Source of the DNA: a virus
DNA: 64,000 nucleotides
Strand: one strand, 5' to 3'
IMG/VR virus record: IMGVR_UViG_3300017963_000228
Coordinates: 24,663 to 88,662 of that record
A program made the position numbers and the translations under genes. Below are positions 1 through 64,000 of this stretch, piece after piece. The notes beneath the pieces are model-generated. The model worked only from the letters and a program-made list of their open reading frames with translations. It was not told the DNA's origin and ran no database searches. The first letter of the stretch is position 1. Each line of letters begins with the position of its first letter.

Positions 1-217
1 TCCCTGCCACAAATTTTAACCAAATAGATGTTACTGCTGGACTAAGAATATCTGCTGATGTTATATACCCACCTTCAGTTAAATCCATAGAACCGCGTAC
101 AAATTCAGAACGGCGTGTGTCTGTAACTCCAGTAGAAAATAAACTATTTTTACCAATTAAATTAAAACCAGTAACATTAAAATCAGCTAACTCTGTTCCC
201 CACCATAAAATAGACAT
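1..217 (-). CDS. Partial virion protein, paralogue of 240..1235 (runs off window)
   Basis: Hand translation MSILWWGTELADF...RRSEFVRGSM...SIWLKF aligns with MTILFAGGELEDI...VRSDFARCSL...TFWFSC; AGGA RBS upstream. Confidence 0.7.
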   Translation of the reverse strand, partial: MSILWWGTELADFNVTGFNLIGKNSLFSTGVTDTRRSEFVRGSMDLTEGGYITSADILSPAVTSIWLKFVAG

Positions 218-239
218 TTTAAAAAATTCCTCTATAAAA

Positions 240-1235
240 TTATACAGGTGTTTTACTTCTAATAGTTAATTGAAGTGCATCTATTTCAGCCGGAGTAAAA
301 CGATTAGATGTTTCTGGATTAACTTGATATAATACTGAATAATTAAAATAGTAACCATCCAAATTTTCAACACTGCCAAGATGTATAACTCCATTGGTTT
401 TAATACCAACCTGTAAACTAATTCCACCGGAAACACCACCATCGGCAGCATAACAATTTATTTTAAGTGCTTTACAAATAAACTCTCCTTCTGGTGGCAT
501 TCCTGTTACAGCACATTGAAAATCCTGATCAACTGTATCTGTATGAATAATCTCAAGTACATCTACATTTATATCATCAACGTAATCATAACTGTTATTC
601 CATTGATTCACATCTCCAGCAGCATTTGGAACTAAAGTTTTAAGACTCATTAAACGAGTATCTTCATCAGCAATAATTATTTCTGAAAATTCTGGTTGAT
701 AAGTATTACCATAATAATAATATGGAAATATATGTATATTTGTTAAATCCGTAACACCAGAAACGGTAACATCACCAATATAATTTGATGCCAAAACACC
801 ATTTATATAAAAACGAATAAAACCAGAAGAACTATAATTAACATTAACATCTATTTTATAAGGAATACCGGGAGTAGATTGTCCAATAAATGCCGGTGGT
901 GCTACAGGTGTATTCAAATCTGTATGTGCAGAACCATCCCATGTTGTAAAATACACCGCATAATTTTCATCAATACGTACAGTTAAACCCTTCTCAGAAG
1001 AATCTTCAAAACGGAAAATAGTAACACCATCTTGTTGAGTAGATTTAGAATATTGACAACTAAACCAAAATGTATTTGTAGATAATGGAATATGAATATA
1101 AGAACTACTGCTATTCATCGCCAAAGAACATCTGGCAAAATCTGATCTTACAGCATTGCCCGGACTTTCAAATTGTATTAATCCTATAGCATCTTCAATA
1201 TCTTCTAATTCACCACCAGCAAATAAAATAGTCAT
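240..1235 (-). CDS. Putative virion lectin-like (ConA/LamG-like beta-sandwich) protein
   Basis: Beta-rich; YKIDVNV...GFIRFYING and EFSEIIIAD motifs; paralogous to 2241..3278. Confidence 0.55.
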   Translation of the reverse strand: MTILFAGGELEDIEDAIGLIQFESPGNAVRSDFARCSLAMNSSSSYIHIPLSTNTFWFSCQYSKSTQQDGVTIFRFEDSSEKGLTVRIDENYAVYFTTWDGSAHTDLNTPVAPPAFIGQSTPGIPYKIDVNVNYSSSGFIRFYINGVLASNYIGDVTVSGVTDLTNIHIFPYYYYGNTYQPEFSEIIIADEDTRLMSLKTLVPNAAGDVNQWNNSYDYVDDINVDVLEIIHTDTVDQDFQCAVTGMPPEGEFICKALKINCYAADGGVSGGISLQVGIKTNGVIHLGSVENLDGYYFNYSVLYQVNPETSNRFTPAEIDALQLTIRSKTPV

Positions 1236-1252
1236 AATAAATACCTTTCTAT

Positions 1253-2002
1253 TTACTTACGATTACCTTTCAAGGTAATTCCAACATCAGCCAAAGTCGC
1301 ATCAGCCGATGCCGGGGCAGTAATGGAAACCACATCTCCATCATTCAAATCAACGGCATTATTAAAGGTAAAACTACCTGAAGTCTGACCTGTCAAAATA
1401 GTAGCTGTTCCTTTAGAAACCCCATTCACCTTTATATCAAAATCAGCCTGTGCCGATGGTGATGTTCCACATTTTATTTGACTATAAAAAAGTTTTTTAG
1501 GCAGTTCAATATCTTCTCCACCAACTACCACATGAAAAAGAATTACCTGTTCATCTTCAAATGTTCCCGGCGCACTAACACCGATTACATAAAGATTACT
1601 TAATTTGGAAGGTTTTGCTGGAGTTTCTTCAGCATCAATTACACCTGTTGCACCATTCCAATAAACAGAACCAACAGGAACCTGATTTGCCAAATTCCAA
1701 ATGGTTTGAGATGCTGAAAGAACTCCATCAATATCGTAAGAAAAATACCATTGACCCGCTACGTCATCAATCACTACAAAATCTTCTTCCGTTTTTTCAT
1801 AACGCACACCAAATGCATAAAAAATAAATGAATCACCAACAGGGGTAATAGAAAATTTACGGGTAGGATCATCAAAGGCAAGAGTACTGGCAGCAGGATC
1901 AACAAAACCAGTGGAATCATTTACTTCATTATAATTATTAATTACATTTGTTATTTCAGTTCCACCACCACCACCGCCCAGCATATTAATAGAAGTTGGC
2001 AT
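1253..2002 (-). CDS. Putative tail fibre-associated structural protein
   Basis: Poly-Gly N-terminus; beta-sandwich C-terminus (FDIKVNG...GDVVSITAP...VGITLKG); GGAG RBS. Confidence 0.5.
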   Translation of the reverse strand: MPTSINMLGGGGGGTEITNVINNYNEVNDSTGFVDPAASTLAFDDPTRKFSITPVGDSFIFYAFGVRYEKTEEDFVVIDDVAGQWYFSYDIDGVLSASQTIWNLANQVPVGSVYWNGATGVIDAEETPAKPSKLSNLYVIGVSAPGTFEDEQVILFHVVVGGEDIELPKKLFYSQIKCGTSPSAQADFDIKVNGVSKGTATILTGQTSGSFTFNNAVDLNDGDVVSITAPASADATLADVGITLKGNRK

Positions 2003-2016
2003 TTTGAATCTCCTTT
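1993..2016. repeat. 24-bp direct repeat copy 1 (RBS + start of 1253..2002)
   Basis: aagttggcattttgaatctccttt identical at 1993-2016 and 3709-3732. Confidence 0.85.
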
Positions 2017-2023
2017 TAAATAA

Positions 2024-2227
2024 TTAAATAATAACAGTCAATAAAGGTTTTACCCCTGAAGATACTTTACTCAATACTTCTATACATACATTAGATAAAT
2101 TTACATCTAAATTGGTATCACCAGAACGCATAATTTCAATAAATGATTGTGAAAGACGTGCATCTAAATCGGGATCACCAGAACGTAAAGTTTCAATAAT
2201 TGTTTGAGAAACATATGCATCTGCCAT
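2024..2227 (-). CDS. Small structural protein with three internal repeats
   Basis: VSQTIIETLRSGD / LSQSFIEIMRSGD / LSNVCIEVLSK. Confidence 0.6.
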   Translation of the reverse strand: MADAYVSQTIIETLRSGDPDLDARLSQSFIEIMRSGDTNLDVNLSNVCIEVLSKVSSGVKPLLTVII

Positions 2228-2240
2228 TTAAAACACCCCT

Positions 2241-3278
2241 TTATGTTGTTACCTTTACGCCAGCTTCAAATGCATTGATATCTGTTTCTTCCCATACACT
2301 GGAATCATCAGGATTTAACTCCCAAACCTCTCCAAAAAATTCATGTTCTACTGATAAAATAGTATTAGATGAATAAGTATAATTAGTTCCATTAATACGA
2401 AATACTCCAGCTAATGTTCTTGCTGCCGCATCTGTTTTTCTTGCTTGATAATTTATTTTTATTCCATAAATAGTTTTTGTATAAGTAGTAACAGGAAGAT
2501 CTCCAAATGCGTATAATTCAATTTCATTCAAAGCATCCAGAGCTACATAATCAGTATCACCATTTGCATCTAATTCATCCACACATTCATAATTAGATCC
2601 TGCTGATGCTGTTCCATCATTTTGATTACCATTAGCCGTGGGATAAATAGCATCAACACGAACATTTCCAAGAAAATCATTATTTTCTGAACCAGAATTA
2701 TCACAAATATATATATCATCATACCGAGCTGCTCCACGACCAGAAAATCGTATTCTATTTATATATTCATTTGATCCGGTATTAAGTGTATCTATTCCAC
2801 TAAGCAAATATAAAGGCACACCATTTACTCTTGCCTGTATATATCCTGATGTATTACTCAATTTCATTTTTACTTCAAAAAAATTCCATTTTGATACATC
2901 AAATAAATTAGAATCAGAAGTATAAATTGTAGGATCATATGCACTTCCTTTTTTATAACTAACACTACCAGCCGGACCACTAAAAATTACAGTAGCTTGT
3001 TCATTATCATCATTATTACCAAAAGATATAGTCCAACTATATTCAGTGGTACCTCTTTTACATGCTATTCCAAATATAACTTCTTCATAATTAGAAGAAA
3101 AATATTTTACTAAATTAAAAGCAGTAGCAATAGAAAGATAGGCACATCTTCCAGAACCAAATCGTGTATCATTTGAATAATCAAAATAACTCGCTGACAA
3201 ACCACCATAATCATTAAAAAATGGATGAAGCATATTATTAGTTTGATTTTCAAATCCTGTGAAATCAATTAAAGACAT
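2241..3278 (-). CDS. Putative virion lectin-like (ConA/LamG-like) protein
   Basis: WNFFEVKM...GYIQARVNG...YDDIYICD...DFLGNVRV motifs; C-terminal NPDDSSVWEETDINAFEAGVKV. Confidence 0.6.
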   Translation of the reverse strand: MSLIDFTGFENQTNNMLHPFFNDYGGLSASYFDYSNDTRFGSGRCAYLSIATAFNLVKYFSSNYEEVIFGIACKRGTTEYSWTISFGNNDDNEQATVIFSGPAGSVSYKKGSAYDPTIYTSDSNLFDVSKWNFFEVKMKLSNTSGYIQARVNGVPLYLLSGIDTLNTGSNEYINRIRFSGRGAARYDDIYICDNSGSENNDFLGNVRVDAIYPTANGNQNDGTASAGSNYECVDELDANGDTDYVALDALNEIELYAFGDLPVTTYTKTIYGIKINYQARKTDAAARTLAGVFRINGTNYTYSSNTILSVEHEFFGEVWELNPDDSSVWEETDINAFEAGVKVTT

Positions 3279-3289
3279 AATAATACTCC

Positions 3290-3718
3290 TTATTTACGTT
3301 CTTCAACATAAATAGTAGCTTCAGCAGGAAACTCACAAATAACCTGATTTACATTATCACCAATAGGGATAATTCGTTCAGTATTCGGAAAAGATTTCAA
3401 GGGAGGAGTATTTGTTTTAGCATTCAAATAAACATTAACAATCTGATCAGATTGATTCAAAATAGAAATTGTATTCGTATAACGATTAATTGATACTGTC
3501 TGATCATCTCCCGGTCCCGTTGACGTAACTGTTGCTCCAGCAGCACTCAATGGATTATAAAAGGGAGCATCACTGGTCTTTGTCAAATTGGCATTTAAAA
3601 GAATATATTGTGTCTGTAGTGTCTTTCCCGCTTCAATCGTTATTGTACGGTCCATGCCATCTACTGTACGGATTTTTTCTTTAATCGTTGCGGAAGTGTT
3701 ATTCGTGTAAGTTGGCAT
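3290..3718 (-). CDS. Hypothetical (beta-rich, probably structural) protein
   Basis: 142-aa ORF with GGAG RBS. Confidence 0.55.
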   Translation of the reverse strand: MPTYTNNTSATIKEKIRTVDGMDRTITIEAGKTLQTQYILLNANLTKTSDAPFYNPLSAAGATVTSTGPGDDQTVSINRYTNTISILNQSDQIVNVYLNAKTNTPPLKSFPNTERIIPIGDNVNQVICEFPAEATIYVEERK

Positions 3719-3732
3719 TTTGAATCTCCTTT
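3709..3732. repeat. 24-bp direct repeat copy 2 (RBS + start of 3290..3718)
   Basis: Identical to 1993-2016. Confidence 0.85.
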
Positions 3733-3765
3733 CAAATGGTAAAAAAATTAATTGATTTTAATAAT

Positions 3766-3794
3766 ATTTTAAGCTAAAATTAAAAGTTTCGCAA
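3766..3794 (-). promoter_or_regulatory. Putative sigma70-type promoter for 3718 and downstream genes
   Basis: Minus strand TTGCGA-N17-TAAAAT in AT-rich intergenic gap. Confidence 0.4.
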
Positions 3795-3802
3795 TCCTTT
3801 TA

Positions 3803-4717
3803 TTAATTAGGACATAAATCCATAAGTTCCTGATATATAAGAACTTCACCAGCAATCATTTCTGGTGTTATCATTGTCATGCATGGTGGAAATCGTTGTT
3901 CATCATTTATTTTGTAACATTCTCCAATTTGAGTTTTCCAACATCCTTCATTTTCACAACAATCTAACTGACCAACACTACTCAAATAAGAGTGACCATT
4001 ATACTTCTCCCAAGATGGTTCTTCTCTACCTCCAGCTATTACAACACAAGGTTTATCAAATGCTGCGGCTAAATGCATTTGCATACTAATCGGTCCAATC
4101 ATGCCATCGGCATGATAAGCCAATGCAAAATATTCACGAAGATCATTAGTACGACCAATAAAATTATGAACACCATCCAATCGGGGATGAAGATGGTGTG
4201 AATGTCCTGTTTGTATAAGATGGATTCTACCATTTGTTTTCTCATTAATTATATTAACCACCTTTTGATACAGAGAAGGTGGATATTGTTTAAGAGGGAT
4301 ATCTGATTTTATACCAGCATTAATTAACCAATAAGGTTTTTTAATTCCATATTTACACAAAAAATGTTTTTCACTTTTTTCTGCTGGATGCAACTCAACA
4401 TGTGGAAATGGTGAAGATTTATGAATCTTAATTTTCAATATATTTTCTATCATCGTAATAAAACAGTCGGAAAAATGCATACCACTTCTACGAAACTCTT
4501 TTAAATACGGACCATAATCTAAATTATAATGGGGAACTTTTGGATCATTCTTTGGAATATAAGTTATATATGGATTTAAGAAAAATACTTCAGGGTAACA
4601 AGTAATAACATCAGTTTCATAAACAAAAGGATGTGTCTTATGAAGATCACGCAACGCGACAGTCAGCATTAAAAGATCACCGGGAGCTTGCATTTGTTGG
4701 AAGATAATTTTATTCAA
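3803..4717 (-). CDS. Glycosyltransferase family 9 (heptosyltransferase-like)
   Basis: N-terminal APGDLLMLTVALRDLHK; C-terminal FIGRTNDLRE...ISMQMHLAAAFDKPCVVIAGG and Cys-rich tail ending CMTMITPE; TTG start with GGAG RBS. Confidence 0.85.
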   Translation of the reverse strand: MNKIIFQQMQAPGDLLMLTVALRDLHKTHPFVYETDVITCYPEVFFLNPYITYIPKNDPKVPHYNLDYGPYLKEFRRSGMHFSDCFITMIENILKIKIHKSSPFPHVELHPAEKSEKHFLCKYGIKKPYWLINAGIKSDIPLKQYPPSLYQKVVNIINEKTNGRIHLIQTGHSHHLHPRLDGVHNFIGRTNDLREYFALAYHADGMIGPISMQMHLAAAFDKPCVVIAGGREEPSWEKYNGHSYLSSVGQLDCCENEGCWKTQIGECYKINDEQRFPPCMTMITPEMIAGEVLIYQELMDLCPN

Positions 4718-4741
4718 TTAAAAATCTCCTATTAATTTTAA

Positions 4742-5953
4742 TTACGCAACACGAATATATTTGTACATTCCTGATATCGGTTGACCTGAAAAATGTGGAA
4801 GTTGAAAATGAGTAGATCGATCATAAGGAGTACCAGTAGATCTATAAATTCCTCTACGCTCATTATAATAGGTAAAAAACACTACCCAATCATCAGTATT
4901 ATGACAAGCAGCAGTCTGACCGCCAATGTCAATTGGAAAGTTTTGCCAATTATATCCATCTTTACTAATCAAAATACCATTTCCAGAACTATTAAACATA
5001 ATAAAATGCTCACCAGTATGAATCATATCAAGAGGGCCAAAACTACCTCCTTCAATAAAAGCGGGTGGATAATAATGTGGAATCCAATTTTCTTGGGTTA
5101 TTGGATTCGCATCTTCATTAATCCAATAACGATGACAACCTGTATATGAATAAAGACCAAACCATTTTCCATCCAAATATCGTATAACATCTGGCCAAGA
5201 TTGGGAAACATCATAAAGCTGACCTTCAAATTTATCAGATCGTGATGACCAATTTATTCCATCAGACGTAGTGTAAAAATACAAACCATCATAAGCACCA
5301 GAAGCTTGATCAGCAGTTAATATAACTGTATAAGAACCACTTGAACCTAATGTATATACCTCCTCACCACTATAAGGTATAGAATAAGAAGTAAAAGAAG
5401 TCCCACTGGTAGAATAAAGATAATTTCCGGTATCATCATAATGAAAAACAAGAAAAGCTGAACCATCGTAAGTCATCCAACGCCAATTAGCAGAAGTAGG
5501 TAAATTAACTTGAGTCCAAGTTGCTCCATAATTATCTGAATAAGCCGCAATGCTGGAAGCAAATTGTACTGCTACAAAACGAGAACCATTATTAGCAAGA
5601 CAATACCATGTTCCTGACGATGGTAAATTTGTATTTGTACTCCATGTTTCACCACCATCATCAGAATGCCAAACCCAATTACCAGCACCGATTATTACAA
5701 TGTAATCTCCAATATTACTTATTGCTCTTATATAATTTGTATTATTAGCATCAACTGTAATGTATTCCCAACTATTCGTTCCCCATATTTTAGGATGCAA
5801 TTCTACATCTGGAGCAGCCACATAATCAGGGTAATTTGATTGAGATAGTATAGAACCATCGCATTTTAACCAATTGGAATTTGGGGGACCAACAGCATCA
5901 AGCATAAATCCAATTGGAAATTCATTTGATTGAACATTTAGTAAATCAGCCAT
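4742..5953 (-). CDS. Tail fibre / receptor-binding protein (split tail-collar around BNR beta-propeller)
   Basis: PIGF...NWLKCDGSILSQSNYP at N-terminus, THFQLP...YKYIRVA at C-terminus, SDDGGETW/SDGINW/SKDGYNW Asp-box repeats. Confidence 0.75.
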   Translation of the reverse strand: MADLLNVQSNEFPIGFMLDAVGPPNSNWLKCDGSILSQSNYPDYVAAPDVELHPKIWGTNSWEYITVDANNTNYIRAISNIGDYIVIIGAGNWVWHSDDGGETWSTNTNLPSSGTWYCLANNGSRFVAVQFASSIAAYSDNYGATWTQVNLPTSANWRWMTYDGSAFLVFHYDDTGNYLYSTSGTSFTSYSIPYSGEEVYTLGSSGSYTVILTADQASGAYDGLYFYTTSDGINWSSRSDKFEGQLYDVSQSWPDVIRYLDGKWFGLYSYTGCHRYWINEDANPITQENWIPHYYPPAFIEGGSFGPLDMIHTGEHFIMFNSSGNGILISKDGYNWQNFPIDIGGQTAACHNTDDWVVFFTYYNERRGIYRSTGTPYDRSTHFQLPHFSGQPISGMYKYIRVA

Positions 5954-7101
5954 TATTTTACCCTTATGTATTTTTTAAGTTTAGTTATGTGTGCATAATC
6001 CTGAATTGCTTCAGAACTTGGTAACTGAAAATAAGTAGATTCATCATAATAGAAATCTTTTTCAGCAATACATATGGTATCTTGATATCCATAAAGAATT
6101 AATTTTTCAGTGGTAGAATTATAAATAATATCGTAAAATTCACCATCATCTAATACATTAATTGGTTCCCATACTTTTCCTTGATCCATAGAATATGCAA
6201 AATTATAAGTACCCCAACCCACAATAAAATACATATTATCTACTTCACGTATACGATAAGGAGAAAATTGATATTCATTAACACTGCGATAATTATTTTT
6301 TTCCATCACACCGCACTTTTGGTATTCCCAAACTAATCCATCCGTAGAAAAACCAATTTCCCCTGTCTCTCCAGCACTTACAAATGTGCTATCAATAACA
6401 CTAACATTACGACACGTTGTTGGAGGAATAATTTTATAATCCCATGTCACACCACTATCTTCTGAATAAGCTAAATCACCACCAGAAGATAAAGCAAATA
6501 CAATATCGGCATTTGCTCCCATGGCATAATACGTATCAGATTTACAAGTTCCCACTGTAGCCCAAGTGATTCCATCAGTAGAACGAATCACTGTTCCTGA
6601 ATTATAACCCACTGCATAAAAATACGTTCCATCCCAAACAACATCATACCAAGTGCCAGATACATTAAGTGTTCTTTGAGTCCATGTAACACCATCTGAA
6701 GAAGTAACAGCTATAGCAGAACTCTTTTGTATTCCTAAAAAAATAGAACCATTCCAAATAACATTATAACAATAATTTGTATGTGCGGCTGTTCCTTCCG
6801 TCCAATTCTCTCCATCCGTAGAATAAAAAGCCTGATTAGAAGTTAAAGCCACATAATTCGTACCATTATAAGCAATACAAAACGGTCCCTCATAACTCCC
6901 TTCTTCAAAAGCTTGCTGAACTTGCCATCTACCAAAACGCAATGGATGTGGATTATCCATTAAAGAATAAAGAACAGGGTAATCAGCCTGTGCTAAAATA
7001 GAACCATCCAAAGGCAACCAGTTTTCATTCGGTGGCGCATACGCTTCAGCTATTGATCCAATAGGAAACACTTCTGATGATTGTATAGGATGAAGTAACA
7101 T
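5953..7101 (-). CDS. Tail fibre / receptor-binding protein (split tail-collar around BNR beta-propeller), paralogue of 4742..5953
   Basis: PIGSI...NWLPLDGSILAQADYP, STDGENW/SSDGVTW/STDGITW repeats, TYFQLP...KKYIRVK. Confidence 0.75.
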   Translation of the reverse strand: MLLHPIQSSEVFPIGSIAEAYAPPNENWLPLDGSILAQADYPVLYSLMDNPHPLRFGRWQVQQAFEEGSYEGPFCIAYNGTNYVALTSNQAFYSTDGENWTEGTAAHTNYCYNVIWNGSIFLGIQKSSAIAVTSSDGVTWTQRTLNVSGTWYDVVWDGTYFYAVGYNSGTVIRSTDGITWATVGTCKSDTYYAMGANADIVFALSSGGDLAYSEDSGVTWDYKIIPPTTCRNVSVIDSTFVSAGETGEIGFSTDGLVWEYQKCGVMEKNNYRSVNEYQFSPYRIREVDNMYFIVGWGTYNFAYSMDQGKVWEPINVLDDGEFYDIIYNSTTEKLILYGYQDTICIAEKDFYYDESTYFQLPSSEAIQDYAHITKLKKYIRVK

Positions 7102-7562
7102 TAAGTCACCCCCACATAAACTGAAATAGTATCACTGGCAGAAAGACTTGTTACATAAATTTTAATACTTTTAGCCCCAAAATCATTTGAATAAACAACA
7201 TTTGTTCCAATATAACGAGAACCATCAAGAATAGCTAAATTACTAATGGTTATTTCATTCGTATATCCAATCAAAGCATCAGCCGTATCATAGAATGCAA
7301 TTCTATATTTTGCATTTGCTGCATTATCATTAAATGTATTTTTACATATGATATAAAATCTACCTTGAACATCAATGTAGCTGGCTGATGGATAATGTCC
7401 CGTTGCTGATACGGCATCTAACTGTGGAGTGCTGGGAAGTGTAATAACACCCATCCCCTGTATAGCACGTTCAATCTGAACATTCGTAGAATTGATCGTT
7501 GCCTGTACAGAAGATACATTCTTACCTGATCCCTCTGTTACAGCAATATATGATTCAGACAT
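7101..7562 (-). CDS. Hypothetical structural protein
   Basis: 153-aa beta-rich ORF translationally coupled in the tail cluster. Confidence 0.55.
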   Translation of the reverse strand: MSESYIAVTEGSGKNVSSVQATINSTNVQIERAIQGMGVITLPSTPQLDAVSATGHYPSASYIDVQGRFYIICKNTFNDNAANAKYRIAFYDTADALIGYTNEITISNLAILDGSRYIGTNVVYSNDFGAKSIKIYVTSLSASDTISVYVGVT

Positions 7563-7574
7563 AATTATTCTCCA

Positions 7575-8078
7575 TTAAACATCTTGAGAATTAATGGAAT
7601 ACGTCACATTTAATACTTCCGCAGCAATAAATGGACGTGGTGTACTGAATCGGGTAGCACACCACATAATACCAACACCACTGGCATTATCCCCTTTTGT
7701 TGAAACATTCACCACATATGATCCATAAATTGTAGTGCTTACACCAGTAGATGCCGTAAACGAAACTTGATCACTTAATGTATGATTAGAAATTGAACCG
7801 GGAGTCCATGTAGGACGTGCCGTTTCATCATAAGAAGTGAACTCTGTTTGATCCGTACCAATATCAGCATAAACCCAACCAGCAGCAGGGGTAGAATCTG
7901 AGTTAAAAAGAGCAACATACCAAGAAGAATATGCCGTTCCTCCCAAAAAAATAACATCCAATGAATGATCAATGCCTTCATCAACCACAATGTTTGGAAT
8001 AACTTCCACCCATTTCAATTGACCATCAGGATAAAAACACTCAAATTTCCACCAATTATTTCGCAAACCACGTTTCAT
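7575..8078 (-). CDS. Tail-associated structural protein
   Basis: NIVVDEGIDHSLDV...WYVALF...TEFTSY...RPTW...EVLNVTY family motif; start moved to MKRGLR (GGAGGA RBS). Confidence 0.6.
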   Translation of the reverse strand: MKRGLRNNWWKFECFYPDGQLKWVEVIPNIVVDEGIDHSLDVIFLGGTAYSSWYVALFNSDSTPAAGWVYADIGTDQTEFTSYDETARPTWTPGSISNHTLSDQVSFTASTGVSTTIYGSYVVNVSTKGDNASGVGIMWCATRFSTPRPFIAAEVLNVTYSINSQDV

Positions 8079-8091
8079 AATTCTTCCTCCC

Positions 8092-8340
8092 TTAAAAACT
8101 GTGAATAACGTTCCAAGCACTATTATAATATACCTTTAACTGATCATTACCTGTATCAAGCCACTGCATTCCATCAGTAGGAGTTACATCAGGATAATTA
8201 TTAGTATGTCCCGGTGGATCACTGCTGGGAAAACCAAGCAATGCTGCTTCAATAATATCATAATTCAAATTTGCTTCCAAATCATAACGCAGTGTTTGAT
8301 AAGGAGGTTTTGAAAGATGAAACGCTGGAGTAAAAGCCAT
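8092..8340 (-). CDS. Small tail/fibre-associated protein
   Basis: TPTDGMQWLDTGNDQLKVYYNSAW motif typical of fibre domains. Confidence 0.55.
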   Translation of the reverse strand: MAFTPAFHLSKPPYQTLRYDLEANLNYDIIEAALLGFPSSDPPGHTNNYPDVTPTDGMQWLDTGNDQLKVYYNSAWNVIHSF

Positions 8341-8351
8341 TTTAAATCTCC

Positions 8352-9152
8352 TTAATCCTCATGATAAACCTTTAATGCATCCGTAAGTAAAGCTTTTGCA
8401 AAAGAATATGTGCCATTGCTATCTTTTACAAATACTTCTATTTCCACCTGATCTGAAAAAACACCCCCACTAAAAGAAACATTATTTGCTGCCGTTAAAG
8501 TATAAGTAGCGTCAGCATCAGGATCACCTGTATCCGTAATAGTGATAACTTGTTTCGTTAATCGATCTACATTATTAGGAGTCGTGCCATCAAGATATCT
8601 TGAATTACTTGGGCCATTAGGTTTCCAAATATGAATTTCAAAAGAGACAAGATTAGAAGCATCACCATCACCATAAGAAACAATAGCACCATACTCAGCA
8701 GCACCGTATCCATAAGATGGATCAACATTCGTGCGTGTTCTCCACGTAAATGTAATATCATGAGGATTATCAATTATATTATATCCAGTTAAATCAAAAC
8801 CAATTGTTTCATTACAAGTAATATTATTCGATAATGCTCTTTCTACCGTATCATTAAAGGCAATTGTTTCCACTAAATAAACATTAAAGGTATCATCACC
8901 TGAATCATTTAATCCAATAGTTTCTTCTAATAAAACACTAAATGCCGATTCTGATGAATCTCCCAATCCAATTGTTTCAGTTATTTCTTCAAATTTAATT
9001 TCAACCGGGATTCCACGAAGACCAATTGTATCCTCAACCAAAACAGATGATGAAGCAATGGATAAAGTTTCACCAAATCCTATTGATTCATCAATAACAA
9101 CATCAAGTCCCGGTCCTTCACCACCTTCTAATGTGAATTTAAGTACATGCAT
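8352..9152 (-). CDS. Fibre-like protein with ~20-aa E(T/S)IG repeats
   Basis: DESIGFGE, EDTIGLRG, TETIGLGD, EETIGLND, VETIAFND, NETIGFD. Confidence 0.55.
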   Translation of the reverse strand: MHVLKFTLEGGEGPGLDVVIDESIGFGETLSIASSSVLVEDTIGLRGIPVEIKFEEITETIGLGDSSESAFSVLLEETIGLNDSGDDTFNVYLVETIAFNDTVERALSNNITCNETIGFDLTGYNIIDNPHDITFTWRTRTNVDPSYGYGAAEYGAIVSYGDGDASNLVSFEIHIWKPNGPSNSRYLDGTTPNNVDRLTKQVITITDTGDPDADATYTLTAANNVSFSGGVFSDQVEIEVFVKDSNGTYSFAKALLTDALKVYHED

Positions 9153-12100
9153 TTATAAATTCCGTTCATACCTTAAAAGAGTTGGTGAATATGGACGCCC
9201 ACCAACGGGACCACGAAGAAGCAAATTAAAATAAGGTGCTGTACTGTAATCTGCTTCTTCTCCATAAGCTGAAAGAGAAACTGCTTTAATTCTAAGTAAA
9301 GGCTGATCATATTCGATTTGACTTCCTTCTGTTTGTGCTTGTTCTGCTGTCAAATCCACAAATTCAGAGGTTACTGGAAAAGAAAAAGTATTATAATTAG
9401 CTAATGTAATTAAAGGGTTTGTCCAATTTAAATAAGTATCAGGGGCATCAACAGCATACTGTTCATCAGGAACTTCAACACATCGCACACATCCAATAAA
9501 TTTATTATTAATTGTATCAATACCATTATAATAAATTAATTCTTGATTTACCCAAATATAACCAGATGCGGGAAAAGTTCCCAACATTGTTGTTGAATCA
9601 TATGGTATTTCCGTATAGATATATTCATAATTTTTTTCTTCACAATATTTACTAATTGTCTCAGCCATTACTGACGTTTCTGTTGTGCCTGTAGAACTAA
9701 AAATTACATTTGGTGTTACACTTGAACTAAAAGCAGTTCCAACAAATTGATCATTACCACCATCAATAGAACAATATATTTTAGCACCCAACCAAAAATT
9801 AGTTTCCACAGGACTATAAAAAGTAATATAAACTCGTTGAGTTACATAATCATAATAAGCAAAAAGTCTTCTTACATGAAATGGAATAATATTTGGACTC
9901 ATATTTGTATTTAAGATACCGGATGAACCTGTTTGAATATGTATTTCAGAATAATCATTAAATATTTCCCTTTTATATTCTTCAAGAAGTAATTTACATT
10001 CAAAATCATCCCCAATTTCTTCTATACTTTTAATTCTAAATAATTTAATAAACCATCCGGTAACATTATGTGTTACTCCTACAATATCTCCAACGCACAG
10101 AGCATAACCAATTAAATCAGTATCAAAATTACAACTCCATTCTATATAATTTTCATAATCTAAATAACGAAAAGCCATTCTACTTGCTTGTGTTGCACGA
10201 CAAATTCCGCGCATATCCATTTGTTTAATATGTACATCTCCATCGTAAACATCTTGTCTATAATGATCACTTGCTTCCACAATATCTACATCATAACCTG
10301 TCATACGATTTGTAAACTCAACACGTACCTTATTAATTCTATCTACATTAGATTTTTTAAAATAAGAAAATGATCCTTCTTTAATATTTTGTTTTGAAAT
10401 AAAAACTTCAACTCCATTAGGAGCATAAACTGGTAAATCATCAGAAAGTCGTATGTAAGTACTTCCTTGTTCTATAATAATTATTTCATAATTAACATTA
10501 TCAACTTTAATATAACCAATATCTCCTTTCCAGTAATCCTCTGGATAATCTTCAAAATTTATAAAAATAACATCATATTCATTAGAAAGAGCATTTGTAA
10601 CAAAAGTGTTTTCATCAAATCCAAAATAAAATGAAACAGGTTCATTAGGTGTTGGAACTATAAGTCTATATGCCTTTAAATCATTATGACTATCGGGGCC
10701 ACTAAAACCGGGACACCGATAAAACGCCCCTTGAAAAGTATCCAAAACTTCATCTATATAATCTTTCGCACTTTTTCTTTGTTCATAAGATTTTGAAAAA
10801 AGATATCGTCTTTCAACAATATCAAATGTACGTCCAGCATAATTAATTTTAGCAGGAACATATTCTTGAATTTTATCATCTACATCTAAAGGAGTGTATA
10901 AACCTGTATAAGAATAATGAATAGGAGTGGTTGATTTACTAATAATTGAACTAATAGCACCAACTGGATTAGCATCACACTGATAACTATAAACATGATT
11001 ACCATCAACAGAACAAGCATATTTACAATTTCTTATTGTATAATTAAGAGAACCTTGTGTTACAGTACTTACTCTTGCCCTATCATTATTTCCATCTAAA
11101 GGATAAGCATATCCTGCTTTATTATATTCATTTGGGGGAAAATAGCACCAAGTTTCAAATTCACCACCAAGAGCATATGGAGGTCCGTTCTCATAAGAAA
11201 AAATTAATTTATTATCAAAATCAAATTTTCTTAAATTTGGACTATCTGTTCTGGTACTACGACTTTCTACATACATAGTCGTATAAAGTGGTCCCGTTGC
11301 CCAGCCACCTCTACGATACCATTTAACTAATCCTGCCACATTAACACCTATAGCTAATGTAGAAGAATAATCTCCTTCTTCTGTACTTACAGGTTGATCT
11401 GCCGCAGGAAAAATACCTTGTGTTCCTAAATCCAGAATATATGCACCATTACTTGCATATGGTCCCAAATACTCATATAAAAGGGCATACCAACGCCATT
11501 GATAAGAATTTGATGCTAAATCAAAAACATATGCTTTTACAGCACCCCTATAAACATGACCACTTAAATGAAGGTTTGTTCCTCCAAACTGACTTCTTCC
11601 TGCTCTATTATATGACTTTATCGAAAGATCACTTTTATTAATTACAAGACCTAAATGGCGTTGAGTATTCGTTTGCATTATTAACCATGTAACAGCTATT
11701 TCAGAATCAGTAGATACCGAATGTATAGCCGAAGTTCCAGTATGTGGAATACAAATTTCAAATGCATCAGCGCCAGCATTATAAGCAAAAGGATAATTTT
11801 GATAAAGTTTTCCTAAATATGCCCCCGTATTTTTATTAAAACGTAAAACAACTAAACGTTCAAAACCATCAGCATGTAAAGAAGTATTAAACCAACTATT
11901 ATATTCTAACACATTAAAACCAATATCCCAATCTATAATTGGCAAATTATCTTCTTCTTCAAGTCGATTAAATAGATATTCGTAAAACCATTCATCTGTA
12001 GGATTATAATATCGATAATAATCTGAATCTGCCCCATCCCATCTATCATACACATCAGAAGAAAATGTAAAAAATATTTTATCTCCAACTACTGGATCAC

Positions 12101-13910
12101 GATGTAATGAATCTGAACCAAAATCCACCCAAGAATTTCCTTCATCTGCAATAACAGTTAATGCTCTTGCTTCATACTCCCAATCTTGTGTCCATACTCC
12201 ATCATAAGTTAATAAATAGGCACGATCATAATCCTCATGCTGTTCTGGTACTATTTGAGGATTAAATATATCTGGTTTAACAACAATTACCCTATCTCTT
12301 GTACTTCCTTCACCCACATATCCCCAATCTGCTTGATAACTTCTTTTTCTTGTAACACATACTTTATTTCCTACTTTTGGATAACACCCAAATTCTCCCT
12401 GTACATCTATATAAGTAGATGTTTGATGTATAACCTTTCTTCTTTCATAATGATTTTTTGTAAAATAAAACCATGTATAAGGTTCTTCCATATTAACCCA
12501 ATAATTATCAGGGTATCCACTCCAATCGGCATAAATACGATGAAGTGTACCATATACTGGATCTTCTATTAATTCTGCTTCTTCAGTCATATAACGATAA
12601 TCATACATTATATTCCAAGACTGATATTCCCATCCAAATACAAGAATTTCATCCCCAACAACTTCCATACTCTGACAATAAATGGGTGGAATAGCATTTG
12701 ATACCTGATTTTGTCCGTTAATTGTTATTCGATTAGCACGAATTACAGAATGAATTGTATTATCACTACGATCTAAATAAAAAATATCATATTCAAGAGA
12801 ATAAGGCACATGATGTGTCTGCCAAACACTTCCTCCCCAATGATAATTTCTTCCTAAAAAGAAATACATATGATCAGGATTATCATCAATATCCTGTCTC
12901 CAAAATTTTTGACTATTATTATATCCTTTAGTTATATCATCATAGTTTTTTTGAAGATCTTCTCCACCATATAAATATTCTTCTTCATTTAATAAATGAT
13001 CATATTTAAAAAAACGTGGCAAACCATCATCATATACAGATTCAAATGTTAATGCATAAGAATAATCATTTTCGTTATCACGATAGGTAATCGAATATAC
13101 TTTATTATTAGAATCTTTAAAAGCATAAGTACCACCTAAAGCACTATTACCTGTAACTTCAGTTTTAATATTAGGAAATTTATTATGAACATTACCAAGA
13201 ACAGCATATTCTGGTTTTTCTAAGGAATACAAAAGAGTGCGTATGGTTTTTTGTGGTGCAGGGTCATTTATTATTCCTTCAAATTCAATAACATTATTAT
13301 ATGCATGATGCATATAACCATAAATTACATCCGTAGAAGAAGAATATTGATGAAAAATGGTGTAATGAGGAGTATCTGTATTGGCCTTTTGATATAAAAA
13401 ATCATCCAAACGCATTAACATCCACCAATGTTTGCCATCAAACCATGTATTATTTACAATACCTCCATCAACACTTGATAGACAAACAAAATGAGTTGTA
13501 TATAAATTTGGTTCAATGGTTTGATCACTTCCAAAAAACCCACCATCAATTTCTTCTACAAAAGTTTCTTCTAAAATACCACCATAATAACTTGCAGGAT
13601 AAAGACCTGATTTTTGAACGTCTAACCAAATGCAATTATTTGTTGAAATAAAAGTTCCTACCACAAAAGGTGCTGGAGATCCCTTAGTAATTTGTTCTGG
13701 ACGAAGTAGTAAATTTGGAGCAACATTTTTGGCATCATCTTTATTAAGCAAAAGACCTAACACTGAAACAAACATCATAATACCGGGGAAAGAACCAAGG
13801 TAATTAAAAAATTGATTAATACCTTGACCCATTCCTGCTCCGATAGAAGACATACTATCCATAACATATGGCTGAACAGTACCGCTTCCTTCACTAAAAT
13901 TTGAAGTCAT
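9153..13910 (-). CDS. Large tail tip / central fibre protein (gpJ / phage-tail_3-like), second copy
   Basis: C-terminal half has NKVRVEFTNR...GICRATQASRMA...GDIVGVTHNVTGW...FRIKSIEE; long aromatic-rich N-terminal insertion. Confidence 0.75.
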   Translation of the reverse strand: MTSNFSEGSGTVQPYVMDSMSSIGAGMGQGINQFFNYLGSFPGIMMFVSVLGLLLNKDDAKNVAPNLLLRPEQITKGSPAPFVVGTFISTNNCIWLDVQKSGLYPASYYGGILEETFVEEIDGGFFGSDQTIEPNLYTTHFVCLSSVDGGIVNNTWFDGKHWWMLMRLDDFLYQKANTDTPHYTIFHQYSSSTDVIYGYMHHAYNNVIEFEGIINDPAPQKTIRTLLYSLEKPEYAVLGNVHNKFPNIKTEVTGNSALGGTYAFKDSNNKVYSITYRDNENDYSYALTFESVYDDGLPRFFKYDHLLNEEEYLYGGEDLQKNYDDITKGYNNSQKFWRQDIDDNPDHMYFFLGRNYHWGGSVWQTHHVPYSLEYDIFYLDRSDNTIHSVIRANRITINGQNQVSNAIPPIYCQSMEVVGDEILVFGWEYQSWNIMYDYRYMTEEAELIEDPVYGTLHRIYADWSGYPDNYWVNMEEPYTWFYFTKNHYERRKVIHQTSTYIDVQGEFGCYPKVGNKVCVTRKRSYQADWGYVGEGSTRDRVIVVKPDIFNPQIVPEQHEDYDRAYLLTYDGVWTQDWEYEARALTVIADEGNSWVDFGSDSLHRDPVVGDKIFFTFSSDVYDRWDGADSDYYRYYNPTDEWFYEYLFNRLEEEDNLPIIDWDIGFNVLEYNSWFNTSLHADGFERLVVLRFNKNTGAYLGKLYQNYPFAYNAGADAFEICIPHTGTSAIHSVSTDSEIAVTWLIMQTNTQRHLGLVINKSDLSIKSYNRAGRSQFGGTNLHLSGHVYRGAVKAYVFDLASNSYQWRWYALLYEYLGPYASNGAYILDLGTQGIFPAADQPVSTEEGDYSSTLAIGVNVAGLVKWYRRGGWATGPLYTTMYVESRSTRTDSPNLRKFDFDNKLIFSYENGPPYALGGEFETWCYFPPNEYNKAGYAYPLDGNNDRARVSTVTQGSLNYTIRNCKYACSVDGNHVYSYQCDANPVGAISSIISKSTTPIHYSYTGLYTPLDVDDKIQEYVPAKINYAGRTFDIVERRYLFSKSYEQRKSAKDYIDEVLDTFQGAFYRCPGFSGPDSHNDLKAYRLIVPTPNEPVSFYFGFDENTFVTNALSNEYDVIFINFEDYPEDYWKGDIGYIKVDNVNYEIIIIEQGSTYIRLSDDLPVYAPNGVEVFISKQNIKEGSFSYFKKSNVDRINKVRVEFTNRMTGYDVDIVEASDHYRQDVYDGDVHIKQMDMRGICRATQASRMAFRYLDYENYIEWSCNFDTDLIGYALCVGDIVGVTHNVTGWFIKLFRIKSIEEIGDDFECKLLLEEYKREIFNDYSEIHIQTGSSGILNTNMSPNIIPFHVRRLFAYYDYVTQRVYITFYSPVETNFWLGAKIYCSIDGGNDQFVGTAFSSSVTPNVIFSSTGTTETSVMAETISKYCEEKNYEYIYTEIPYDSTTMLGTFPASGYIWVNQELIYYNGIDTINNKFIGCVRCVEVPDEQYAVDAPDTYLNWTNPLITLANYNTFSFPVTSEFVDLTAEQAQTEGSQIEYDQPLLRIKAVSLSAYGEEADYSTAPYFNLLLRGPVGGRPYSPTLLRYERNL

Positions 13911-13929
13911 TATATTTTCCTAAAAAACT

Positions 13930-16182
13930 TTATGAAATAATAATAGAATCTTCTGGTGCTGTATCAAAATCAGCTTCAATACCAACTATATTTTGTGATA
14001 CAGCTTTAATATACCATGTACTTCCAACATCAGAAGCATCAAAGGTTATATAACTATACATATTAGATCGTTTGTTATGACAATATTCGGTATCTGCATG
14101 AGAAGCAGCATTACTTCCTCTGGTACATCCCTCAAATTGATCTAATGTATCATTAATAGATGTATAAGAGATTAATTCATCTTCAATCCAAAATTCTCCT
14201 GAATCTGGAAATGTTCCATAAATAGTACTTAAATCGTAAGGAATAGAAGTTTGAACATCATCAATACCACCCGTTGCCAATTTTACACTTGAGGTAACAG
14301 ATGATAATACTTTTTCTGCATTATACTCACCACTAACTCCCTTTTTTATGTAAATCATTGCACCATAAAACCAATTTTGATTTTCTGGTCTTTTAAAACA
14401 AATATACAGAATATTATTTGTTTCATCCTGAACAACATGTAATCTTTCCACATGAGCAGGGGATGAATAAACAGATGGAATCATATATCCACTTGTTTCA
14501 TATAGTTGTTGTGGTATTTCATCATCAAAAATAGTTCGATCATATTCCATACAATTTATTTTTATTTCATCACTTTCTATTTCTTCTAAAGAAATAATTC
14601 TAAATTCTTTTCGTACCCATCCAGTTGTTGAATGAGAAATCCCAATAATATCTCCAACTTTATAAAAGTAACCAACTAAATCCGTAGAGAATTCACAAAA
14701 CCAACGCATACCCCTACCAGCATCACAATAATATTTTGCTAAACGAATTGCTTGTGATCTTCTTTTTACGCCAGCACAACGTATTTGTTGAGTTTTGTCA
14801 TCTTCATTTTCAACTTCCAAATATGGATCTGGTGATTCCCATTCAACAACATCCCACTGATATTCGTTTGTATTACCTGAAACTAAATCTTTAAAATTTC
14901 TATTAATAAATTCAACTCTGCAAATTTTTACAATATCTAATTTAGATGTTTTACTAAAATTAAAAGTACCTTCTTTTATATTATCTTTTCTAATTGTAAA
15001 AGTTTCATTGGTAGGTGCAGAAGGAAGACTATCAATCAAATCAACATAATCTGTTCCCATTGTATTAATCGTAAATTCATATTCTATTCCACCCAATGTA
15101 ATTTTTCCAACTTCTCCTTCCCAATAACCTAAAGGTTCTGTAAAAGCGGAACTAACATAAATACGATCAACAGTGCTTGACCCTGTAGCCGTAAAAGTTT
15201 CCTCATGTTCGTCACTAAAATATCCTTGTACTTCTTCTAAATCATTTTCAATAATAATATAAATTTTACCTTGACACCACGTAAGAATACCACGACATGT
15301 CATTAAAATATCTCTTACAAAATCATATCCTTTTGCTCTTGTATCAAGATAGTTTGAATAACGAAATCGTGGTTCCTGTATTGTGCTTCCTTCTTCATTT
15401 ACATAAGAAACTATTTCATCACAATAATCAGCCGCAATTTTCCAAGAAGAATCTACAGTATCAGGATCACCATCAAACCAAGCAGAATCAATAGCAGCAC
15501 CTACTCTTGTATCCGTTAAAAAATGGTACAAAACCCTAACTGGATTTGCATCTTCTTCTCCAGATTCAGTAAGAAATGCTTTCACTTCAGCAGAAAAAGA
15601 AGGTACATTATTAAAATACCCACCATCAAAAAAAGCATAAACATATGAATATGTCGTATAAATATAAGGAATAGCAGGGGCAGCAGATCCAGAAAGAAAG
15701 GAATCTATAGAAGGATCTACAGTTTGACTATTAGTTCCTAAATAAGATCGAATAGTAAAATATTGGTCATCTTGAATATTTTCACCAATTGTTTTTTCAT
15801 TAATCCAATATTTTAAAAATTCAATTGCTGGACCCTCACAATGGGCAATAGCAAATTCCATCCACATTTGAGGGGTATACTCTGGATTCTTTTTACTTCC
15901 TCCTTCATCCATTTGCACACCCATATCACCTAACCACAAACAACCTCCATGTAATTTACATTGTCCATATGCTAATGTAACTGGAGCATTACGAATATAG
16001 GTGTTAATCCCAACATCTCCTAAAGGTGGAGGATTAGGAGCAGGGGGAGGATCAATCCAACCACCAATCATACCACCGATAGCCATACCCTGCATAGCAC
16101 CGGGAAAATTTCCAATAACACCACCAATAATAGCACCAGCAACACTTCCAACAATTTGCCCCGTTGTCATATCACCAGACAT
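13930..16182 (-). CDS. Tail tip hub / host-specificity protein (gpJ / phage-tail_3-like)
   Basis: Gly-rich N-terminus, PVTLAYG, DANPVRVLYHFLTD, RVEFINR, GDIIGISH; follows NlpC/P60. Confidence 0.8.
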   Translation of the reverse strand: MSGDMTTGQIVGSVAGAIIGGVIGNFPGAMQGMAIGGMIGGWIDPPPAPNPPPLGDVGINTYIRNAPVTLAYGQCKLHGGCLWLGDMGVQMDEGGSKKNPEYTPQMWMEFAIAHCEGPAIEFLKYWINEKTIGENIQDDQYFTIRSYLGTNSQTVDPSIDSFLSGSAAPAIPYIYTTYSYVYAFFDGGYFNNVPSFSAEVKAFLTESGEEDANPVRVLYHFLTDTRVGAAIDSAWFDGDPDTVDSSWKIAADYCDEIVSYVNEEGSTIQEPRFRYSNYLDTRAKGYDFVRDILMTCRGILTWCQGKIYIIIENDLEEVQGYFSDEHEETFTATGSSTVDRIYVSSAFTEPLGYWEGEVGKITLGGIEYEFTINTMGTDYVDLIDSLPSAPTNETFTIRKDNIKEGTFNFSKTSKLDIVKICRVEFINRNFKDLVSGNTNEYQWDVVEWESPDPYLEVENEDDKTQQIRCAGVKRRSQAIRLAKYYCDAGRGMRWFCEFSTDLVGYFYKVGDIIGISHSTTGWVRKEFRIISLEEIESDEIKINCMEYDRTIFDDEIPQQLYETSGYMIPSVYSSPAHVERLHVVQDETNNILYICFKRPENQNWFYGAMIYIKKGVSGEYNAEKVLSSVTSSVKLATGGIDDVQTSIPYDLSTIYGTFPDSGEFWIEDELISYTSINDTLDQFEGCTRGSNAASHADTEYCHNKRSNMYSYITFDASDVGSTWYIKAVSQNIVGIEADFDTAPEDSIIIS

Positions 16183-16636
16183 ATTTTATATCCTTATGCT
16201 TTAAAAAATAAGCAAACCTTTTATAATAACCAGAAGAATGTAAATCTTCTAAATGAACTCCACGTAATCTACGAATTCGTGAACTACTGGCATGAATAAA
16301 TTGGTTTTCATTAATCATTATACCAACATGATTTACTGGAACATCTTTACCAAATAGTCGAAAAGTTATTAAACATCCTTTTAAATAATCTGAAACTATT
16401 TCAAAACCACCAAAATTTGTTAATCCATTTAAAAGTCTTTCCCCTTGATACTTTTTATCTTTCCACCACGTAGGAGGATATGAAAGACCATCATTACGAA
16501 CTAAAGATAACCCAGCCCTACTATGAGATAAATACACAAGACCCAAACAATCTAAACCAATTGTAGATCGTCCATAATGACAAAATGGAATTCCAATAAG
16601 TTTCTTGGTTTCCTGTACAATTCTTTCAGAATCCAA
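16172..16636 (-). CDS. NlpC/P60 tail-associated peptidase
   Basis: GIPFCHYGRSTIGLDCLGLV and HVGIM...FIHA catalytic motifs. Confidence 0.9.
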   Translation of the reverse strand: MDSERIVQETKKLIGIPFCHYGRSTIGLDCLGLVYLSHSRAGLSLVRNDGLSYPPTWWKDKKYQGERLLNGLTNFGGFEIVSDYLKGCLITFRLFGKDVPVNHVGIMINENQFIHASSSRIRRLRGVHLEDLHSSGYYKRFAYFLKHKDIKYVW

Positions 16637-16650
16637 TTTATTCTCTCTAA

Positions 16651-17481
16651 TTATATTATGGGTTGTTTTGGAACGTGAGGATAACCACCGTAGTTATTAT
16701 AATTATTAAATATGTTTTGACAGGCATCTGGATTTTTAGCACACAGTTTTTGAATTTTTATTTCTGTACCAGATGTAATTGTATAGCCAAATGGGATTCT
16801 AACAGTAACACTATTTGTATCATTAGAAAGAACTGGACGTACATCTCCAGCATATTCCCCATCCATAATTTCAACATATCCCGGCACATAATAATCGGTA
16901 CTATGAGCATGATTGCAAGAAAGTGTGGTTCCATCAGATTGAGCAGTTAATACTACAGTATCATTATAATTGTTAATATTTATATCACATTGATTTGGTG
17001 TTCCAAATAACCAATTACATCCAATTTGATAAACACGTTTAGGAAACTCACGGTCCAATAAAGGTAAGGGTCTTAATGTCATGGTAAGCCAGTGTTCATC
17101 TCCTTTAGGAGCATCTAACAATCCATAAAAAATTGGAACTGTTCCTGCAACATTATAACCTCCAGAAAAAGGATATCCAAAAACAAGTTCAATCATACAC
17201 CAACGATTATCATATAAACCTTTCATTACATCTTGTTTAAATGATAGATTAACATTATCAAGTCCAATTTCAACTTCATTCATTACAGTTCCTTCTTCAG
17301 ATTTAATTGTAGACCTTTTTATAGCCAACGCAGTATATTCATCAATATCTTCGTTGTTAGCTATAAAATATGTATCCCAAGAAGGATATGAGGAATTAAT
17401 ACAAAAACGATATCCTGTCCAAACCACAGTGGATTTTTTAAAAAAATATGGAAGTAAATTAGAATTTATTTCTTTAGGCAT
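16651..17481 (-). CDS. DUF2163/BR0599-like tail hub protein (lambda gpL-like, Fe-S Cys motif)
   Basis: YQIGCNW...QC and C-terminal CAKNPDACQNIFNNYNNYGGYPHVP. Confidence 0.85.
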   Translation of the reverse strand: MPKEINSNLLPYFFKKSTVVWTGYRFCINSSYPSWDTYFIANNEDIDEYTALAIKRSTIKSEEGTVMNEVEIGLDNVNLSFKQDVMKGLYDNRWCMIELVFGYPFSGGYNVAGTVPIFYGLLDAPKGDEHWLTMTLRPLPLLDREFPKRVYQIGCNWLFGTPNQCDININNYNDTVVLTAQSDGTTLSCNHAHSTDYYVPGYVEIMDGEYAGDVRPVLSNDTNSVTVRIPFGYTITSGTEIKIQKLCAKNPDACQNIFNNYNNYGGYPHVPKQPII

Positions 17482-17840
17482 TACGGTAGTTCCTCCAAAA
17501 ACGTAATTTCAAAATTCCATATATTATTCATACCAGCAACATGAGTGTAGCTAAAACTTTCATAAGTTACGTAATATGGACTTCCACCAGTACTATCAAA
17601 CCATGCTGGAGTAACAGTCCAATTAAAAGGAGTTAATCCTGCCGTCTGACCTGTATAATGAGCAAGAATTGCATCCTTTTCAGCATTTGTTCTACCACGA
17701 ATTTCAATAGACCAACGACTTTGTGGTAGAGAAGATTTTAACCTTCTTTTAATTCTCCATCCCTCCATTTTTGTTTGAATAATATTATAAACTGGAGGTT
17801 CAGGATTAAAACTATGAATTTCAAATGTAAAATCAGCCAT
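17481..17840 (-). CDS. Distal tail protein (gpM/Dit-like)
   Basis: 119 aa directly after tape measure; PFNWT, ITFLE motifs. Confidence 0.65.
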   Translation of the reverse strand: MADFTFEIHSFNPEPPVYNIIQTKMEGWRIKRRLKSSLPQSRWSIEIRGRTNAEKDAILAHYTGQTAGLTPFNWTVTPAWFDSTGGSPYYVTYESFSYTHVAGMNNIWNFEITFLEELP

Positions 17841-20800
17841 TACATACCCCTCCGTACCATACTACGAATATTTTTATTATTTCTAAAAGATTTAGCAATG
17901 CTTGCTTCAATTACACTTTGATTCTGCATAATAAATTCAACTCCGGTACGAGTATCGATAGCATTAAGATTCAATGGCATCTGAAAAATAACCTGTTGAG
18001 AAGAACCACCCATATCTTTAGCTCTTTCAAACCATTCGCTAACAGGTGTTACCATTTCAGATTTACCATTCTTAGCAAATTCATATGTCTTTCCAGTTTT
18101 CATACCCTTACCAACAACAGGTTCCGTAATCATACCACCAGTATCAAATAAACTAAAACCTCCTCCTAAACCACTTCCACCACCAAAGTATGAAGTAACA
18201 AACCCTAATGCTGTTTTTACATAACCCATGATATCACTACCACCACCACCGCCGCCACCACTTCCACTTCCACCACCAAAAAGACCACCAACAAAATCAA
18301 AGATTCCTCCAAATAAATCTTTACCTCCTTGTACAACCCCACTTGCTAAAGTTGTTACAACTTTTCCTATCCATCCAAAAACTTCAGAAAATCCATTTTT
18401 TAATCTTGAATTAGTTTCCCCAACATTTTCTTCTATAACAGCAGTACTTTCCTTTACGGCTTCCGTAACTTTAGTTTGTTGTGCTGCCATCATAGCTCTT
18501 GTATTTTCCGTATAACCAACTATAATTACGGGAACTGGATTAGAAAAAGTATTCCCTAATCCAGATTTATTTTCTATAATAGATTTTTCTCTACCTTTTT
18601 CTCCAATTTTACCCAAGGCAACCGCAGCAGAACCAACTTGTTCAATATTCGTTGGTGGAGCATTCATAGTTGCTGTTCCTGCTCCAGATCCTAATTTATC
18701 CATTAAATTATCAACAACGAGTCTTTTAATGGATGCTTTTACCATATCTCTTACAATAGATTCCCAAAGGGATTTCATCGATTCGCCAAAATTTTCAAAA
18801 TCCAAAACAAGATCAGTGAGAGAATCAGACAATCCATCAGCCCAATTCTTACTCATTTCAATCATGTCATTCCAAAGTGGATGTTGCTTTTTCCACAATT
18901 CTTCTTCAAATGTTTTTTGAATTTGAATAAATTCAGCTTGCAAAGCAGCAGAATATCTTTGAGCATTCTCAGCACCTTCTTTCCAATTACCCGCATCATC
19001 TTTCCATTTAGCATCAATTTCTTCCATTTGAGACTGATAATTAATCAATGCTTTTTGCTGCTCAACATGTAATTGAAGCACTTCTCCTTCAAGTTGTTTA
19101 ATCGGACTATAACTATTTACCAAACGAGAAGCTTGAGCATTTTGAGCATCAAGTATTTTTAAACTTGCTTCTCTTGTTTGATTAATTTTTTCTAATTCAA
19201 TTCGTTCTTTCTTTGCATTCATTACACCTTGCAGAGCTAACAGTTTATCATCTTCACTGAGTTCTTCATTAGCTCTTATTTTTTGACTGAGCTTATCCAT
19301 CTCAGCATTTATTTCTTCATAAGGATTCATGACCTTATGAGAATTAATGGTGTTAAAAAGCTCAATTAATTCTTCTTTATATTCTCTGGCGTCTTGAAGC
19401 TGGCGTTTCATAAAACCAAGATCCAATGCTTTCATCAATGAATCAGCATTTTCTCTGGCAATCTCATTTGTATGGGTCATCTCAATGATTCGTTCTTCCA
19501 TCAAGGTTTTCCACTTATTCGTTTTATCTTCCCTTGTTTCAGGACGATCATAGAGTTCAGTCATCAGTACATTAAACTGACGTTTTGCTTGAGCATATGC
19601 TTTTGTTTCTTTTTCATTTAAATCTTCAAGAGCTTTATGACGTTTCTCTGCTGCTGCTTTTTCTACATATTCTATTTGAGCAAGGTATTCTTTAAAACCC
19701 TGAATTTGAGTAGCAAGAACTTTTTGTTCCCCAGCACCCAAACCAATACCCGCTTCATATGCACTTTGTAAAAATGCAATATTTTCTTTAAGTTTTCTTT
19801 TTGTTTCATCTAATCCTTCAACATCAATTTCATACTGAACTTGAATTTTTTCTTTGTCTGATGCTGCGGCTTTTCTAAGCTCTTTAAATTTAGTACCAAG
19901 TTTACCCATTTCTTCAGCCATATTACTAAATGGATGTGGAATGGTTTTAAGTTTACCCAACTCTGTTTGTTTTTTAGCAGTTTTATCTAATGCTTTATAT
20001 GCATTTTCAATTGATTTATTAATATCCTTCCAAATTTGGGGTATTTCAGCTAATTTACTCTTAAAATCGCCTGTAAGTGAATCAGAATTTTTTATAGCAG
20101 CATAAAACTGATCTACACCACTTTTAATTACTGGCATTTGCCATGTAGCGATACCATACAGAATATCACCCATTGCTTTAAACATGCTAAGAATAAATCG
20201 TACTCCAGTAGACCATCCTTCTGTTAATGCTTGAATTACTGTCATCCATGAACGAATAATACCAAGAACCCGCATTATACCTTCAAAAACAACTCCTACT
20301 AATTTCATCTCTCCTTGAAACTTATTTGCATTATCAGACAAACCACCAAACAAAGTAGTAAATATAGAACTAATTACACTTAATTCAGAAACAATTGTTT
20401 TGATTAAACCCCATATGGTCATAGTCACCTGTTGTACAGTTTCCATTGCCATACCAAGTCCAGTAGCAATTTCTTTACCTCTTTCTGTAAGCTGTAATCC
20501 CTTATCTGTTACTGTAGCTATAGATTCTGCCAAATTAAAAAGTTTTTCAGAAATTTCCACTAAAGTATATTCAGCACCAATACGTTGAATTAATCCCCAA
20601 ATCGCTTTTAATCTATTTATTACTGCACCAAATTCTTTTTCCATTCTGCGGTTCATTTCATCAAATGGACGAAGTGCATCAGCTAAAGCATCAATCATAT
20701 TGACGCCTTCTTCTCTGGCATCTTTAATTACCTGTTGAATATCAATTCCGATAAATTTAAACATCATTGCTAATTGGTCTGTAGCTCTTTGTCTTCCAGC

Positions 20801-23335
20801 AATAATAGCATAAAGTTCCTGACGCATCTGTACACCAGCATTAGCCATACCCTCAGTCAATGCTTTAATTGCTGTACCAATTGTAGCAATATTTTGTATA
20901 TCTTTATCAGTTTTTGGAATAATTCCAGCTTGAGCAAAAGTCTTTGTCAACATCAACATATCTTCGACAGTAAGAATTGTTTTTGCTGCTTGCATTTCAA
21001 GCTTAACCATTAAATCTCTTGCATATTGATATGCTGTTTCATAAGTATCTGATATATTGCCAATCATCTGCATAGAAAAAGATGCTGCAAGAGACATAGC
21101 ATCCATTCTAAATTGTTGAATATTATTTAAAACAGCCAAAACAGTTCTTTGCACTGTCATAACTGCTCTTGAAATAAGATATATTACTGCTGCTACTTGC
21201 CAACGGAAATTACGAACAGATTCCCACGCATTTCTTACAAAACTTTTTGATGCTTTTTTATTTATTTGATTCATTTCATTTGTAGCACGTCTATACTCAT
21301 TACTTAAATTACGATAATGTCTCCTCATTTGTGAAATTTGATTTTCAAGAGCATCAGTTTGTTTTTGAATACCGGCTGTACCAAGTCCTGCTTTCTGAAT
21401 TTGATTAAGTTTAGCCAATTGTTTCTGTGCATGTTCTAAACGATTACCATATATACGTGTTGCTTTTTCTAACGCCTTGGTTTTACTTTCTACTTCTTCA
21501 ATATGTTTTGTATTAATAAAACGTTTTTGACTTAATTTATTTGTTAAAACCTGTAAATCTCTAAAATCTTGTTTAATACGATTAAATTCTTCTCTTGGAA
21601 ATGTATTGTTCGCAAAAGTTCTTCTGATAACATTTTGAGTGCGTTTAGCAACATTTTCAATTTCTACGAATTGTTTTTGTATATCACTTCGATTTACAAC
21701 CTGTTTATTTATAACTCCTTTAACTTGACTAAGCTTACCACGTAAAGAACGAATATATTTTTCATAAAGCGCAATTCGCTTTTTATTTGTTTCATTATCC
21801 TGTGCTAAAGTCGCATCATTAAGAATTTTCCGTGCCGCTTTAACTTGTTTATCAAGTTCTTTTCTTTTTCTACTATATTGTTCATAAATTTTTTCTGATT
21901 GTTGAACACGTTTATTTATCTCAAGAAAATTTTTGCTGTTAATGTCACCATAACTTTTAGTAACTTTAGATAATTTCTCATACTGTTTTCTCAATTTTCC
22001 TAAATCAATTGTACCATCAAATGTGGGCTTTTTGAGCATAATTGATTGAATATTTTTCTGCTCTTGTTTATATCTCGCCCAAAATTTCTCATACTGTGCA
22101 AGAATAGATTTTACTTTAGAAATTTCTCCACTGGCATCAACCAAACCAGTAGCCTGTAATGCTTCCGCTTGCTGTTTATATTCTTTTAATTTAGCAATTT
22201 TTGTATTAAGAGATTTTTCTATAAATCCAGATTTTTGAATGGAACTTTGCATTCCTTTTTGCAGACTTAAACCAGCGGCACGTCCATACTCCGTTAATTG
22301 TGTATCTAAATTTTTTAATTCATTGGTAATACTTCTGGAACTAATACCTTTAGCTAAAGAAGTTTTCAATTCTCTCGCAAGTGTATTTGTTTTGGCTTTT
22401 ACTTTATCTACCTGATTACCATATTCCTTAACAGCATCTTGAATATTTGCATAACCCTTACGTACTTCACGCAAAGCCATTACAGAATCTTTTAACTGTG
22501 ATCTGGCTTGCTTTTTTAACTTTTCATCGGTTTGATCAATAAGAGCTTGTTTGCTCTTTTCCATATTCAATTCAGATTCAGCAACACGTTTTCGTTGTGC
22601 AGATAAAGCAGTATCCAAGGATGCCTTTTGCTTCTCCATCCCGGCACCCATCTTCTTATACTGAGTAACACCCTGAATCCTATCAACTTCTTTTAACTTA
22701 TTTTCTAATTTATTTAATTCAGCAATAGTATCTTTCGTGGTTGCTTTAACCGCATCTACTGCTGTTACAGTCTGTTTCGCTAATGCTCTATTTGCAGCAA
22801 CAGAAACAGATGCCCACATTTTATTAAATTCACTGACAATGCGTTTCTGTTCTGCTTTTCTTTTTTCCTGCAAAGCATCATATTGTGCTTGAGCTTTATC
22901 AAGCTTTACTTCTGCGGATTTACGAGAAGGATGTGTTGGATCATCTTCATATTTTGCAGCAATTCCAGCTTGTTTTTTAATGTGATCTTTTAACTTTGCT
23001 GCTTCAGCAATAAATTGACGTTGACGTGCAGTAAGTTTATCAAAGCGATCAATATAAGTATCGATTACTTTGATACCCTGATTGCCAACCTGTTTCATTG
23101 CTCCTCTTGCTTGTCCAAGAGAAGATTTAATATTACGTTGAGTCTGATCAAACATTGAATCAACGCTTGAAGATACTTGCTTGGCAAGGCTATCAAATGA
23201 ACCACCAAGACCACGTACAGTCTGACCCGTTGATTTAACAAAACGGGTATATGAAGCCGCAGCATCTTTCAGAACAGATTCAAAGTTGGTTTCAAGATTT
23301 AATATTATTTTCTCAATATTTTCATTATCAGCCAT
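17840..23335 (-). CDS. Tape measure protein
   Basis: 1831 aa, helical/coiled-coil, amphipathic central part, Gly-rich FDTGG...G..YEFAKNGKSEMVTP C-terminus; downstream of chaperones. Confidence 0.92.
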   Translation of the reverse strand: MADNENIEKIILNLETNFESVLKDAAASYTRFVKSTGQTVRGLGGSFDSLAKQVSSSVDSMFDQTQRNIKSSLGQARGAMKQVGNQGIKVIDTYIDRFDKLTARQRQFIAEAAKLKDHIKKQAGIAAKYEDDPTHPSRKSAEVKLDKAQAQYDALQEKRKAEQKRIVSEFNKMWASVSVAANRALAKQTVTAVDAVKATTKDTIAELNKLENKLKEVDRIQGVTQYKKMGAGMEKQKASLDTALSAQRKRVAESELNMEKSKQALIDQTDEKLKKQARSQLKDSVMALREVRKGYANIQDAVKEYGNQVDKVKAKTNTLARELKTSLAKGISSRSITNELKNLDTQLTEYGRAAGLSLQKGMQSSIQKSGFIEKSLNTKIAKLKEYKQQAEALQATGLVDASGEISKVKSILAQYEKFWARYKQEQKNIQSIMLKKPTFDGTIDLGKLRKQYEKLSKVTKSYGDINSKNFLEINKRVQQSEKIYEQYSRKRKELDKQVKAARKILNDATLAQDNETNKKRIALYEKYIRSLRGKLSQVKGVINKQVVNRSDIQKQFVEIENVAKRTQNVIRRTFANNTFPREEFNRIKQDFRDLQVLTNKLSQKRFINTKHIEEVESKTKALEKATRIYGNRLEHAQKQLAKLNQIQKAGLGTAGIQKQTDALENQISQMRRHYRNLSNEYRRATNEMNQINKKASKSFVRNAWESVRNFRWQVAAVIYLISRAVMTVQRTVLAVLNNIQQFRMDAMSLAASFSMQMIGNISDTYETAYQYARDLMVKLEMQAAKTILTVEDMLMLTKTFAQAGIIPKTDKDIQNIATIGTAIKALTEGMANAGVQMRQELYAIIAGRQRATDQLAMMFKFIGIDIQQVIKDAREEGVNMIDALADALRPFDEMNRRMEKEFGAVINRLKAIWGLIQRIGAEYTLVEISEKLFNLAESIATVTDKGLQLTERGKEIATGLGMAMETVQQVTMTIWGLIKTIVSELSVISSIFTTLFGGLSDNANKFQGEMKLVGVVFEGIMRVLGIIRSWMTVIQALTEGWSTGVRFILSMFKAMGDILYGIATWQMPVIKSGVDQFYAAIKNSDSLTGDFKSKLAEIPQIWKDINKSIENAYKALDKTAKKQTELGKLKTIPHPFSNMAEEMGKLGTKFKELRKAAASDKEKIQVQYEIDVEGLDETKRKLKENIAFLQSAYEAGIGLGAGEQKVLATQIQGFKEYLAQIEYVEKAAAEKRHKALEDLNEKETKAYAQAKRQFNVLMTELYDRPETREDKTNKWKTLMEERIIEMTHTNEIARENADSLMKALDLGFMKRQLQDAREYKEELIELFNTINSHKVMNPYEEINAEMDKLSQKIRANEELSEDDKLLALQGVMNAKKERIELEKINQTREASLKILDAQNAQASRLVNSYSPIKQLEGEVLQLHVEQQKALINYQSQMEEIDAKWKDDAGNWKEGAENAQRYSAALQAEFIQIQKTFEEELWKKQHPLWNDMIEMSKNWADGLSDSLTDLVLDFENFGESMKSLWESIVRDMVKASIKRLVVDNLMDKLGSGAGTATMNAPPTNIEQVGSAAVALGKIGEKGREKSIIENKSGLGNTFSNPVPVIIVGYTENTRAMMAAQQTKVTEAVKESTAVIEENVGETNSRLKNGFSEVFGWIGKVVTTLASGVVQGGKDLFGGIFDFVGGLFGGGSGSGGGGGGGSDIMGYVKTALGFVTSYFGGGSGLGGGFSLFDTGGMITEPVVGKGMKTGKTYEFAKNGKSEMVTPVSEWFERAKDMGGSSQQVIFQMPLNLNAIDTRTGVEFIMQNQSVIEASIAKSFRNNKNIRSMVRRGM

Positions 23336-23338
23336 TTT

Positions 23339-23614
23339 TTATACCCTCAACGCATTAAGTTTAGATTGCCAATCAGGGTCTTTTTGTTTCCAATCAATAG
23401 ATGGTTTCCCACCTTTTACATTTTTACTCAAATACTGATCTAATTCTTTATTCAATTGATTAAGGAGAGGTTTCGGATCATTAAATCCTCTATTAAAATC
23501 GTAGATTCTGGAAATGCGTGATGCCGTAGATTCAATCTCACATGCTCTTTTTAATATAAGATATTTTTTTACTGGCATGTTAATCAATTCATTGAAAGTA
23601 ACGGCACCACGCAT
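23339..23614 (-). CDS. Tail assembly chaperone frameshift extension (G-T type)
   Basis: Frame is open from the slippery run at 23656-23663 into MRGAVTF; lies between chaperone and tape measure. Confidence 0.75.
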   Translation of the reverse strand: MRGAVTFNELINMPVKKYLILKRACEIESTASRISRIYDFNRGFNDPKPLLNQLNKELDQYLSKNVKGGKPSIDWKQKDPDWQSKLNALRV

Positions 23615-23649
23615 ATAGTGACAGATTCTAACGTACTCCCGAACCTCTC

Positions 23650-24072
23650 CTAAGATTTTTTTTCAGATTCAGTACCCGCAACATCTCCAATAGTGATCGA
23701 CATTTGTTCATTAATCAATTGCATAATTTTAGCACGAAGTTTTACCGGCCAAGATGCAAGATCACTATCAGAGAGTGATTCATCAATGCTTCCATCTACT
23801 CCTTTTTTCATAACCGCAGCAAGAAGATATTCATCTTGCATATCAAAAAAATCATTGGTTTTATCCAAATCATCTTTAGATATTTCACCTTCTTCTTCCG
23901 GTAATTTAGGTTCAGCATCAGTAAAAGCCACAAATTTGCGGCTAATTGACATTAGTTTGTCCAATTGTTTTTTAGTGAATGCAGGAATATAATAGATATT
24001 TTCTTTAAATTTAAACTCCAGCACATCATCCAGATCAGAAAAGTCCAAAATCTCATTAACATTTTTACTCAT
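23650..24072 (-). CDS. Tail assembly chaperone (gpG-like)
   Basis: Acidic 140 aa ending ...SEKKS*, upstream of tape measure. Confidence 0.75.
   Translation of the reverse strand: MSKNVNEILDFSDLDDVLEFKFKENIYYIPAFTKKQLDKLMSISRKFVAFTDAEPKLPEEEGEISKDDLDKTNDFFDMQDEYLLAAVMKKGVDGSIDESLSDSDLASWPVKLRAKIMQLINEQMSITIGDVAGTESEKKS
23656..23663 (-). other. Programmed -1 ribosomal frameshift slippery site (A AAA AAA)
   Basis: GAA AAA AAA TCT TAG; -1 frame reads AAA ATC TTA GGA GAG...TAT ATG CGT GGT without stop. Confidence 0.8.
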
Positions 24073-24102
24073 TTTCCATCTCCTTTAACAATAAGTTAGT
24101 TT

Positions 24103-24453
24103 TTAATCATGAATAACAGATTTTTTCAGTATAAAATCGATGACAGTAGATTTATCAATATCATCGGTTGTAAAGGTGGATTTTAATTCACTGACGTAAG
24201 AACCGGGTTCAAGAGCAACCGTATCAGAAGCAGTGATTGTCAAGTGAACATACCCCGTAGAAAGATCAGCTTTATCAAATGCAGCATCTAATTTTTCAAG
24301 AATATAGGATGAATCTTCCCTTTCTACTTTAACAGCCCATTTAAACGTAGGAGCAGGGTTTAATGAAGACATATCATATGCCACTCCATTACGTTTAATT
24401 AAAAATGAATACGTTTTCGATTCACCTTTTTTAATTGTAATCTCAGATGCCAT
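24103..24453 (-). CDS. BppU-like Ig-fold structural protein
   Basis: ITIKKGESKT...GYVHLTITASDT..LEPGSYVSE motif. Confidence 0.6.
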   Translation of the reverse strand: MASEITIKKGESKTYSFLIKRNGVAYDMSSLNPAPTFKWAVKVEREDSSYILEKLDAAFDKADLSTGYVHLTITASDTVALEPGSYVSELKSTFTTDDIDKSTVIDFILKKSVIHD

Positions 24454-24454
24454 T

Positions 24455-24736
24455 TTATACCTCTACTGTTATTTCGTTAGACTCAAGAGTTATTTCAATC
24501 TGATCTTCCGTTGATTCTTCATCTTCCATTAATTCAATTTCGATTGTTTCTGGTTCAATTAAAATAATATCAATAACTGCTTCTACTTCCTGTGTTTCAA
24601 TCGTTACCGTTTCGGTGTCTACTTCCACATCAAAGATTCCTTCCACGTATTCCGTAACAGTTTCACCGGGACCAGTACCCGTACCTGTTCCAGTGAAATC
24701 TGGCAACATTCCTTTCGTTGCTAATGCTAAACTCAT
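24455..24736 (-). CDS. Small very acidic structural protein
   Basis: MSLALATKG start overlapping previous stop; E/I/V-rich. Confidence 0.5.
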   Translation of the reverse strand: MSLALATKGMLPDFTGTGTGTGPGETVTEYVEGIFDVEVDTETVTIETQEVEAVIDIILIEPETIEIELMEDEESTEDQIEITLESNEITVEV

Positions 24737-26127
24737 ACCTTCACCACCTGATAAGATGTGCATTGACCATTAGACCAAGTAGCCGTAACTTGATACGTGG
24801 CCAATACAGACATTAACGTTTCATCCGTATATGTTCTTATTCTTGCACTGGTTAATAGTTTAGCACCATTATAATCCTGATACGTTTGATTATCCAAACG
24901 ATAGTTTTCCTGCATCAATCCAAGAAGTCTTGGAAAGGTTTGAAGCATATTATTGTAATCACCACCAATAGTACCGGGAGTTGTATGTGCATCAGTTGGA
25001 GTATCCCAAACCATTTTTGTGATTACTGATGGATTAATAAGATAATCGGTATTCACAACAGCCGTTCCACCACTATTATCAATTACCTGACCCACTCCCC
25101 GAACTGTTATCTCCCCTGCTATCACCGTATTGTCCAGAACTACCATTCCCGAATTCAGATCGATGCTTATCTGATTGTTTCCCGTTAAATTTTTTATTCC
25201 TATGGCCCCGTTGTAGTTTCTCATAATCAAGTCTTGACCCGTACCACCCATATCGATGTAGGGGATGGTGTCCTGACTTGCTGATCCACTCCAACAATCT
25301 ATGAATTGGGCCACGTTGGACCCTCCTAAAACTATATCTCCTGCGTCCAAAAGGCATTGTTCAACAATCCCGTAGATATATGATAAATTATTTAAAATAC
25401 ATCCTTTGACTTTACAATTACCATCCAAAACACCCTTTACCGTAGCATCATAAAATTCAGAACCAATTACAGAAGCAGATGTATCAATATCAAATGTTGT
25501 TTTGGATTGTGATTCACCAACGAAAATAAAACCATCAAAATCGTTCAGCCCATCAATATCAGCATCTCCAATTACATAAAACGTAGTAAACCCACGTTCT
25601 AAAGCAATTGTAAGTGCATCTGGAAAATTATTAACCGGCTGTTGTGGTGTTCCTATAGGATAAACAGTTCCAGAATAAGAGGAAGTTCTATCAACAGTTA
25701 CCCCACCACCAAAAGAAGCATACTCAATTTCAGTTAATTGTTGAACAGTCGAATCAACAAGAGAAGATACTTGCTGCATAATACGAACTGTATATGTGCC
25801 TATAGGATCAAGGAAAGGATCAGAACCATCAGCAGCATAAAGGTTGCCATTGATGGTCATGCGATGACTTGCATTATACGGTCTGATTTTCCAATCAGAT
25901 GATAAAAAGAAAGTAGTTCCTAATGCTTTCTCTCCCGGCAATGGATTACCACCAACAGCCGAAATGGGAAAAACAAACTTTCTTAAATTTTCGTTATTAA
26001 CCCAATCTTCTTTTCCATCACTATATAAATCCGTTTTAACATCAATGAAAATTTCCCCATCAACATCGGGAGCAATGGTGATATTAATTATTTTATTTAT
26101 TTCATCGAAGCTGACCTTTTCTCCCAT
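24733..26127 (-). CDS. Putative virion structural protein with beta-helix-like region
   Basis: 464 aa; N-terminal LYSDGKEDW...KFVFPI domain shared with 26488..28377. Confidence 0.55.
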   Translation of the reverse strand: MGEKVSFDEINKIINITIAPDVDGEIFIDVKTDLYSDGKEDWVNNENLRKFVFPISAVGGNPLPGEKALGTTFFLSSDWKIRPYNASHRMTINGNLYAADGSDPFLDPIGTYTVRIMQQVSSLVDSTVQQLTEIEYASFGGGVTVDRTSSYSGTVYPIGTPQQPVNNFPDALTIALERGFTTFYVIGDADIDGLNDFDGFIFVGESQSKTTFDIDTSASVIGSEFYDATVKGVLDGNCKVKGCILNNLSYIYGIVEQCLLDAGDIVLGGSNVAQFIDCWSGSASQDTIPYIDMGGTGQDLIMRNYNGAIGIKNLTGNNQISIDLNSGMVVLDNTVIAGEITVRGVGQVIDNSGGTAVVNTDYLINPSVITKMVWDTPTDAHTTPGTIGGDYNNMLQTFPRLLGLMQENYRLDNQTYQDYNGAKLLTSARIRTYTDETLMSVLATYQVTATWSNGQCTSYQVVKV

Positions 26128-26405
26128 TCTTCGGCCTCCACAATTCCATCGGGAGTAATTACAGGAACAACTTTCTCAAGTTCATCATGCCATTGTTCCT
26201 CTAATGATTTATCTAAAGGGATTACTCTCCATGGATCATCTGGATGTACATCCCATGTAACGTGATAATTAATCCATCCTTTAAAATGTTTTTGAATTTC
26301 AAATGATCTTTTAAAACCATTAGGTAAATCTAAATTATGATCACGGTCCAGTTCAATTTCAGATTTAATAAGAGCAAGAAGTCTTTTTACGTTTAGATCG
26401 CTCAT
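26097..26405 (-). CDS. Hypothetical protein
   Basis: 102-aa ORF with AGGAG RBS. Confidence 0.55.
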   Translation of the reverse strand: MSDLNVKRLLALIKSEIELDRDHNLDLPNGFKRSFEIQKHFKGWINYHVTWDVHPDDPWRVIPLDKSLEEQWHDELEKVVPVITPDGIVEAEEWEKRSASMK

Positions 26406-26435
26406 TTCTCTCCTAAAACAAATATTAATAGAAAT

Positions 26436-26466
26436 ATGCCCAACCCATGAAAAAGCGGTTGGGCAT
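26436..26466 (-). terminator. Stem-loop after 629-aa gene (terminator or stabiliser)
   Basis: atgcccaacc / ggttgggcat 10-bp inverted repeat; weak U-tract. Confidence 0.5.
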
Positions 26467-26487
26467 TAATTAAACATCAGTTTTTAA

Positions 26488-28377
26488 TTAAGTCGGATTT
26501 TCGTAGTTAAGTTCATCAACCGCATTAATCGGAATTGTTTGACCAGTAGCTTTGGTAATTGTATAAGATGCCAAAACATACTGAGCGCCATCATAAGCAA
26601 CGGCTACCACATATACCGGAGCATCCGAATCGGGTGTCCGTCCAGCTTGATTGTTATTGGTATAATCAAAGTCAAAACCAATATTGGCTGATGTAATCTG
26701 ACCATCGATATTTACACCAGCATTATTGTCTACAATTTCAGCAGCAGGAGATTCAAACGGATTTTCAAGTGCAGTACAAGCTTCAGCCGATGCATTCGCT
26801 GGTGCCACACCATCAGCTTTAGTTGCTGTAACTGTATTTGATGAAGGCGCACCAGTAATTTCCCACAAACCATTATTTCCAGTTTCCGTTACAAAACCAC
26901 TAATTTTTACATAATCACCATTTTGCAAATGATCCAATTTACCCGTATCACCGGACCAATCCAGTGTTGCATTATCTCCAGAAGCACTCGTAATAGCAAG
27001 TGAAACAGAAGTACTGGTGATATACTGAAAATACATTGTGTATCGTGTTTCACCATCCGGTTCATCCACAAAATTCTGTGAGAAAACCAAACTCCCAGCA
27101 GCAGTATACGGAAACACACGATTAGTTGTATCAAGTGGTGCATCTTCTGAATCAAGACCACCACCATCAACTGTAATATCCCAAAAGACCATATCATTTT
27201 TATCATTAAGATCAAAATTATCGATATAGACTCCCGGTTGCGTATGGAGAGTGGAACCAACAAAATACGTAAATGGCAATGCTACATTGCCATAAACAGT
27301 TCCATAACCATCACCATTCACATCATCATTAATATCTCCGGTTTGTCGAAGTTGGTATTGCGCCCAAGAATGTATTTCCTGCAATCTTGCTTTAAAACTA
27401 TTGGTAGTATCCTGCACATCCAAAATACGATTAAATGCATAATACGAAGTACCAATCTGACGTTCACCGGGAAAGGATTCAAATACAGCCGTTCCTGCAC
27501 CACCCATTGCCCCAAGATCATTGGCATCTGTAGCATCAATCGTTCCCTGAGTTGTACAACGATACCATCTACCAGCACCATCCTGAAGAACTTCACCTAC
27601 ATTAATGGTTCCAATATTATTTGCTGCTAAACCAAACAAACTACCCGTAATGTAATCAATAGTTAATTCAGAATATTTAACACCTGAAACTGAACCAGCA
27701 TCCGTAGTACCAATTACAGTATCATCATCAATTACGTTAAGATCGATGGAGTTAGCAAGCGGAAGACGATAAGCCTGATAGGTAAGAGCAGCAAGACCCT
27801 GCTCCACCAACAGGTTATAAGAAGCAAATGCTTTTCCTGCTTCACGAAGAAAAACCTTCAAATAACCGGAATAATCGGGAGTACCACCAGTACCTATAAT
27901 GGCGATATTTTCATTTAATTCTCCGGTCTTGTCAAAAACAGTTGTGGTTTGATCAAAACCAGTAATCTGAGCATAATACGCCAAATCGTTAGCAGAATCA
28001 TTCATGGAACCAAGGGAGATAATACAAGCATTTTCACGACCATCAACTTCCTGAAAACCAGCATCACGAATAAGATCTCTTGTTTGATCATCTTTTGGAC
28101 CCCATCCATTAATCCACACAAATGATGCTTCATAAATCATTTGAATGGGAAAACGATGCTTATTTAATGCATTATCATCTTTCCAAATCTCTTTCAATTT
28201 GGAATAAAGACATTTCCCCGAAATACCGGAAGTCGCACCGGGAGCAGCATCCGATAACGTACCTTGAGGAAGCAACTGTATTGTCTTTGCACCAGTTTGG
28301 ATCTCCATTTCATCAGATCCACCGGCAGTAGTATCGACAACATAACTAATGTCATCAGGATCTACAATTTTAGCCAT
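26488..28377 (-). CDS. Putative abundant virion structural protein
   Basis: 629 aa, acidic G/D/T-rich; MAKIVDPDD start; LYSKLKEIW...FPI domain; ends NYENPT. Confidence 0.6.
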   Translation of the reverse strand: MAKIVDPDDISYVVDTTAGGSDEMEIQTGAKTIQLLPQGTLSDAAPGATSGISGKCLYSKLKEIWKDDNALNKHRFPIQMIYEASFVWINGWGPKDDQTRDLIRDAGFQEVDGRENACIISLGSMNDSANDLAYYAQITGFDQTTTVFDKTGELNENIAIIGTGGTPDYSGYLKVFLREAGKAFASYNLLVEQGLAALTYQAYRLPLANSIDLNVIDDDTVIGTTDAGSVSGVKYSELTIDYITGSLFGLAANNIGTINVGEVLQDGAGRWYRCTTQGTIDATDANDLGAMGGAGTAVFESFPGERQIGTSYYAFNRILDVQDTTNSFKARLQEIHSWAQYQLRQTGDINDDVNGDGYGTVYGNVALPFTYFVGSTLHTQPGVYIDNFDLNDKNDMVFWDITVDGGGLDSEDAPLDTTNRVFPYTAAGSLVFSQNFVDEPDGETRYTMYFQYITSTSVSLAITSASGDNATLDWSGDTGKLDHLQNGDYVKISGFVTETGNNGLWEITGAPSSNTVTATKADGVAPANASAEACTALENPFESPAAEIVDNNAGVNIDGQITSANIGFDFDYTNNNQAGRTPDSDAPVYVVAVAYDGAQYVLASYTITKATGQTIPINAVDELNYENPT

Positions 28378-28394
28378 TTTCTTACTCCTTTAAA

Positions 28395-30014
28395 TTAAGT
28401 TGGATTGTAATAATTTTCATCTTCAAACATTGTTGCCTTAATAGATGAATTACTACTTGGTAATGTAATTCCATATTGATTAGAAATATCCGGTTTATAT
28501 GATGGATGATGAATTAGAATATCAACCGATGCTCCCCCTGAATGTGAATACGTTACTTGATACTTACCATCACCATCTGAAGTTGTTGCATTTTCAACGT
28601 TGAACAAAACCGTTGTTGTTCCCGCCGTGACAATGGTTACTTCAGTGTTTAATTCTAAACCTGTAATGGTAAATGAATAATTTGCAACGAGAGTAGTGCT
28701 TGCACCAGTACCATTGCGAACAGAAATATTTGCTACACCACTCCCACCATCTATATTTATAGTGACAGCACCACCAGAATCGTTATAAATAACCTCATTA
28801 CCTGTATTACCATCTGATGTTGCATAACCACTTACTAAAAGATTAGTTAATGTATAAGAATTTCCAGCACAAGCCGCTGTCAAACGAATTGCATGATTAC
28901 TTCCATCAGATTCAAAATAACAATTTGTTACAACATCTGGATCATCAACTAAAAGGGATACAGCATCAGACATTTCAACAAAACTGCATCCATCAAAACT
29001 TCCTCCTCCCTGTGTGACCTGACCACATCTACGAAAAATATTATCATTAATAGACGCATTTGAATCAAAAACAAAAGTTGCCATATCTGTAAACTGACAA
29101 CTATTGAAAGTAAGAGTGGCATTAGCATTCATTATAAAAGCACCGGGAGATACCGTTCCAAGTGCTTTAAAAATAACATTATTCCAAGTCACAACTGAAC
29201 TTGCATTATTTATTTCAATTAAATTAAAACCAGATGTACAATTCTCTACAGCATCAATCAGAACAAAAGCATTGGAATCTACAAATTCACAAGCATTAGT
29301 AGTAGTACCAATCTGCATTCGACCTTTCCAGAGATAACCACCACCATAAACTGAAAACAAACCCCATTTATTATATCCATTTGTTGCATCATTAGCGTCA
29401 TTTTTTATAGCAGCATCAGAAAAATTTGCATAACCATCGGCTAAACTGCCATATTCAAAAATGATTGAACATCTTCCATATCGAATAGCATCAATTTTAA
29501 ACGGTTGTCCTTTTGTCGGACCAGCAGCCGTTAAACTAATTGCCATTCCAGCATATCTAAATGTTGTTCCCGGTCCACCACCAGCTTGATAATCATATGT
29601 TCTCGCTGTTGGATTAATTGCGTAATTATACCATCCACCATAGGGATTTGGAATTCTATCATAACCACCAGCTTTCCATGCATTCCATGCAGAAGCAGAT
29701 GATCCTATAACAATTCGCACACCACCATTAACCGTGGTTGCCAACAAACCACCAGCATCAAACTTATTCCAAATAAGAATAGCACCATCAGTTGGAATTG
29801 TGACACCACTACCGTAATCTGCATATATTGATTGAAGCTCACCAACTTTCAAAGAGCATTGTGCGCTTGTTAAATATGTTCCTTGAATGGGATCATCTAT
29901 ATCAGTACTATCTGGTGATCCACCATCGGCCATTCCTGTAAATTCACCGAAAGTGCCACTATTTTCACACAAATTAAAAGTACTGAGATCAGTCGTATAA
30001 GATGGAACCGTCAT
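28395..30014 (-). CDS. Putative virion protein with pectin-lyase-like beta-helix
   Basis: 539 aa; TFNSCQFTD / FDGCSFVE / VTNCYFES repeats; ends NYYNPT. Confidence 0.6.
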   Translation of the reverse strand: MTVPSYTTDLSTFNLCENSGTFGEFTGMADGGSPDSTDIDDPIQGTYLTSAQCSLKVGELQSIYADYGSGVTIPTDGAILIWNKFDAGGLLATTVNGGVRIVIGSSASAWNAWKAGGYDRIPNPYGGWYNYAINPTARTYDYQAGGGPGTTFRYAGMAISLTAAGPTKGQPFKIDAIRYGRCSIIFEYGSLADGYANFSDAAIKNDANDATNGYNKWGLFSVYGGGYLWKGRMQIGTTTNACEFVDSNAFVLIDAVENCTSGFNLIEINNASSVVTWNNVIFKALGTVSPGAFIMNANATLTFNSCQFTDMATFVFDSNASINDNIFRRCGQVTQGGGSFDGCSFVEMSDAVSLLVDDPDVVTNCYFESDGSNHAIRLTAACAGNSYTLTNLLVSGYATSDGNTGNEVIYNDSGGAVTINIDGGSGVANISVRNGTGASTTLVANYSFTITGLELNTEVTIVTAGTTTVLFNVENATTSDGDGKYQVTYSHSGGASVDILIHHPSYKPDISNQYGITLPSSNSSIKATMFEDENYYNPT

Positions 30015-30466
30015 CTATACCACTCCTTTTTTAAATCAATTACTTTTTTTATTTCAACCATAACATCTTGTTTATCCCATCCTTCAGGTAAAAACATTTC
30101 AGAATTATTTTTTGTTTTTAAAATTAATGGCCTACCCTTTTTTCTTAATTTTTCAATTACTTCTAATATTTCTTTTTCTTTCCAAGCATCCGGTCTTGCT
30201 GGATCAACAGATATAAGAATGGTAAAAACTCCCGGCAATGCTTCAAATATAACTTTACATTTATCCGGTCTATATTTATCGGGCCAACTTTCTGCTCTCC
30301 AAAAACAATGATAGCCCTTACAAAAAGGTGGGCGACTATCATGAATAGTACATCCACCTTCTTTTCTTCCCGGTTCACAATAAGGACACCATTCACCAGC
30401 TTCAGCAAGACCGGGAACTGCTATTAACTTACAACAAAGGGAACATTCACCACAATCTTTCATCAC
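30011..30466 (-). CDS. YkgJ/CxxCxxCC cysteine-cluster (Zn/Fe-S) protein
   Basis: CGECSLCCK...CPYC...GCTIHDSRPPFCKGYHC. Confidence 0.8.
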   Translation of the reverse strand: MMKDCGECSLCCKLIAVPGLAEAGEWCPYCEPGRKEGGCTIHDSRPPFCKGYHCFWRAESWPDKYRPDKCKVIFEALPGVFTILISVDPARPDAWKEKEILEVIEKLRKKGRPLILKTKNNSEMFLPEGWDKQDVMVEIKKVIDLKKEWYR

Positions 30467-30783
30467 TAATTCCCAATTCGTTTTTGCATAAGAATATTTA
30501 ACTGACGATCAAGTTCTTCTTTTTTGTTTTCATAATCCATATAATTTTTATAGGCATGTTCTGGCAAATCTTTTGGATCACGTTTATTACATCGTGTCAT
30601 GATATATGCCATTTGATCCTGATACCATCGAATATCATTTTTTATTTGTATAATTTGAATTTCAATTTTATTGGATTCAACATCTGCTGCTTTTGCATAT
30701 TTGGTATCAAACCACACATAACCACTAACAAGTGATCCCAATAATACCAAAGCTCCAAGAACACCAGATATCTTCTTCCACAT
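30466..30783 (-). CDS. Membrane-anchored coiled-coil protein (possible lysis accessory)
   Basis: One N-terminal TM helix followed by helical region. Confidence 0.5.
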   Translation of the reverse strand: MWKKISGVLGALVLLGSLVSGYVWFDTKYAKAADVESNKIEIQIIQIKNDIRWYQDQMAYIMTRCNKRDPKDLPEHAYKNYMDYENKKEELDRQLNILMQKRIGN

Positions 30784-30799
30784 TTTATTTACTCCTTAT

Positions 30800-30838
30800 A
30801 AAAAGGGGAGTCTCCCCATCTCCACAGAGGAGACTCCC
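30800..30838 (-). terminator. Intrinsic terminator after major tail gene
   Basis: gggagtctcc / ggagactccc stem followed by CTTTTT on minus strand. Confidence 0.7.
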
Positions 30839-30873
30839 ATCTGATGGGGGTGTAACGGTACTACATTGGTGGA

Positions 30874-31389
30874 TTAACTGGACGAGGAAAATCCACCAAT
30901 TCGGAACAACTGATCCCCATGATCCCGCGCATCGTCAATAAGACCAACAAAACGACATGCGAAAACCCGCTGGTTATCAGTAGTATAGGAGATTTCAACA
31001 GCACCACCAACGTTGGGTGCCGCATTGTAAACCTGAATAATGTCAGATCCATCAATCGGTTCCAGAACCAGTTCTCCAGTATTAACTGGCTCACCAACAG
31101 GCTTACCAAAGGTAAGGTAGGTGGTTTCATCAGTAGCCGAAGCAAAAAGAATCTTCAAATTGGCAAAGGTTGCTTCAGTCATGTTTACCGTAATTTCCAA
31201 AACCAGACCAGCATCCAAAACACGCAAAGGCGTATCACCATACTGATCCGATTTCAGTTCATACGTGTTCTGAGTTACGGACATGGTAACACCACCAAAG
31301 GTGTGACCAACGTGAGTACCAGCAAAGTACACGTAGGCGGGACCAATGGAAATGTTATCGGAATTCCAATTAGTAGAGTAGACGGTCAT
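30874..31389 (-). CDS. Major tail (tube) protein
   Basis: NISIGPAYVYF...GHTFGGV...DQYG...NMTEATFANL motif; position after tail terminator; high-expression codon bias. Confidence 0.85.
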   Translation of the reverse strand: MTVYSTNWNSDNISIGPAYVYFAGTHVGHTFGGVTMSVTQNTYELKSDQYGDTPLRVLDAGLVLEITVNMTEATFANLKILFASATDETTYLTFGKPVGEPVNTGELVLEPIDGSDIIQVYNAAPNVGGAVEISYTTDNQRVFACRFVGLIDDARDHGDQLFRIGGFSSSS

Positions 31390-31418
31390 TTAAAATGTCC
31401 TCCTTAAAAATAAATCAA

Positions 31419-31712
31419 TTAAATTGTTGTCATTGTGTTACAAAATTTGCATTTTATGTGAACTTTATCCTGTTGATGATAATTCCGATCAGCATAACCA
31501 AGAATGAATCCACACTTCTCCCCTGCTTTTTTCCAAAGAGGTCGTCCACATTTTGGACAATAACCTTCTTTGACTACTTTTTTAGATTCATCGGTTTCAC
31601 CATCTTCTTTGCAAAATTCACATGTCCTTATGGAACCCTCACAAACAATTCTTTGCATGGAATAACTATATCCAGCAGTTCCATATCGATTGTTCTTACC
31701 ATTTTCAACCAT
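31419..31712 (-). CDS. Zn-ribbon protein
   Basis: CEFC, CPKCG, CGF..., CKFC. Confidence 0.6.
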   Translation of the reverse strand: MVENGKNNRYGTAGYSYSMQRIVCEGSIRTCEFCKEDGETDESKKVVKEGYCPKCGRPLWKKAGEKCGFILGYADRNYHQQDKVHIKCKFCNTMTTI

Positions 31713-32158
31713 TATGTACCCCTTCTAACTGTAACAGAGAAAGTAAATGAAACATTTTTTGACATAATGGGCTTTGTCGGAGAACCTTCATTCATACCAT
31801 CAGCATAACCGACCAACTCTATCCACTTTACAGCCCAATTGGTAGAAATTAAAGATTGTTGATCAAATAACTCAATTAATCTTTCAGAAACTTGTCTGAG
31901 CTTCAATTGAGAAATTGACAACACTCTAAAGAAATACAGCATATCGGGCATTTGCGAAGGATACGACCAATTAAAAGGTCTTCCTCCCAAACTATTCCGA
32001 TAAACGATACAAACTTCTTTTTGTCCAACAACATATTCAATATCAGTCGCAGGATACCATGCGTAAACTCTGGTATCACCAGCAGCAATGCCCATTAAAG
32101 ATATCATTGTTGAATCAGTTTCAATTTGATTAACGACTAATGTATCTAATTCAAGCAT
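31712..32158 (-). CDS. Tail terminator / completion protein
   Basis: Position before major tail gene; TRVY..YP motif. Confidence 0.6.
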   Translation of the reverse strand: MLELDTLVVNQIETDSTMISLMGIAAGDTRVYAWYPATDIEYVVGQKEVCIVYRNSLGGRPFNWSYPSQMPDMLYFFRVLSISQLKLRQVSERLIELFDQQSLISTNWAVKWIELVGYADGMNEGSPTKPIMSKNVSFTFSVTVRRGT

Positions 32159-32167
32159 TGTATTTTC

Positions 32168-32866
32168 CTATTTAAAATAAACTTTAAAAACAATTGCACG
32201 ACGAACACTTATTCTTCTGGTGGCTTTATTTAATGCTTTACGTGCTTCAGATCTTAATTTTTCACGATAACTTTTGCGAAGATCCAGCATTAACTCTTTA
32301 AACCATGTTAAATTTTTTGAACCACCACGAATCTTATTTAATTTGTTCCAATAATGATGTACAGGTTGCGAAGTTGTATCAGGACCGATTAAAATTTTAC
32401 CACCGTAATATGCCGTAGATTTAAATTCTCTACCTGTAGTAAAACCGGGATTTAATAAACCAACGCTTAGATACCCTTTTGCATTAATTTCATACTGGAT
32501 TCCTTCTACTAAAGACCCCGTAGGTGGTAAAAGTGGATTACCAGTATTAAAACTAACGGGGGGTCCAAGATTAGATCCAGCAGTATAATCTTCTGCTATT
32601 TTTGTTTGTCGTTGACCATAAGGAGCATCAGGATTCCATTCATAAATTTTATATGTTCTTCCCGTTCCCTGCCATGCCAACATATATGTTTTAATTTGTT
32701 CTGTAAGCCACTTACCAACGTTATCAAGAATATAAGGATACTGTTCCTCTAAACTTTTTAAAATAGGAAAAAGAACATCTTCAGTAACCTTTTGAGCTAA
32801 CTTATTACCAAAGGTCACTTTAATTAATCTTGCTCTTTCTTCCTCTATATCCTGACCTATTGACAT
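32168..32866 (-). CDS. Neck / HK97 gp10-like protein
   Basis: Position; GRTYK...PP...TGSL motif; basic C-terminus. Confidence 0.5.
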   Translation of the reverse strand: MSIGQDIEEERARLIKVTFGNKLAQKVTEDVLFPILKSLEEQYPYILDNVGKWLTEQIKTYMLAWQGTGRTYKIYEWNPDAPYGQRQTKIAEDYTAGSNLGPPVSFNTGNPLLPPTGSLVEGIQYEINAKGYLSVGLLNPGFTTGREFKSTAYYGGKILIGPDTTSQPVHHYWNKLNKIRGGSKNLTWFKELMLDLRKSYREKLRSEARKALNKATRRISVRRAIVFKVYFK

Positions 32867-33211
32867 TTAAGATTCCTGTAAGCCAAACATAACTTCCAAA
32901 TGGTGAATCTGACTTCCCGCAGCAAAAATCGGATTAACTGGACGTGCATACAAATAAACATTTTGCCAGTATATCCTATCTCCTGCTTGAATATCTGTAT
33001 CAGATGCAAAGTAGCCGACATAATCATTTCCAGTAATTTGACCATTAGGCGTTTGTGAAATATAAGAAGAAGTCACAAACATATAATCAATTCGACAATT
33101 AACGTTATCAGCAATTAAAGTCCAAGTAGATTCCGTAAAACGTTGCTCACTAACTGTTGTCGTTTTACGATAAATGCTGCATGTTTGTGTTAATAGCGAT
33201 TGATAAGTCAT
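32867..33211 (-). CDS. Head closure (head-tail adaptor) protein
   Basis: LLTQTCSIYR...DIQAGDRI...HHLEV. Confidence 0.75.
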   Translation of the reverse strand: MTYQSLLTQTCSIYRKTTTVSEQRFTESTWTLIADNVNCRIDYMFVTSSYISQTPNGQITGNDYVGYFASDTDIQAGDRIYWQNVYLYARPVNPIFAAGSQIHHLEVMFGLQES

Positions 33212-33858
33212 CCGATTGCTTCCTTACGATAACGTTTTAATTCATTATAAACTTTAGGAGAGTATCCACTTAATGAATTGAGAAAATAAGGAGACAAAAC
33301 CTTATAACTGTAATTACCAATTTTTTCAGATTCAAAGGTTTCGTTGTTGGGAGAGTTAATATAATCTTTCATTGCAGATATACACAGAAAACGCAAATGA
33401 CTCATTTCAGCAGAATCTTCTGGATATCCACCTTTCCATACTACCTGAATATTCTGAAGGTAATTATAATCAAATCCACCTTCATAAACTAAACGACCAG
33501 TACGCTTATTAAGAATGTAACCATCATCAGCCACATAACCTGTAGCAGCAGTTATTTCAACACTGGAAATATAAAAACTGGTTATTGAAGCAACTGGATA
33601 TGTTGGAAACCAGAATATATTTTTAGGTGGTGCATCGAAGATAGCATATTCAGGAACATAATAAATGTCATTCTGTGCAGATTCATCACCTTCAACATAA
33701 GTGTATGTTCTCTCTTTTAGCTTTCGATTACAAAACAATTCAAAAGCAAGAGACATGGCATTTATAATGTTATCCAAACGATCAGGATCAATATCCTGAC
33801 CCTGCCACATTTGATCAAAGAATGTTTTATCAATTAATGCGTTTTCATTTAAAGCCAT
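33208..33858 (-). CDS. Head-tail connector (gp6-like)
   Basis: ELFCNRK, NIQVVWKGGY, SEKIGNYSY, ELKRYR motifs. Confidence 0.75.
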   Translation of the reverse strand: MALNENALIDKTFFDQMWQGQDIDPDRLDNIINAMSLAFELFCNRKLKERTYTYVEGDESAQNDIYYVPEYAIFDAPPKNIFWFPTYPVASITSFYISSVEITAATGYVADDGYILNKRTGRLVYEGGFDYNYLQNIQVVWKGGYPEDSAEMSHLRFLCISAMKDYINSPNNETFESEKIGNYSYKVLSPYFLNSLSGYSPKVYNELKRYRKEAIG

Positions 33859-33873
33859 GTCAATAACCCTTTT

Positions 33874-34176
33874 CTAAATTTGAGGGAACAATGTATCATT
33901 AGGACCGGGAAATGGACTTGTTATATTTTTAGGTATTGAAGAAAAAGTCTTTTTCTCTGGAGGAATCCACATTGTTTTATCCTCTGGAGGTCGATCACGA
34001 TCTTTCTTACGTTTATCTTCAAACCGTTTCTTTTCATCTTCAGGTTTTTTTTCATCAACTGCAATTGCCCTTCCTGCTTTAATATATTTTCGTGCATGTG
34101 AATCGTTTATTATTGCTATTGTTGAACCAACCAAACGAATTAAATCACGATCAAGAAGTTTAACTTTGATAGGCAT
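33874..34176 (-). CDS. Hypothetical basic protein between capsid and connector
   Basis: MPIKVKLL...ARKYIKAGRA; start moved downstream of terminator. Confidence 0.5.
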   Translation of the reverse strand: MPIKVKLLDRDLIRLVGSTIAIINDSHARKYIKAGRAIAVDEKKPEDEKKRFEDKRKKDRDRPPEDKTMWIPPEKKTFSSIPKNITSPFPGPNDTLFPQI

Positions 34177-34209
34177 TCGTCCATACCCCCATTTTATCTC
34201 TTTTATAGT

Positions 34210-34244
34210 AAAAAAGGGGTACAAACCGGAATCTGTACCCCTTT
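34210..34244 (-). terminator. Intrinsic terminator after capsid/decoration genes
   Basis: aaaggggtaca / tgtaccccttt inverted repeat with U-tract on minus strand. Confidence 0.75.
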
Positions 34245-34283
34245 AAAAATCCGGCCAAATTAGCCAGCAGAAAATACTAATTT

Positions 34284-34739
34284 TTAATCAATGGCACCAC
34301 CGACCTTACCAACACGACCAGTACCAAAAGTCGCAGTAAGAGCAGTACCCTGCTGAGTAACCGGACGGCGCTGATTCTCAAACGTAAGATAAAGTGCCGA
34401 CCAAAGAACGGCATCCGTACCCACCGTAACATTAAGGCGAACATAACGCATAGGATCAGGAACCATGTAGTAATACAGACCAGCTTCATCAATCTGATCA
34501 AACGTAATAAAATCTGCATCCCACGTAGACTGATCCGGTGAATCCTGAACAATAATATCCAATGTTCCACCAGAACCAACTGAACCAACATCAGCAATCA
34601 AAATGAAACTGTTCGGAAGTTGATTATCGGCCCAAAGATCAATACCGTCATCATCGGGAGCATTTGCAGCAGCAGCCGCAGCATCGGAAACGGCTTGCTG
34701 AAAATAACCAATCTTGTAGTTGTTTACGAAATCATACAT
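34284..34739 (-). CDS. Capsid decoration/cement-like protein
   Basis: GIDL...GTLDIIVQDSPD..TW...RYVRLNVTVG motif; directly after capsid gene with same codon bias. Confidence 0.7.
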   Translation of the reverse strand: MYDFVNNYKIGYFQQAVSDAAAAAANAPDDDGIDLWADNQLPNSFILIADVGSVGSGGTLDIIVQDSPDQSTWDADFITFDQIDEAGLYYYMVPDPMRYVRLNVTVGTDAVLWSALYLTFENQRRPVTQQGTALTATFGTGRVGKVGGAID

Positions 34740-34818
34740 TGATTGTTCCTCCGTAATTAAATGTTTTATTCATCAAAAAAATTATTATCAAACTCCTTAT
34801 GTAAAGATTGATTTTTAA

Positions 34819-36060
34819 TTAACTAACGTCATCCAGCATCACAAATGCTTGCGGTACTGCTGCCTGTCCATCCAACCGACCAGAGCAACGGAGGGAAGTA
34901 CGGTTATGACGGAAACGATAATGACGCGAAGAATCCATGCTGAAATCCTGACGGAAACCAATATAATACCACTGCCATGCACCCAGCACCACATCACCAG
35001 CAGTACCCAATGCAGGAACTTTACCATCAGCCAGCATAGCCGGTTTACCAAGAATGGTCATGTCATAACCATCCTTCAGATTGGCATAGGATTCCTGAAG
35101 AACAAGTTCATCGGAAGTTGCGGAGACTTTCTGACCGCGAAGGGCAGCACGTCCGGTCTTTGTAATAAACCAAACTGCGGCGGCATCAAACATGGCAGGA
35201 AGACGTGCATCCATGTTGAGAATATCGTCAACAACTACCGTACTGGCAGTTTGACGATTGACAGTGAGAATATTGGGATCATTGAGAATACCCAGCGGTT
35301 TCTTTCCACCACTGCCATTGAGGAATTCTTTATCCGTATACCAGTACCATGCTGACCGGAAAATACGGGTAAGATAATTCATGAGGTTAATAACAGAATC
35401 GTCCAACAGAGTATTGGTCAGTTCAGTGTAACCGGCCAATTCATGGACGATCATTTCAACCAAACCGAATTCCGGTTGCGTTTCCTGCTTCTCGCCACCT
35501 TCCTCAGTCCACTCAAAAGATACACCAGCAAAATGATCAAAATCTTCCGATTGCACATCGGGATTCTGCATCAGTTTGGGGAAAGCCAGTTTTTCACCGG
35601 CCATCGGCCATACAGTGGCGCGGGACCATACCAGCGTGTCTTCCATATCGTACATGATCATCAATGCACGAAATTCTTCCGGTACGAGATAACCACCATC
35701 GTCATCCACTGCGGAAGAAAGCAGTTTGGAAGTCTGTCCAGTTTTGAGATACTTGGAGAAGTCGGTAGCCCACTGTTTTACTTCATCGGAAACCATCAGC
35801 CATGGATTCTGACGGTTGCGAAGATTGATGATTGATCCCTGTTTGGTGGTCATCATATGACCATCCATGGAAACAAAAGGCATACGTTGAACAAGCTGAG
35901 TACCAGAATGCGGCTGAAAAGGCGTCTGCACATCATTCTGGAGATCCTTTACCATATCCTGAATGGTTTCTTTCACCAGATTGCTGAAATCATCGCCACC
36001 CATAACATCCGAAACTTGGCCCTTCAACAATTCAATGAGTTCATCCTTGGTCAATTTCAT
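34819..36060 (-). CDS. Major capsid protein (HK97 fold)
   Basis: DGGYLVPEEF, WTEEG, LLDDS, FLNGSGGKKPLGIL, RLDG..AVPQAFV. Confidence 0.95.
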   Translation of the reverse strand: MKLTKDELIELLKGQVSDVMGGDDFSNLVKETIQDMVKDLQNDVQTPFQPHSGTQLVQRMPFVSMDGHMMTTKQGSIINLRNRQNPWLMVSDEVKQWATDFSKYLKTGQTSKLLSSAVDDDGGYLVPEEFRALMIMYDMEDTLVWSRATVWPMAGEKLAFPKLMQNPDVQSEDFDHFAGVSFEWTEEGGEKQETQPEFGLVEMIVHELAGYTELTNTLLDDSVINLMNYLTRIFRSAWYWYTDKEFLNGSGGKKPLGILNDPNILTVNRQTASTVVVDDILNMDARLPAMFDAAAVWFITKTGRAALRGQKVSATSDELVLQESYANLKDGYDMTILGKPAMLADGKVPALGTAGDVVLGAWQWYYIGFRQDFSMDSSRHYRFRHNRTSLRCSGRLDGQAAVPQAFVMLDDVS

Positions 36061-36102
36061 TTAAAAGTTCCTCCTAATAAATAGAATTAAATAAATAAAA
36101 AA

Positions 36103-37746
36103 TTAATCGATTTTCCCCGAAGCAGTTTTCATCGCTTCAGATAATTTTTCCCGCAATACATCCATCAACGTAGACTTCACAGAATCAACCACGACAGTTT
36201 TGGATGAATTCAGTATTTCATCGTCTATTTCGATTTCATCTGTTTCAGAATTGGTTTTTTCATTGGCAGGGGAAATCAATGAATCATCCAATTCTATCAG
36301 ATCATCGTTTTTAGTCGAATCCGTATCAGAATTCTCCAAACCCTGAGTCTCAATAGCATCATTATCAGTTATTTCATTAGGATTATCAAGGTCTTTTTTA
36401 TCCTTGAGATCCGCAATGGATTTTTTCAATGCTTCAATCTCGTCTTTAAGCAAAGATATCAGCTTGTTAGCTTCCAATTCATCGTATTCCGACAGCGTTT
36501 GCAGTTCCGCATTGGTTCCAATGATAATTGTCTGTTGATCCAATACGTTACCTTCTACATCTTTCAGTGTTTTTACAAGCTCAATGGTACGGTTCAATGA
36601 AACCACTTGTTCAATCGGTGCCACATGATCCTTATCTTCAATTTCAGGATCATCCTCCGCGTCACCATCTCCATCGGTCTTGTTCTCACTATCGGCATCG
36701 TCAGGGGCATCTGATTTATTATCCTGATCATCTGAAATCTCAATTTCATCTGCTTCAGTGTCTTTCTCCCCATCCTCCAAAGAAATATCTTGATCCGTAT
36801 CAGTCTCAGAAGATTTAGTATCCTCAGTATCAGCAACATCAACCGAAACAGATTCTTCAAATAATTTGATTGGCATTTTTTCTTCAACCGTATCCAAAAC
36901 AATGCCGCCTTTTTTATCCACTTTGATATCAAAGTATTTTGTTTTCCATTCCTGTTCCACATTCTCCTTAATCCATTCATTAGCGGTTTTGTCATCAAAT
37001 TGCTCTGGATCAAATAGATAGGCAACAGGATCTTTAACAGAAATATCTTCATCAAGCGGAACAGCTTTAATGGCTGTTACCCCATCAGCAACTTCAAACT
37101 CTTTAGGTTGTGTAAAAATAGCAATATCCATAACGGGGTAAAAAAGACCAGATTTGGTTCTGGCAAATACTTCAGGATATCCCAAAGTAATCAAATTCTG
37201 ATACTCTTTATCATTTTCACCCATACCCATATGAACATTGGCATTTGGGTTAGCAGGAACAGCACAACAGGAAATCTCCAGTAATTCTTGTGAGGTAAAT
37301 TCCCGACCTCCCCACCATTTATCATCTTCATCACGAAAATCAAATTTAAGTCCCATAAAACCAACAGAGAAAGAAGTCAAAAATCCATTTTTATATTTGT
37401 TGAATATCTTCATGGATTCATCATCATTCTCGTCAAACTTGGGCTGAAACAATAATCGATTAGTACTTTTATCAACCCATGTTTTCATTGATCTGGCAAC
37501 CGGGACTCCATAATAGTTATGGGACCACGGAACCACAGGATTCTTCTTGAAATTAGACATTTTCCAACCGGATTGACGTACAATATCTTTGTCCCGGTCT
37601 TCATCTTCAGTTGAAGCAACCGCAATGAACGTTTTACCTTTTTCATCTAATTCCATCAACTTTATATTTGATACATTTGTTGCCAGAACGCTCTTACCTT
37701 TTTTCTTAAACGGAAGACCTTTTTCATTACGAAGTTGATAAGCCAT
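36103..37746 (-). CDS. HK97-type prohead protease with long acidic/coiled-coil scaffold-like extension
   Basis: ASTEDEDRDKD, FKKNPVVPWSH, SFSVGF, ELLEISCCAVPANPNA; start MAYQLR with AAGGAG RBS. Confidence 0.9.
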   Translation of the reverse strand: MAYQLRNEKGLPFKKKGKSVLATNVSNIKLMELDEKGKTFIAVASTEDEDRDKDIVRQSGWKMSNFKKNPVVPWSHNYYGVPVARSMKTWVDKSTNRLLFQPKFDENDDESMKIFNKYKNGFLTSFSVGFMGLKFDFRDEDDKWWGGREFTSQELLEISCCAVPANPNANVHMGMGENDKEYQNLITLGYPEVFARTKSGLFYPVMDIAIFTQPKEFEVADGVTAIKAVPLDEDISVKDPVAYLFDPEQFDDKTANEWIKENVEQEWKTKYFDIKVDKKGGIVLDTVEEKMPIKLFEESVSVDVADTEDTKSSETDTDQDISLEDGEKDTEADEIEISDDQDNKSDAPDDADSENKTDGDGDAEDDPEIEDKDHVAPIEQVVSLNRTIELVKTLKDVEGNVLDQQTIIIGTNAELQTLSEYDELEANKLISLLKDEIEALKKSIADLKDKKDLDNPNEITDNDAIETQGLENSDTDSTKNDDLIELDDSLISPANEKTNSETDEIEIDDEILNSSKTVVVDSVKSTLMDVLREKLSEAMKTASGKID

Positions 37747-37751
37747 AACTT

Positions 37752-39701
37752 TTACTCCTTTTCCATTGTAATTGTGCAATCACAATTAAAACTTAAAATG
37801 TCACCGGGAAATCGCAGTTTAGATCCCCCAACAAAAAAGTTGTCTTTTGAAACCATATTTTTTAATCGGCCTTTATGACCACATTCATTACTATTCACTA
37901 CCCATACAACGTTTTTATCCAAATGACTTACCATTTGCCATTTGGTATAGTTTATACAAGATTTCAAAAGAGCATTGATAATTTTTGACAAACGGGGATT
38001 GGCGTTGAATTGTTCCTTAAAAAATTCTTTCCAATCCTTATCTTCCCATCCAGAAATCATTTTAATCGTTTTGTTATACTCAAACGCTGCTTTTTCAGCA
38101 ATCTGCTTAATCCATTTATCATTTAACCATTCAAGCAATGTTTCCTGATATCCAAAATGTTTGGCATAAACTTCAACAGATGCTTCTACACAATCTACCA
38201 GAATATCTTTTAAATATGTTTCAAAATTACTTGGGTGAATGTCTTTCATAGCCTGAAAGATCATATCGTTCCAAGTCTCCCTTGACAATGTGATTAAATT
38301 AAAAAAATCATCTAATTTATTAATTTGTTTTTGATTAGTAGGTTCAACAGAACGTCCATCAGTGGGATTATCATCACGATCATCTGTTCCATCAGGATTG
38401 GTATGTGGTTCGTCATCATCACGATCACGATCTCCATTTGCCGGTGGCGCAGGGGGATTCGCCGCTTGCTGGGAGATCTTTGGTAAATCTTTTAACAATA
38501 CATGGTTTGCAGGAATAATAATTTCGTCACCACCAGCAATGGCCGGTTTATTCTGTATTTCTTGACGAAATTCATTAATCGTCATTGTAGGAACACCAAC
38601 ATATGCTTTGGATTCCTGAACCTCCAGTTGACGATCACGCGGAATAGGATTCTTATGACGCAATTGAAGACGTTCATCAAATGATTTACAAACCCCATCT
38701 GTTAATTCTTCGTCCCAAATATTTAAACGTGGTGCAATTGACTCACGGTTAAAAGAGATATCAGTATATACAGCCCCGGCACGATTGGAGTCCGTAGATC
38801 CCAGCTTGTTTGTTGGCACCCGATAAGCCGATAGGATCTTTTCCTTAGACCATCCTGCCAAAGACATAAATTCAAAATCTTTATTGGTATACTCCAACGG
38901 TATTGGTTTTAAGCCACTATCCAAAACAGCTACTTGGTGAAATGTTCCCTGATATTTTTCCATCCATCGGGCTTTTAATTCATCAGCTTTTTCTTGATCA
39001 ATTTGAGCATCCGTTGTTAATGCAAAATCAATTCTTGCACTATTTTTAAAGAAGTCCCGTTCATATACTTCAACATAAGTATCAATGTCAGTCGCATATG
39101 CTTGTGCTTGAATAGGACTCATACCCGACCATGGATCAATAGGATGGGGATAATTGATAACAATCAATTCATTAATATCAAAATCAATATATCCTCCCGC
39201 TTTACCGGATTTAAAAATATATTTAACAGAAGGATTAACAGGATTATCTGAAACTTCTACTTTCATAAAATCATTCATATTCAAAGGCCATAATTCCCAA
39301 ACCTGCCCCAGCTTATTTTTGGCCTTATAAATAACGGTCATACCACACAGATCTAACTGTATCTGACAAAAGCTTTTAATAAAACGAAACGTCATTAAAT
39401 CATTGGGAACCCGAAACGGTTTAGTAAAAACCTGATACCCTTTGTTTTTCGTAGAAAGTTCTTCATCCGTATCTTTGTTATAAAACGAATAGGGAAGCAT
39501 TGAAACACGATCAGAAATCAATGATACACAGGAATAAACCCACGATTTGTATTCAGCTAATTGAGCAGAAGGATTTATTTTAAGTGGTCCTGAACTTGCT
39601 CCTTTTTCTCTGGCGATAATAGCGTTAAGTTGTTCCCATGTTTTAGAAACATTGGAAGATGAATTCCATGTAAATCTAATTTCATAATCTCCAATACGCA
39701 T
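37752..39701 (-). CDS. Portal protein (HK97 family) with C-terminal MuF-like extension
   Basis: WVYSCVSLISD, GMSPI, FFKNSAR, VLDSGL, TINEFR; C-terminal FFVGGSKLRFPGD...NCDC. Confidence 0.92.
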   Translation of the reverse strand: MRIGDYEIRFTWNSSSNVSKTWEQLNAIIAREKGASSGPLKINPSAQLAEYKSWVYSCVSLISDRVSMLPYSFYNKDTDEELSTKNKGYQVFTKPFRVPNDLMTFRFIKSFCQIQLDLCGMTVIYKAKNKLGQVWELWPLNMNDFMKVEVSDNPVNPSVKYIFKSGKAGGYIDFDINELIVINYPHPIDPWSGMSPIQAQAYATDIDTYVEVYERDFFKNSARIDFALTTDAQIDQEKADELKARWMEKYQGTFHQVAVLDSGLKPIPLEYTNKDFEFMSLAGWSKEKILSAYRVPTNKLGSTDSNRAGAVYTDISFNRESIAPRLNIWDEELTDGVCKSFDERLQLRHKNPIPRDRQLEVQESKAYVGVPTMTINEFRQEIQNKPAIAGGDEIIIPANHVLLKDLPKISQQAANPPAPPANGDRDRDDDEPHTNPDGTDDRDDNPTDGRSVEPTNQKQINKLDDFFNLITLSRETWNDMIFQAMKDIHPSNFETYLKDILVDCVEASVEVYAKHFGYQETLLEWLNDKWIKQIAEKAAFEYNKTIKMISGWEDKDWKEFFKEQFNANPRLSKIINALLKSCINYTKWQMVSHLDKNVVWVVNSNECGHKGRLKNMVSKDNFFVGGSKLRFPGDILSFNCDCTITMEKE

Positions 39702-39749
39702 TTCTTCACTCCCATTTCGTTAAGATTGAATTTAAATTCTTTTAACGAA

Positions 39750-41291
39750 TTAGTATATATTCGGGCCATCTGCTCCACGTAAGAACAGTTTTGCCCCCTC
39801 TCTGGCAAACCAGAGAGACATAACAATATCCGTAGTTTCATAGAAGGGATGGTTGGAAAATTCAAAATACATTTTCATCCAAGGATCATTTATGTCATCT
39901 TCACCGATATCTGGTTTGTGATCAAAGCAGAACATCCACTCTTGATTATCCATCTCTTTTTCAATTGATGGAAGACCGTGTAACGGATCTGATTTATTTT
40001 TACCTGTCAAAAATCCTTCAATGCGTATTCCATATTTTTTGAATTTATCCTGACCCATCATGGAGATAAGCATATCAATAATAGCATCCTGTACACCGTT
40101 ATTCTCAGCCATAAAAACATCAACACCGAATTGCCGAAAATATTTAACCATCCAGAATGGTATATCCTGAGAACCACGAAGAAGATTCAAAGCAACTGGA
40201 ATTTTCAAACCTGTTTTACGATGTACCGCTATAACCGATAAGATTGTACCGGGACGTTTAAGAGAAGCAAAGTCAATACCACCAATGAAAAACCAATTAC
40301 GTTCATCATCAATAATAGCTTCTGGTTTAACACCAAAATGACAACACTTTGAAAAAGAAGGAAACGATTTATCAGAATCGGAATAAGGAATTAAACGATA
40401 ACCACGATCAAAGTCCCTTTGGCCAAGCTCTTTGACCTTCATATCAAGGTCTTCTTTATCAAACAGCCACCACAAAGGTAACTTCCATTCACGACCAAAG
40501 GAATCTCTGTAAAGAAGATTATTCATATCTTCTGTCACAGCAATCGACATCCAAGACCAAATGGGATTGCGCTGAATAACCGATGCAAGATCGTTTTCAT
40601 GCCATTTATTCATCATGACCAACACTTCTGAATCTTTAGGAATCAAACGTGTCAACCAAATATTTTTAAATACATCTTCTATTTTTTCTCTTGTGGTAGG
40701 TTCAAGAACTGCGGTTTTAAGATCTTGAGGATCATCAAAAACAATTAAATTTGCACGACCACCAATAGCTGTTGATAAAACACCATAAGCTTCAACCGTA
40801 CCATCTTTACTCATAGCGGTGCGTTTAACAATAAATCGTTGAGATCCCCAAATGGGAGTTGGAAGAATATGGGGTGCAATGCGTTTTAAATCATCATCTT
40901 TTGTTATATAATCACGAATAGCCCTACAACGTTTTACTGCTTCTGTTTCAGAAACATGAACTATTTTACAAAGTAGATTTGGGTTTTGTGCGATTTTATG
41001 CATAACCCATCCAGTGCAGAGTTGTTCAGTCTTACCATGACCAAAAGCACCCAGCACCAAATATTTTCGATATCCTTTAGCGTTAGCATATCGAATAAAA
41101 CGATGCATAACATTATGCACCGGAGCATTTCTAACAGATTTACCTCTGGAATCTTTTAAAAAATCTTGTGTAAAAAATTCTGATTTCGGTTTAACGAGAT
41201 CAGCATGATCAATATCAATATTGTCAATTAATTCAACAACACCACCATTCAAGAATTGCTCTAAACCTTTATCAAATAGGACTTGAGACAT
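39750..41291 (-). CDS. terL: Terminase large subunit
   Basis: Walker A GAFGHGKT, Walker B LIVFDDP, KWHENDL, nuclease GIDFA and TTDIVMSLWFA. Confidence 0.93.
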   Translation of the reverse strand: MSQVLFDKGLEQFLNGGVVELIDNIDIDHADLVKPKSEFFTQDFLKDSRGKSVRNAPVHNVMHRFIRYANAKGYRKYLVLGAFGHGKTEQLCTGWVMHKIAQNPNLLCKIVHVSETEAVKRCRAIRDYITKDDDLKRIAPHILPTPIWGSQRFIVKRTAMSKDGTVEAYGVLSTAIGGRANLIVFDDPQDLKTAVLEPTTREKIEDVFKNIWLTRLIPKDSEVLVMMNKWHENDLASVIQRNPIWSWMSIAVTEDMNNLLYRDSFGREWKLPLWWLFDKEDLDMKVKELGQRDFDRGYRLIPYSDSDKSFPSFSKCCHFGVKPEAIIDDERNWFFIGGIDFASLKRPGTILSVIAVHRKTGLKIPVALNLLRGSQDIPFWMVKYFRQFGVDVFMAENNGVQDAIIDMLISMMGQDKFKKYGIRIEGFLTGKNKSDPLHGLPSIEKEMDNQEWMFCFDHKPDIGEDDINDPWMKMYFEFSNHPFYETTDIVMSLWFAREGAKLFLRGADGPNIY

Positions 41292-41849
41292 TTAATTAGT
41301 TCCCGTTTTTTCCATCTCAATCTGCATGAAGTTGTCCATTTCTTCAGAAAGATTTATATTACGCAATTCTTTCATAAAAATGTGTTTTACTTCAGTAGGA
41401 AGTTTATTAACCACACCCAAAATGATTTTTTGAAACGACATAAACTTCATTTCATACTCATGTCGTACAATATCCTTCTTTCCATACTTATCAGGATATT
41501 TGCGCTCCAGCATCCACGCCGATGCTTGCCATGCCCCTAAACGACCAGCAAGGTGAATATTGTTCAAATGGGTGCTTTCACATTGGGCCTGACATGCTTC
41601 TACAAATTCTTCAAATTCAGGATCAGATCGAAGAATGCCTAATTGATAATCAGAGATACGTAAAAGCTTTGCTGCTTCTTTAATGTCCAAACCGCGTTTC
41701 ATATACAAAGACAATTTTAATTTTTGAGAAAACAGCGTAGCTTTTTTGGGAAGTTTACATTTTTTCGATGTATTTTCAAAATCAACATCGTCAATGATTT
41801 CCGGTTCAACTGAATCTTTTGTTTTAAGCTTCAGTTTAGTAATTGCCAT
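41292..41849 (-). CDS. terS: Terminase small subunit
   Basis: HTH plus WQASAWMLERKYPDKYG; abuts terL. Confidence 0.8.
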   Translation of the reverse strand: MAITKLKLKTKDSVEPEIIDDVDFENTSKKCKLPKKATLFSQKLKLSLYMKRGLDIKEAAKLLRISDYQLGILRSDPEFEEFVEACQAQCESTHLNNIHLAGRLGAWQASAWMLERKYPDKYGKKDIVRHEYEMKFMSFQKIILGVVNKLPTEVKHIFMKELRNINLSEEMDNFMQIEMEKTGTN

Positions 41850-41940
41850 TTATGACCCCCATGTGATATAGAATTGATTCAATTGGTTAAATATCCTTAT
41901 TTTAAGTTTAATTCATCAATAATGTCAATGGGTAACTGTC

Positions 41941-42411
41941 ATGGCAAAAAAATATGGTAAAGTCAAAACAATAGATCGATTCAATCGTGACCCCAAAGAG
42001 GAAAAATTTATTAGTGATTTCCAAGAGATAATGATCCAACGATTGGATTTGAACAGAACGGGACATTACCATCCTGATAATATCAAATGGATTCAAATGA
42101 ATGCCTGTGAAACAGCCCATCCCAATCTCAATACGAAAATCGCTGATGGTTTTTTACTATCCTGTGTTGTTGATCCAGAAATCTATATTAGGATTCAAGA
42201 AACAGCTAAAAAAGTAACGGGTGATTATATGGCAATGGATGACCTCATTCATCTTCTACTAACTTACTTCATAAGCACCTATCAGGGACCAGTACCAAAA
42301 AATCAATTGCCATATAATAGAGTAAAAAAAGTTAGAGGTAAGAAATTACTGCAATTTAAAAAACGCTTCAAACCCTACTTCAAAAACACCGTCCGAACAT
42401 TTAATTTATAA
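41941..42411 (+). CDS. Hypothetical protein (possible regulator), divergent from terS
   Basis: 156-aa ORF, basic C-terminus. Confidence 0.55.
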   Translation: MAKKYGKVKTIDRFNRDPKEEKFISDFQEIMIQRLDLNRTGHYHPDNIKWIQMNACETAHPNLNTKIADGFLLSCVVDPEIYIRIQETAKKVTGDYMAMDDLIHLLLTYFISTYQGPVPKNQLPYNRVKKVRGKKLLQFKKRFKPYFKNTVRTFNL

Positions 42412-42434
42412 AAATCAAACATTTATAAATTTAA

Positions 42435-42464
42435 TTGACAAACCCCTCCTCAAAACCGTACAAT
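42435..42464 (+). promoter_or_regulatory. Sigma70-type promoter upstream of replication gene
   Basis: TTGACA-N18-TACAAT. Confidence 0.7.
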
Positions 42465-42488
42465 TCCTAATGTTTGTCTTGCCAAAAA

Positions 42489-42623
42489 GAAAAGCCCACC
42501 GCAATCGGGTGAGCTTTTCAGTTCCCAACGGTTCAGAAGAACCGGACAAGGAGGTTTCCCGGTGGCAAGTCGGGAAAAACGATGGTGTGATTGACCCCAA
42601 AGGCGATTTGATGATCAATCGTT
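42489..42623 (+). promoter_or_regulatory. Structured GC-rich leader (four hairpins, SD-led 10-codon uORF)
   Basis: Hairpins 42489-42519, 42529-42544, 42555-42577, 42578-42623; AAGGAGG 42548-42554 then GTG uORF 42562-42594. Confidence 0.55.
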
Positions 42624-42689
42624 CTTTAAATACCCCCCAAAGGATATAAAAAGAGGCATTTAACACTCTATCCAAAAGGATATAAAAGA

Positions 42690-44501
42690 ATGTTAAACAA
42701 TGTAAAAATAAAACAGGTTGATAACCCCTGTCAAGAAAAAAATGAATTTTCTAATAATACTCAGACAAATATCTACGAATTAAGCAGGGAATTTCTATTC
42801 AATTGCACCCAATTCGTTGATAATATTGTAAATTTACCAGAATCACCATGGCGCAGTTCCCAACATACCCTTCAATGGGCCAGCAATAAATCCCCCCGCA
42901 ATCTTGGCAAAACTCAAAAAGAGATCCTTCTGTTCCTCCAACGAAGATACTTTATTCGCAATCAACCCTGCTTCGTCAAACAAACATACATAGCAGATCA
43001 ATTGAATATCCATCGATCACAGGTTAACCGGACACTGGCATCTCTGGAAAAGAACGGCATCATCCTACGCATCCAGTGGCTTTATAAAGGTCGGCGCAAA
43101 AACTGCTTGATCCTCCCTCTTTTAGATTCCATATCCCCACTGTTCAAAGAAAACAACCTCTGCAAAATCGATTTTCAAAGGTGTCACATTAAATGTAACA
43201 CTTTGTTCTGTAAACCATCAGAATCAAAGGGTTTTTCAAACTCCCTTTTACTATATACTTCTTTATTATATATCAATAAACTCTTTAATAATAATCTCAT
43301 ATCTATAAATACGTTAAATAATAGATCTAAAAGATCCTTACGGAATGTACAATGTTCTGACGAACCATTGCACGAACCATCTGCTTTGCCTAAACTTCAT
43401 GTAACCAAAAAAGTTGATGCACCAAGTAAAAAGAAAAAACAGAAAGGAATTTGTATAATGCCACGGTTTGTTCTTAAACGTAAGCAAAACTCTGGTCATC
43501 CTTATCCTGAAATTTCCGCTAAGTTGAAACTCAATGGGTATCGTTTGGAAAAACTACCGGCTCAAGAACAAATTGATTATATGAATTTTATCAGTTTTAA
43601 TCATTTTATCGATGTACAGCATCAATTCAGTATTAATCCCCATAAGCGGTATGAAGGTGCCGGTATCGATAAATCAAAGTGGTATATTACGGCTAATTTG
43701 ATTTTGCGCCAATGTCTCGTTAAAATCATTGAAACCGATAATGAGCTTCAGTGGTCTTTTGCAGATTCCATTATTGCTTTGTGGAATAAAACCATTAAAC
43801 CCTACAAAGGGGTTTTTCGCCGTGTAAATTTAAATAACAAAGAAAGCAAAGCATACATTAATGCCGTAATTGCTATTTCTCACTGTCTGGTGTTCAGGGT
43901 AGGGGGAAGCATGGAACAAATGCGTACAGCCGTTCTCCGTTTACCACAGGGTCGATTTAAAAGACGCCCACCGTGGAACTGGAAAAATTCTGTAACCATC
44001 GATAAATTCTTTATGCTTGAATTCTTTACAAGAGACAAAATGATTACCCATAACCCTTATTTGGATAACGAAATTGAATTTAGTCGTTTTGTAAATTCAT
44101 ATAAACAAAATAAAAAGAATATAAAAGCATTTGATTATTTCAAAAAGGATTATATAAACGAATTTTTTCCAAATAATGTTGAAGAAGGTGAAAAAGCCTG
44201 TTACTTATTTGAATTTGCGATTAAAGAATTTTTAGATGATCTTATTGACGAGATTCGCCGTGGTGCTAATACTTACAACTTCAGTCTTGTTTTAGATAAA
44301 AAAGAACGTGCTTCACTTTTAAAGCTTTATTTTCATTATCTTGGTGGAACTGAAAAATATCAATTCAGTGGTGCAAGATTTAAAAAAATACTCAAGATGG
44401 ATACGTGGATGGATTTCATTAATAAATATATGCGAATTGAAATGGGTTATGAGGATTTCTGGCGAAAGGAGTCTAAAAAGACAAATGGAAGAAAAAAATA
44501 A
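42690..44501 (+). CDS. Replication initiator-like protein with N-terminal winged HTH
   Basis: VKQTYIADQLNIHRSQVNRTLASLEKNGII HTH; AT-rich N/K-rich linker as in phage replisome organisers. Confidence 0.6.
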   Translation: MLNNVKIKQVDNPCQEKNEFSNNTQTNIYELSREFLFNCTQFVDNIVNLPESPWRSSQHTLQWASNKSPRNLGKTQKEILLFLQRRYFIRNQPCFVKQTYIADQLNIHRSQVNRTLASLEKNGIILRIQWLYKGRRKNCLILPLLDSISPLFKENNLCKIDFQRCHIKCNTLFCKPSESKGFSNSLLLYTSLLYINKLFNNNLISINTLNNRSKRSLRNVQCSDEPLHEPSALPKLHVTKKVDAPSKKKKQKGICIMPRFVLKRKQNSGHPYPEISAKLKLNGYRLEKLPAQEQIDYMNFISFNHFIDVQHQFSINPHKRYEGAGIDKSKWYITANLILRQCLVKIIETDNELQWSFADSIIALWNKTIKPYKGVFRRVNLNNKESKAYINAVIAISHCLVFRVGGSMEQMRTAVLRLPQGRFKRRPPWNWKNSVTIDKFFMLEFFTRDKMITHNPYLDNEIEFSRFVNSYKQNKKNIKAFDYFKKDYINEFFPNNVEEGEKACYLFEFAIKEFLDDLIDEIRRGANTYNFSLVLDKKERASLLKLYFHYLGGTEKYQFSGARFKKILKMDTWMDFINKYMRIEMGYEDFWRKESKKTNGRKK

Positions 44502-45141
44502 CATTGATGAATTTGCAAAAGACATTATACAGTTTTTAAAATTACCAGATTGGAAGAAAATCAGTTGTAAAATAAACTATCCGAAGTTCAACAGCTATCC
44601 CATTCAAACAAAAGAACAGGAACATAAACGTAGCGAAATGCTTTATGCACTCTGCGCTCATTTCGCTATGATGAACTATGACGAATTTATTAACTCATTA
44701 TCAAGCCCTATCGATGACATATGGCCAAGAGCCATGGAATTGTTTATTACGCCAACCCTGCTTGATCTGGTTAATCTAAACACGTTAATTAAATATGCCT
44801 ATTGTCCCTTTTGTGAATATTATGCTGGATTACGCATTCAACCCCGTATATGGGACCGAATGAACAGATTTAAAGTGATTCCTGTTTATGGTCGTTGTGA
44901 TATTATTGAAAATACAAATAATAACATTAATTTAGGACATATTTCCTCTCACGTTTCCATTATGCAACGATGCCCCGGTTGGAACCCCATTCCAATGATT
45001 GAATCAACAATCGATTTAAATATTAAAAAACTGTTTGCATCTGAAAATTTTCCATACTATTATTCCGACTACAAAAAGGATTTGGAATATCTTGATTTAT
45101 GGGATTTTTTGCGAAATAGATATCGTCAAAATCAGATATAA
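44485..45141 (+). CDS. Hypothetical protein with Cys motifs
   Basis: Start MEEKNN with AAGGAG RBS; CPFCEYY...GRC...CPGW. Confidence 0.55.
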   Translation: MEEKNNIDEFAKDIIQFLKLPDWKKISCKINYPKFNSYPIQTKEQEHKRSEMLYALCAHFAMMNYDEFINSLSSPIDDIWPRAMELFITPTLLDLVNLNTLIKYAYCPFCEYYAGLRIQPRIWDRMNRFKVIPVYGRCDIIENTNNNINLGHISSHVSIMQRCPGWNPIPMIESTIDLNIKKLFASENFPYYYSDYKKDLEYLDLWDFLRNRYRQNQI

Positions 45142-45156
45142 AAGGTTGAAATTGTT

Positions 45157-45606
45157 ATGTTAAAACGACACCTGTTAAAGACGAAAAAAACAAAACCACG
45201 CAAGAAAAAACGATTCGATCTAAAAACCGCACAATGTTATTATTCGGGTTTTTGTCTCACAGATAATAAAAATTTCGCTTTATTTGATATTTCTGAACAA
45301 AATATCATTGACATGGGTATTGAACATGTTTTACCATTTCCCATGTCTGAAGATGACCTTCAAATGATTCTTGATCGAAAAACAAAGGTTCATGTCAGTA
45401 AGGGAATTATTTCAGTTACGATTAAAGATTATGGATTGGTTGACAGAAACGTATTTAATCTTTTTCAATCAACCAAAGAATCAATTTTCCATCCTGTTAT
45501 AGAATGGTTTGGAAATCCCTGTAATCGTTTAATCACCGTTGTTAATGAAGAAGGGGCTAAACCGATTGGCGTATTTAAAACCGTTAAAGATGAAAAGGAG
45601 AATTAA
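45157..45606 (+). CDS. Hypothetical protein
   Basis: 149-aa ORF, basic N-terminus. Confidence 0.55.
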   Translation: MLKRHLLKTKKTKPRKKKRFDLKTAQCYYSGFCLTDNKNFALFDISEQNIIDMGIEHVLPFPMSEDDLQMILDRKTKVHVSKGIISVTIKDYGLVDRNVFNLFQSTKESIFHPVIEWFGNPCNRLITVVNEEGAKPIGVFKTVKDEKEN

Positions 45607-45608
45607 CC

Positions 45609-46022
45609 ATGGCAGCTAAAGTTAAGATGAAAAAGAAGACACCGGCTAAAAAGACTATTGTAAAGAAGAAAGCCACTGGCAAGAAGACGGCTGTAAAGAA
45701 AACCACTGGTAAAAAAACCGTATTGGCATCGAAAAAAAAGAAACCGGCAGCATCCAAAGCAAAGCCAGCTACCAAACGTAAAAAAGCTATTGGTTTTGAA
45801 GTAATGGCATCTTATGTAAAGAAGATTAATAAAGAATACGAAGATATGCAAAAACTATTTGATGGTGTTGCTGAAGAACTGGTAGATTTTTTGTATGAAG
45901 GACAGAAGAAATCGGCTATTAATGCCAGATCTAAATTTCAGGAAATTACCAAAGCATGTAAGGGTATTCGTACATCCATTCAGGAAGCAAAATCCAAGCT
46001 GAAACCCATTTATAAGGACTAA
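45609..46022 (+). CDS. Histone H1-like protein (K/A/T-rich tail + Hc1-like helical domain)
   Basis: KKTPAKK/KKATGKK/KKTTGKK repeats; GQKKSAINARSKFQEITKACKGIRTSIQ resembles Hc1 domain. Confidence 0.75.
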   Translation: MAAKVKMKKKTPAKKTIVKKKATGKKTAVKKTTGKKTVLASKKKKPAASKAKPATKRKKAIGFEVMASYVKKINKEYEDMQKLFDGVAEELVDFLYEGQKKSAINARSKFQEITKACKGIRTSIQEAKSKLKPIYKD

Positions 46023-46055
46023 AAACCCCACTTAACCACTTGATATTCAAGTGTT

Positions 46056-46085
46056 AAATGCCCCTTTTCGGAGGGGCATTTTTTT
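46056..46085 (+). terminator. Intrinsic terminator
   Basis: aaatgcccct-tttcgg-aggggcattt plus T-run. Confidence 0.85.
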
Positions 46086-46088
46086 ATC

Positions 46089-46118
46089 TTGACTCGTACT
46101 TGGATGATCGGTTACAAT
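46089..46118 (+). promoter_or_regulatory. Sigma70-type promoter
   Basis: TTGACT-N18-TACAAT. Confidence 0.6.
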
Positions 46119-46145
46119 TATTCATCCAACTTTGGGAGAGGATAA

Positions 46146-46457
46146 ATGATTCCACGATATAAATTAAAAGTAAAAAATCAATTTAAAGGAAAACATTTTA
46201 ATGGGCCATATTATGAACCTAAATATGATCAAAAAAGATTAACTGGACAAATATTAAGAGTTTTTAATTGTATGAAAGATGGACAATGGCGTACTTTAAA
46301 TGAAATTCATATTGTTACTAATGATCCTCATGCAAGTATTTCTGCACAACTTCGTCATTTAAGAAAATATCGATTTGGAGAACATACAGTACTATTAAGA
46401 TCCAGAGGTAAACGTATTAATGGTTTATTTGAATATAAACTAATAGTAAATAAATAA
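46146..46457 (+). CDS. Winged-helix DNA-binding protein
   Basis: QILRVFNCMKDGQWRTLNEI...ASISAQLRHLRK...GLFEYKL. Confidence 0.65.
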   Translation: MIPRYKLKVKNQFKGKHFNGPYYEPKYDQKRLTGQILRVFNCMKDGQWRTLNEIHIVTNDPHASISAQLRHLRKYRFGEHTVLLRSRGKRINGLFEYKLIVNK

Positions 46458-46475
46458 AAGAAGGACTAATTTAGA

Positions 46476-46799
46476 ATGACTAAACAATACGGAGAATTCC
46501 AGTGTCCCTATTGCGATCAAGTTTTCTTTCAAAAGAAAAAGCTTGATGGACATATTGGTGGAGCGCACAAACGCAATACTACAAAGGATGGGACTCCCCG
46601 TTGTAAATTCTGCAAGAAACCTCTCAAACGTGGATTCAATTGGCCTGAATGGGCTGTCAAGCAACGCAACCTTATCTGCACTCCCTGTAAAAATGCTCAA
46701 AATCGTAAATCTTATATGAATCGAAAAAAACGTACTTTAGAAAATAAGAAAGCAGGATATCCAAATTTAAAGGAAAGATTAAAAAATGTCAAAAAATGA
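46476..46799 (+). CDS. C2H2 / Cys zinc-finger protein
   Basis: FQCPYC...LDGHIGGAH plus CKFC...CTPC. Confidence 0.7.
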   Translation: MTKQYGEFQCPYCDQVFFQKKKLDGHIGGAHKRNTTKDGTPRCKFCKKPLKRGFNWPEWAVKQRNLICTPCKNAQNRKSYMNRKKRTLENKKAGYPNLKERLKNVKK

Positions 46800-47469
46800 A
46801 AATACTCCCTTAATTCCAAAGGTGGATCTTCAAAGTATTTTTGGAAGAAATGAATATCATTTTAATCTTCGCAAAGAAATTAAAATAGAAAATCTCTCAC
46901 ATACCAGCGGTAATATCAGTCTTACGGAATTAATGTATCTTGCCCTTATCACAAAGATTGTTAATCCCACGCTTATTGTGGAATTTGGTACGTTCAATGG
47001 ACGTAGCACATCCATACTGGCAATGAACTCATTACCTGATTGCCGTGTTATCACTGTTGATCTTCCAAATACACATCGTAACAAAACCAAATATGAATTA
47101 GAACGCAAACAAAATTATGAAGATGTTGATGAACTTGGTTTTGTTGGTTTAAAAAATAAACTGTTTTCTGATAAGGTTTATCGAAATAAAATAGAACAAC
47201 TGTGGATGGATTCAGCTCAATTCCCTATTGAAAAATATAAAGAAAAAGTAGATCTTTTCTTTGTCGATGCTTCTCATTCCTATCTTAATTGTAAAAATGA
47301 TTTTAGAACTGCTCTTAAATGCATTACACCAAACGGTGTTATTATTCTTCATGATTATGCTGGATGGCCGGGAGTCACAGAAGCATTGAATGAAGAATGG
47401 TATGATCATGATATTCCTTTACGTTGGCTATCGGGAACTTCTTTTGCAATTCTAAATTCGGAATTATAG
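46786..47469 (+). CDS. Class I SAM-dependent methyltransferase (Methyltransf_24-like)
   Basis: IVEFGTFNGRST, DLFFVDASHSY, GVIILHDY..WPGV. Confidence 0.85.
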   Translation: MSKNENTPLIPKVDLQSIFGRNEYHFNLRKEIKIENLSHTSGNISLTELMYLALITKIVNPTLIVEFGTFNGRSTSILAMNSLPDCRVITVDLPNTHRNKTKYELERKQNYEDVDELGFVGLKNKLFSDKVYRNKIEQLWMDSAQFPIEKYKEKVDLFFVDASHSYLNCKNDFRTALKCITPNGVIILHDYAGWPGVTEALNEEWYDHDIPLRWLSGTSFAILNSEL

Positions 47470-47477
47470 GAGTATTA

Positions 47478-48494
47478 ATGAAAGTTCTAATATCATTTAT
47501 CAATCACAAGTCTAAACCTCAAGATCCTAAACGTTTAGTTGGTATTTTCGATTTAAAAAAGAAAAAATTAATTAAGTGGCTTGATCTAAGTGTTTGTGGT
47601 CAATATGACGATGTAGTTCATGCCACTGGTATGTGTTATAAAGATAATCAACTTTACATTGGCCTTATTCCATCCCGATATCGATTAACCGGAAAGTTAT
47701 TTTCTACTAATATAAAATCTGGTCAATGCTGTATGAATGAATTGCGTTTGACCAAGGGTATTCACGGCATTTGTAATTACAATGGTGATATTATCTTAGC
47801 CAATAGCTGTCAAAATGATTTAATAACAGCTTTAACGGTAAGAGATGGCAATATTATTTGTGAAGATGTATTTTTTGATCTTCTGGAAAATCAACATTCT
47901 GGAATGCGATCCAGTAGTAAATATGATTTTAATGATTGGCCTGACTCTGATGATAATTATCACAACAACAGTGTCATCACTGATTCTAAGGGTGATGTAT
48001 GGATTTCTTCTTTCTTTTCCTATTTAGAATATCCTTGGAAAATAGAAAAACGTCAAAATAAAACAAAAGTAAATACAATCGAAAAACTTGGTATGCCAAA
48101 AGGGATTGTTGCCAATATCAGTAATAATCCACCATTAATACATACTGGCTATAAGATGCCCCATACAGTTTATTTTGATCATAAAGGTGACATGCTTCAT
48201 TGTGAAAGCAAAACATTTCGGGTATGGCATTCACGATATGGTGCATGTTATTGTGATGGATATACCAGAGGTATTTGTGAAGATGTTCCTAACAATGGGT
48301 ATTGGGTAGGTCTTTCTGCATATCGTCAAGGTAGGAGAGATGGATCAGAAACAATTATGGGAGATCTCAAAGGTGCCAAAGTAGTATTTGTTGATTATAA
48401 CATGGAAAAACGTATTGGCTGGGAATGGGATATGTCAGAATTCGGTTTGGAAATATTTGATATCATTCCTTTCAAATCTGGAGTATATAAATGA
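47478..48494 (+). CDS. Beta-propeller protein (DUF4915/TIGR03032-like)
   Basis: D..HNNSV, GYKMPHT, CES, GYTRGI, YWVGLSAYR, EIFDI motifs; start MKVLIS with AGGAG RBS. Confidence 0.55.
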   Translation: MKVLISFINHKSKPQDPKRLVGIFDLKKKKLIKWLDLSVCGQYDDVVHATGMCYKDNQLYIGLIPSRYRLTGKLFSTNIKSGQCCMNELRLTKGIHGICNYNGDIILANSCQNDLITALTVRDGNIICEDVFFDLLENQHSGMRSSSKYDFNDWPDSDDNYHNNSVITDSKGDVWISSFFSYLEYPWKIEKRQNKTKVNTIEKLGMPKGIVANISNNPPLIHTGYKMPHTVYFDHKGDMLHCESKTFRVWHSRYGACYCDGYTRGICEDVPNNGYWVGLSAYRQGRRDGSETIMGDLKGAKVVFVDYNMEKRIGWEWDMSEFGLEIFDIIPFKSGVYK

Positions 48495-49099
48495 TCATCA
48501 TTGGTGATAGTCACTCCGTTATGTTTGAGAAACAAGGCATTCATTGCGGTCCACGTACTGCTTATCGTCTTTATAAAAATAAAAATGCTTTTTTAGATTT
48601 GATTAAACATCTGAAAAATACAGAAGAAAAAATCGGTACTATTTTTGGAGAAATAGATTGCCGTATTCACATATGGTATCAATCCAAAAAGAAAAAAATA
48701 AACGTTTTTCATTTAATTAACAATACCGTTGGATTCTATATTGAGTTTTTAAATTATCTTCGTAAAGAAGGTTACAATATTCATTTTATATTGGAAATTC
48801 CTCCAGCAGCAGAAGAAAACAATATATATAAATATGAATATTATGCTGATTATTTTAATCGACAATTGATTACACATCATTTTAATCGTAGATTGGAAGA
48901 ACATGCCAACAACAATGGTTACTTCTTTATTAAATATACTGATCTTGTAACAAATAGTAATTACTGCACCAAAAGAGAGTATTTAATGACGGATGGTGTT
49001 CATTTAAAACCCATTGTTAAACCACTTATTATGAGTGAAATAGATAAAATTATAAATTTAGAACATCCTAACAGAAAGGTTATATATGGAAGCAAATAA
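48491..49099 (+). CDS. SGNH/GDSL hydrolase-fold protein
   Basis: IIGDSH, FGEIDCR, DGVH. Confidence 0.85.
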   Translation: MIIIGDSHSVMFEKQGIHCGPRTAYRLYKNKNAFLDLIKHLKNTEEKIGTIFGEIDCRIHIWYQSKKKKINVFHLINNTVGFYIEFLNYLRKEGYNIHFILEIPPAAEENNIYKYEYYADYFNRQLITHHFNRRLEEHANNNGYFFIKYTDLVTNSNYCTKREYLMTDGVHLKPIVKPLIMSEIDKIINLEHPNRKVIYGSK

Positions 49100-49370
49100 A
49101 GGAAAGAATATTGTCATTCGTTTAGATAATTATTTAATAAATTTTGATCGTGTGGTATTTATTAAGCATGATCGGGAAAATAATTGTATTTACATTAGTT
49201 ATGATAATGGTTTTACTGATACAATTTCTGATTCTTCAAAGGTTAAAGCACTGTTACAGTACGTCAAAATGTATCCTGATTTAGAGGAACCGAAGACAAT
49301 TGAAACTATGGCTAAATTTGCTTCTTCCCTTAAAAACAGAATCAAAACGGATATTGCGGAGGATAAGTAA
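49086..49370 (+). CDS. Hypothetical protein
   Basis: Coupled 94-aa ORF. Confidence 0.55.
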   Translation: MEANKGKNIVIRLDNYLINFDRVVFIKHDRENNCIYISYDNGFTDTISDSSKVKALLQYVKMYPDLEEPKTIETMAKFASSLKNRIKTDIAEDK

Positions 49371-49712
49371 ATGCGGATTGGTAATCTTAGAACCAAACAC
49401 AAAACCATTGAAGGAAAGGATAAATACATTGTACAGGGTAAAAAGAGGGGTGGTGGATGGGAAAGTTGTTATGATCCTGCCAGAGAAGAAATGGGTTTGG
49501 ATAAATGGCTTATTTTTGATCTTGAATATGATGCTTGCGGCATGGTTGTATCTTTTGCTCAGTGGTTTCAAGAGTATAATCGGGAAAATGCTGTAAGACT
49601 GACAAAACAACAAAGGGAAATCATTAAAAAACGAATTGGTAATCGACAAGAAAGGCGTAAACGTAAATCATTAGCAAATAAATCTAAACGAAAGAATAGG
49701 AAAAAGAAATGA
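49371..49712 (+). CDS. Hypothetical protein with basic C-terminus
   Basis: GGAGG RBS; coupled ORF. Confidence 0.55.
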   Translation: MRIGNLRTKHKTIEGKDKYIVQGKKRGGGWESCYDPAREEMGLDKWLIFDLEYDACGMVVSFAQWFQEYNRENAVRLTKQQREIIKKRIGNRQERRKRKSLANKSKRKNRKKK

Positions 49713-50311
49713 AATCATTTATCGTAACAATGCTCATTCTTCTATTTACTATTCCTGCTATCGCTGAAAAAAACGTAATGGTTGAAACGGCTCTGCATTA
49801 TTTTACAACTGATGAATCTGTAACACTTAGATTTAATACCGTTGAAAATGCAACTGATTATGAAGTATATCTATATTCCATTGATCGCAAGGAATACAAT
49901 ATGAAGTGGATTGTTACGGCTGATGAAACTGATCCTACTATTGGAACATTAACCTTTAGATTACCCCGTTCTGGTTTTTATAAGATGCTGATTCGTTCAC
50001 GTAAACAATTGAATCATACGGAATCATCACAGGTAACATTAGCAATCAATGCCAAAACTACCAAAGAAGAATTATTGGAATATATGAAGGATGGTTGTAC
50101 CGTTGGTGATTGGTGGGATACCAATCTCACATTGGATGAATTAAAGGCATTAGCCCATCAAGAAGGATATGTATGTAGTGGTTTTAATGATTCAACCGAT
50201 GGATCTAATTCAATGGTTATTGACCCCGATTCAGGTGTGTCTTACAATCGGGGATGGACACTATTTGGCTATCCCGCACCACCATCTGGTGGCGGCGTTT
50301 CGATACAATAA
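49709..50311 (+). CDS. Exported FN3-like protein
   Basis: Signal peptide ending AIA-E; VTLRFNTVENATDYEVY; terminal PAPP. Confidence 0.55.
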   Translation: MKSFIVTMLILLFTIPAIAEKNVMVETALHYFTTDESVTLRFNTVENATDYEVYLYSIDRKEYNMKWIVTADETDPTIGTLTFRLPRSGFYKMLIRSRKQLNHTESSQVTLAINAKTTKEELLEYMKDGCTVGDWWDTNLTLDELKALAHQEGYVCSGFNDSTDGSNSMVIDPDSGVSYNRGWTLFGYPAPPSGGGVSIQ

Positions 50312-50336
50312 CAACATTTATTTAAGGAGAAGAAAA

Positions 50337-50684
50337 ATGCCCGAACTCGTAAAGAAAGCCATGTTGACCTTTAACCCTTCTGGATCACCCGACATTGCCG
50401 GTTATTTCCTTTATTTGCAGGATGCCGATAATGGTTTGGTGACTCGCGCCACGGCAGCAGCCAAAGTTGATCTTGGCAATCCTGCATTGGATGAAAATGG
50501 CCTTATTTCTATCGATCTTACCACCATTCCTGAACTGGCTACCGAAAACAATTACAGCCTTGGTATTGCCAGTTATGATGCTGCTGGTAATGAATCAGCC
50601 CTTTTGACCGCTGGGTTGGAGGAAGTCAATCTGGACTTTACTGCGCCGGACCCTCCGACGAATGCCAGTATCTCTTACGTGTAA
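50337..50684 (+). CDS. FN3-like protein
   Basis: LTFNPSGSPDIAGYFLY...YSLGIASYDAAGNES...DFTAPDPP; start MPELVK with AAGGAG RBS. Confidence 0.7.
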   Translation: MPELVKKAMLTFNPSGSPDIAGYFLYLQDADNGLVTRATAAAKVDLGNPALDENGLISIDLTTIPELATENNYSLGIASYDAAGNESALLTAGLEEVNLDFTAPDPPTNASISYV

Positions 50685-50855
50685 TTGATGGGATGCATGG
50701 CAATGGAATGTTAAAAAGAATGTTGCTTAAAATTTATGATACCTTTTGCGATGACTTTTAATAAATGTTGCACAGTATCCTTCAGGAATTAAGCCGCGCA
50801 CAGTGCAGAAGTTTTGGCAACGTTTTCTTCTGCACTATCTCATTTGGAGAAAATA

Positions 50856-51110
50856 ATGAATAAATTAATAAACAAAGCTGAATTAGTAACAACCATGTTT
50901 CGTAAAAGTGATCCTAAAAAACCATTAACCAAACACGAACAGAATGTTGCATTGTTAAATCTGGAGCAGCATGTTAATAGTTTCCCCCTGTTAAATTTCG
51001 ATGATGTTACAATCTTAGTTCGGTTACATTTGAAAGGAGAACCCAATGAAGAACTTGATCCTGATACTTGTACTCTTGATAATCGGCATCCCAACCTTCG
51101 TTGTGGCTGA
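50856..51110 (+). CDS. Hypothetical protein
   Basis: Start MNKLIN with GGAG RBS. Confidence 0.45.
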   Translation: MNKLINKAELVTTMFRKSDPKKPLTKHEQNVALLNLEQHVNSFPLLNFDDVTILVRLHLKGEPNEELDPDTCTLDNRHPNLRCG

Positions 51111-51393
51111 TGATTATTCCTCCAGTTTTGAAATGGGTATGATGGCATGGGAATCAGCCAATTGGAATACAAACCGTAGTTCCATAGATGTTGACGTTCA
51201 TATTAATAGCTCCGGTTTTTCTTCTGCTCCCGCAAATCATGAAGGTATTTTTAGAGTAATTCGTGAACAAAGAGAATATAAATTAATTAAGTCATTACAA
51301 AGGAGAGCAGAATATGAATACCGACCGTATTCAGAAAATCAAGCCGAAAGAAATTTCAAAGCGAATTTCTACAATGAGTGGGAAGATCGCTAA
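51046..51393 (+). CDS. Exported hypothetical protein
   Basis: AAGGAG RBS; signal peptide MKNLILILVLLIIGIPTFVVA. Confidence 0.55.
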   Translation: MKNLILILVLLIIGIPTFVVADDYSSSFEMGMMAWESANWNTNRSSIDVDVHINSSGFSSAPANHEGIFRVIREQREYKLIKSLQRRAEYEYRPYSENQAERNFKANFYNEWEDR

Positions 51394-51592
51394 AAAATGT
51401 CGGCGCTGGGATATGTATAAAATATACGTATCTACAATGGTTACAGTTATTGCTTTTGTTTTAATTATAATCATGTATATGATTTCACTTTGGAGTGATG
51501 TATTCATGCAGGAATTTAAAAATGTTATTAAAGAACTGCATCCGAACACTATGAAAGAATTTGTTAAAAATAAAAACAATGAAACTGAATAA
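51314..51592 (+). CDS. Small membrane protein
   Basis: One TM helix; start uncertain. Confidence 0.45.
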   Translation: MNTDRIQKIKPKEISKRISTMSGKIAKKCRRWDMYKIYVSTMVTVIAFVLIIIMYMISLWSDVFMQEFKNVIKELHPNTMKEFVKNKNNETE

Positions 51593-53090
51593 ATTTTATA
51601 CTGGCATTGGTTCCAGAGAAGTATATCCTTATGTTTTTAAGATGGGTATGCTTATTGCCCAAGAATTGGCTAATTACGGCTTTATTCTGCGATCTGGTGG
51701 TGCTGAAGGAATGGATACTGCTTTTGAACAGGGGTGTGATGCTGTAGATGGCCGAAAAGAAATTTATTTACCATGGAAAAATTTTAATCAGAATCCATCA
51801 CATCTTTATTCTCCTTCAAATTTAGCATTTGAATATGCTGCTGCATTTCATCCTAAATGGAATCAACTTTCAGATGGTGTTAAAAAGCTTCATGCACGTA
51901 ATTCCCATCAAGTATTGGGTTTTGATTTGGAAACCCCTTCCCGTTGTGTCATATGCTATTCTGAAGGTTCTGGTGGAACAGAACAGGCACTACGCATTGC
52001 CAAAGAAATTGATATACCTATAATTAATCTGTTTGATTATGATTCTTCCCTTTGGGATATGCAAACTCATTCTGGACGTAAGGAAATTCTTCAATCGATT
52101 CTTAAAGATATATTATGTATCAGATATAAACTAAAGGTTGCTAAAAAACCCATTGAGTTTATTCGTCAGTTTAAAGGGAAAAATGTATTTCTCAGTAATT
52201 TTTACACTTCTGAATTCATTTATAACGGTCTAAGATACTTTACGGTTGAGAATGCTTTTCAATCACATAAAACGAATCCTCCAAGTGAACGCATTCGTGT
52301 TGCCGGTAGTCCCTCTTTGGCCAAGCGACTTGGTAAAAAGGTTATATTGCGTGATGATTGGGATTTGATTAAAGACAATCTCATGCTGGAATTGTTAAAA
52401 GCAAAGTTTTCACAGAATGATGATCTTCGTAAAAAACTACTTAATACCGATGATGCTTATTTAGAAGAAGGAAATTGGTGGCATGACAATTATTGGGGTA
52501 ATTGTGATTGTGATGACTGTTCCCGTATTCAAGGAGAGAATAAGCTGGGCCAATTACTTATGGAAGTTCGGGAACTCTTAAAAAATCCTCCCGTTTTCTG
52601 TAAACTTCACAATCACAATCGTTATGATGCTAAATGCACTGATATGTCCTGTGAATTCTGTGATCGGTATTATGATGAAAAAAGAAAAATCTGGTGGTAT
52701 CATCCTGAATCAGAATCAGTGTTGTTAGCCACTTATAAAGATATTGAAGAATCCGATTCAGCGGATATGCTTCTCAATGTCGATGATAAAATAAAAACCA
52801 GAGTTGTTAATAAAAATGAAGGTGATGAATATGATATTTATATCGGCAGAGGATCTAAATGGGGAAACCCATATAGAATAACAGCTACCCGTTCAAGAGA
52901 GGAATCAATTAAACAGTTTCGTAATTATGCAAAAAACAGTTCTAAAATAATGAAATCAATTTTAGTTCTTCGTGGTAAAAGGCTGGGTTGCCACTGTGTT
53001 CCTGAAGATTGCCATGGAGATGTTTTGGCTGAATTAGCAGAAAATGAACATTTGAAAAATGGTGGTAAACTTGGAGTCTACAATGACTGA
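51579..53090 (+). CDS. SLOG(DprA-like)-NADAR-DUF4326 multidomain protein
   Basis: YTGIGSR...LRSGGAEGMD...GGTEQALRIA; FLSNFY...AKFSQN...LEEGNWWHDNYWG...GENKLGQLLMEVR; YIGRGSKWGNPY...LGCHC.PEDCHGDVL. Confidence 0.88.
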   Translation: MKLNKFYTGIGSREVYPYVFKMGMLIAQELANYGFILRSGGAEGMDTAFEQGCDAVDGRKEIYLPWKNFNQNPSHLYSPSNLAFEYAAAFHPKWNQLSDGVKKLHARNSHQVLGFDLETPSRCVICYSEGSGGTEQALRIAKEIDIPIINLFDYDSSLWDMQTHSGRKEILQSILKDILCIRYKLKVAKKPIEFIRQFKGKNVFLSNFYTSEFIYNGLRYFTVENAFQSHKTNPPSERIRVAGSPSLAKRLGKKVILRDDWDLIKDNLMLELLKAKFSQNDDLRKKLLNTDDAYLEEGNWWHDNYWGNCDCDDCSRIQGENKLGQLLMEVRELLKNPPVFCKLHNHNRYDAKCTDMSCEFCDRYYDEKRKIWWYHPESESVLLATYKDIEESDSADMLLNVDDKIKTRVVNKNEGDEYDIYIGRGSKWGNPYRITATRSREESIKQFRNYAKNSSKIMKSILVLRGKRLGCHCVPEDCHGDVLAELAENEHLKNGGKLGVYND

Positions 53091-53463
53091 TAAAACATTT
53101 TACGATATTAACTACAAACAGTTTACTACGATGGCTGCTCTTTTAATAAGAATAAAAGGAGATCATTTAGACTCTGATAATTTTTCAGGTACTACAGATT
53201 GTCCTTTTTGTGGAGAAAAGGTTGGATACGCATTTCTTAATGGTGGGTGCCAATTCAAAAGTATGAAATGCGTAAATAAGAAGTGCGCTTTAAATTACAT
53301 TTGGTTGCAAATCGAACGTATGGAAAAGGAGGAAGAAACTAATGTCGAAGAAACACACACGGAAACAACCATTGAGATTCCCAAGGGGAGGAGCAAGGCC
53401 AATGAAGAACGTAACACCGGGACAGCAGAAACCGAATGCACAAGTGAATGTAGACTTAGATAA
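53083..53463 (+). CDS. Zn-ribbon hypothetical protein
   Basis: CPFCG...CVNKKC; GGAG RBS. Confidence 0.55.
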   Translation: MTDKTFYDINYKQFTTMAALLIRIKGDHLDSDNFSGTTDCPFCGEKVGYAFLNGGCQFKSMKCVNKKCALNYIWLQIERMEKEEETNVEETHTETTIEIPKGRSKANEERNTGTAETECTSECRLR

Positions 53464-53812
53464 GCTACCTGATATCTTCTGCTTGAGTTGCGGTGGTAGA
53501 GAGTTTATTCAAATCACCCATCTTAAACGTATGACAAAACTTCTCTCACCGAATGGTCAGGAAGGAATCATCAACGCCAATATGCTGCGTTGTGAAAATC
53601 CAGAATGCAAAAAGGTATTCGATGTAAATGAATATCAAAAATGGGAGAGGGAGAAGGAACAGGCTGAACTGGAAAAAGCAGTTAAAGCGCAAGAAGCACT
53701 TAAAGTCGATGACAGTGCAGATCCCGATACGACCATGTGCCGTAACTGTGGTACGGTCCATCAAATTAACACTGATTGTCCCGAATGTTCAGGCACCGTT
53801 AAAGGGGAATAA
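53342..53812 (+). CDS. Double Zn-ribbon protein
   Basis: CLSCG...CENPEC; CRNCG...CPEC; AAGGAGG RBS. Confidence 0.6.
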   Translation: MSKKHTRKQPLRFPRGGARPMKNVTPGQQKPNAQVNVDLDKLPDIFCLSCGGREFIQITHLKRMTKLLSPNGQEGIINANMLRCENPECKKVFDVNEYQKWEREKEQAELEKAVKAQEALKVDDSADPDTTMCRNCGTVHQINTDCPECSGTVKGE

Positions 53813-53814
53813 AA

Positions 53815-53961
53815 TTGTCTGGTAATGAATTTTACAATCAAACGGATAATCAATTAATTCTGGCTCTGTGTGCGTGGCGATTCGACAAAAATATAGATTC
53901 AGAAAAATGGGTTAAGCTTGTCGAAGAAATCGAACGCAGACTTAAAAAAAGGAGAGTTTAA
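53815..53961 (+). CDS. Small hypothetical protein (48 aa)
   Basis: TTG start with AAGGGG RBS; fills gap exactly; stop overlaps next ATG. Confidence 0.45.
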   Translation: MSGNEFYNQTDNQLILALCAWRFDKNIDSEKWVKLVEEIERRLKKRRV

Positions 53962-54188
53962 TGGCAAAACAAAGACAAATCATTGAAGAAGATCCTATGG
54001 ATGATATCTGTTACGATGTAACTTTTGCTTTCAGACCGGGACAAAAGGTTATTACCAAGTTCAATGAAACAGGATATATCACCAGTTGTCAGGTTAATGT
54101 AAAAGATGTACATATGTATTATATCGAAACCGGCCTTGATAAAGGTGGTTGGTTATATCCAGAAGATTTCAATCCTGTGTTTGAATAA
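53961..54188 (+). CDS. Small SH3-like hypothetical protein
   Basis: FRPGQKVIT...GYI...YYIET...W; AGGAG RBS. Confidence 0.55.
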   Translation: MAKQRQIIEEDPMDDICYDVTFAFRPGQKVITKFNETGYITSCQVNVKDVHMYYIETGLDKGGWLYPEDFNPVFE

Positions 54189-54213
54189 TCAGTAAAATAC
54201 TACAAATCAAAGG

Positions 54214-54681
54214 ATGCTTCAGCAATGGAGCATCCTTTCTCACTTGGGGGTGAGCATGGTATTTTCTTATGCCTTTAAATTAATTGCATCTTCGATTTTA
54301 TCTTATATTGTCTGTCGTTTTTTCATTAATTTTATGCTTAATTCATATAGTGAATGGTTTGCCGCCTTTTCAATTTTTGTTTGTATCTTCTTTTTTATAT
54401 TTACAACCATCAAATACTTCATCGATCAATTCAAACGTGAAAAACCTCCCACTGGCTTTGTCGTGCAAGGCATTGAGTATTTCTATGATCCCCGTACCAA
54501 TGAAACTATTACAATGGACGTTGCCAAGGGCAATCCTGCCTTAATCATGTATGATCTTATGATTCGTCAGGATAAACGAGTCCGACAAGATCCTTATGTA
54601 AGGGATATGGTTTGTAAAATGGCTAATTATTGCGATAAAAGGATTGATAATACCCATAAACATATGAAATACATAGGATAG
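54214..54681 (+). CDS. Membrane protein
   Basis: Two TM helices. Confidence 0.55.
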   Translation: MLQQWSILSHLGVSMVFSYAFKLIASSILSYIVCRFFINFMLNSYSEWFAAFSIFVCIFFFIFTTIKYFIDQFKREKPPTGFVVQGIEYFYDPRTNETITMDVAKGNPALIMYDLMIRQDKRVRQDPYVRDMVCKMANYCDKRIDNTHKHMKYIG

Positions 54682-54685
54682 AATT

Positions 54686-54907
54686 ATGTTTTATTTCTGG
54701 TTTCTCTGGCAATTTGATATCTCTAATATTAATATTGATCTTCCAATTAAAGAATGGAAATGTACACAACGCACCAAAGATATCTTTATTGATTCATTTG
54801 TTTATGATTTAGGCATTAAAGATAAATCAACTATTCAGCAAATACATGAAATTTCTACTTTATCATGGGAAAAAGATAATAAATGTTGTGTTTACATTAA
54901 AAAGTAA
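54686..54907 (+). CDS. Hypothetical protein
   Basis: 73-aa ORF in operon. Confidence 0.4.
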   Translation: MFYFWFLWQFDISNINIDLPIKEWKCTQRTKDIFIDSFVYDLGIKDKSTIQQIHEISTLSWEKDNKCCVYIKK

Positions 54908-54917
54908 AGGAAAAAAA

Positions 54918-55130
54918 ATGAAACTTTCAGATCAATTAATAGGAATAAAAATGGATGGATTTCGTTTAATGACTGAAGTACAAGTTGCTGAAGCATTGAA
55001 TATCTCTGTTTCTAAATTAAGAAAGGAACGATTAGAAAAATCAGGTATGCCTTATTATAAAATAGGTGCCTGTGTTAGATATAGTCCTATAGACATTAAA
55101 AAATACCTTAAATCAAAATTGGGGCATTAA
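54918..55130 (+). CDS. Excisionase/AlpA-like HTH DNA-binding protein
   Basis: LMTEVQVAEALNISVSKLRKER...PYYKIGACVRY. Confidence 0.85.
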   Translation: MKLSDQLIGIKMDGFRLMTEVQVAEALNISVSKLRKERLEKSGMPYYKIGACVRYSPIDIKKYLKSKLGH

Positions 55131-55352
55131 ATGATTGAAAAAGAAACCAATCCATCCATGATTCGATTTAACAAGATCATGGAGCGCCGGGAAATGGTCA
55201 AAGGTTTGACCTGTCATCATAAAAAGGATATCTGTTTGGACGAATTCGGAAGACCATATTGGATGTGTGAAAAGAATAACAAAGAATGTATGATTGAAGG
55301 GCAATGCCCCAGCACTAAACCTAAACGTCAGCGGCTAAAGGTAAAAAAATGA
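55131..55352 (+). CDS. Cys-rich hypothetical protein
   Basis: 73 aa, five Cys. Confidence 0.5.
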   Translation: MIEKETNPSMIRFNKIMERREMVKGLTCHHKKDICLDEFGRPYWMCEKNNKECMIEGQCPSTKPKRQRLKVKK

Positions 55353-55573
55353 AAAATAAAAAGCCCAACAGCATCGAAATCAATATGCTTCCTATTATTT
55401 ACACTATAGGAATATTGTTATTTCTGGTAGGCGGCAACTGGTTCCTGATTGTTAAAAATACACCTGTTTATACGTACCTTATTATATATGGTATTCTTTT
55501 AATCGCAATTGGTTTTATTATTTCATTGAATAAGTCACCAGATCAAAACCTCCAAAGGCGAATTCGGCGTTAG
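55349..55573 (+). CDS. Small two-TM membrane protein
   Basis: Two hydrophobic helices. Confidence 0.55.
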   Translation: MKNKKPNSIEINMLPIIYTIGILLFLVGGNWFLIVKNTPVYTYLIIYGILLIAIGFIISLNKSPDQNLQRRIRR

Positions 55574-55588
55574 AAAGGAGGATTAAAC

Positions 55589-55981
55589 ATGTTGATTAAA
55601 GAATTCATTGAAAAATTCCGCTGGTTCAATCCAGATGCATCCATTTGTATCGATGGTGTTCCCATTAAAGATATTAAAATCATGCATAGTACCAAAAAAG
55701 GCGTTGAACCGTATAATTGTCAATCAATCAATATCAAAACCATTGATGTATCGCAAATACCCCCTGAAGATGATCATATTATTGATCATGTCGTATGTTC
55801 CTATCCAAAACATTGCATGAACCGTGAATATCATCCTGATCAACCTGATTGCCAAGCTTGTTTTGATGAAAATCACCGTATCTTCCTTTTAAATGCAGCA
55901 TCTTCAATGGAATCCAAAAGTGGTATTGTTAAGTATGATCATGATATACCCTCATTCTTAAATGGTAATAAGGAGGATTGA
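55589..55981 (+). CDS. Hypothetical protein
   Basis: AAGGAGG RBS; MLIKEFIEKF..FNPDA N-terminus. Confidence 0.6.
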   Translation: MLIKEFIEKFRWFNPDASICIDGVPIKDIKIMHSTKKGVEPYNCQSINIKTIDVSQIPPEDDHIIDHVVCSYPKHCMNREYHPDQPDCQACFDENHRIFLLNAASSMESKSGIVKYDHDIPSFLNGNKED

Positions 55982-56202
55982 TTTTGCTTAAAAGAACTCA
56001 GGAAAAAGATCATATCTGTTATGATATCGGCAATGATTCCGTAAAACTCACAATAGGCGATGAAACATATCATTTAGGACGTGTCGATATTAAAATCAAA
56101 CGCTATCATCATAAAGTTCAGATCATACTGGATGATATGACGTGCCACGTTGCACCGATGCCGATTTTTTTAAATCAACGGCATAAAAAGGAAACCAAAT
56201 GA
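55978..56202 (+). CDS. Hypothetical protein
   Basis: Coupled ORF with AGGAGG RBS. Confidence 0.5.
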   Translation: MILLKRTQEKDHICYDIGNDSVKLTIGDETYHLGRVDIKIKRYHHKVQIILDDMTCHVAPMPIFLNQRHKKETK

Positions 56203-56360
56203 AGAATCATGAGATTCAAATCTATTATCAAGGCACCAATATGGAAATGTTCAAAATCATCTGTTATACAACTAATTCTTATATTGATCTCCTCCGCAAA
56301 CCTAATTTCTGTCCCATGTGTGGTGAATTAATCAATCTATCTTATAAGGAGGATCAATGA
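56199..56360 (+). CDS. Small protein with FCPMCG motif (53 aa)
   Basis: Hand translation MKNHEIQIY...PNFCPMCGEL; ATGA overlaps on both ends. Confidence 0.55.
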   Translation: MKNHEIQIYYQGTNMEMFKIICYTTNSYIDLLRKPNFCPMCGELINLSYKEDQ

Positions 56361-56575
56361 AATTCACTCTTTATTGGAAAAATGGTAAAAAGGATGAAAT
56401 CTTTGGTAATGATCTACCGGATGCCTTATTGAAACATCAATTAACGTATAGACCAAATCATATTGCCTGTAATCTTGATTTCTATACCATCGGTGATGAT
56501 GCACAACCTTATAATTGGAATGCCAAATGCAAATGCTGGTTCAAACCCGGTACGCTAATGGATGATATCAATTAA
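56357..56575 (+). CDS. Hypothetical protein
   Basis: AAGGAGG RBS; FTLYWKNGKKDEIFG. Confidence 0.6.
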   Translation: MKFTLYWKNGKKDEIFGNDLPDALLKHQLTYRPNHIACNLDFYTIGDDAQPYNWNAKCKCWFKPGTLMDDIN

Positions 56576-56611
56576 CTATTGACAATATTATAACCAATCA
56601 ATGCATAAATC

Positions 56612-56652
56612 AATCGCTGGGCATGGTCAAAAGACCTCCCGGCGATTTTTTT
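56612..56652 (+). terminator. Intrinsic terminator ending the rightward operon
   Basis: aatcgctggg / cccggcgatt stem plus T7. Confidence 0.75.
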
Positions 56653-57168
56653 GCCTTAATTTGCTTTAATCCCTTCATAATTCCCCATATTCAATCAAAA
56701 TTCCTCATATTCGATTAAAATCGTTAAAAATTAACCTATTTTCCATTAAATAATGGTCTTATGGCACTCCTGCGGTTAATCTACTGATGGCCTGATATGA
56801 TCTTTGATGATTGAATAATCGAATTTTTTTAAAATTTAAAAATACAAAACTATATAATCCGATTGATTTACATTGATGATTTTCGATTTTTAATTAATCA
56901 AAAATTTAGCTCTTGACCTCTTACGCTGTAATTCGGATCGGGCATTGAATGGTCGATTGAATGGCATGATTCATGCATTGAATCAATTGAATTGCTCATT
57001 GCTTATCAATTAATCAATAAATAAGCAATTGCGATTGATTGCTTTTGACTTATTCAATAATTAGTCAATTGATAACTTGAATGAATTGGATTGATTCAAC
57101 TGGTATTGATTGCCTTGATTAGCTGAAAGCATTTACTTGGATTGATACCCTTGATTAATTCAAATAGG

Positions 57169-57226
57169 ATTGATTGATTCAATTCATATGTTTATTGATT
57201 GATTCAATTCATATGTTTATTGATTG
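57169..57226. repeat. 25-bp tandem repeat (2.3 copies)
   Basis: attgattgattcaattcatatgttt x2 + attgattg. Confidence 0.85.
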
Positions 57227-57374
57227 CTTTTAATTGGCTTTATATTGGATTGATTCAATAGGCTATAGAATACTATTAAACATTGTTTATATGCTCATAT
57301 ATCGCATATGGTTTGATTCAATGATTTATATTGTTTTGATTCTTTTCCCTTAAAATATAGACTATCAAGGCAAT

Positions 57375-57407
57375 AAAAAAGGGAATGCAATATAACAGCA
57401 TTCCCTT
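57375..57407 (-). terminator. Intrinsic terminator ending the leftward early operon
   Basis: aagggaatgc / gcattccctt stem with T6 on minus strand. Confidence 0.75.
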
Positions 57408-57431
57408 GTTTTAAACGATATATTTTAAACG

Positions 57432-57635
57432 TTATTCGTTAATGCCTAATACATAATCAATGTAAATATTGGCAATCCTTTTGCTTAAAGATAATTCAAT
57501 ATCTGTTATATAATCCCCTAATACATGCGAATAATAATGACAGTAATTAATAAAGGAATCATTATAATTCATTCCCATATAATACTGTTTATCCTTTAAA
57601 TGATTCAATATAGCCTGTATTGTTTCTGCTTTCAT
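57432..57635 (-). CDS. Hypothetical protein
   Basis: Start MKAETIQ with AAGGA RBS. Confidence 0.5.
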   Translation of the reverse strand: MKAETIQAILNHLKDKQYYMGMNYNDSFINYCHYYSHVLGDYITDIELSLSKRIANIYIDYVLGINE

Positions 57636-57653
57636 AATGCTTTTATCCTTTAT

Positions 57654-57687
57654 AAAGGGAATGACCATTAAAAGCATCATTCCCTTT
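57654..57687 (-). terminator. Stem-loop after 372-aa gene
   Basis: aaagggaatga / tcattcccttt; same stem sequence as 57379-57407. Confidence 0.55.
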
Positions 57688-57699
57688 TAGTTTAATTGA

Positions 57700-58818
57700 T
57701 TAATTGATGAATCCTGCTACCCATTGCCAAAAGCTTTTGACTTCATTAAAAGCAGGGAATGCTTCCTTGCAATAGTCGCGAATAGCACTAATAGTATCAG
57801 CATCAACCGCCCCATGGTCCTTTATTGTTTCAATGATCAATGCCATAGTGTCAGCATCAATGCCAAGCTTTTCAATATAGTATTTCTTATCCTTTACCGT
57901 TTCAGGTGCTACCGTATCAGGTGCTTTCCCTTGCAATTGATTCAAGGCATTGATAAATGCTGCTATTGCCTTTTTTTGCGCTCCTGCTGCCCATATAAAT
58001 ACGCCTTGTGATCTCTTATTCGTCCAGTGTTGCCTAATAGTGGAATTGATTGTTTCAGGTGTTGTTAAGTCAATTGATTGTACCATTTCATCGAATGTAT
58101 TGATATGGGCAAGCTTTTTTGTACCCATAAATTTTGATTTAAAATTGTCCATAAAAAGCTTATACAATTTGTTAATCAATTCGGATTGATCATTCGGAAT
58201 AACTTCAATTGATTTCGATACCGTTTCTGCTGGTACGGTATCAGGTGCTTTTTTCTCATTCCTTTTAATGATTGTTTCTTGTTTAATGCTTTGTATTTCA
58301 TTCAACCGTTTATTCAATTGTACCAGCAAAACATTGTTTTCAGATACCACTTTATTCAATTGTTTAAGATACGATTTTATTTCAACTTGATCTTTCTCGA
58401 TGGTTGATACCTTAGCATCGTAAATCGCAATTTTTGCATCAATCGCGATTAAGCTTTTTTTCATATCTTCAACCGCTGCAAATTTATTAATAGTCAATTC
58501 CGATTGACTTTCAATAATACCTTTTTTTGCCATTCCCAGCATAATAGGATTATCTGCTTTTTTTTCTGCTTTTTTGATTTCGATAGTCTTGACTGCTTTT
58601 TTCTGCAATTGATTCAAGATAGGATTAGTCATTGTTATTCCCTCCATTTTTAATTGGTTTAATGATTCCATTAAAATATCATGGGATATCAATTCTTGTT
58701 TTTTTCCCTGCTGGTAATGTATCCAATTAAATTTATCTAATCTGTTGAATGATCCTTTTTTGTTATACTTAAAATGGTAATCACCATTAAAAGCACTATC
58801 CCGATTGACTGTAATCAT
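57700..58818 (-). CDS. Coiled-coil hypothetical protein (possible internal start at 58632)
   Basis: 372 aa; GGAGG RBS before MTNPILN; repeated KAPDTV(PA/AP)ETV linker. Confidence 0.65.
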   Translation of the reverse strand: MITVNRDSAFNGDYHFKYNKKGSFNRLDKFNWIHYQQGKKQELISHDILMESLNQLKMEGITMTNPILNQLQKKAVKTIEIKKAEKKADNPIMLGMAKKGIIESQSELTINKFAAVEDMKKSLIAIDAKIAIYDAKVSTIEKDQVEIKSYLKQLNKVVSENNVLLVQLNKRLNEIQSIKQETIIKRNEKKAPDTVPAETVSKSIEVIPNDQSELINKLYKLFMDNFKSKFMGTKKLAHINTFDEMVQSIDLTTPETINSTIRQHWTNKRSQGVFIWAAGAQKKAIAAFINALNQLQGKAPDTVAPETVKDKKYYIEKLGIDADTMALIIETIKDHGAVDADTISAIRDYCKEAFPAFNEVKSFWQWVAGFIN

Positions 58819-59000
58819 TTTATCACCTTATCAAATGCAGATTGATATTGATCATTGATAAGTATCAATTCCGTTTTAATATTGTTATACGATGCAATCC
58901 CGAAATAAATAATTGATGCAATGATAGCAAAGTCAATTGCGATAAAAATTGCTTTTCTCATTCGTTTCACCTCCCCTCTATTGTGATTTATGATTGCCAT
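58815..59000 (-). CDS. Small membrane protein with two in-frame starts
   Basis: One TM helix; identical GGGGAGGTGA RBS before ATG 59000 and ATG 58961. Confidence 0.6.
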   Translation of the reverse strand: MAIINHNRGEVKRMRKAIFIAIDFAIIASIIYFGIASYNNIKTELILINDQYQSAFDKVIK

Positions 59001-59044
59001 TGATTATCACCTCCCCTCTATAAAAAAAGAATAAATAAAAAAGC

Positions 59045-59072
59045 ATTATCATATAATATATGACCATTGCAA
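59045..59072 (-). promoter_or_regulatory. Putative leftward promoter
   Basis: Minus strand TTGCAA-N16-GATAAT. Confidence 0.35.
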
Positions 59073-59557
59073 GGCTAAACAATGGGAAAACCACTTTTTT
59101 TATAAGCTTTTTTTATTATCAATGCCATTGAATGCTTATTAATTACTTGATTGACTTGAAAGCAATAGAAAAAAAAGTATTTTTAAAATCATAATAAAAT
59201 CAACTATTTAAGCCTATTGACAGTTAATATTGACTTATGAGAAAATGGGTTTTTTTATAAGTATAAGCAATGATCAATCGCATTGAATGCTTTCAATTGC
59301 TTATATTGTTTTGAATCAATCGCATTGATTGATTGACAAAATCAATCGAAATGCCATTGATTGACCATTCAGATTAATATTTTAAAGTATTTTCTGAATG
59401 AAATTCATAAAAAAATCAATGACTTGCATTGAATCAATCCTGCAAGTCTCCAGATATAAGATGGAGTGATTGAATGGGTTTTGCAGCAATCATAACAATC
59501 ATTCATCACTCCAAAATTTTCAAATCTTTCCAATCATTTTTAAGAAAGGAATCAATC

Positions 59558-60232
59558 ATGGGAAAGAAAGCAATCAAACAACACATTAAATCAAATGGCA
59601 ATCGTTTTTACTGTGGATTGAATGCAAGGAATCGAATCAAAGATGCATTCATTGATCCTGAAGACAATCAATTGTATTCCTATGAAGGGGAATTGATTGA
59701 TCATTCCAATATGCATTTGATTTGTACCAATTGCTTAAAGCTTGGATTCCCTGAATTGCACAATCGATTGCTTAATGACAAAGCAATCGAATCCTTCCGT
59801 AATTCCCTTCCTAAATCGAATCGTGAACGTAAACGATTGAAATCAATCAATCGTAACAAGCGTTGCGATTCCCGTAAATCCAAACCATTCAATGTCATTT
59901 ACCTTGGATACAATCCAATCATTGAAAAACCAATTATGGACCCATCCAGATTGCTTCCATTGCCTGAATCATTCCAGAAAAAGGAATCAAAAAAGCAATC
60001 AAAGAAAAAAGCAATGGCTAAAACCAAAGAACCAATAATTGAATTGACCGAAATAGTGAATGATCAACTTGAGGATTCATTCATTGAATTTGGCAATCAA
60101 GTGGCAATTGTTAGAGGTTTTGGCAATTATTGGAAAGTGATTTATAAGAATGATGATTCAACAATTGAAGATTTATCCGATTGGATACCATATGCTGCGG
60201 CAATGAATGAAGCACAGCAATTGGTAGCATAA
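59558..60232 (+). CDS. Hypothetical early protein
   Basis: Start MGKKAI with GAAAGGA RBS; H...C...CTNC motif. Confidence 0.6.
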   Translation: MGKKAIKQHIKSNGNRFYCGLNARNRIKDAFIDPEDNQLYSYEGELIDHSNMHLICTNCLKLGFPELHNRLLNDKAIESFRNSLPKSNRERKRLKSINRNKRCDSRKSKPFNVIYLGYNPIIEKPIMDPSRLLPLPESFQKKESKKQSKKKAMAKTKEPIIELTEIVNDQLEDSFIEFGNQVAIVRGFGNYWKVIYKNDDSTIEDLSDWIPYAAAMNEAQQLVA

Positions 60233-60267
60233 ACAATCAATCAAATAAATGAAAGGAGATTGAATCA

Positions 60268-60402
60268 ATGACAATCAAACGAATCACAAAATCTGGCAAA
60301 GTCAATCCGAATGAATACCATGAAAAAGGATTAAAGAAAAAGAATCGCAATAAAAAACGCCGCCGTGATTCAATCCGAATGAAGCAATTGGGATTGAATT
60401 AA
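60268..60402 (+). CDS. Small very basic protein (44 aa)
   Basis: AAAGGAG RBS; MTIKRITKSG...KKKNRNKKRRR. Confidence 0.55.
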   Translation: MTIKRITKSGKVNPNEYHEKGLKKKNRNKKRRRDSIRMKQLGLN

Positions 60403-60417
60403 AAGTGAAGTTATGTG

Positions 60418-60472
60418 GGCAATTGGAACTGATTGCAAAGTCAAGTTATCTATGCAATTAGTTCTGATTGCC
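60418..60472 (+). promoter_or_regulatory. 20-bp RNA stem-loop (possible RNase III/processing site)
   Basis: All 20 positions pair on + strand RNA including three G-U pairs. Confidence 0.55.
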
Positions 60473-60514
60473 TTATTCATTCATTTTTTCAATCAACTGT
60501 AAAGGATACTTGTC

Positions 60515-60760
60515 ATGGCATGGGGAAAAATCTTTTCAATCGTAAAGGAATCATCCGAATGTTGTATTTGCAGTAAATTGAGAGCATTCAATCAATGCGC
60601 TTCAATCAATACTGATTATGGTGAATTCATTGTATGCAATGAATGCTCTCTTAAAATGCATAGCAATACCAATTATTTGATTGATCCCCATACCTATCAA
60701 ATCAATGAACGTAATGCCTATATCGCCAAACTTTATATCGAATCAATTTTCAATGAATAA
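60515..60760 (+). CDS. Zn-finger hypothetical protein
   Basis: CCIC...VCNEC. Confidence 0.55.
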   Translation: MAWGKIFSIVKESSECCICSKLRAFNQCASINTDYGEFIVCNECSLKMHSNTNYLIDPHTYQINERNAYIAKLYIESIFNE

Positions 60761-60784
60761 TCAATCAGGAAAGGAATCCAAGTT

Positions 60785-61312
60785 ATGCCTAAACACCATT
60801 TAATCGGATTGTCATTAAGTCAATGTACTAAAGATTGGTTGAATCAATCAATCAGTCTTGATTCAATTCATTGTATCATTTCTGGAACGGCTATAATTGA
60901 TTGCCATGATTCAATCATGAATTGGATCACTATTGAGCCGTCCATTCAATCACAATTGATTGAATATGGTACTGAATCAGTAGGTGAATTCATTGAGCAT
61001 TTATTCAAATACAAAAAACTGATTCAGCCCCGATTGAATCAATCTGGAATGCTTCCTGCCTATTTCGCAACATATCATTGGATTCATCATACCCGATTGA
61101 CTGATTGGTATCGCCACAGAGCAATCAATCAAATGTGTCCATATTGTGGATCAATCAATGATTATCAATGCATTGCCATGAATGCCACTAAACAAAAAGA
61201 GATTGATGAATATCAATTGCTTTGCAATGAATGCAATAAGGATTGGGCAATGCCTTTTGATCCTGTTTGGCATCATTACGAAGCATCCGATTGGCAATCA
61301 ATTAAACGATAA
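60785..61312 (+). CDS. Hypothetical protein with C-terminal Zn ribbon
   Basis: IGLSLSQC...KLIQPRL; CPYCG...CNEC. Confidence 0.6.
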   Translation: MPKHHLIGLSLSQCTKDWLNQSISLDSIHCIISGTAIIDCHDSIMNWITIEPSIQSQLIEYGTESVGEFIEHLFKYKKLIQPRLNQSGMLPAYFATYHWIHHTRLTDWYRHRAINQMCPYCGSINDYQCIAMNATKQKEIDEYQLLCNECNKDWAMPFDPVWHHYEASDWQSIKR

Positions 61313-61336
61313 CAATCAATCGAAAGGAGCATTACA

Positions 61337-61870
61337 ATGAAACCAATCAAAATTTATGGTTCCAATGGTGAATTCAACATTGATTCAAAAGGTTATATCA
61401 TTGACAAAGAATCAATGCCAGATGATTACCAACATTTCAACCGATTCAATATCAATGAATATCTTCATTGGCTTGATTCAATGGGATTGCAACATGATAA
61501 TGATGAATCACAATTGCCAATTGATATATTGGATATCGGCGTTTGGTATGGTGAATTCAATGCCTATGATCCACCGGATGAATCGCATCGAAATGAATGG
61601 GCAATTGAACATTTGAATGAAGCAAAAGAAAAACAAAAATCAATCAATGATTCCAAATTAAAAGAATCAACAATCGTGGCAATCGTTGAATCATTCCATA
61701 CAGGACAAGGCCGCCAAATGGTTGAATTGATTGATTCATATGGATTATACGATGTATGGCATGACATTGCCAATCATTTGAAAGATACCTACGGTGAATT
61801 GATTGACCATGAAGCAAACTATTCATTTCAGCAAATCGTGATTCAATACCATAAAATCAAATACCGTTGA
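61337..61870 (+). CDS. Hypothetical protein
   Basis: AAAGGAG RBS; IDILDIGVW motif. Confidence 0.6.
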   Translation: MKPIKIYGSNGEFNIDSKGYIIDKESMPDDYQHFNRFNINEYLHWLDSMGLQHDNDESQLPIDILDIGVWYGEFNAYDPPDESHRNEWAIEHLNEAKEKQKSINDSKLKESTIVAIVESFHTGQGRQMVELIDSYGLYDVWHDIANHLKDTYGELIDHEANYSFQQIVIQYHKIKYR

Positions 61871-61884
61871 TTGAAAATCAATCG

Positions 61885-61922
61885 AATGCCTAATTGGGAT
61901 TCATTCCCTTTTAGGCATTTTT
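61885..61922 (+). terminator. Intrinsic terminator
   Basis: aatgcctaa / ttaggcatt plus T-run. Confidence 0.65.
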
Positions 61923-61941
61923 GCGTCTAAAGGAGCATTCA

Positions 61942-62010
61942 ATGGATGAAATGGATTATTTAGGACTTTTCATTGTATTATCAAGCTTGCTTATTTGCTT
62001 TTTACATTGA
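61942..62010 (+). CDS. 22-aa hydrophobic peptide
   Basis: AAAGGAG RBS; MDEMDYLGLFIVLSSLLICFLH. Confidence 0.4.
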   Translation: MDEMDYLGLFIVLSSLLICFLH

Positions 62011-62086
62011 AATCACAAGTTATCCCATATGACAGTATAGGTTTTAATTCATAAATCAATTTTTCAATAATGAGAGGATTGACACA

Positions 62087-62185
62087 ATGATTGACCGTAT
62101 AAATCTTATTGGATTAGTTGTTTTCGCATTATTTTTTATCCTATGTGCAATCAAACCTGAAGTCATTCAATGGGCATTCTTCTAA
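62087..62185 (+). CDS. 32-aa membrane peptide
   Basis: GAGGA RBS; MIDRINLIGLVVFALFFILCAIKPEVIQWAFF. Confidence 0.45.
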   Translation: MIDRINLIGLVVFALFFILCAIKPEVIQWAFF

Positions 62186-62209
62186 TCATTCAATGAAAGG
62201 AGATCAATC

Positions 62210-62626
62210 ATGACTTACACAATTGAAGATCTTAGAAAAGCATTCCCCGAAATAGATGGAATTAAGCTGATTCTTATTAAAAGAATCATTAACAAGGAAA
62301 TCGAATCAAATGAATTGGAACTATTCGATTCAAATGCGAAGTGGATTATGCAATGCTACAATCGGCCCAATGATACGGAGTTATCCATGAATGCATTAAA
62401 TGAATTGATTGAAGGATTCGGAACGGAAGCAATCAAAAATGAAAATGCCTATGTCAATAAATATTATTCCGATTGCATTGGCATTTATGTCAATATGGGT
62501 GATTCATACGCAATGACAATCATTTATGATACCAATGAAAATGAATTCCTCATTACTTCATGGGGCGATTTCATTGAAGCATATGAGCAATCAATTGAGA
62601 ATGAATCAAATGAATTAGAGGATTGA
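62210..62626 (+). CDS. Conserved phage hypothetical protein
   Basis: CYNRP...ALNELIEGFGTE...YVNMGDSYAMT...TSWGD motif; AAAGGAG RBS. Confidence 0.7.
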   Translation: MTYTIEDLRKAFPEIDGIKLILIKRIINKEIESNELELFDSNAKWIMQCYNRPNDTELSMNALNELIEGFGTEAIKNENAYVNKYYSDCIGIYVNMGDSYAMTIIYDTNENEFLITSWGDFIEAYEQSIENESNELED

Positions 62627-62655
62627 AAAATATTTTTTACAGTATTCAAAATATG

Positions 62656-62684
62656 TTGACAAAATGCTTTTTGTTTAGTATATT
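62656..62684 (+). promoter_or_regulatory. Strong sigma70-type promoter
   Basis: TTGACA-N17-TATATT. Confidence 0.75.
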
Positions 62685-62753
62685 CCAGTTTTCATAACAA
62701 AGGCAACAATGCCTTTAAATCCATTTAATCGAATAATTGAAAGGAGATTAACA

Positions 62754-63605
62754 ATGGGAAACAATTACATTAATGGAATCAGTATTGATCAAATCATTTC
62801 AACTTTAAACAAAGCAATTCCTTTGATCGAATCACAATCAAATCAATTAAACCAACAGCCTGATGATCCAATGAATGCCACTATGAAAGCAGCATTACAA
62901 TTGCATTCAGATCAAATCCATTCAATTACTACCCTCCTACGTTCAATCAATAAAAATACCATACATCCTATCAATTTTGTTGATGCATTAGCAATGAAAG
63001 AAGCATTAGAAGAATATGGTTCACCTATTGAATCAGTTGATATTCTTCCTATGTGGCATAATTCCAATCAATCTCCCGATGATTCCAATCCTGATTACTT
63101 TATCATGGTCATTCACTATTCACGATATTCATTGAATCCAATTGGTTATCACAATGGATATGAGAAGGTGATATTTGAATGGAAACTCTATTTCAAAAAA
63201 GAATTGGGGTTATCTGGAATCCCATATAATCTATCCCATCTTGTATGCATTCCTCAATGCGATCAATTGGAAATCGTCAATAAATCCCTTCCTGATGAAG
63301 AATTCCCTAACAATGATTCCCATGAACCTGATTGCGAAGTATTCAAACGATCTCTATTGCATCCTTGGAATCCTGAAGATGAACCATTCCCCGATGATTG
63401 CACTTGCGGATTGAATGAACAATGGGAAGGCTATTCCCATCCAGATGATGAATTTTTCTATCAGGAAATGGAAAATATCATTGGAATCATTATGGCAAAT
63501 AATTTCATTCCCGATGCTAAATTTGATCCGACTAAAAGTGAATGGACATTAGGGGATCAATCATACGTAGTAGGACAGCCATTGGATGAATGGTGGCTGG
63601 GTTAA
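62754..63605 (+). CDS. Acidic hypothetical protein
   Basis: Start MGNNY with AAAGGAG RBS; HEPDC...CTCG motif. Confidence 0.6.
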   Translation: MGNNYINGISIDQIISTLNKAIPLIESQSNQLNQQPDDPMNATMKAALQLHSDQIHSITTLLRSINKNTIHPINFVDALAMKEALEEYGSPIESVDILPMWHNSNQSPDDSNPDYFIMVIHYSRYSLNPIGYHNGYEKVIFEWKLYFKKELGLSGIPYNLSHLVCIPQCDQLEIVNKSLPDEEFPNNDSHEPDCEVFKRSLLHPWNPEDEPFPDDCTCGLNEQWEGYSHPDDEFFYQEMENIIGIIMANNFIPDAKFDPTKSEWTLGDQSYVVGQPLDEWWLG

Positions 63606-63679
63606 TCAAGTTATCTGGCAATCAAGTTAAATGACAAATCAAGTTATCTATTCAATCAAATAAGTGAAAGGAGATTGAA

Positions 63680-64000
63680 ATGAAAAAACGTATGGTGATT
63701 GGCAAAAAAGATGGACGGCAAGTTAGTTTGGAATGGGAATTGAAACTAAAGAATCCTAACGGAAGTCAATACGACATTCATAACAAGCTTATGAATGACA
63801 AATGGTTTCAATTGTCCATATCAGCTAATTCTGCTAATTGGGCAGGACAGGCGTATGATGAATTGCTTTCAATGGATGAAACCTACATTGATCAATCCAA
63901 ATTGAAACAATTAATTGAATACTGGAAAGCATGGCATTTGAATGATATGCGTCCCGGCTGTATTCATCAAAAGGAATGGGATGGAAATAAAAAACTTAAA
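63680..64000 (+). CDS. Conserved phage hypothetical protein, partial
   Basis: AAAGGAG RBS; open to window end; WKAWHLNDMRPGCIHQ motif. Confidence 0.65.
   Translation, partial: MKKRMVIGKKDGRQVSLEWELKLKNPNGSQYDIHNKLMNDKWFQLSISANSANWAGQAYDELLSMDETYIDQSKLKQLIEYWKAWHLNDMRPGCIHQKEWDGNKKLK

What the first reader, a model, noticed from the sequence alone, without database searches (positions are those of the whole stretch)
56940..64000. Early region saturated with a degenerate palindromic motif (S-A-W-T-S; TCAAT/ATTGA) written through coding DNA
Seen: from ~56.94 kb to the window end, intergenic DNA and ORFs on both strands are packed with GAATC/GATTC/CAATC/GATTG/CATTG/CAATG words. Hand counts give ~22 TCAAT+ATTGA in 60781-61380 versus 3 in 47401-48000 at similar AT content. 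TpA steps are ~13 in 60841-61140 versus ~31 in 47401-47700. The bias appears to shape protein sequence (NQSISLDSIH, ESIDI, IESQSNQ). It spans many unrelated genes and both transcription directions, so it is not a tandem repeat or single-gene codon effect. Inference: a second code laid over the first-expressed, possibly first-injected, DNA. It could be a dense landing lattice for a phage or host DNA-binding protein, a methylation/decoy array (GANTC is a subset), or TpA/A-tract avoidance to escape H-NS/Lsr2/Rok-type silencers. I know of no named feature type that accounts for it.
Basis: partly seen in the sequence, partly recalled or inferred. Interest (0 to 1): 0.78.

Follow-up and report, generated by a model that had tools for sequence, protein, structure and literature searches.

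The report
Short-word lattice over phage early genes
The early genes of this uncultured marine phage and two relatives are overwritten, in genes and spacers alike, with the short DNA word CAAT/ATTG about every 19 bases, a conserved signal whose reader is unknown.

Summary
S-A-W-T-S words rise from 13-38 per 2 kb to 58-127 per 2 kb in the last 8 kb.

The core is CAAT/ATTG, written S-AAT(T)-S. It occurs in all three codon frames, on both strands, and in non-coding DNA.

The excess survives every null tried: codon permutation, dinucleotide and trinucleotide Markov models, and a null fixing amino acids, codon usage and junction dinucleotides.

Two related genomes (35-70% protein identity) carry the same words at the same place. 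Density jumps at the first gene of the long early operon and decays over about 25 kb into the replication genes.

It is neither periodic nor position-conserved, and is not a tandem repeat, an RNA-structure effect or a GANTC array. TpA loss is confined to coding DNA.

My best guess (about 0.3) is a dense low-affinity binding lattice. Rivals are a first-entering-DNA dialect as in T5, a local mutation bias, and expression-class codon bias.

This scan noted similar early-DNA word lattices on other phage DNA (e1-6091519, e1-5931896).

The parts
56576..57431 (.). Left non-coding region with a one-orientation array of GATTGATT-type words. The peak is at 57001-57250, and 57169-57218 is an exact 25-bp tandem duplication.
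   Evidence: No ORF of 40 aa or more. CAAT|ATTG is 24 per 250 bp at 57001. Repeat families D9, D10, D12, D16; TRF array 57169-57226 at 100% match. In relatives the syntenic spot holds perfect (CAAT)n/(ATTG)n runs.
57432..59000 (-). Small minus-strand operon of three ORFans (82, 372 and 61 aa) with moderately raised motif density.
   Evidence: ORFs; no Pfam or PHROG hit. SAWTS is 6, 25 and 6 vs 2.2, 13.2 and 2.7 after codon-order permutation. The 372-aa protein has a 25% identical homologue in G001.
59001..59473 (.). Divergent intergenic region. It holds three operator-like palindromes ATCAAT-N3-ATTGAT (59118-59132, 59273-59287, 59315-59329) and a promoter-like site at 59217-59246.
   Evidence: Pattern search finds 1, 1 and 0 mismatches. 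Repeat family D2. TTGACA-18-GAAAAT with an extended TG.
59474..64000 (+). Head of the long early operon. Nine ORFan genes with strong AAAGGAG-type ribosome sites carry the peak of the CAAT/ATTG lattice, about one word per 18.4 bp. The last gene is cut by the contig end.
   Evidence: ORFs; no family hits. 241 CAAT|ATTG in 4527 bp. Frames of SAWTS are 71/62/80. CAAT is realised at 108 of 156 synonymous opportunities.
60384..60471 (+). Intergenic 35-nt tandem repeat holding the word AAGTTATCT. A second such array lies at 63604-63659.
   Evidence: TRF rows; sequence read directly.

Best explanation
The early operon of this phage lineage carries a dense, non-periodic lattice of a 4-5-bp word. The core is CAAT/ATTG, usually written S-AAT(T)-S, and it occurs about once per 18-20 bp. 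Selection at the DNA level keeps the density of the word rather than its exact positions. I read it as a field of low-affinity contact sites for a DNA-binding protein. On this reading the protein nucleates at the non-coding arrays and operator-like palindromes at the head of the domain and coats the early and replication genes. Site density, and so occupancy, falls with distance from the head. Likely uses are shut-off or protection of early DNA, or help with DNA entry. Shown: the DNA-level nature of the signal, its word specificity, its polarity and its conservation. Inferred: that a protein reads it, and every proposed function.
For: (1) The signal is at the DNA level. The motif sits in all three codon frames (71/62/80 in G000, 97/101/126 in G001). 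Non-coding DNA inside the domain has 49.6, 54.3 and 44.1 CAAT|ATTG per kb vs 15.1, 18.8 and 13.3 elsewhere, in three genomes. The strictest null (amino acids, own codon usage and own junction dinucleotides all fixed) still leaves SAWTS at 1.30-1.34x (z 6.4-8.4), CAAT|ATTG at 1.24-1.39x (z 5.8-12.8) and CAATC|GATTG at 1.48-1.67x. Late genes give 1.02-1.18x (z 0.3-2.7). (2) The signal is word-specific. Among A/T runs flanked by G/C, AAT/ATT is 3.96x and AATT 4.83x early vs late, but AAAT is only 1.84x and A or AA 0.67x. Observed SAWTS is 355 vs 152 (dinucleotide Markov) and 187 (trinucleotide Markov). (3) The same words recur at the same place in three genomes. CAATC is 6.5x and 5.3x in G000 and G001, and 4-mer log-enrichments correlate at r=0.72. 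SAWTSAWTS occurs 116 times vs 6 for the reversed control in G001 and 94 vs 1 in G006. (4) The signal is polar. In G001 the share of synonymous opportunities written as CAAT jumps from 0.31 to 0.79 at the first early gene. It then runs 0.71, 0.64, 0.67, 0.61, 0.60 and falls to 0.36 after 83 kb. G006 behaves likewise. (5) The head of the domain holds arrays of the same word: a GATTGATT array and three ATCAAT-N3-ATTGAT palindromes within 212 bp in G000, and (CAAT)n/(ATTG)n inverted runs in G001 and G004. (6) The spread is even. In 60-bp windows the Fano factor is 0.65-0.79, and empty windows number 2 of 75, 2 of 149 and 2 of 119.
Against: No binding protein was found. All 10 ORFs of the region lack Pfam and PHROG hits. 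Ten further domain proteins of G001 gave no DNA-binding or methylase family. Atlas leads were weak (HNH/EndoVII at 0.82, below the usable level) or absent, and the fold of the first early protein was unusable (pLDDT 47.8). There is no preferred spacing beyond CAATTG (d=2) and CAATCAAT (d=4), and no helical phasing. Sites are no better conserved in position between G001 and G006 inside the domain than outside it (P 0.79 vs 0.42 early, 0.59 vs 0.17 late). The 15-bp palindrome is not conserved: 3 matches in G001 (6 of 200 shuffles reach that) and 0 in G006. Strand symmetry is only partial. C-initial words (CAATC, CATTC) are realised 5-7x more often early than late, but their complements only 1.5-2.7x. 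At four-fold sites T-C-A rises from 0.07 to 0.27 while T-G-A does not (0.09 to 0.11). Part of the effect is a codon-usage shift of a known kind.
Confidence: 0.3

Rival explanations
1. First-entering or first-exposed DNA written in a narrow 'dialect'. The domain enters or is exposed first, before anti-defence proteins exist. Selection therefore shrinks its vocabulary so that fewer host recognition sites can occur, and the over-used CAAT words are simply the safe filler. The gradient follows time of entry or exposure.
For: A 7,662-bp piece of the domain lacks 33.5%, 33.9% and 37.5% of 6-mer classes. Late chunks of the same size lack 24.4+-3.0, 25.4+-3.0 and 28.7+-0.9%, and the domain exceeds all 40 chunks each time. 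6-mer entropy is 9.6 vs 10.0-10.2 bits. The known first-step-transfer DNA of T5 behaves alike: 16.2% vs 11.5+-1.5%, dinucleotide distance 176 vs 39+-13 for control chunks, against 163-183 for this lineage. GGCGC occurs 33 times in T5's first 10.2 kb vs 12 in the next 39.8 kb. In T5-like phages restriction works only if sites lie in the first-entering DNA (PMC10644984, passages read). The layout is also similar: small ORFans in two divergent units beside a repeat-rich non-coding stretch.
Against: The signal is an excess of one specific word, not an absence of many. No 5-mer is fully excluded in both genomes. Restriction-type palindromes CAATTG, GAATTC and TCGA are about 3.2x more often realised than in late genes. 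Six-bp palindromes are barely rarer than in late chunks (40 vs 38.2+-1.7, 48 vs 44.1+-1.2, 44 vs 41.6+-1.2 absent of 64), whereas T5 shows 37 vs 27.2+-3.7. Palindrome avoidance here is genome-wide. The physical ends are unknown, and the terminase genes lie about 15 kb away.
Confidence: 0.2
2. A region-specific, context-dependent mutation or repair bias, for instance tied to a replication origin at the arrays. It drives neutral sites toward CAAT-like words, and no reader of the words exists.
For: Density is kept but positions are not. The effect at synonymous sites is a plateau of 2.1-2.5x over 21 kb whatever the gene. Complementary dinucleotides move together at codon junctions: AC 0.66 and GT 0.53, AG 0.68 and CT 0.65, CA 1.6 and TG 1.35. 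Non-coding DNA is affected too.
Against: The information sits at the 4-5-mer level, beyond dinucleotides and trinucleotides, which is unusual for a mutation spectrum. The left edge is sharp, falling at one intergenic region. The bias has been held through divergence to 35% protein identity, yet only in this part of the genome. No known process is polar over 25 kb with this context.
Confidence: 0.15
3. Expression-class codon bias. Early genes are tuned to the host's translation apparatus and avoid UpA, and the motif is a by-product. The non-coding arrays are unrelated regulatory sites.
For: All three genomes share a strong early-vs-late codon shift. Up: TTC 5.8x, TGC 4.7x, GGC 4.1x, GTC 3.3x, ATC 3.2x. 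Down: ATA 0.32, TCT 0.34, AGA 0.53. AAC and GAC are unchanged. There is sense-strand asymmetry. Early/late codon differences are reported for half of 14 phages studied (PMC5683454, outline and abstract seen).
Against: The excess remains after fixing each gene's or group's codon usage (250 vs 165.7+-8.1; z 6-13). The choice of NNC depends on the next base: 0.49 before A vs 0.17-0.22 otherwise. The words occur in all three frames. Non-coding DNA is enriched 3x. There are no tRNA genes in G000, G001 or G006.
Confidence: 0.1
4. A hot-swappable module. The word lattice supplies micro-homology, so the early domain is exchanged among co-infecting relatives.
For: In one public data set the assembled contig ends at window 57198, inside the tandem duplication. 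Depth then drops to 7.95 (7.62) over 57197-62650 and 7.71 over 62833-64000+. This fits two strains that share an identical backbone but differ in early domain. The G000 contig itself ends inside the domain and starts in its fading tail, just past the part where the words are dense.
Against: The depths are per-contig means from what may be one data set filed twice. No alternative haplotype was seen. Selection for exchangeability is weak in principle, and this reading does not explain word specificity or the gradient.
Confidence: 0.05

Closest known systems
First-step-transfer (pre-early) DNA of phage T5 and relatives
   Same: Both have small ORFan genes in two divergent units next to a repeat-rich non-coding stretch. 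Both have an oligonucleotide signature far from the rest of the genome: dinucleotide distance 176 in T5 vs 163-183 here, against control chunks of 39-68. The 6-mer repertoire shrinks by about 1.3-1.4x in both. T5 also has one strongly enriched short word, GGCGC, at 33 vs 12.
   Different: T5's region is a terminal repeat with known ends and a sharp stop. It avoids palindromes (37 vs 27.2+-3.7 absent). Here the ends are unknown, the domain is a 25-kb gradient reaching into replication genes, and palindromes are not specially avoided. There is no protein kinship: the terminase finds only <30% identical hits in unrelated siphophages.
Early-versus-late codon-usage divergence in phages (Mioduser et al. 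2017, PMC5683454; T4 work of Cowe and Sharp, recalled, not seen)
   Same: Synonymous codon usage differs strongly by expression class, and consistently in three genomes.
   Different: The signal goes beyond codon frequencies and junction dinucleotides, is independent of frame and is present in non-coding DNA.
Highly iterated palindromes such as HIP1 of cyanobacteria (recalled; named in earlier scan notes)
   Same: A short word is written into most places where the protein sequence allows it. CAATTG is realised at 109 of 162 early and 102 of 149 middle opportunities, vs 100 of 470 late.
   Different: The effect is limited to a domain and graded, not genome-wide. The unit is a 4-mer with non-palindromic variants. 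Genome-wide, CAATTG is only 1.36x over the maximal-order Markov expectation.
Nucleoprotein lattices that start from nucleation sites (ParB-parS spreading; phi29 protein p6 at genome ends; both recalled)
   Same: Arrays of the word sit at the head of the domain, and a field of weaker sites falls off with distance.
   Different: No ParB-like or p6-like protein was found. There is no 12- or 24-bp periodicity. Here it is the sequence itself that is graded.

Membership tests
Expression-class codon bias | Synonymous codon usage differs between early and late genes | tested here: met
   The shift is shared by G000, G001 and G006.
Expression-class codon bias | The signal is explained by sense-strand codon frequencies in coding DNA | tested here: not met
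   250 vs 165.7+-8.1 with gene codon usage kept. z is 5.8-12.8 under the strictest null. Non-coding DNA is enriched 3x.
T5-type first-step-transfer DNA | Lies in a long terminal repeat and enters the cell first | not testable with these tools
   Only assembled contigs of public runs were available, so there are no read starts or local depths.
T5-type first-step-transfer DNA | Oligonucleotide usage distinct from the rest of the genome | tested here: met
   Dinucleotide distance is 175, 183 and 163 vs control chunks of 52+-16, 56+-17 and 68+-17. T5 gives 176 vs 39+-13.
T5-type first-step-transfer DNA | Extra depletion of restriction-type palindromes | tested here: inconclusive
   40 vs 38.2+-1.7, 48 vs 44.1+-1.2 and 44 vs 41.6+-1.2 of 64 absent. 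T5 gives 37 vs 27.2+-3.7.
T5-type first-step-transfer DNA | Kinship with T5-like phages | tested here: not met
   The terminase tblastn finds 42 records, all <60% identical (listed hits 23-28%) with none covering 80% of the query, and no T5-like phage among those listed.
Tandem repeat or microsatellite | Head-to-tail copies account for the word excess | tested here: not met
   By my sum of the rows, TRF arrays cover 579 of 7701 bp. A third-order Markov model predicts 55.7+-8.9 SAWTSAWTS vs 66 observed.
GANTC (CcrM-type) site array | GANTC as a whole is the enriched unit | tested here: not met
   GANTC equals GAWTC in all four bins of 56001-64000, so GASTC is 0. CAATC is 5.75x vs GAATC 2.98x. 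Methylation itself is not testable here.
Highly iterated palindrome | One palindrome many-fold over expectation genome-wide | tested here: not met
   CAATTG is observed 85, 211 and 169 times vs 67.7, 146.7 and 128.4 expected.
Periodic nucleoprotein lattice (phi29 p6 type) | Regular spacing of sites | tested here: not met
   Only the d=2 and d=4 peaks appear, and the spectrum is flat.
Silencer evasion by TpA avoidance | TpA depleted in all DNA of the region | tested here: not met
   TA is not reduced in non-coding DNA of the domain in any of the three genomes.

The most novel reading that the evidence does not exclude
Phage early DNA can carry a second, protein-independent code. This would be a dense, non-periodic lattice of a lineage-specific 4-5-bp word, graded from the early promoter, which marks the first-used 25 kb for an unidentified reader such as a coating protein or a site-specific nickase. 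The halved sequencing depth of the domain would then reflect a physical mark on that DNA. With different words, the same device may recur in unrelated phages, including T5's first-step-transfer DNA (GGCGC) and the cases noted earlier in this scan.
Probability: 0.25. Interest if true: 0.85.

Novelty: new variant of a known kind. Interest (0 to 1): 0.62.

Why it matters
Early regions decide whether an infection succeeds, yet they are mostly ORFans with no known organising principle. This feature is conserved, polar and DNA-level, and it constrains both synonymous sites and amino acids over about 25 kb. Some machinery or hazard must therefore act on early DNA as DNA. T5's first-entering DNA shows a signature shift of the same size. 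That makes an old open question testable in a model phage: how is pre-early DNA told apart from host DNA and from later phage DNA? The feature also warns annotators that the protein composition of early ORFans can be driven by a nucleotide-level signal.

Tried and rejected
RNA structure. Folding z-scores of 120-nt windows are the same in early sense (-0.60), early antisense (-0.53), G001 early (-0.56), late (-0.72) and replication genes (-0.72). Rejected.

Known RNA families. No Rfam match at E<=1 in 55500-64000.

Promoter avoidance or excess. 40 promoter-like sites vs 46.8+-6.5 in shuffles, and 4 terminator-like sites vs 3.6+-1.9. No signal.

Similar DNA in deposited phages. No blastn hit for the region or for 20 kb of late genes.

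Close relatives found through the 283-aa early protein alone: none. The G001 381-aa protein found only itself.

Host identification. The ribonucleotide reductase found one contig, filed under a Thermoplasmata MAG and probably a phage contig binned by mistake. The host-signature idea therefore stayed untested.

The (GATT)4G microsatellite as a marker. It occurs in 117+ viral contigs, and 80 loci were listed. Among those of at least 3 kb, none has a dense domain. The maximum is 23 SAWTS per kb in any 3-kb window, against 40-60 here.

Binder search. Pfam and PHROGs on 10 region ORFs and 20 further proteins gave nothing useful. Atlas leads were weak or absent. The AlphaFold model of the first early protein had pLDDT 47.8, so I ran no fold search.

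Literature. Searches for GATTG + phage, over-represented oligonucleotides in early genes, codon usage and dinucleotides in early and late genes, and T5 pre-early DNA found no description of such a lattice.

Read laying. It gave only contig-level depths. Parts without cover, and the low shares of run X3, are not used as evidence.

Full report
What the window is. The window is the last 64 kb of a single 88,662-bp virus contig. The phage is a siphovirus type. It has an 1831-aa tape measure, tail-fibre-J-like proteins, a portal, an HK97-type head protein and a large terminase on the minus strand. On the plus strand it has ribonucleotide reductase, a thymidylate-synthase-like protein, a flap endonuclease, a DnaB-like helicase, a primase and an amidase. 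No deposited phage is similar at the DNA level, and the terminase finds only <30% identical hits. Public runs that hold the region are labelled sediment and seawater metagenomes.

The observation. SAWTS words rise from 7-38 per 2 kb to 58, 88, 127 and 87 in the last four bins. The other 24.6 kb of the genome has 6-22 per kb. Unbiased k-mer contrasts name the same family: CAATC/GATTG 5.75x, ATTGA 4.65x, GATTGA 9.5x and AATCAATC 37x, with AC/GT, AG/CT and TA depleted.

What the unit is. Dinucleotide and trinucleotide Markov models predict 152 and 187 SAWTS against 355 observed. A third-order model predicts 346, and it also nearly predicts the 9-mers (55.7+-8.9 vs 66). The information therefore sits in 4-5-mers, with no long-range order. 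Parsing A/T runs between G/C bases shows specificity. AAT/ATT is 3.96x and AATT 4.83x early vs late, but AAAT is 1.84x, A or AA 0.67x and TA 0.42x. The core is CAAT/ATTG. It occurs once per 18.4, 18.2 and 20.1 bp in the peak of three genomes, is spread slightly more evenly than chance, and has no periodicity. By my sum of the rows, TRF arrays cover 579 of 7701 bp.

Coding or DNA level. The excess survives several nulls:
- Permuting synonymous codons within genes gives 165.7+-8.1 vs 250 observed.
- Drawing codons from the rest of the genome gives 103.7+-7.7.
- Permuting codon order gives 86.9+-8.5.

The words fall in all three frames. The usual period-3 signal of G/C bases is absent in the region.

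Part of the effect is a strong early-vs-late codon shift shared by three genomes, which is a known kind of difference (PMC5683454, outline and abstract seen). But the use of C-ending codons depends on the next base (0.49 before A vs 0.17-0.22 otherwise). Junction dinucleotides also move in complementary pairs.

A null that fixes amino acids, the group's codon usage and its junction dinucleotides still leaves 1.24-1.67x excesses (z 5.8-12.8) in early genes of all three genomes. Late genes show none (z 0.3-2.7).

Non-coding DNA inside the domain has three times the CAAT|ATTG density of non-coding DNA elsewhere, in all three genomes, while its TA content is normal.

Against full strand symmetry, C-initial words respond more than their complements on the sense strand. 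Some translation-level component is therefore likely.

Extent and conservation. A terminase search found 35 related viral loci. One contig (G001, 107,962 bp, rated complete) is syntenic with this genome. The window's end matches G001 at about 63.5 kb, and the contig's start matches G001 at about 83.2 kb. About 19.7 kb of the feature is therefore missing here. A third genome (G006, 89,161 bp) came from an early-protein alignment.

All three share the layout: a plus-strand block, a small minus-strand operon, then a long plus-strand operon. In G001, density jumps at the first gene of that operon (58808). The share of synonymous opportunities written as CAAT goes 0.31, then 0.79, 0.71, 0.64, 0.67, 0.61, 0.60, and falls to 0.36 after 83 kb. 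G006 declines likewise.

The synonymous-level excess is 2.1-2.5x over 21 kb, which includes a split family-A DNA polymerase, an AAA ATPase and a RecA-like gene. Amino-acid accommodation is confined to the first 7 kb.

The same words are enriched in each genome. Two more distant relatives (25-27% identity in the shared early protein) lack a dense domain. Sites are not better conserved in position inside the domain than outside it.

The head of the domain. In this window a non-coding array of GATTGATT words (56750-57250, with an exact 25-bp duplication) lies left of the minus-strand operon. Three ATCAAT-N3-ATTGAT palindromes lie in the divergent intergenic region. G001 and G004 carry perfect (CAAT)n and (ATTG)n runs in inverted order at the syntenic place. 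The 15-bp palindrome itself is not conserved in G001 or G006.

Depth. The next contigs, covering the domain, have depths 7.95 and 7.71. The simplest reading is two strains with one shared backbone and different early domains. A physical cause cannot be excluded.

Comparison with T5. T5's annotated first-step-transfer DNA differs from its next 40 kb by as much as this domain differs from late genes. Its dinucleotide distance is 176 vs 39+-13, and its 4-mer divergence is 0.032 vs 0.006. It has 33 GGCGC vs 12 in the next 39.8 kb, and it lacks 16.2% of 6-mer classes vs 11.5+-1.5%. Passages of PMC10644984 state that T5-like phages are restricted only through sites in that DNA. I did not find this signature of T5 described in the papers I searched, and supplements were closed.

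Mechanism. I rank the readings as follows:
- A binding lattice, 0.3.
- A first-entering-DNA dialect, 0.2.
- A local mutation bias, 0.15.
- Codon bias as the main cause, 0.1.
- Micro-homology for module exchange, 0.05.
- The remainder is unassigned.

No reader protein was identified. The first gene of the operon is conserved in all three genomes. It encodes a His/Cys motif followed by a Lys/Ser/Pro-rich linker, which makes it a candidate only.

Verdict. The feature is real, conserved and DNA-level, and it matches no named feature. Part of it belongs to the known class of early/late compositional divergence. Earlier notes of this scan describe comparable early-DNA lattices with other words in other uncultured phages. 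I did not check those notes.

Noticed in passing
Whole genomes G000, G001, G006 (window 1-64000 included): CTAG is absent from all three genomes (0 vs 91.8, 152.0 and 126.6 expected). At least eight 6-bp palindromes are also at zero in all three: ACCGGT, CACGTG, CAGCTG, CGATCG, CTGCAG, CTTAAG, GCATGC and GCCGGC. CCWGG is absent only from G000 (0 vs 33.0 + 53.6). The two distant relatives without the word domain do not avoid CTAG (115 vs 115.1; 48 vs 62.7).
   Followed up: partly
window 57198 and 57197-64000: Assembled contigs of a public run break at 57198, and their k-mer depth halves (16.7 to 7.95 and 7.71) across the motif-rich part.
   Followed up: partly
L186 (phage T5, NC_005859) 1-10219: T5's first-step-transfer DNA has its own word signature. 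GGCGC occurs 33 times vs 12 in the next 39.8 kb at similar GC. Dinucleotide distance is 176 vs 39+-13 for control chunks, and 37 of 64 six-bp palindromes are absent vs 27.2+-3.7.
   Followed up: partly
window 60384-60471 and 63604-63659: Two intergenic tandem arrays share the word AAGTTATCT. They may be early promoters or regulator sites.
   Followed up: no
L039 12752-16087 (G001 72752-76087): The family-A DNA polymerase is split into two genes, and the exonuclease part is fused to a uracil-DNA-glycosylase-superfamily domain. The thymidylate-synthase-like protein (L042 3918-4691) matches Pfam only weakly, yet is 71% identical between G000 and G001.
   Followed up: no
L068 (contig filed under a Thermoplasmata MAG): An 18.4-kb contig in an archaeal metagenome bin encodes a ribonucleotide reductase 56% identical to this phage's. 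It is probably a related phage contig binned by mistake.
   Followed up: no
window 59558-60232; L038 18808-19824: The first early protein has a Lys/Ser/Pro-rich linker. In G001 that linker repeats the peptide TNQSK, so the protein sequence may itself be shaped by the DNA word.
   Followed up: partly
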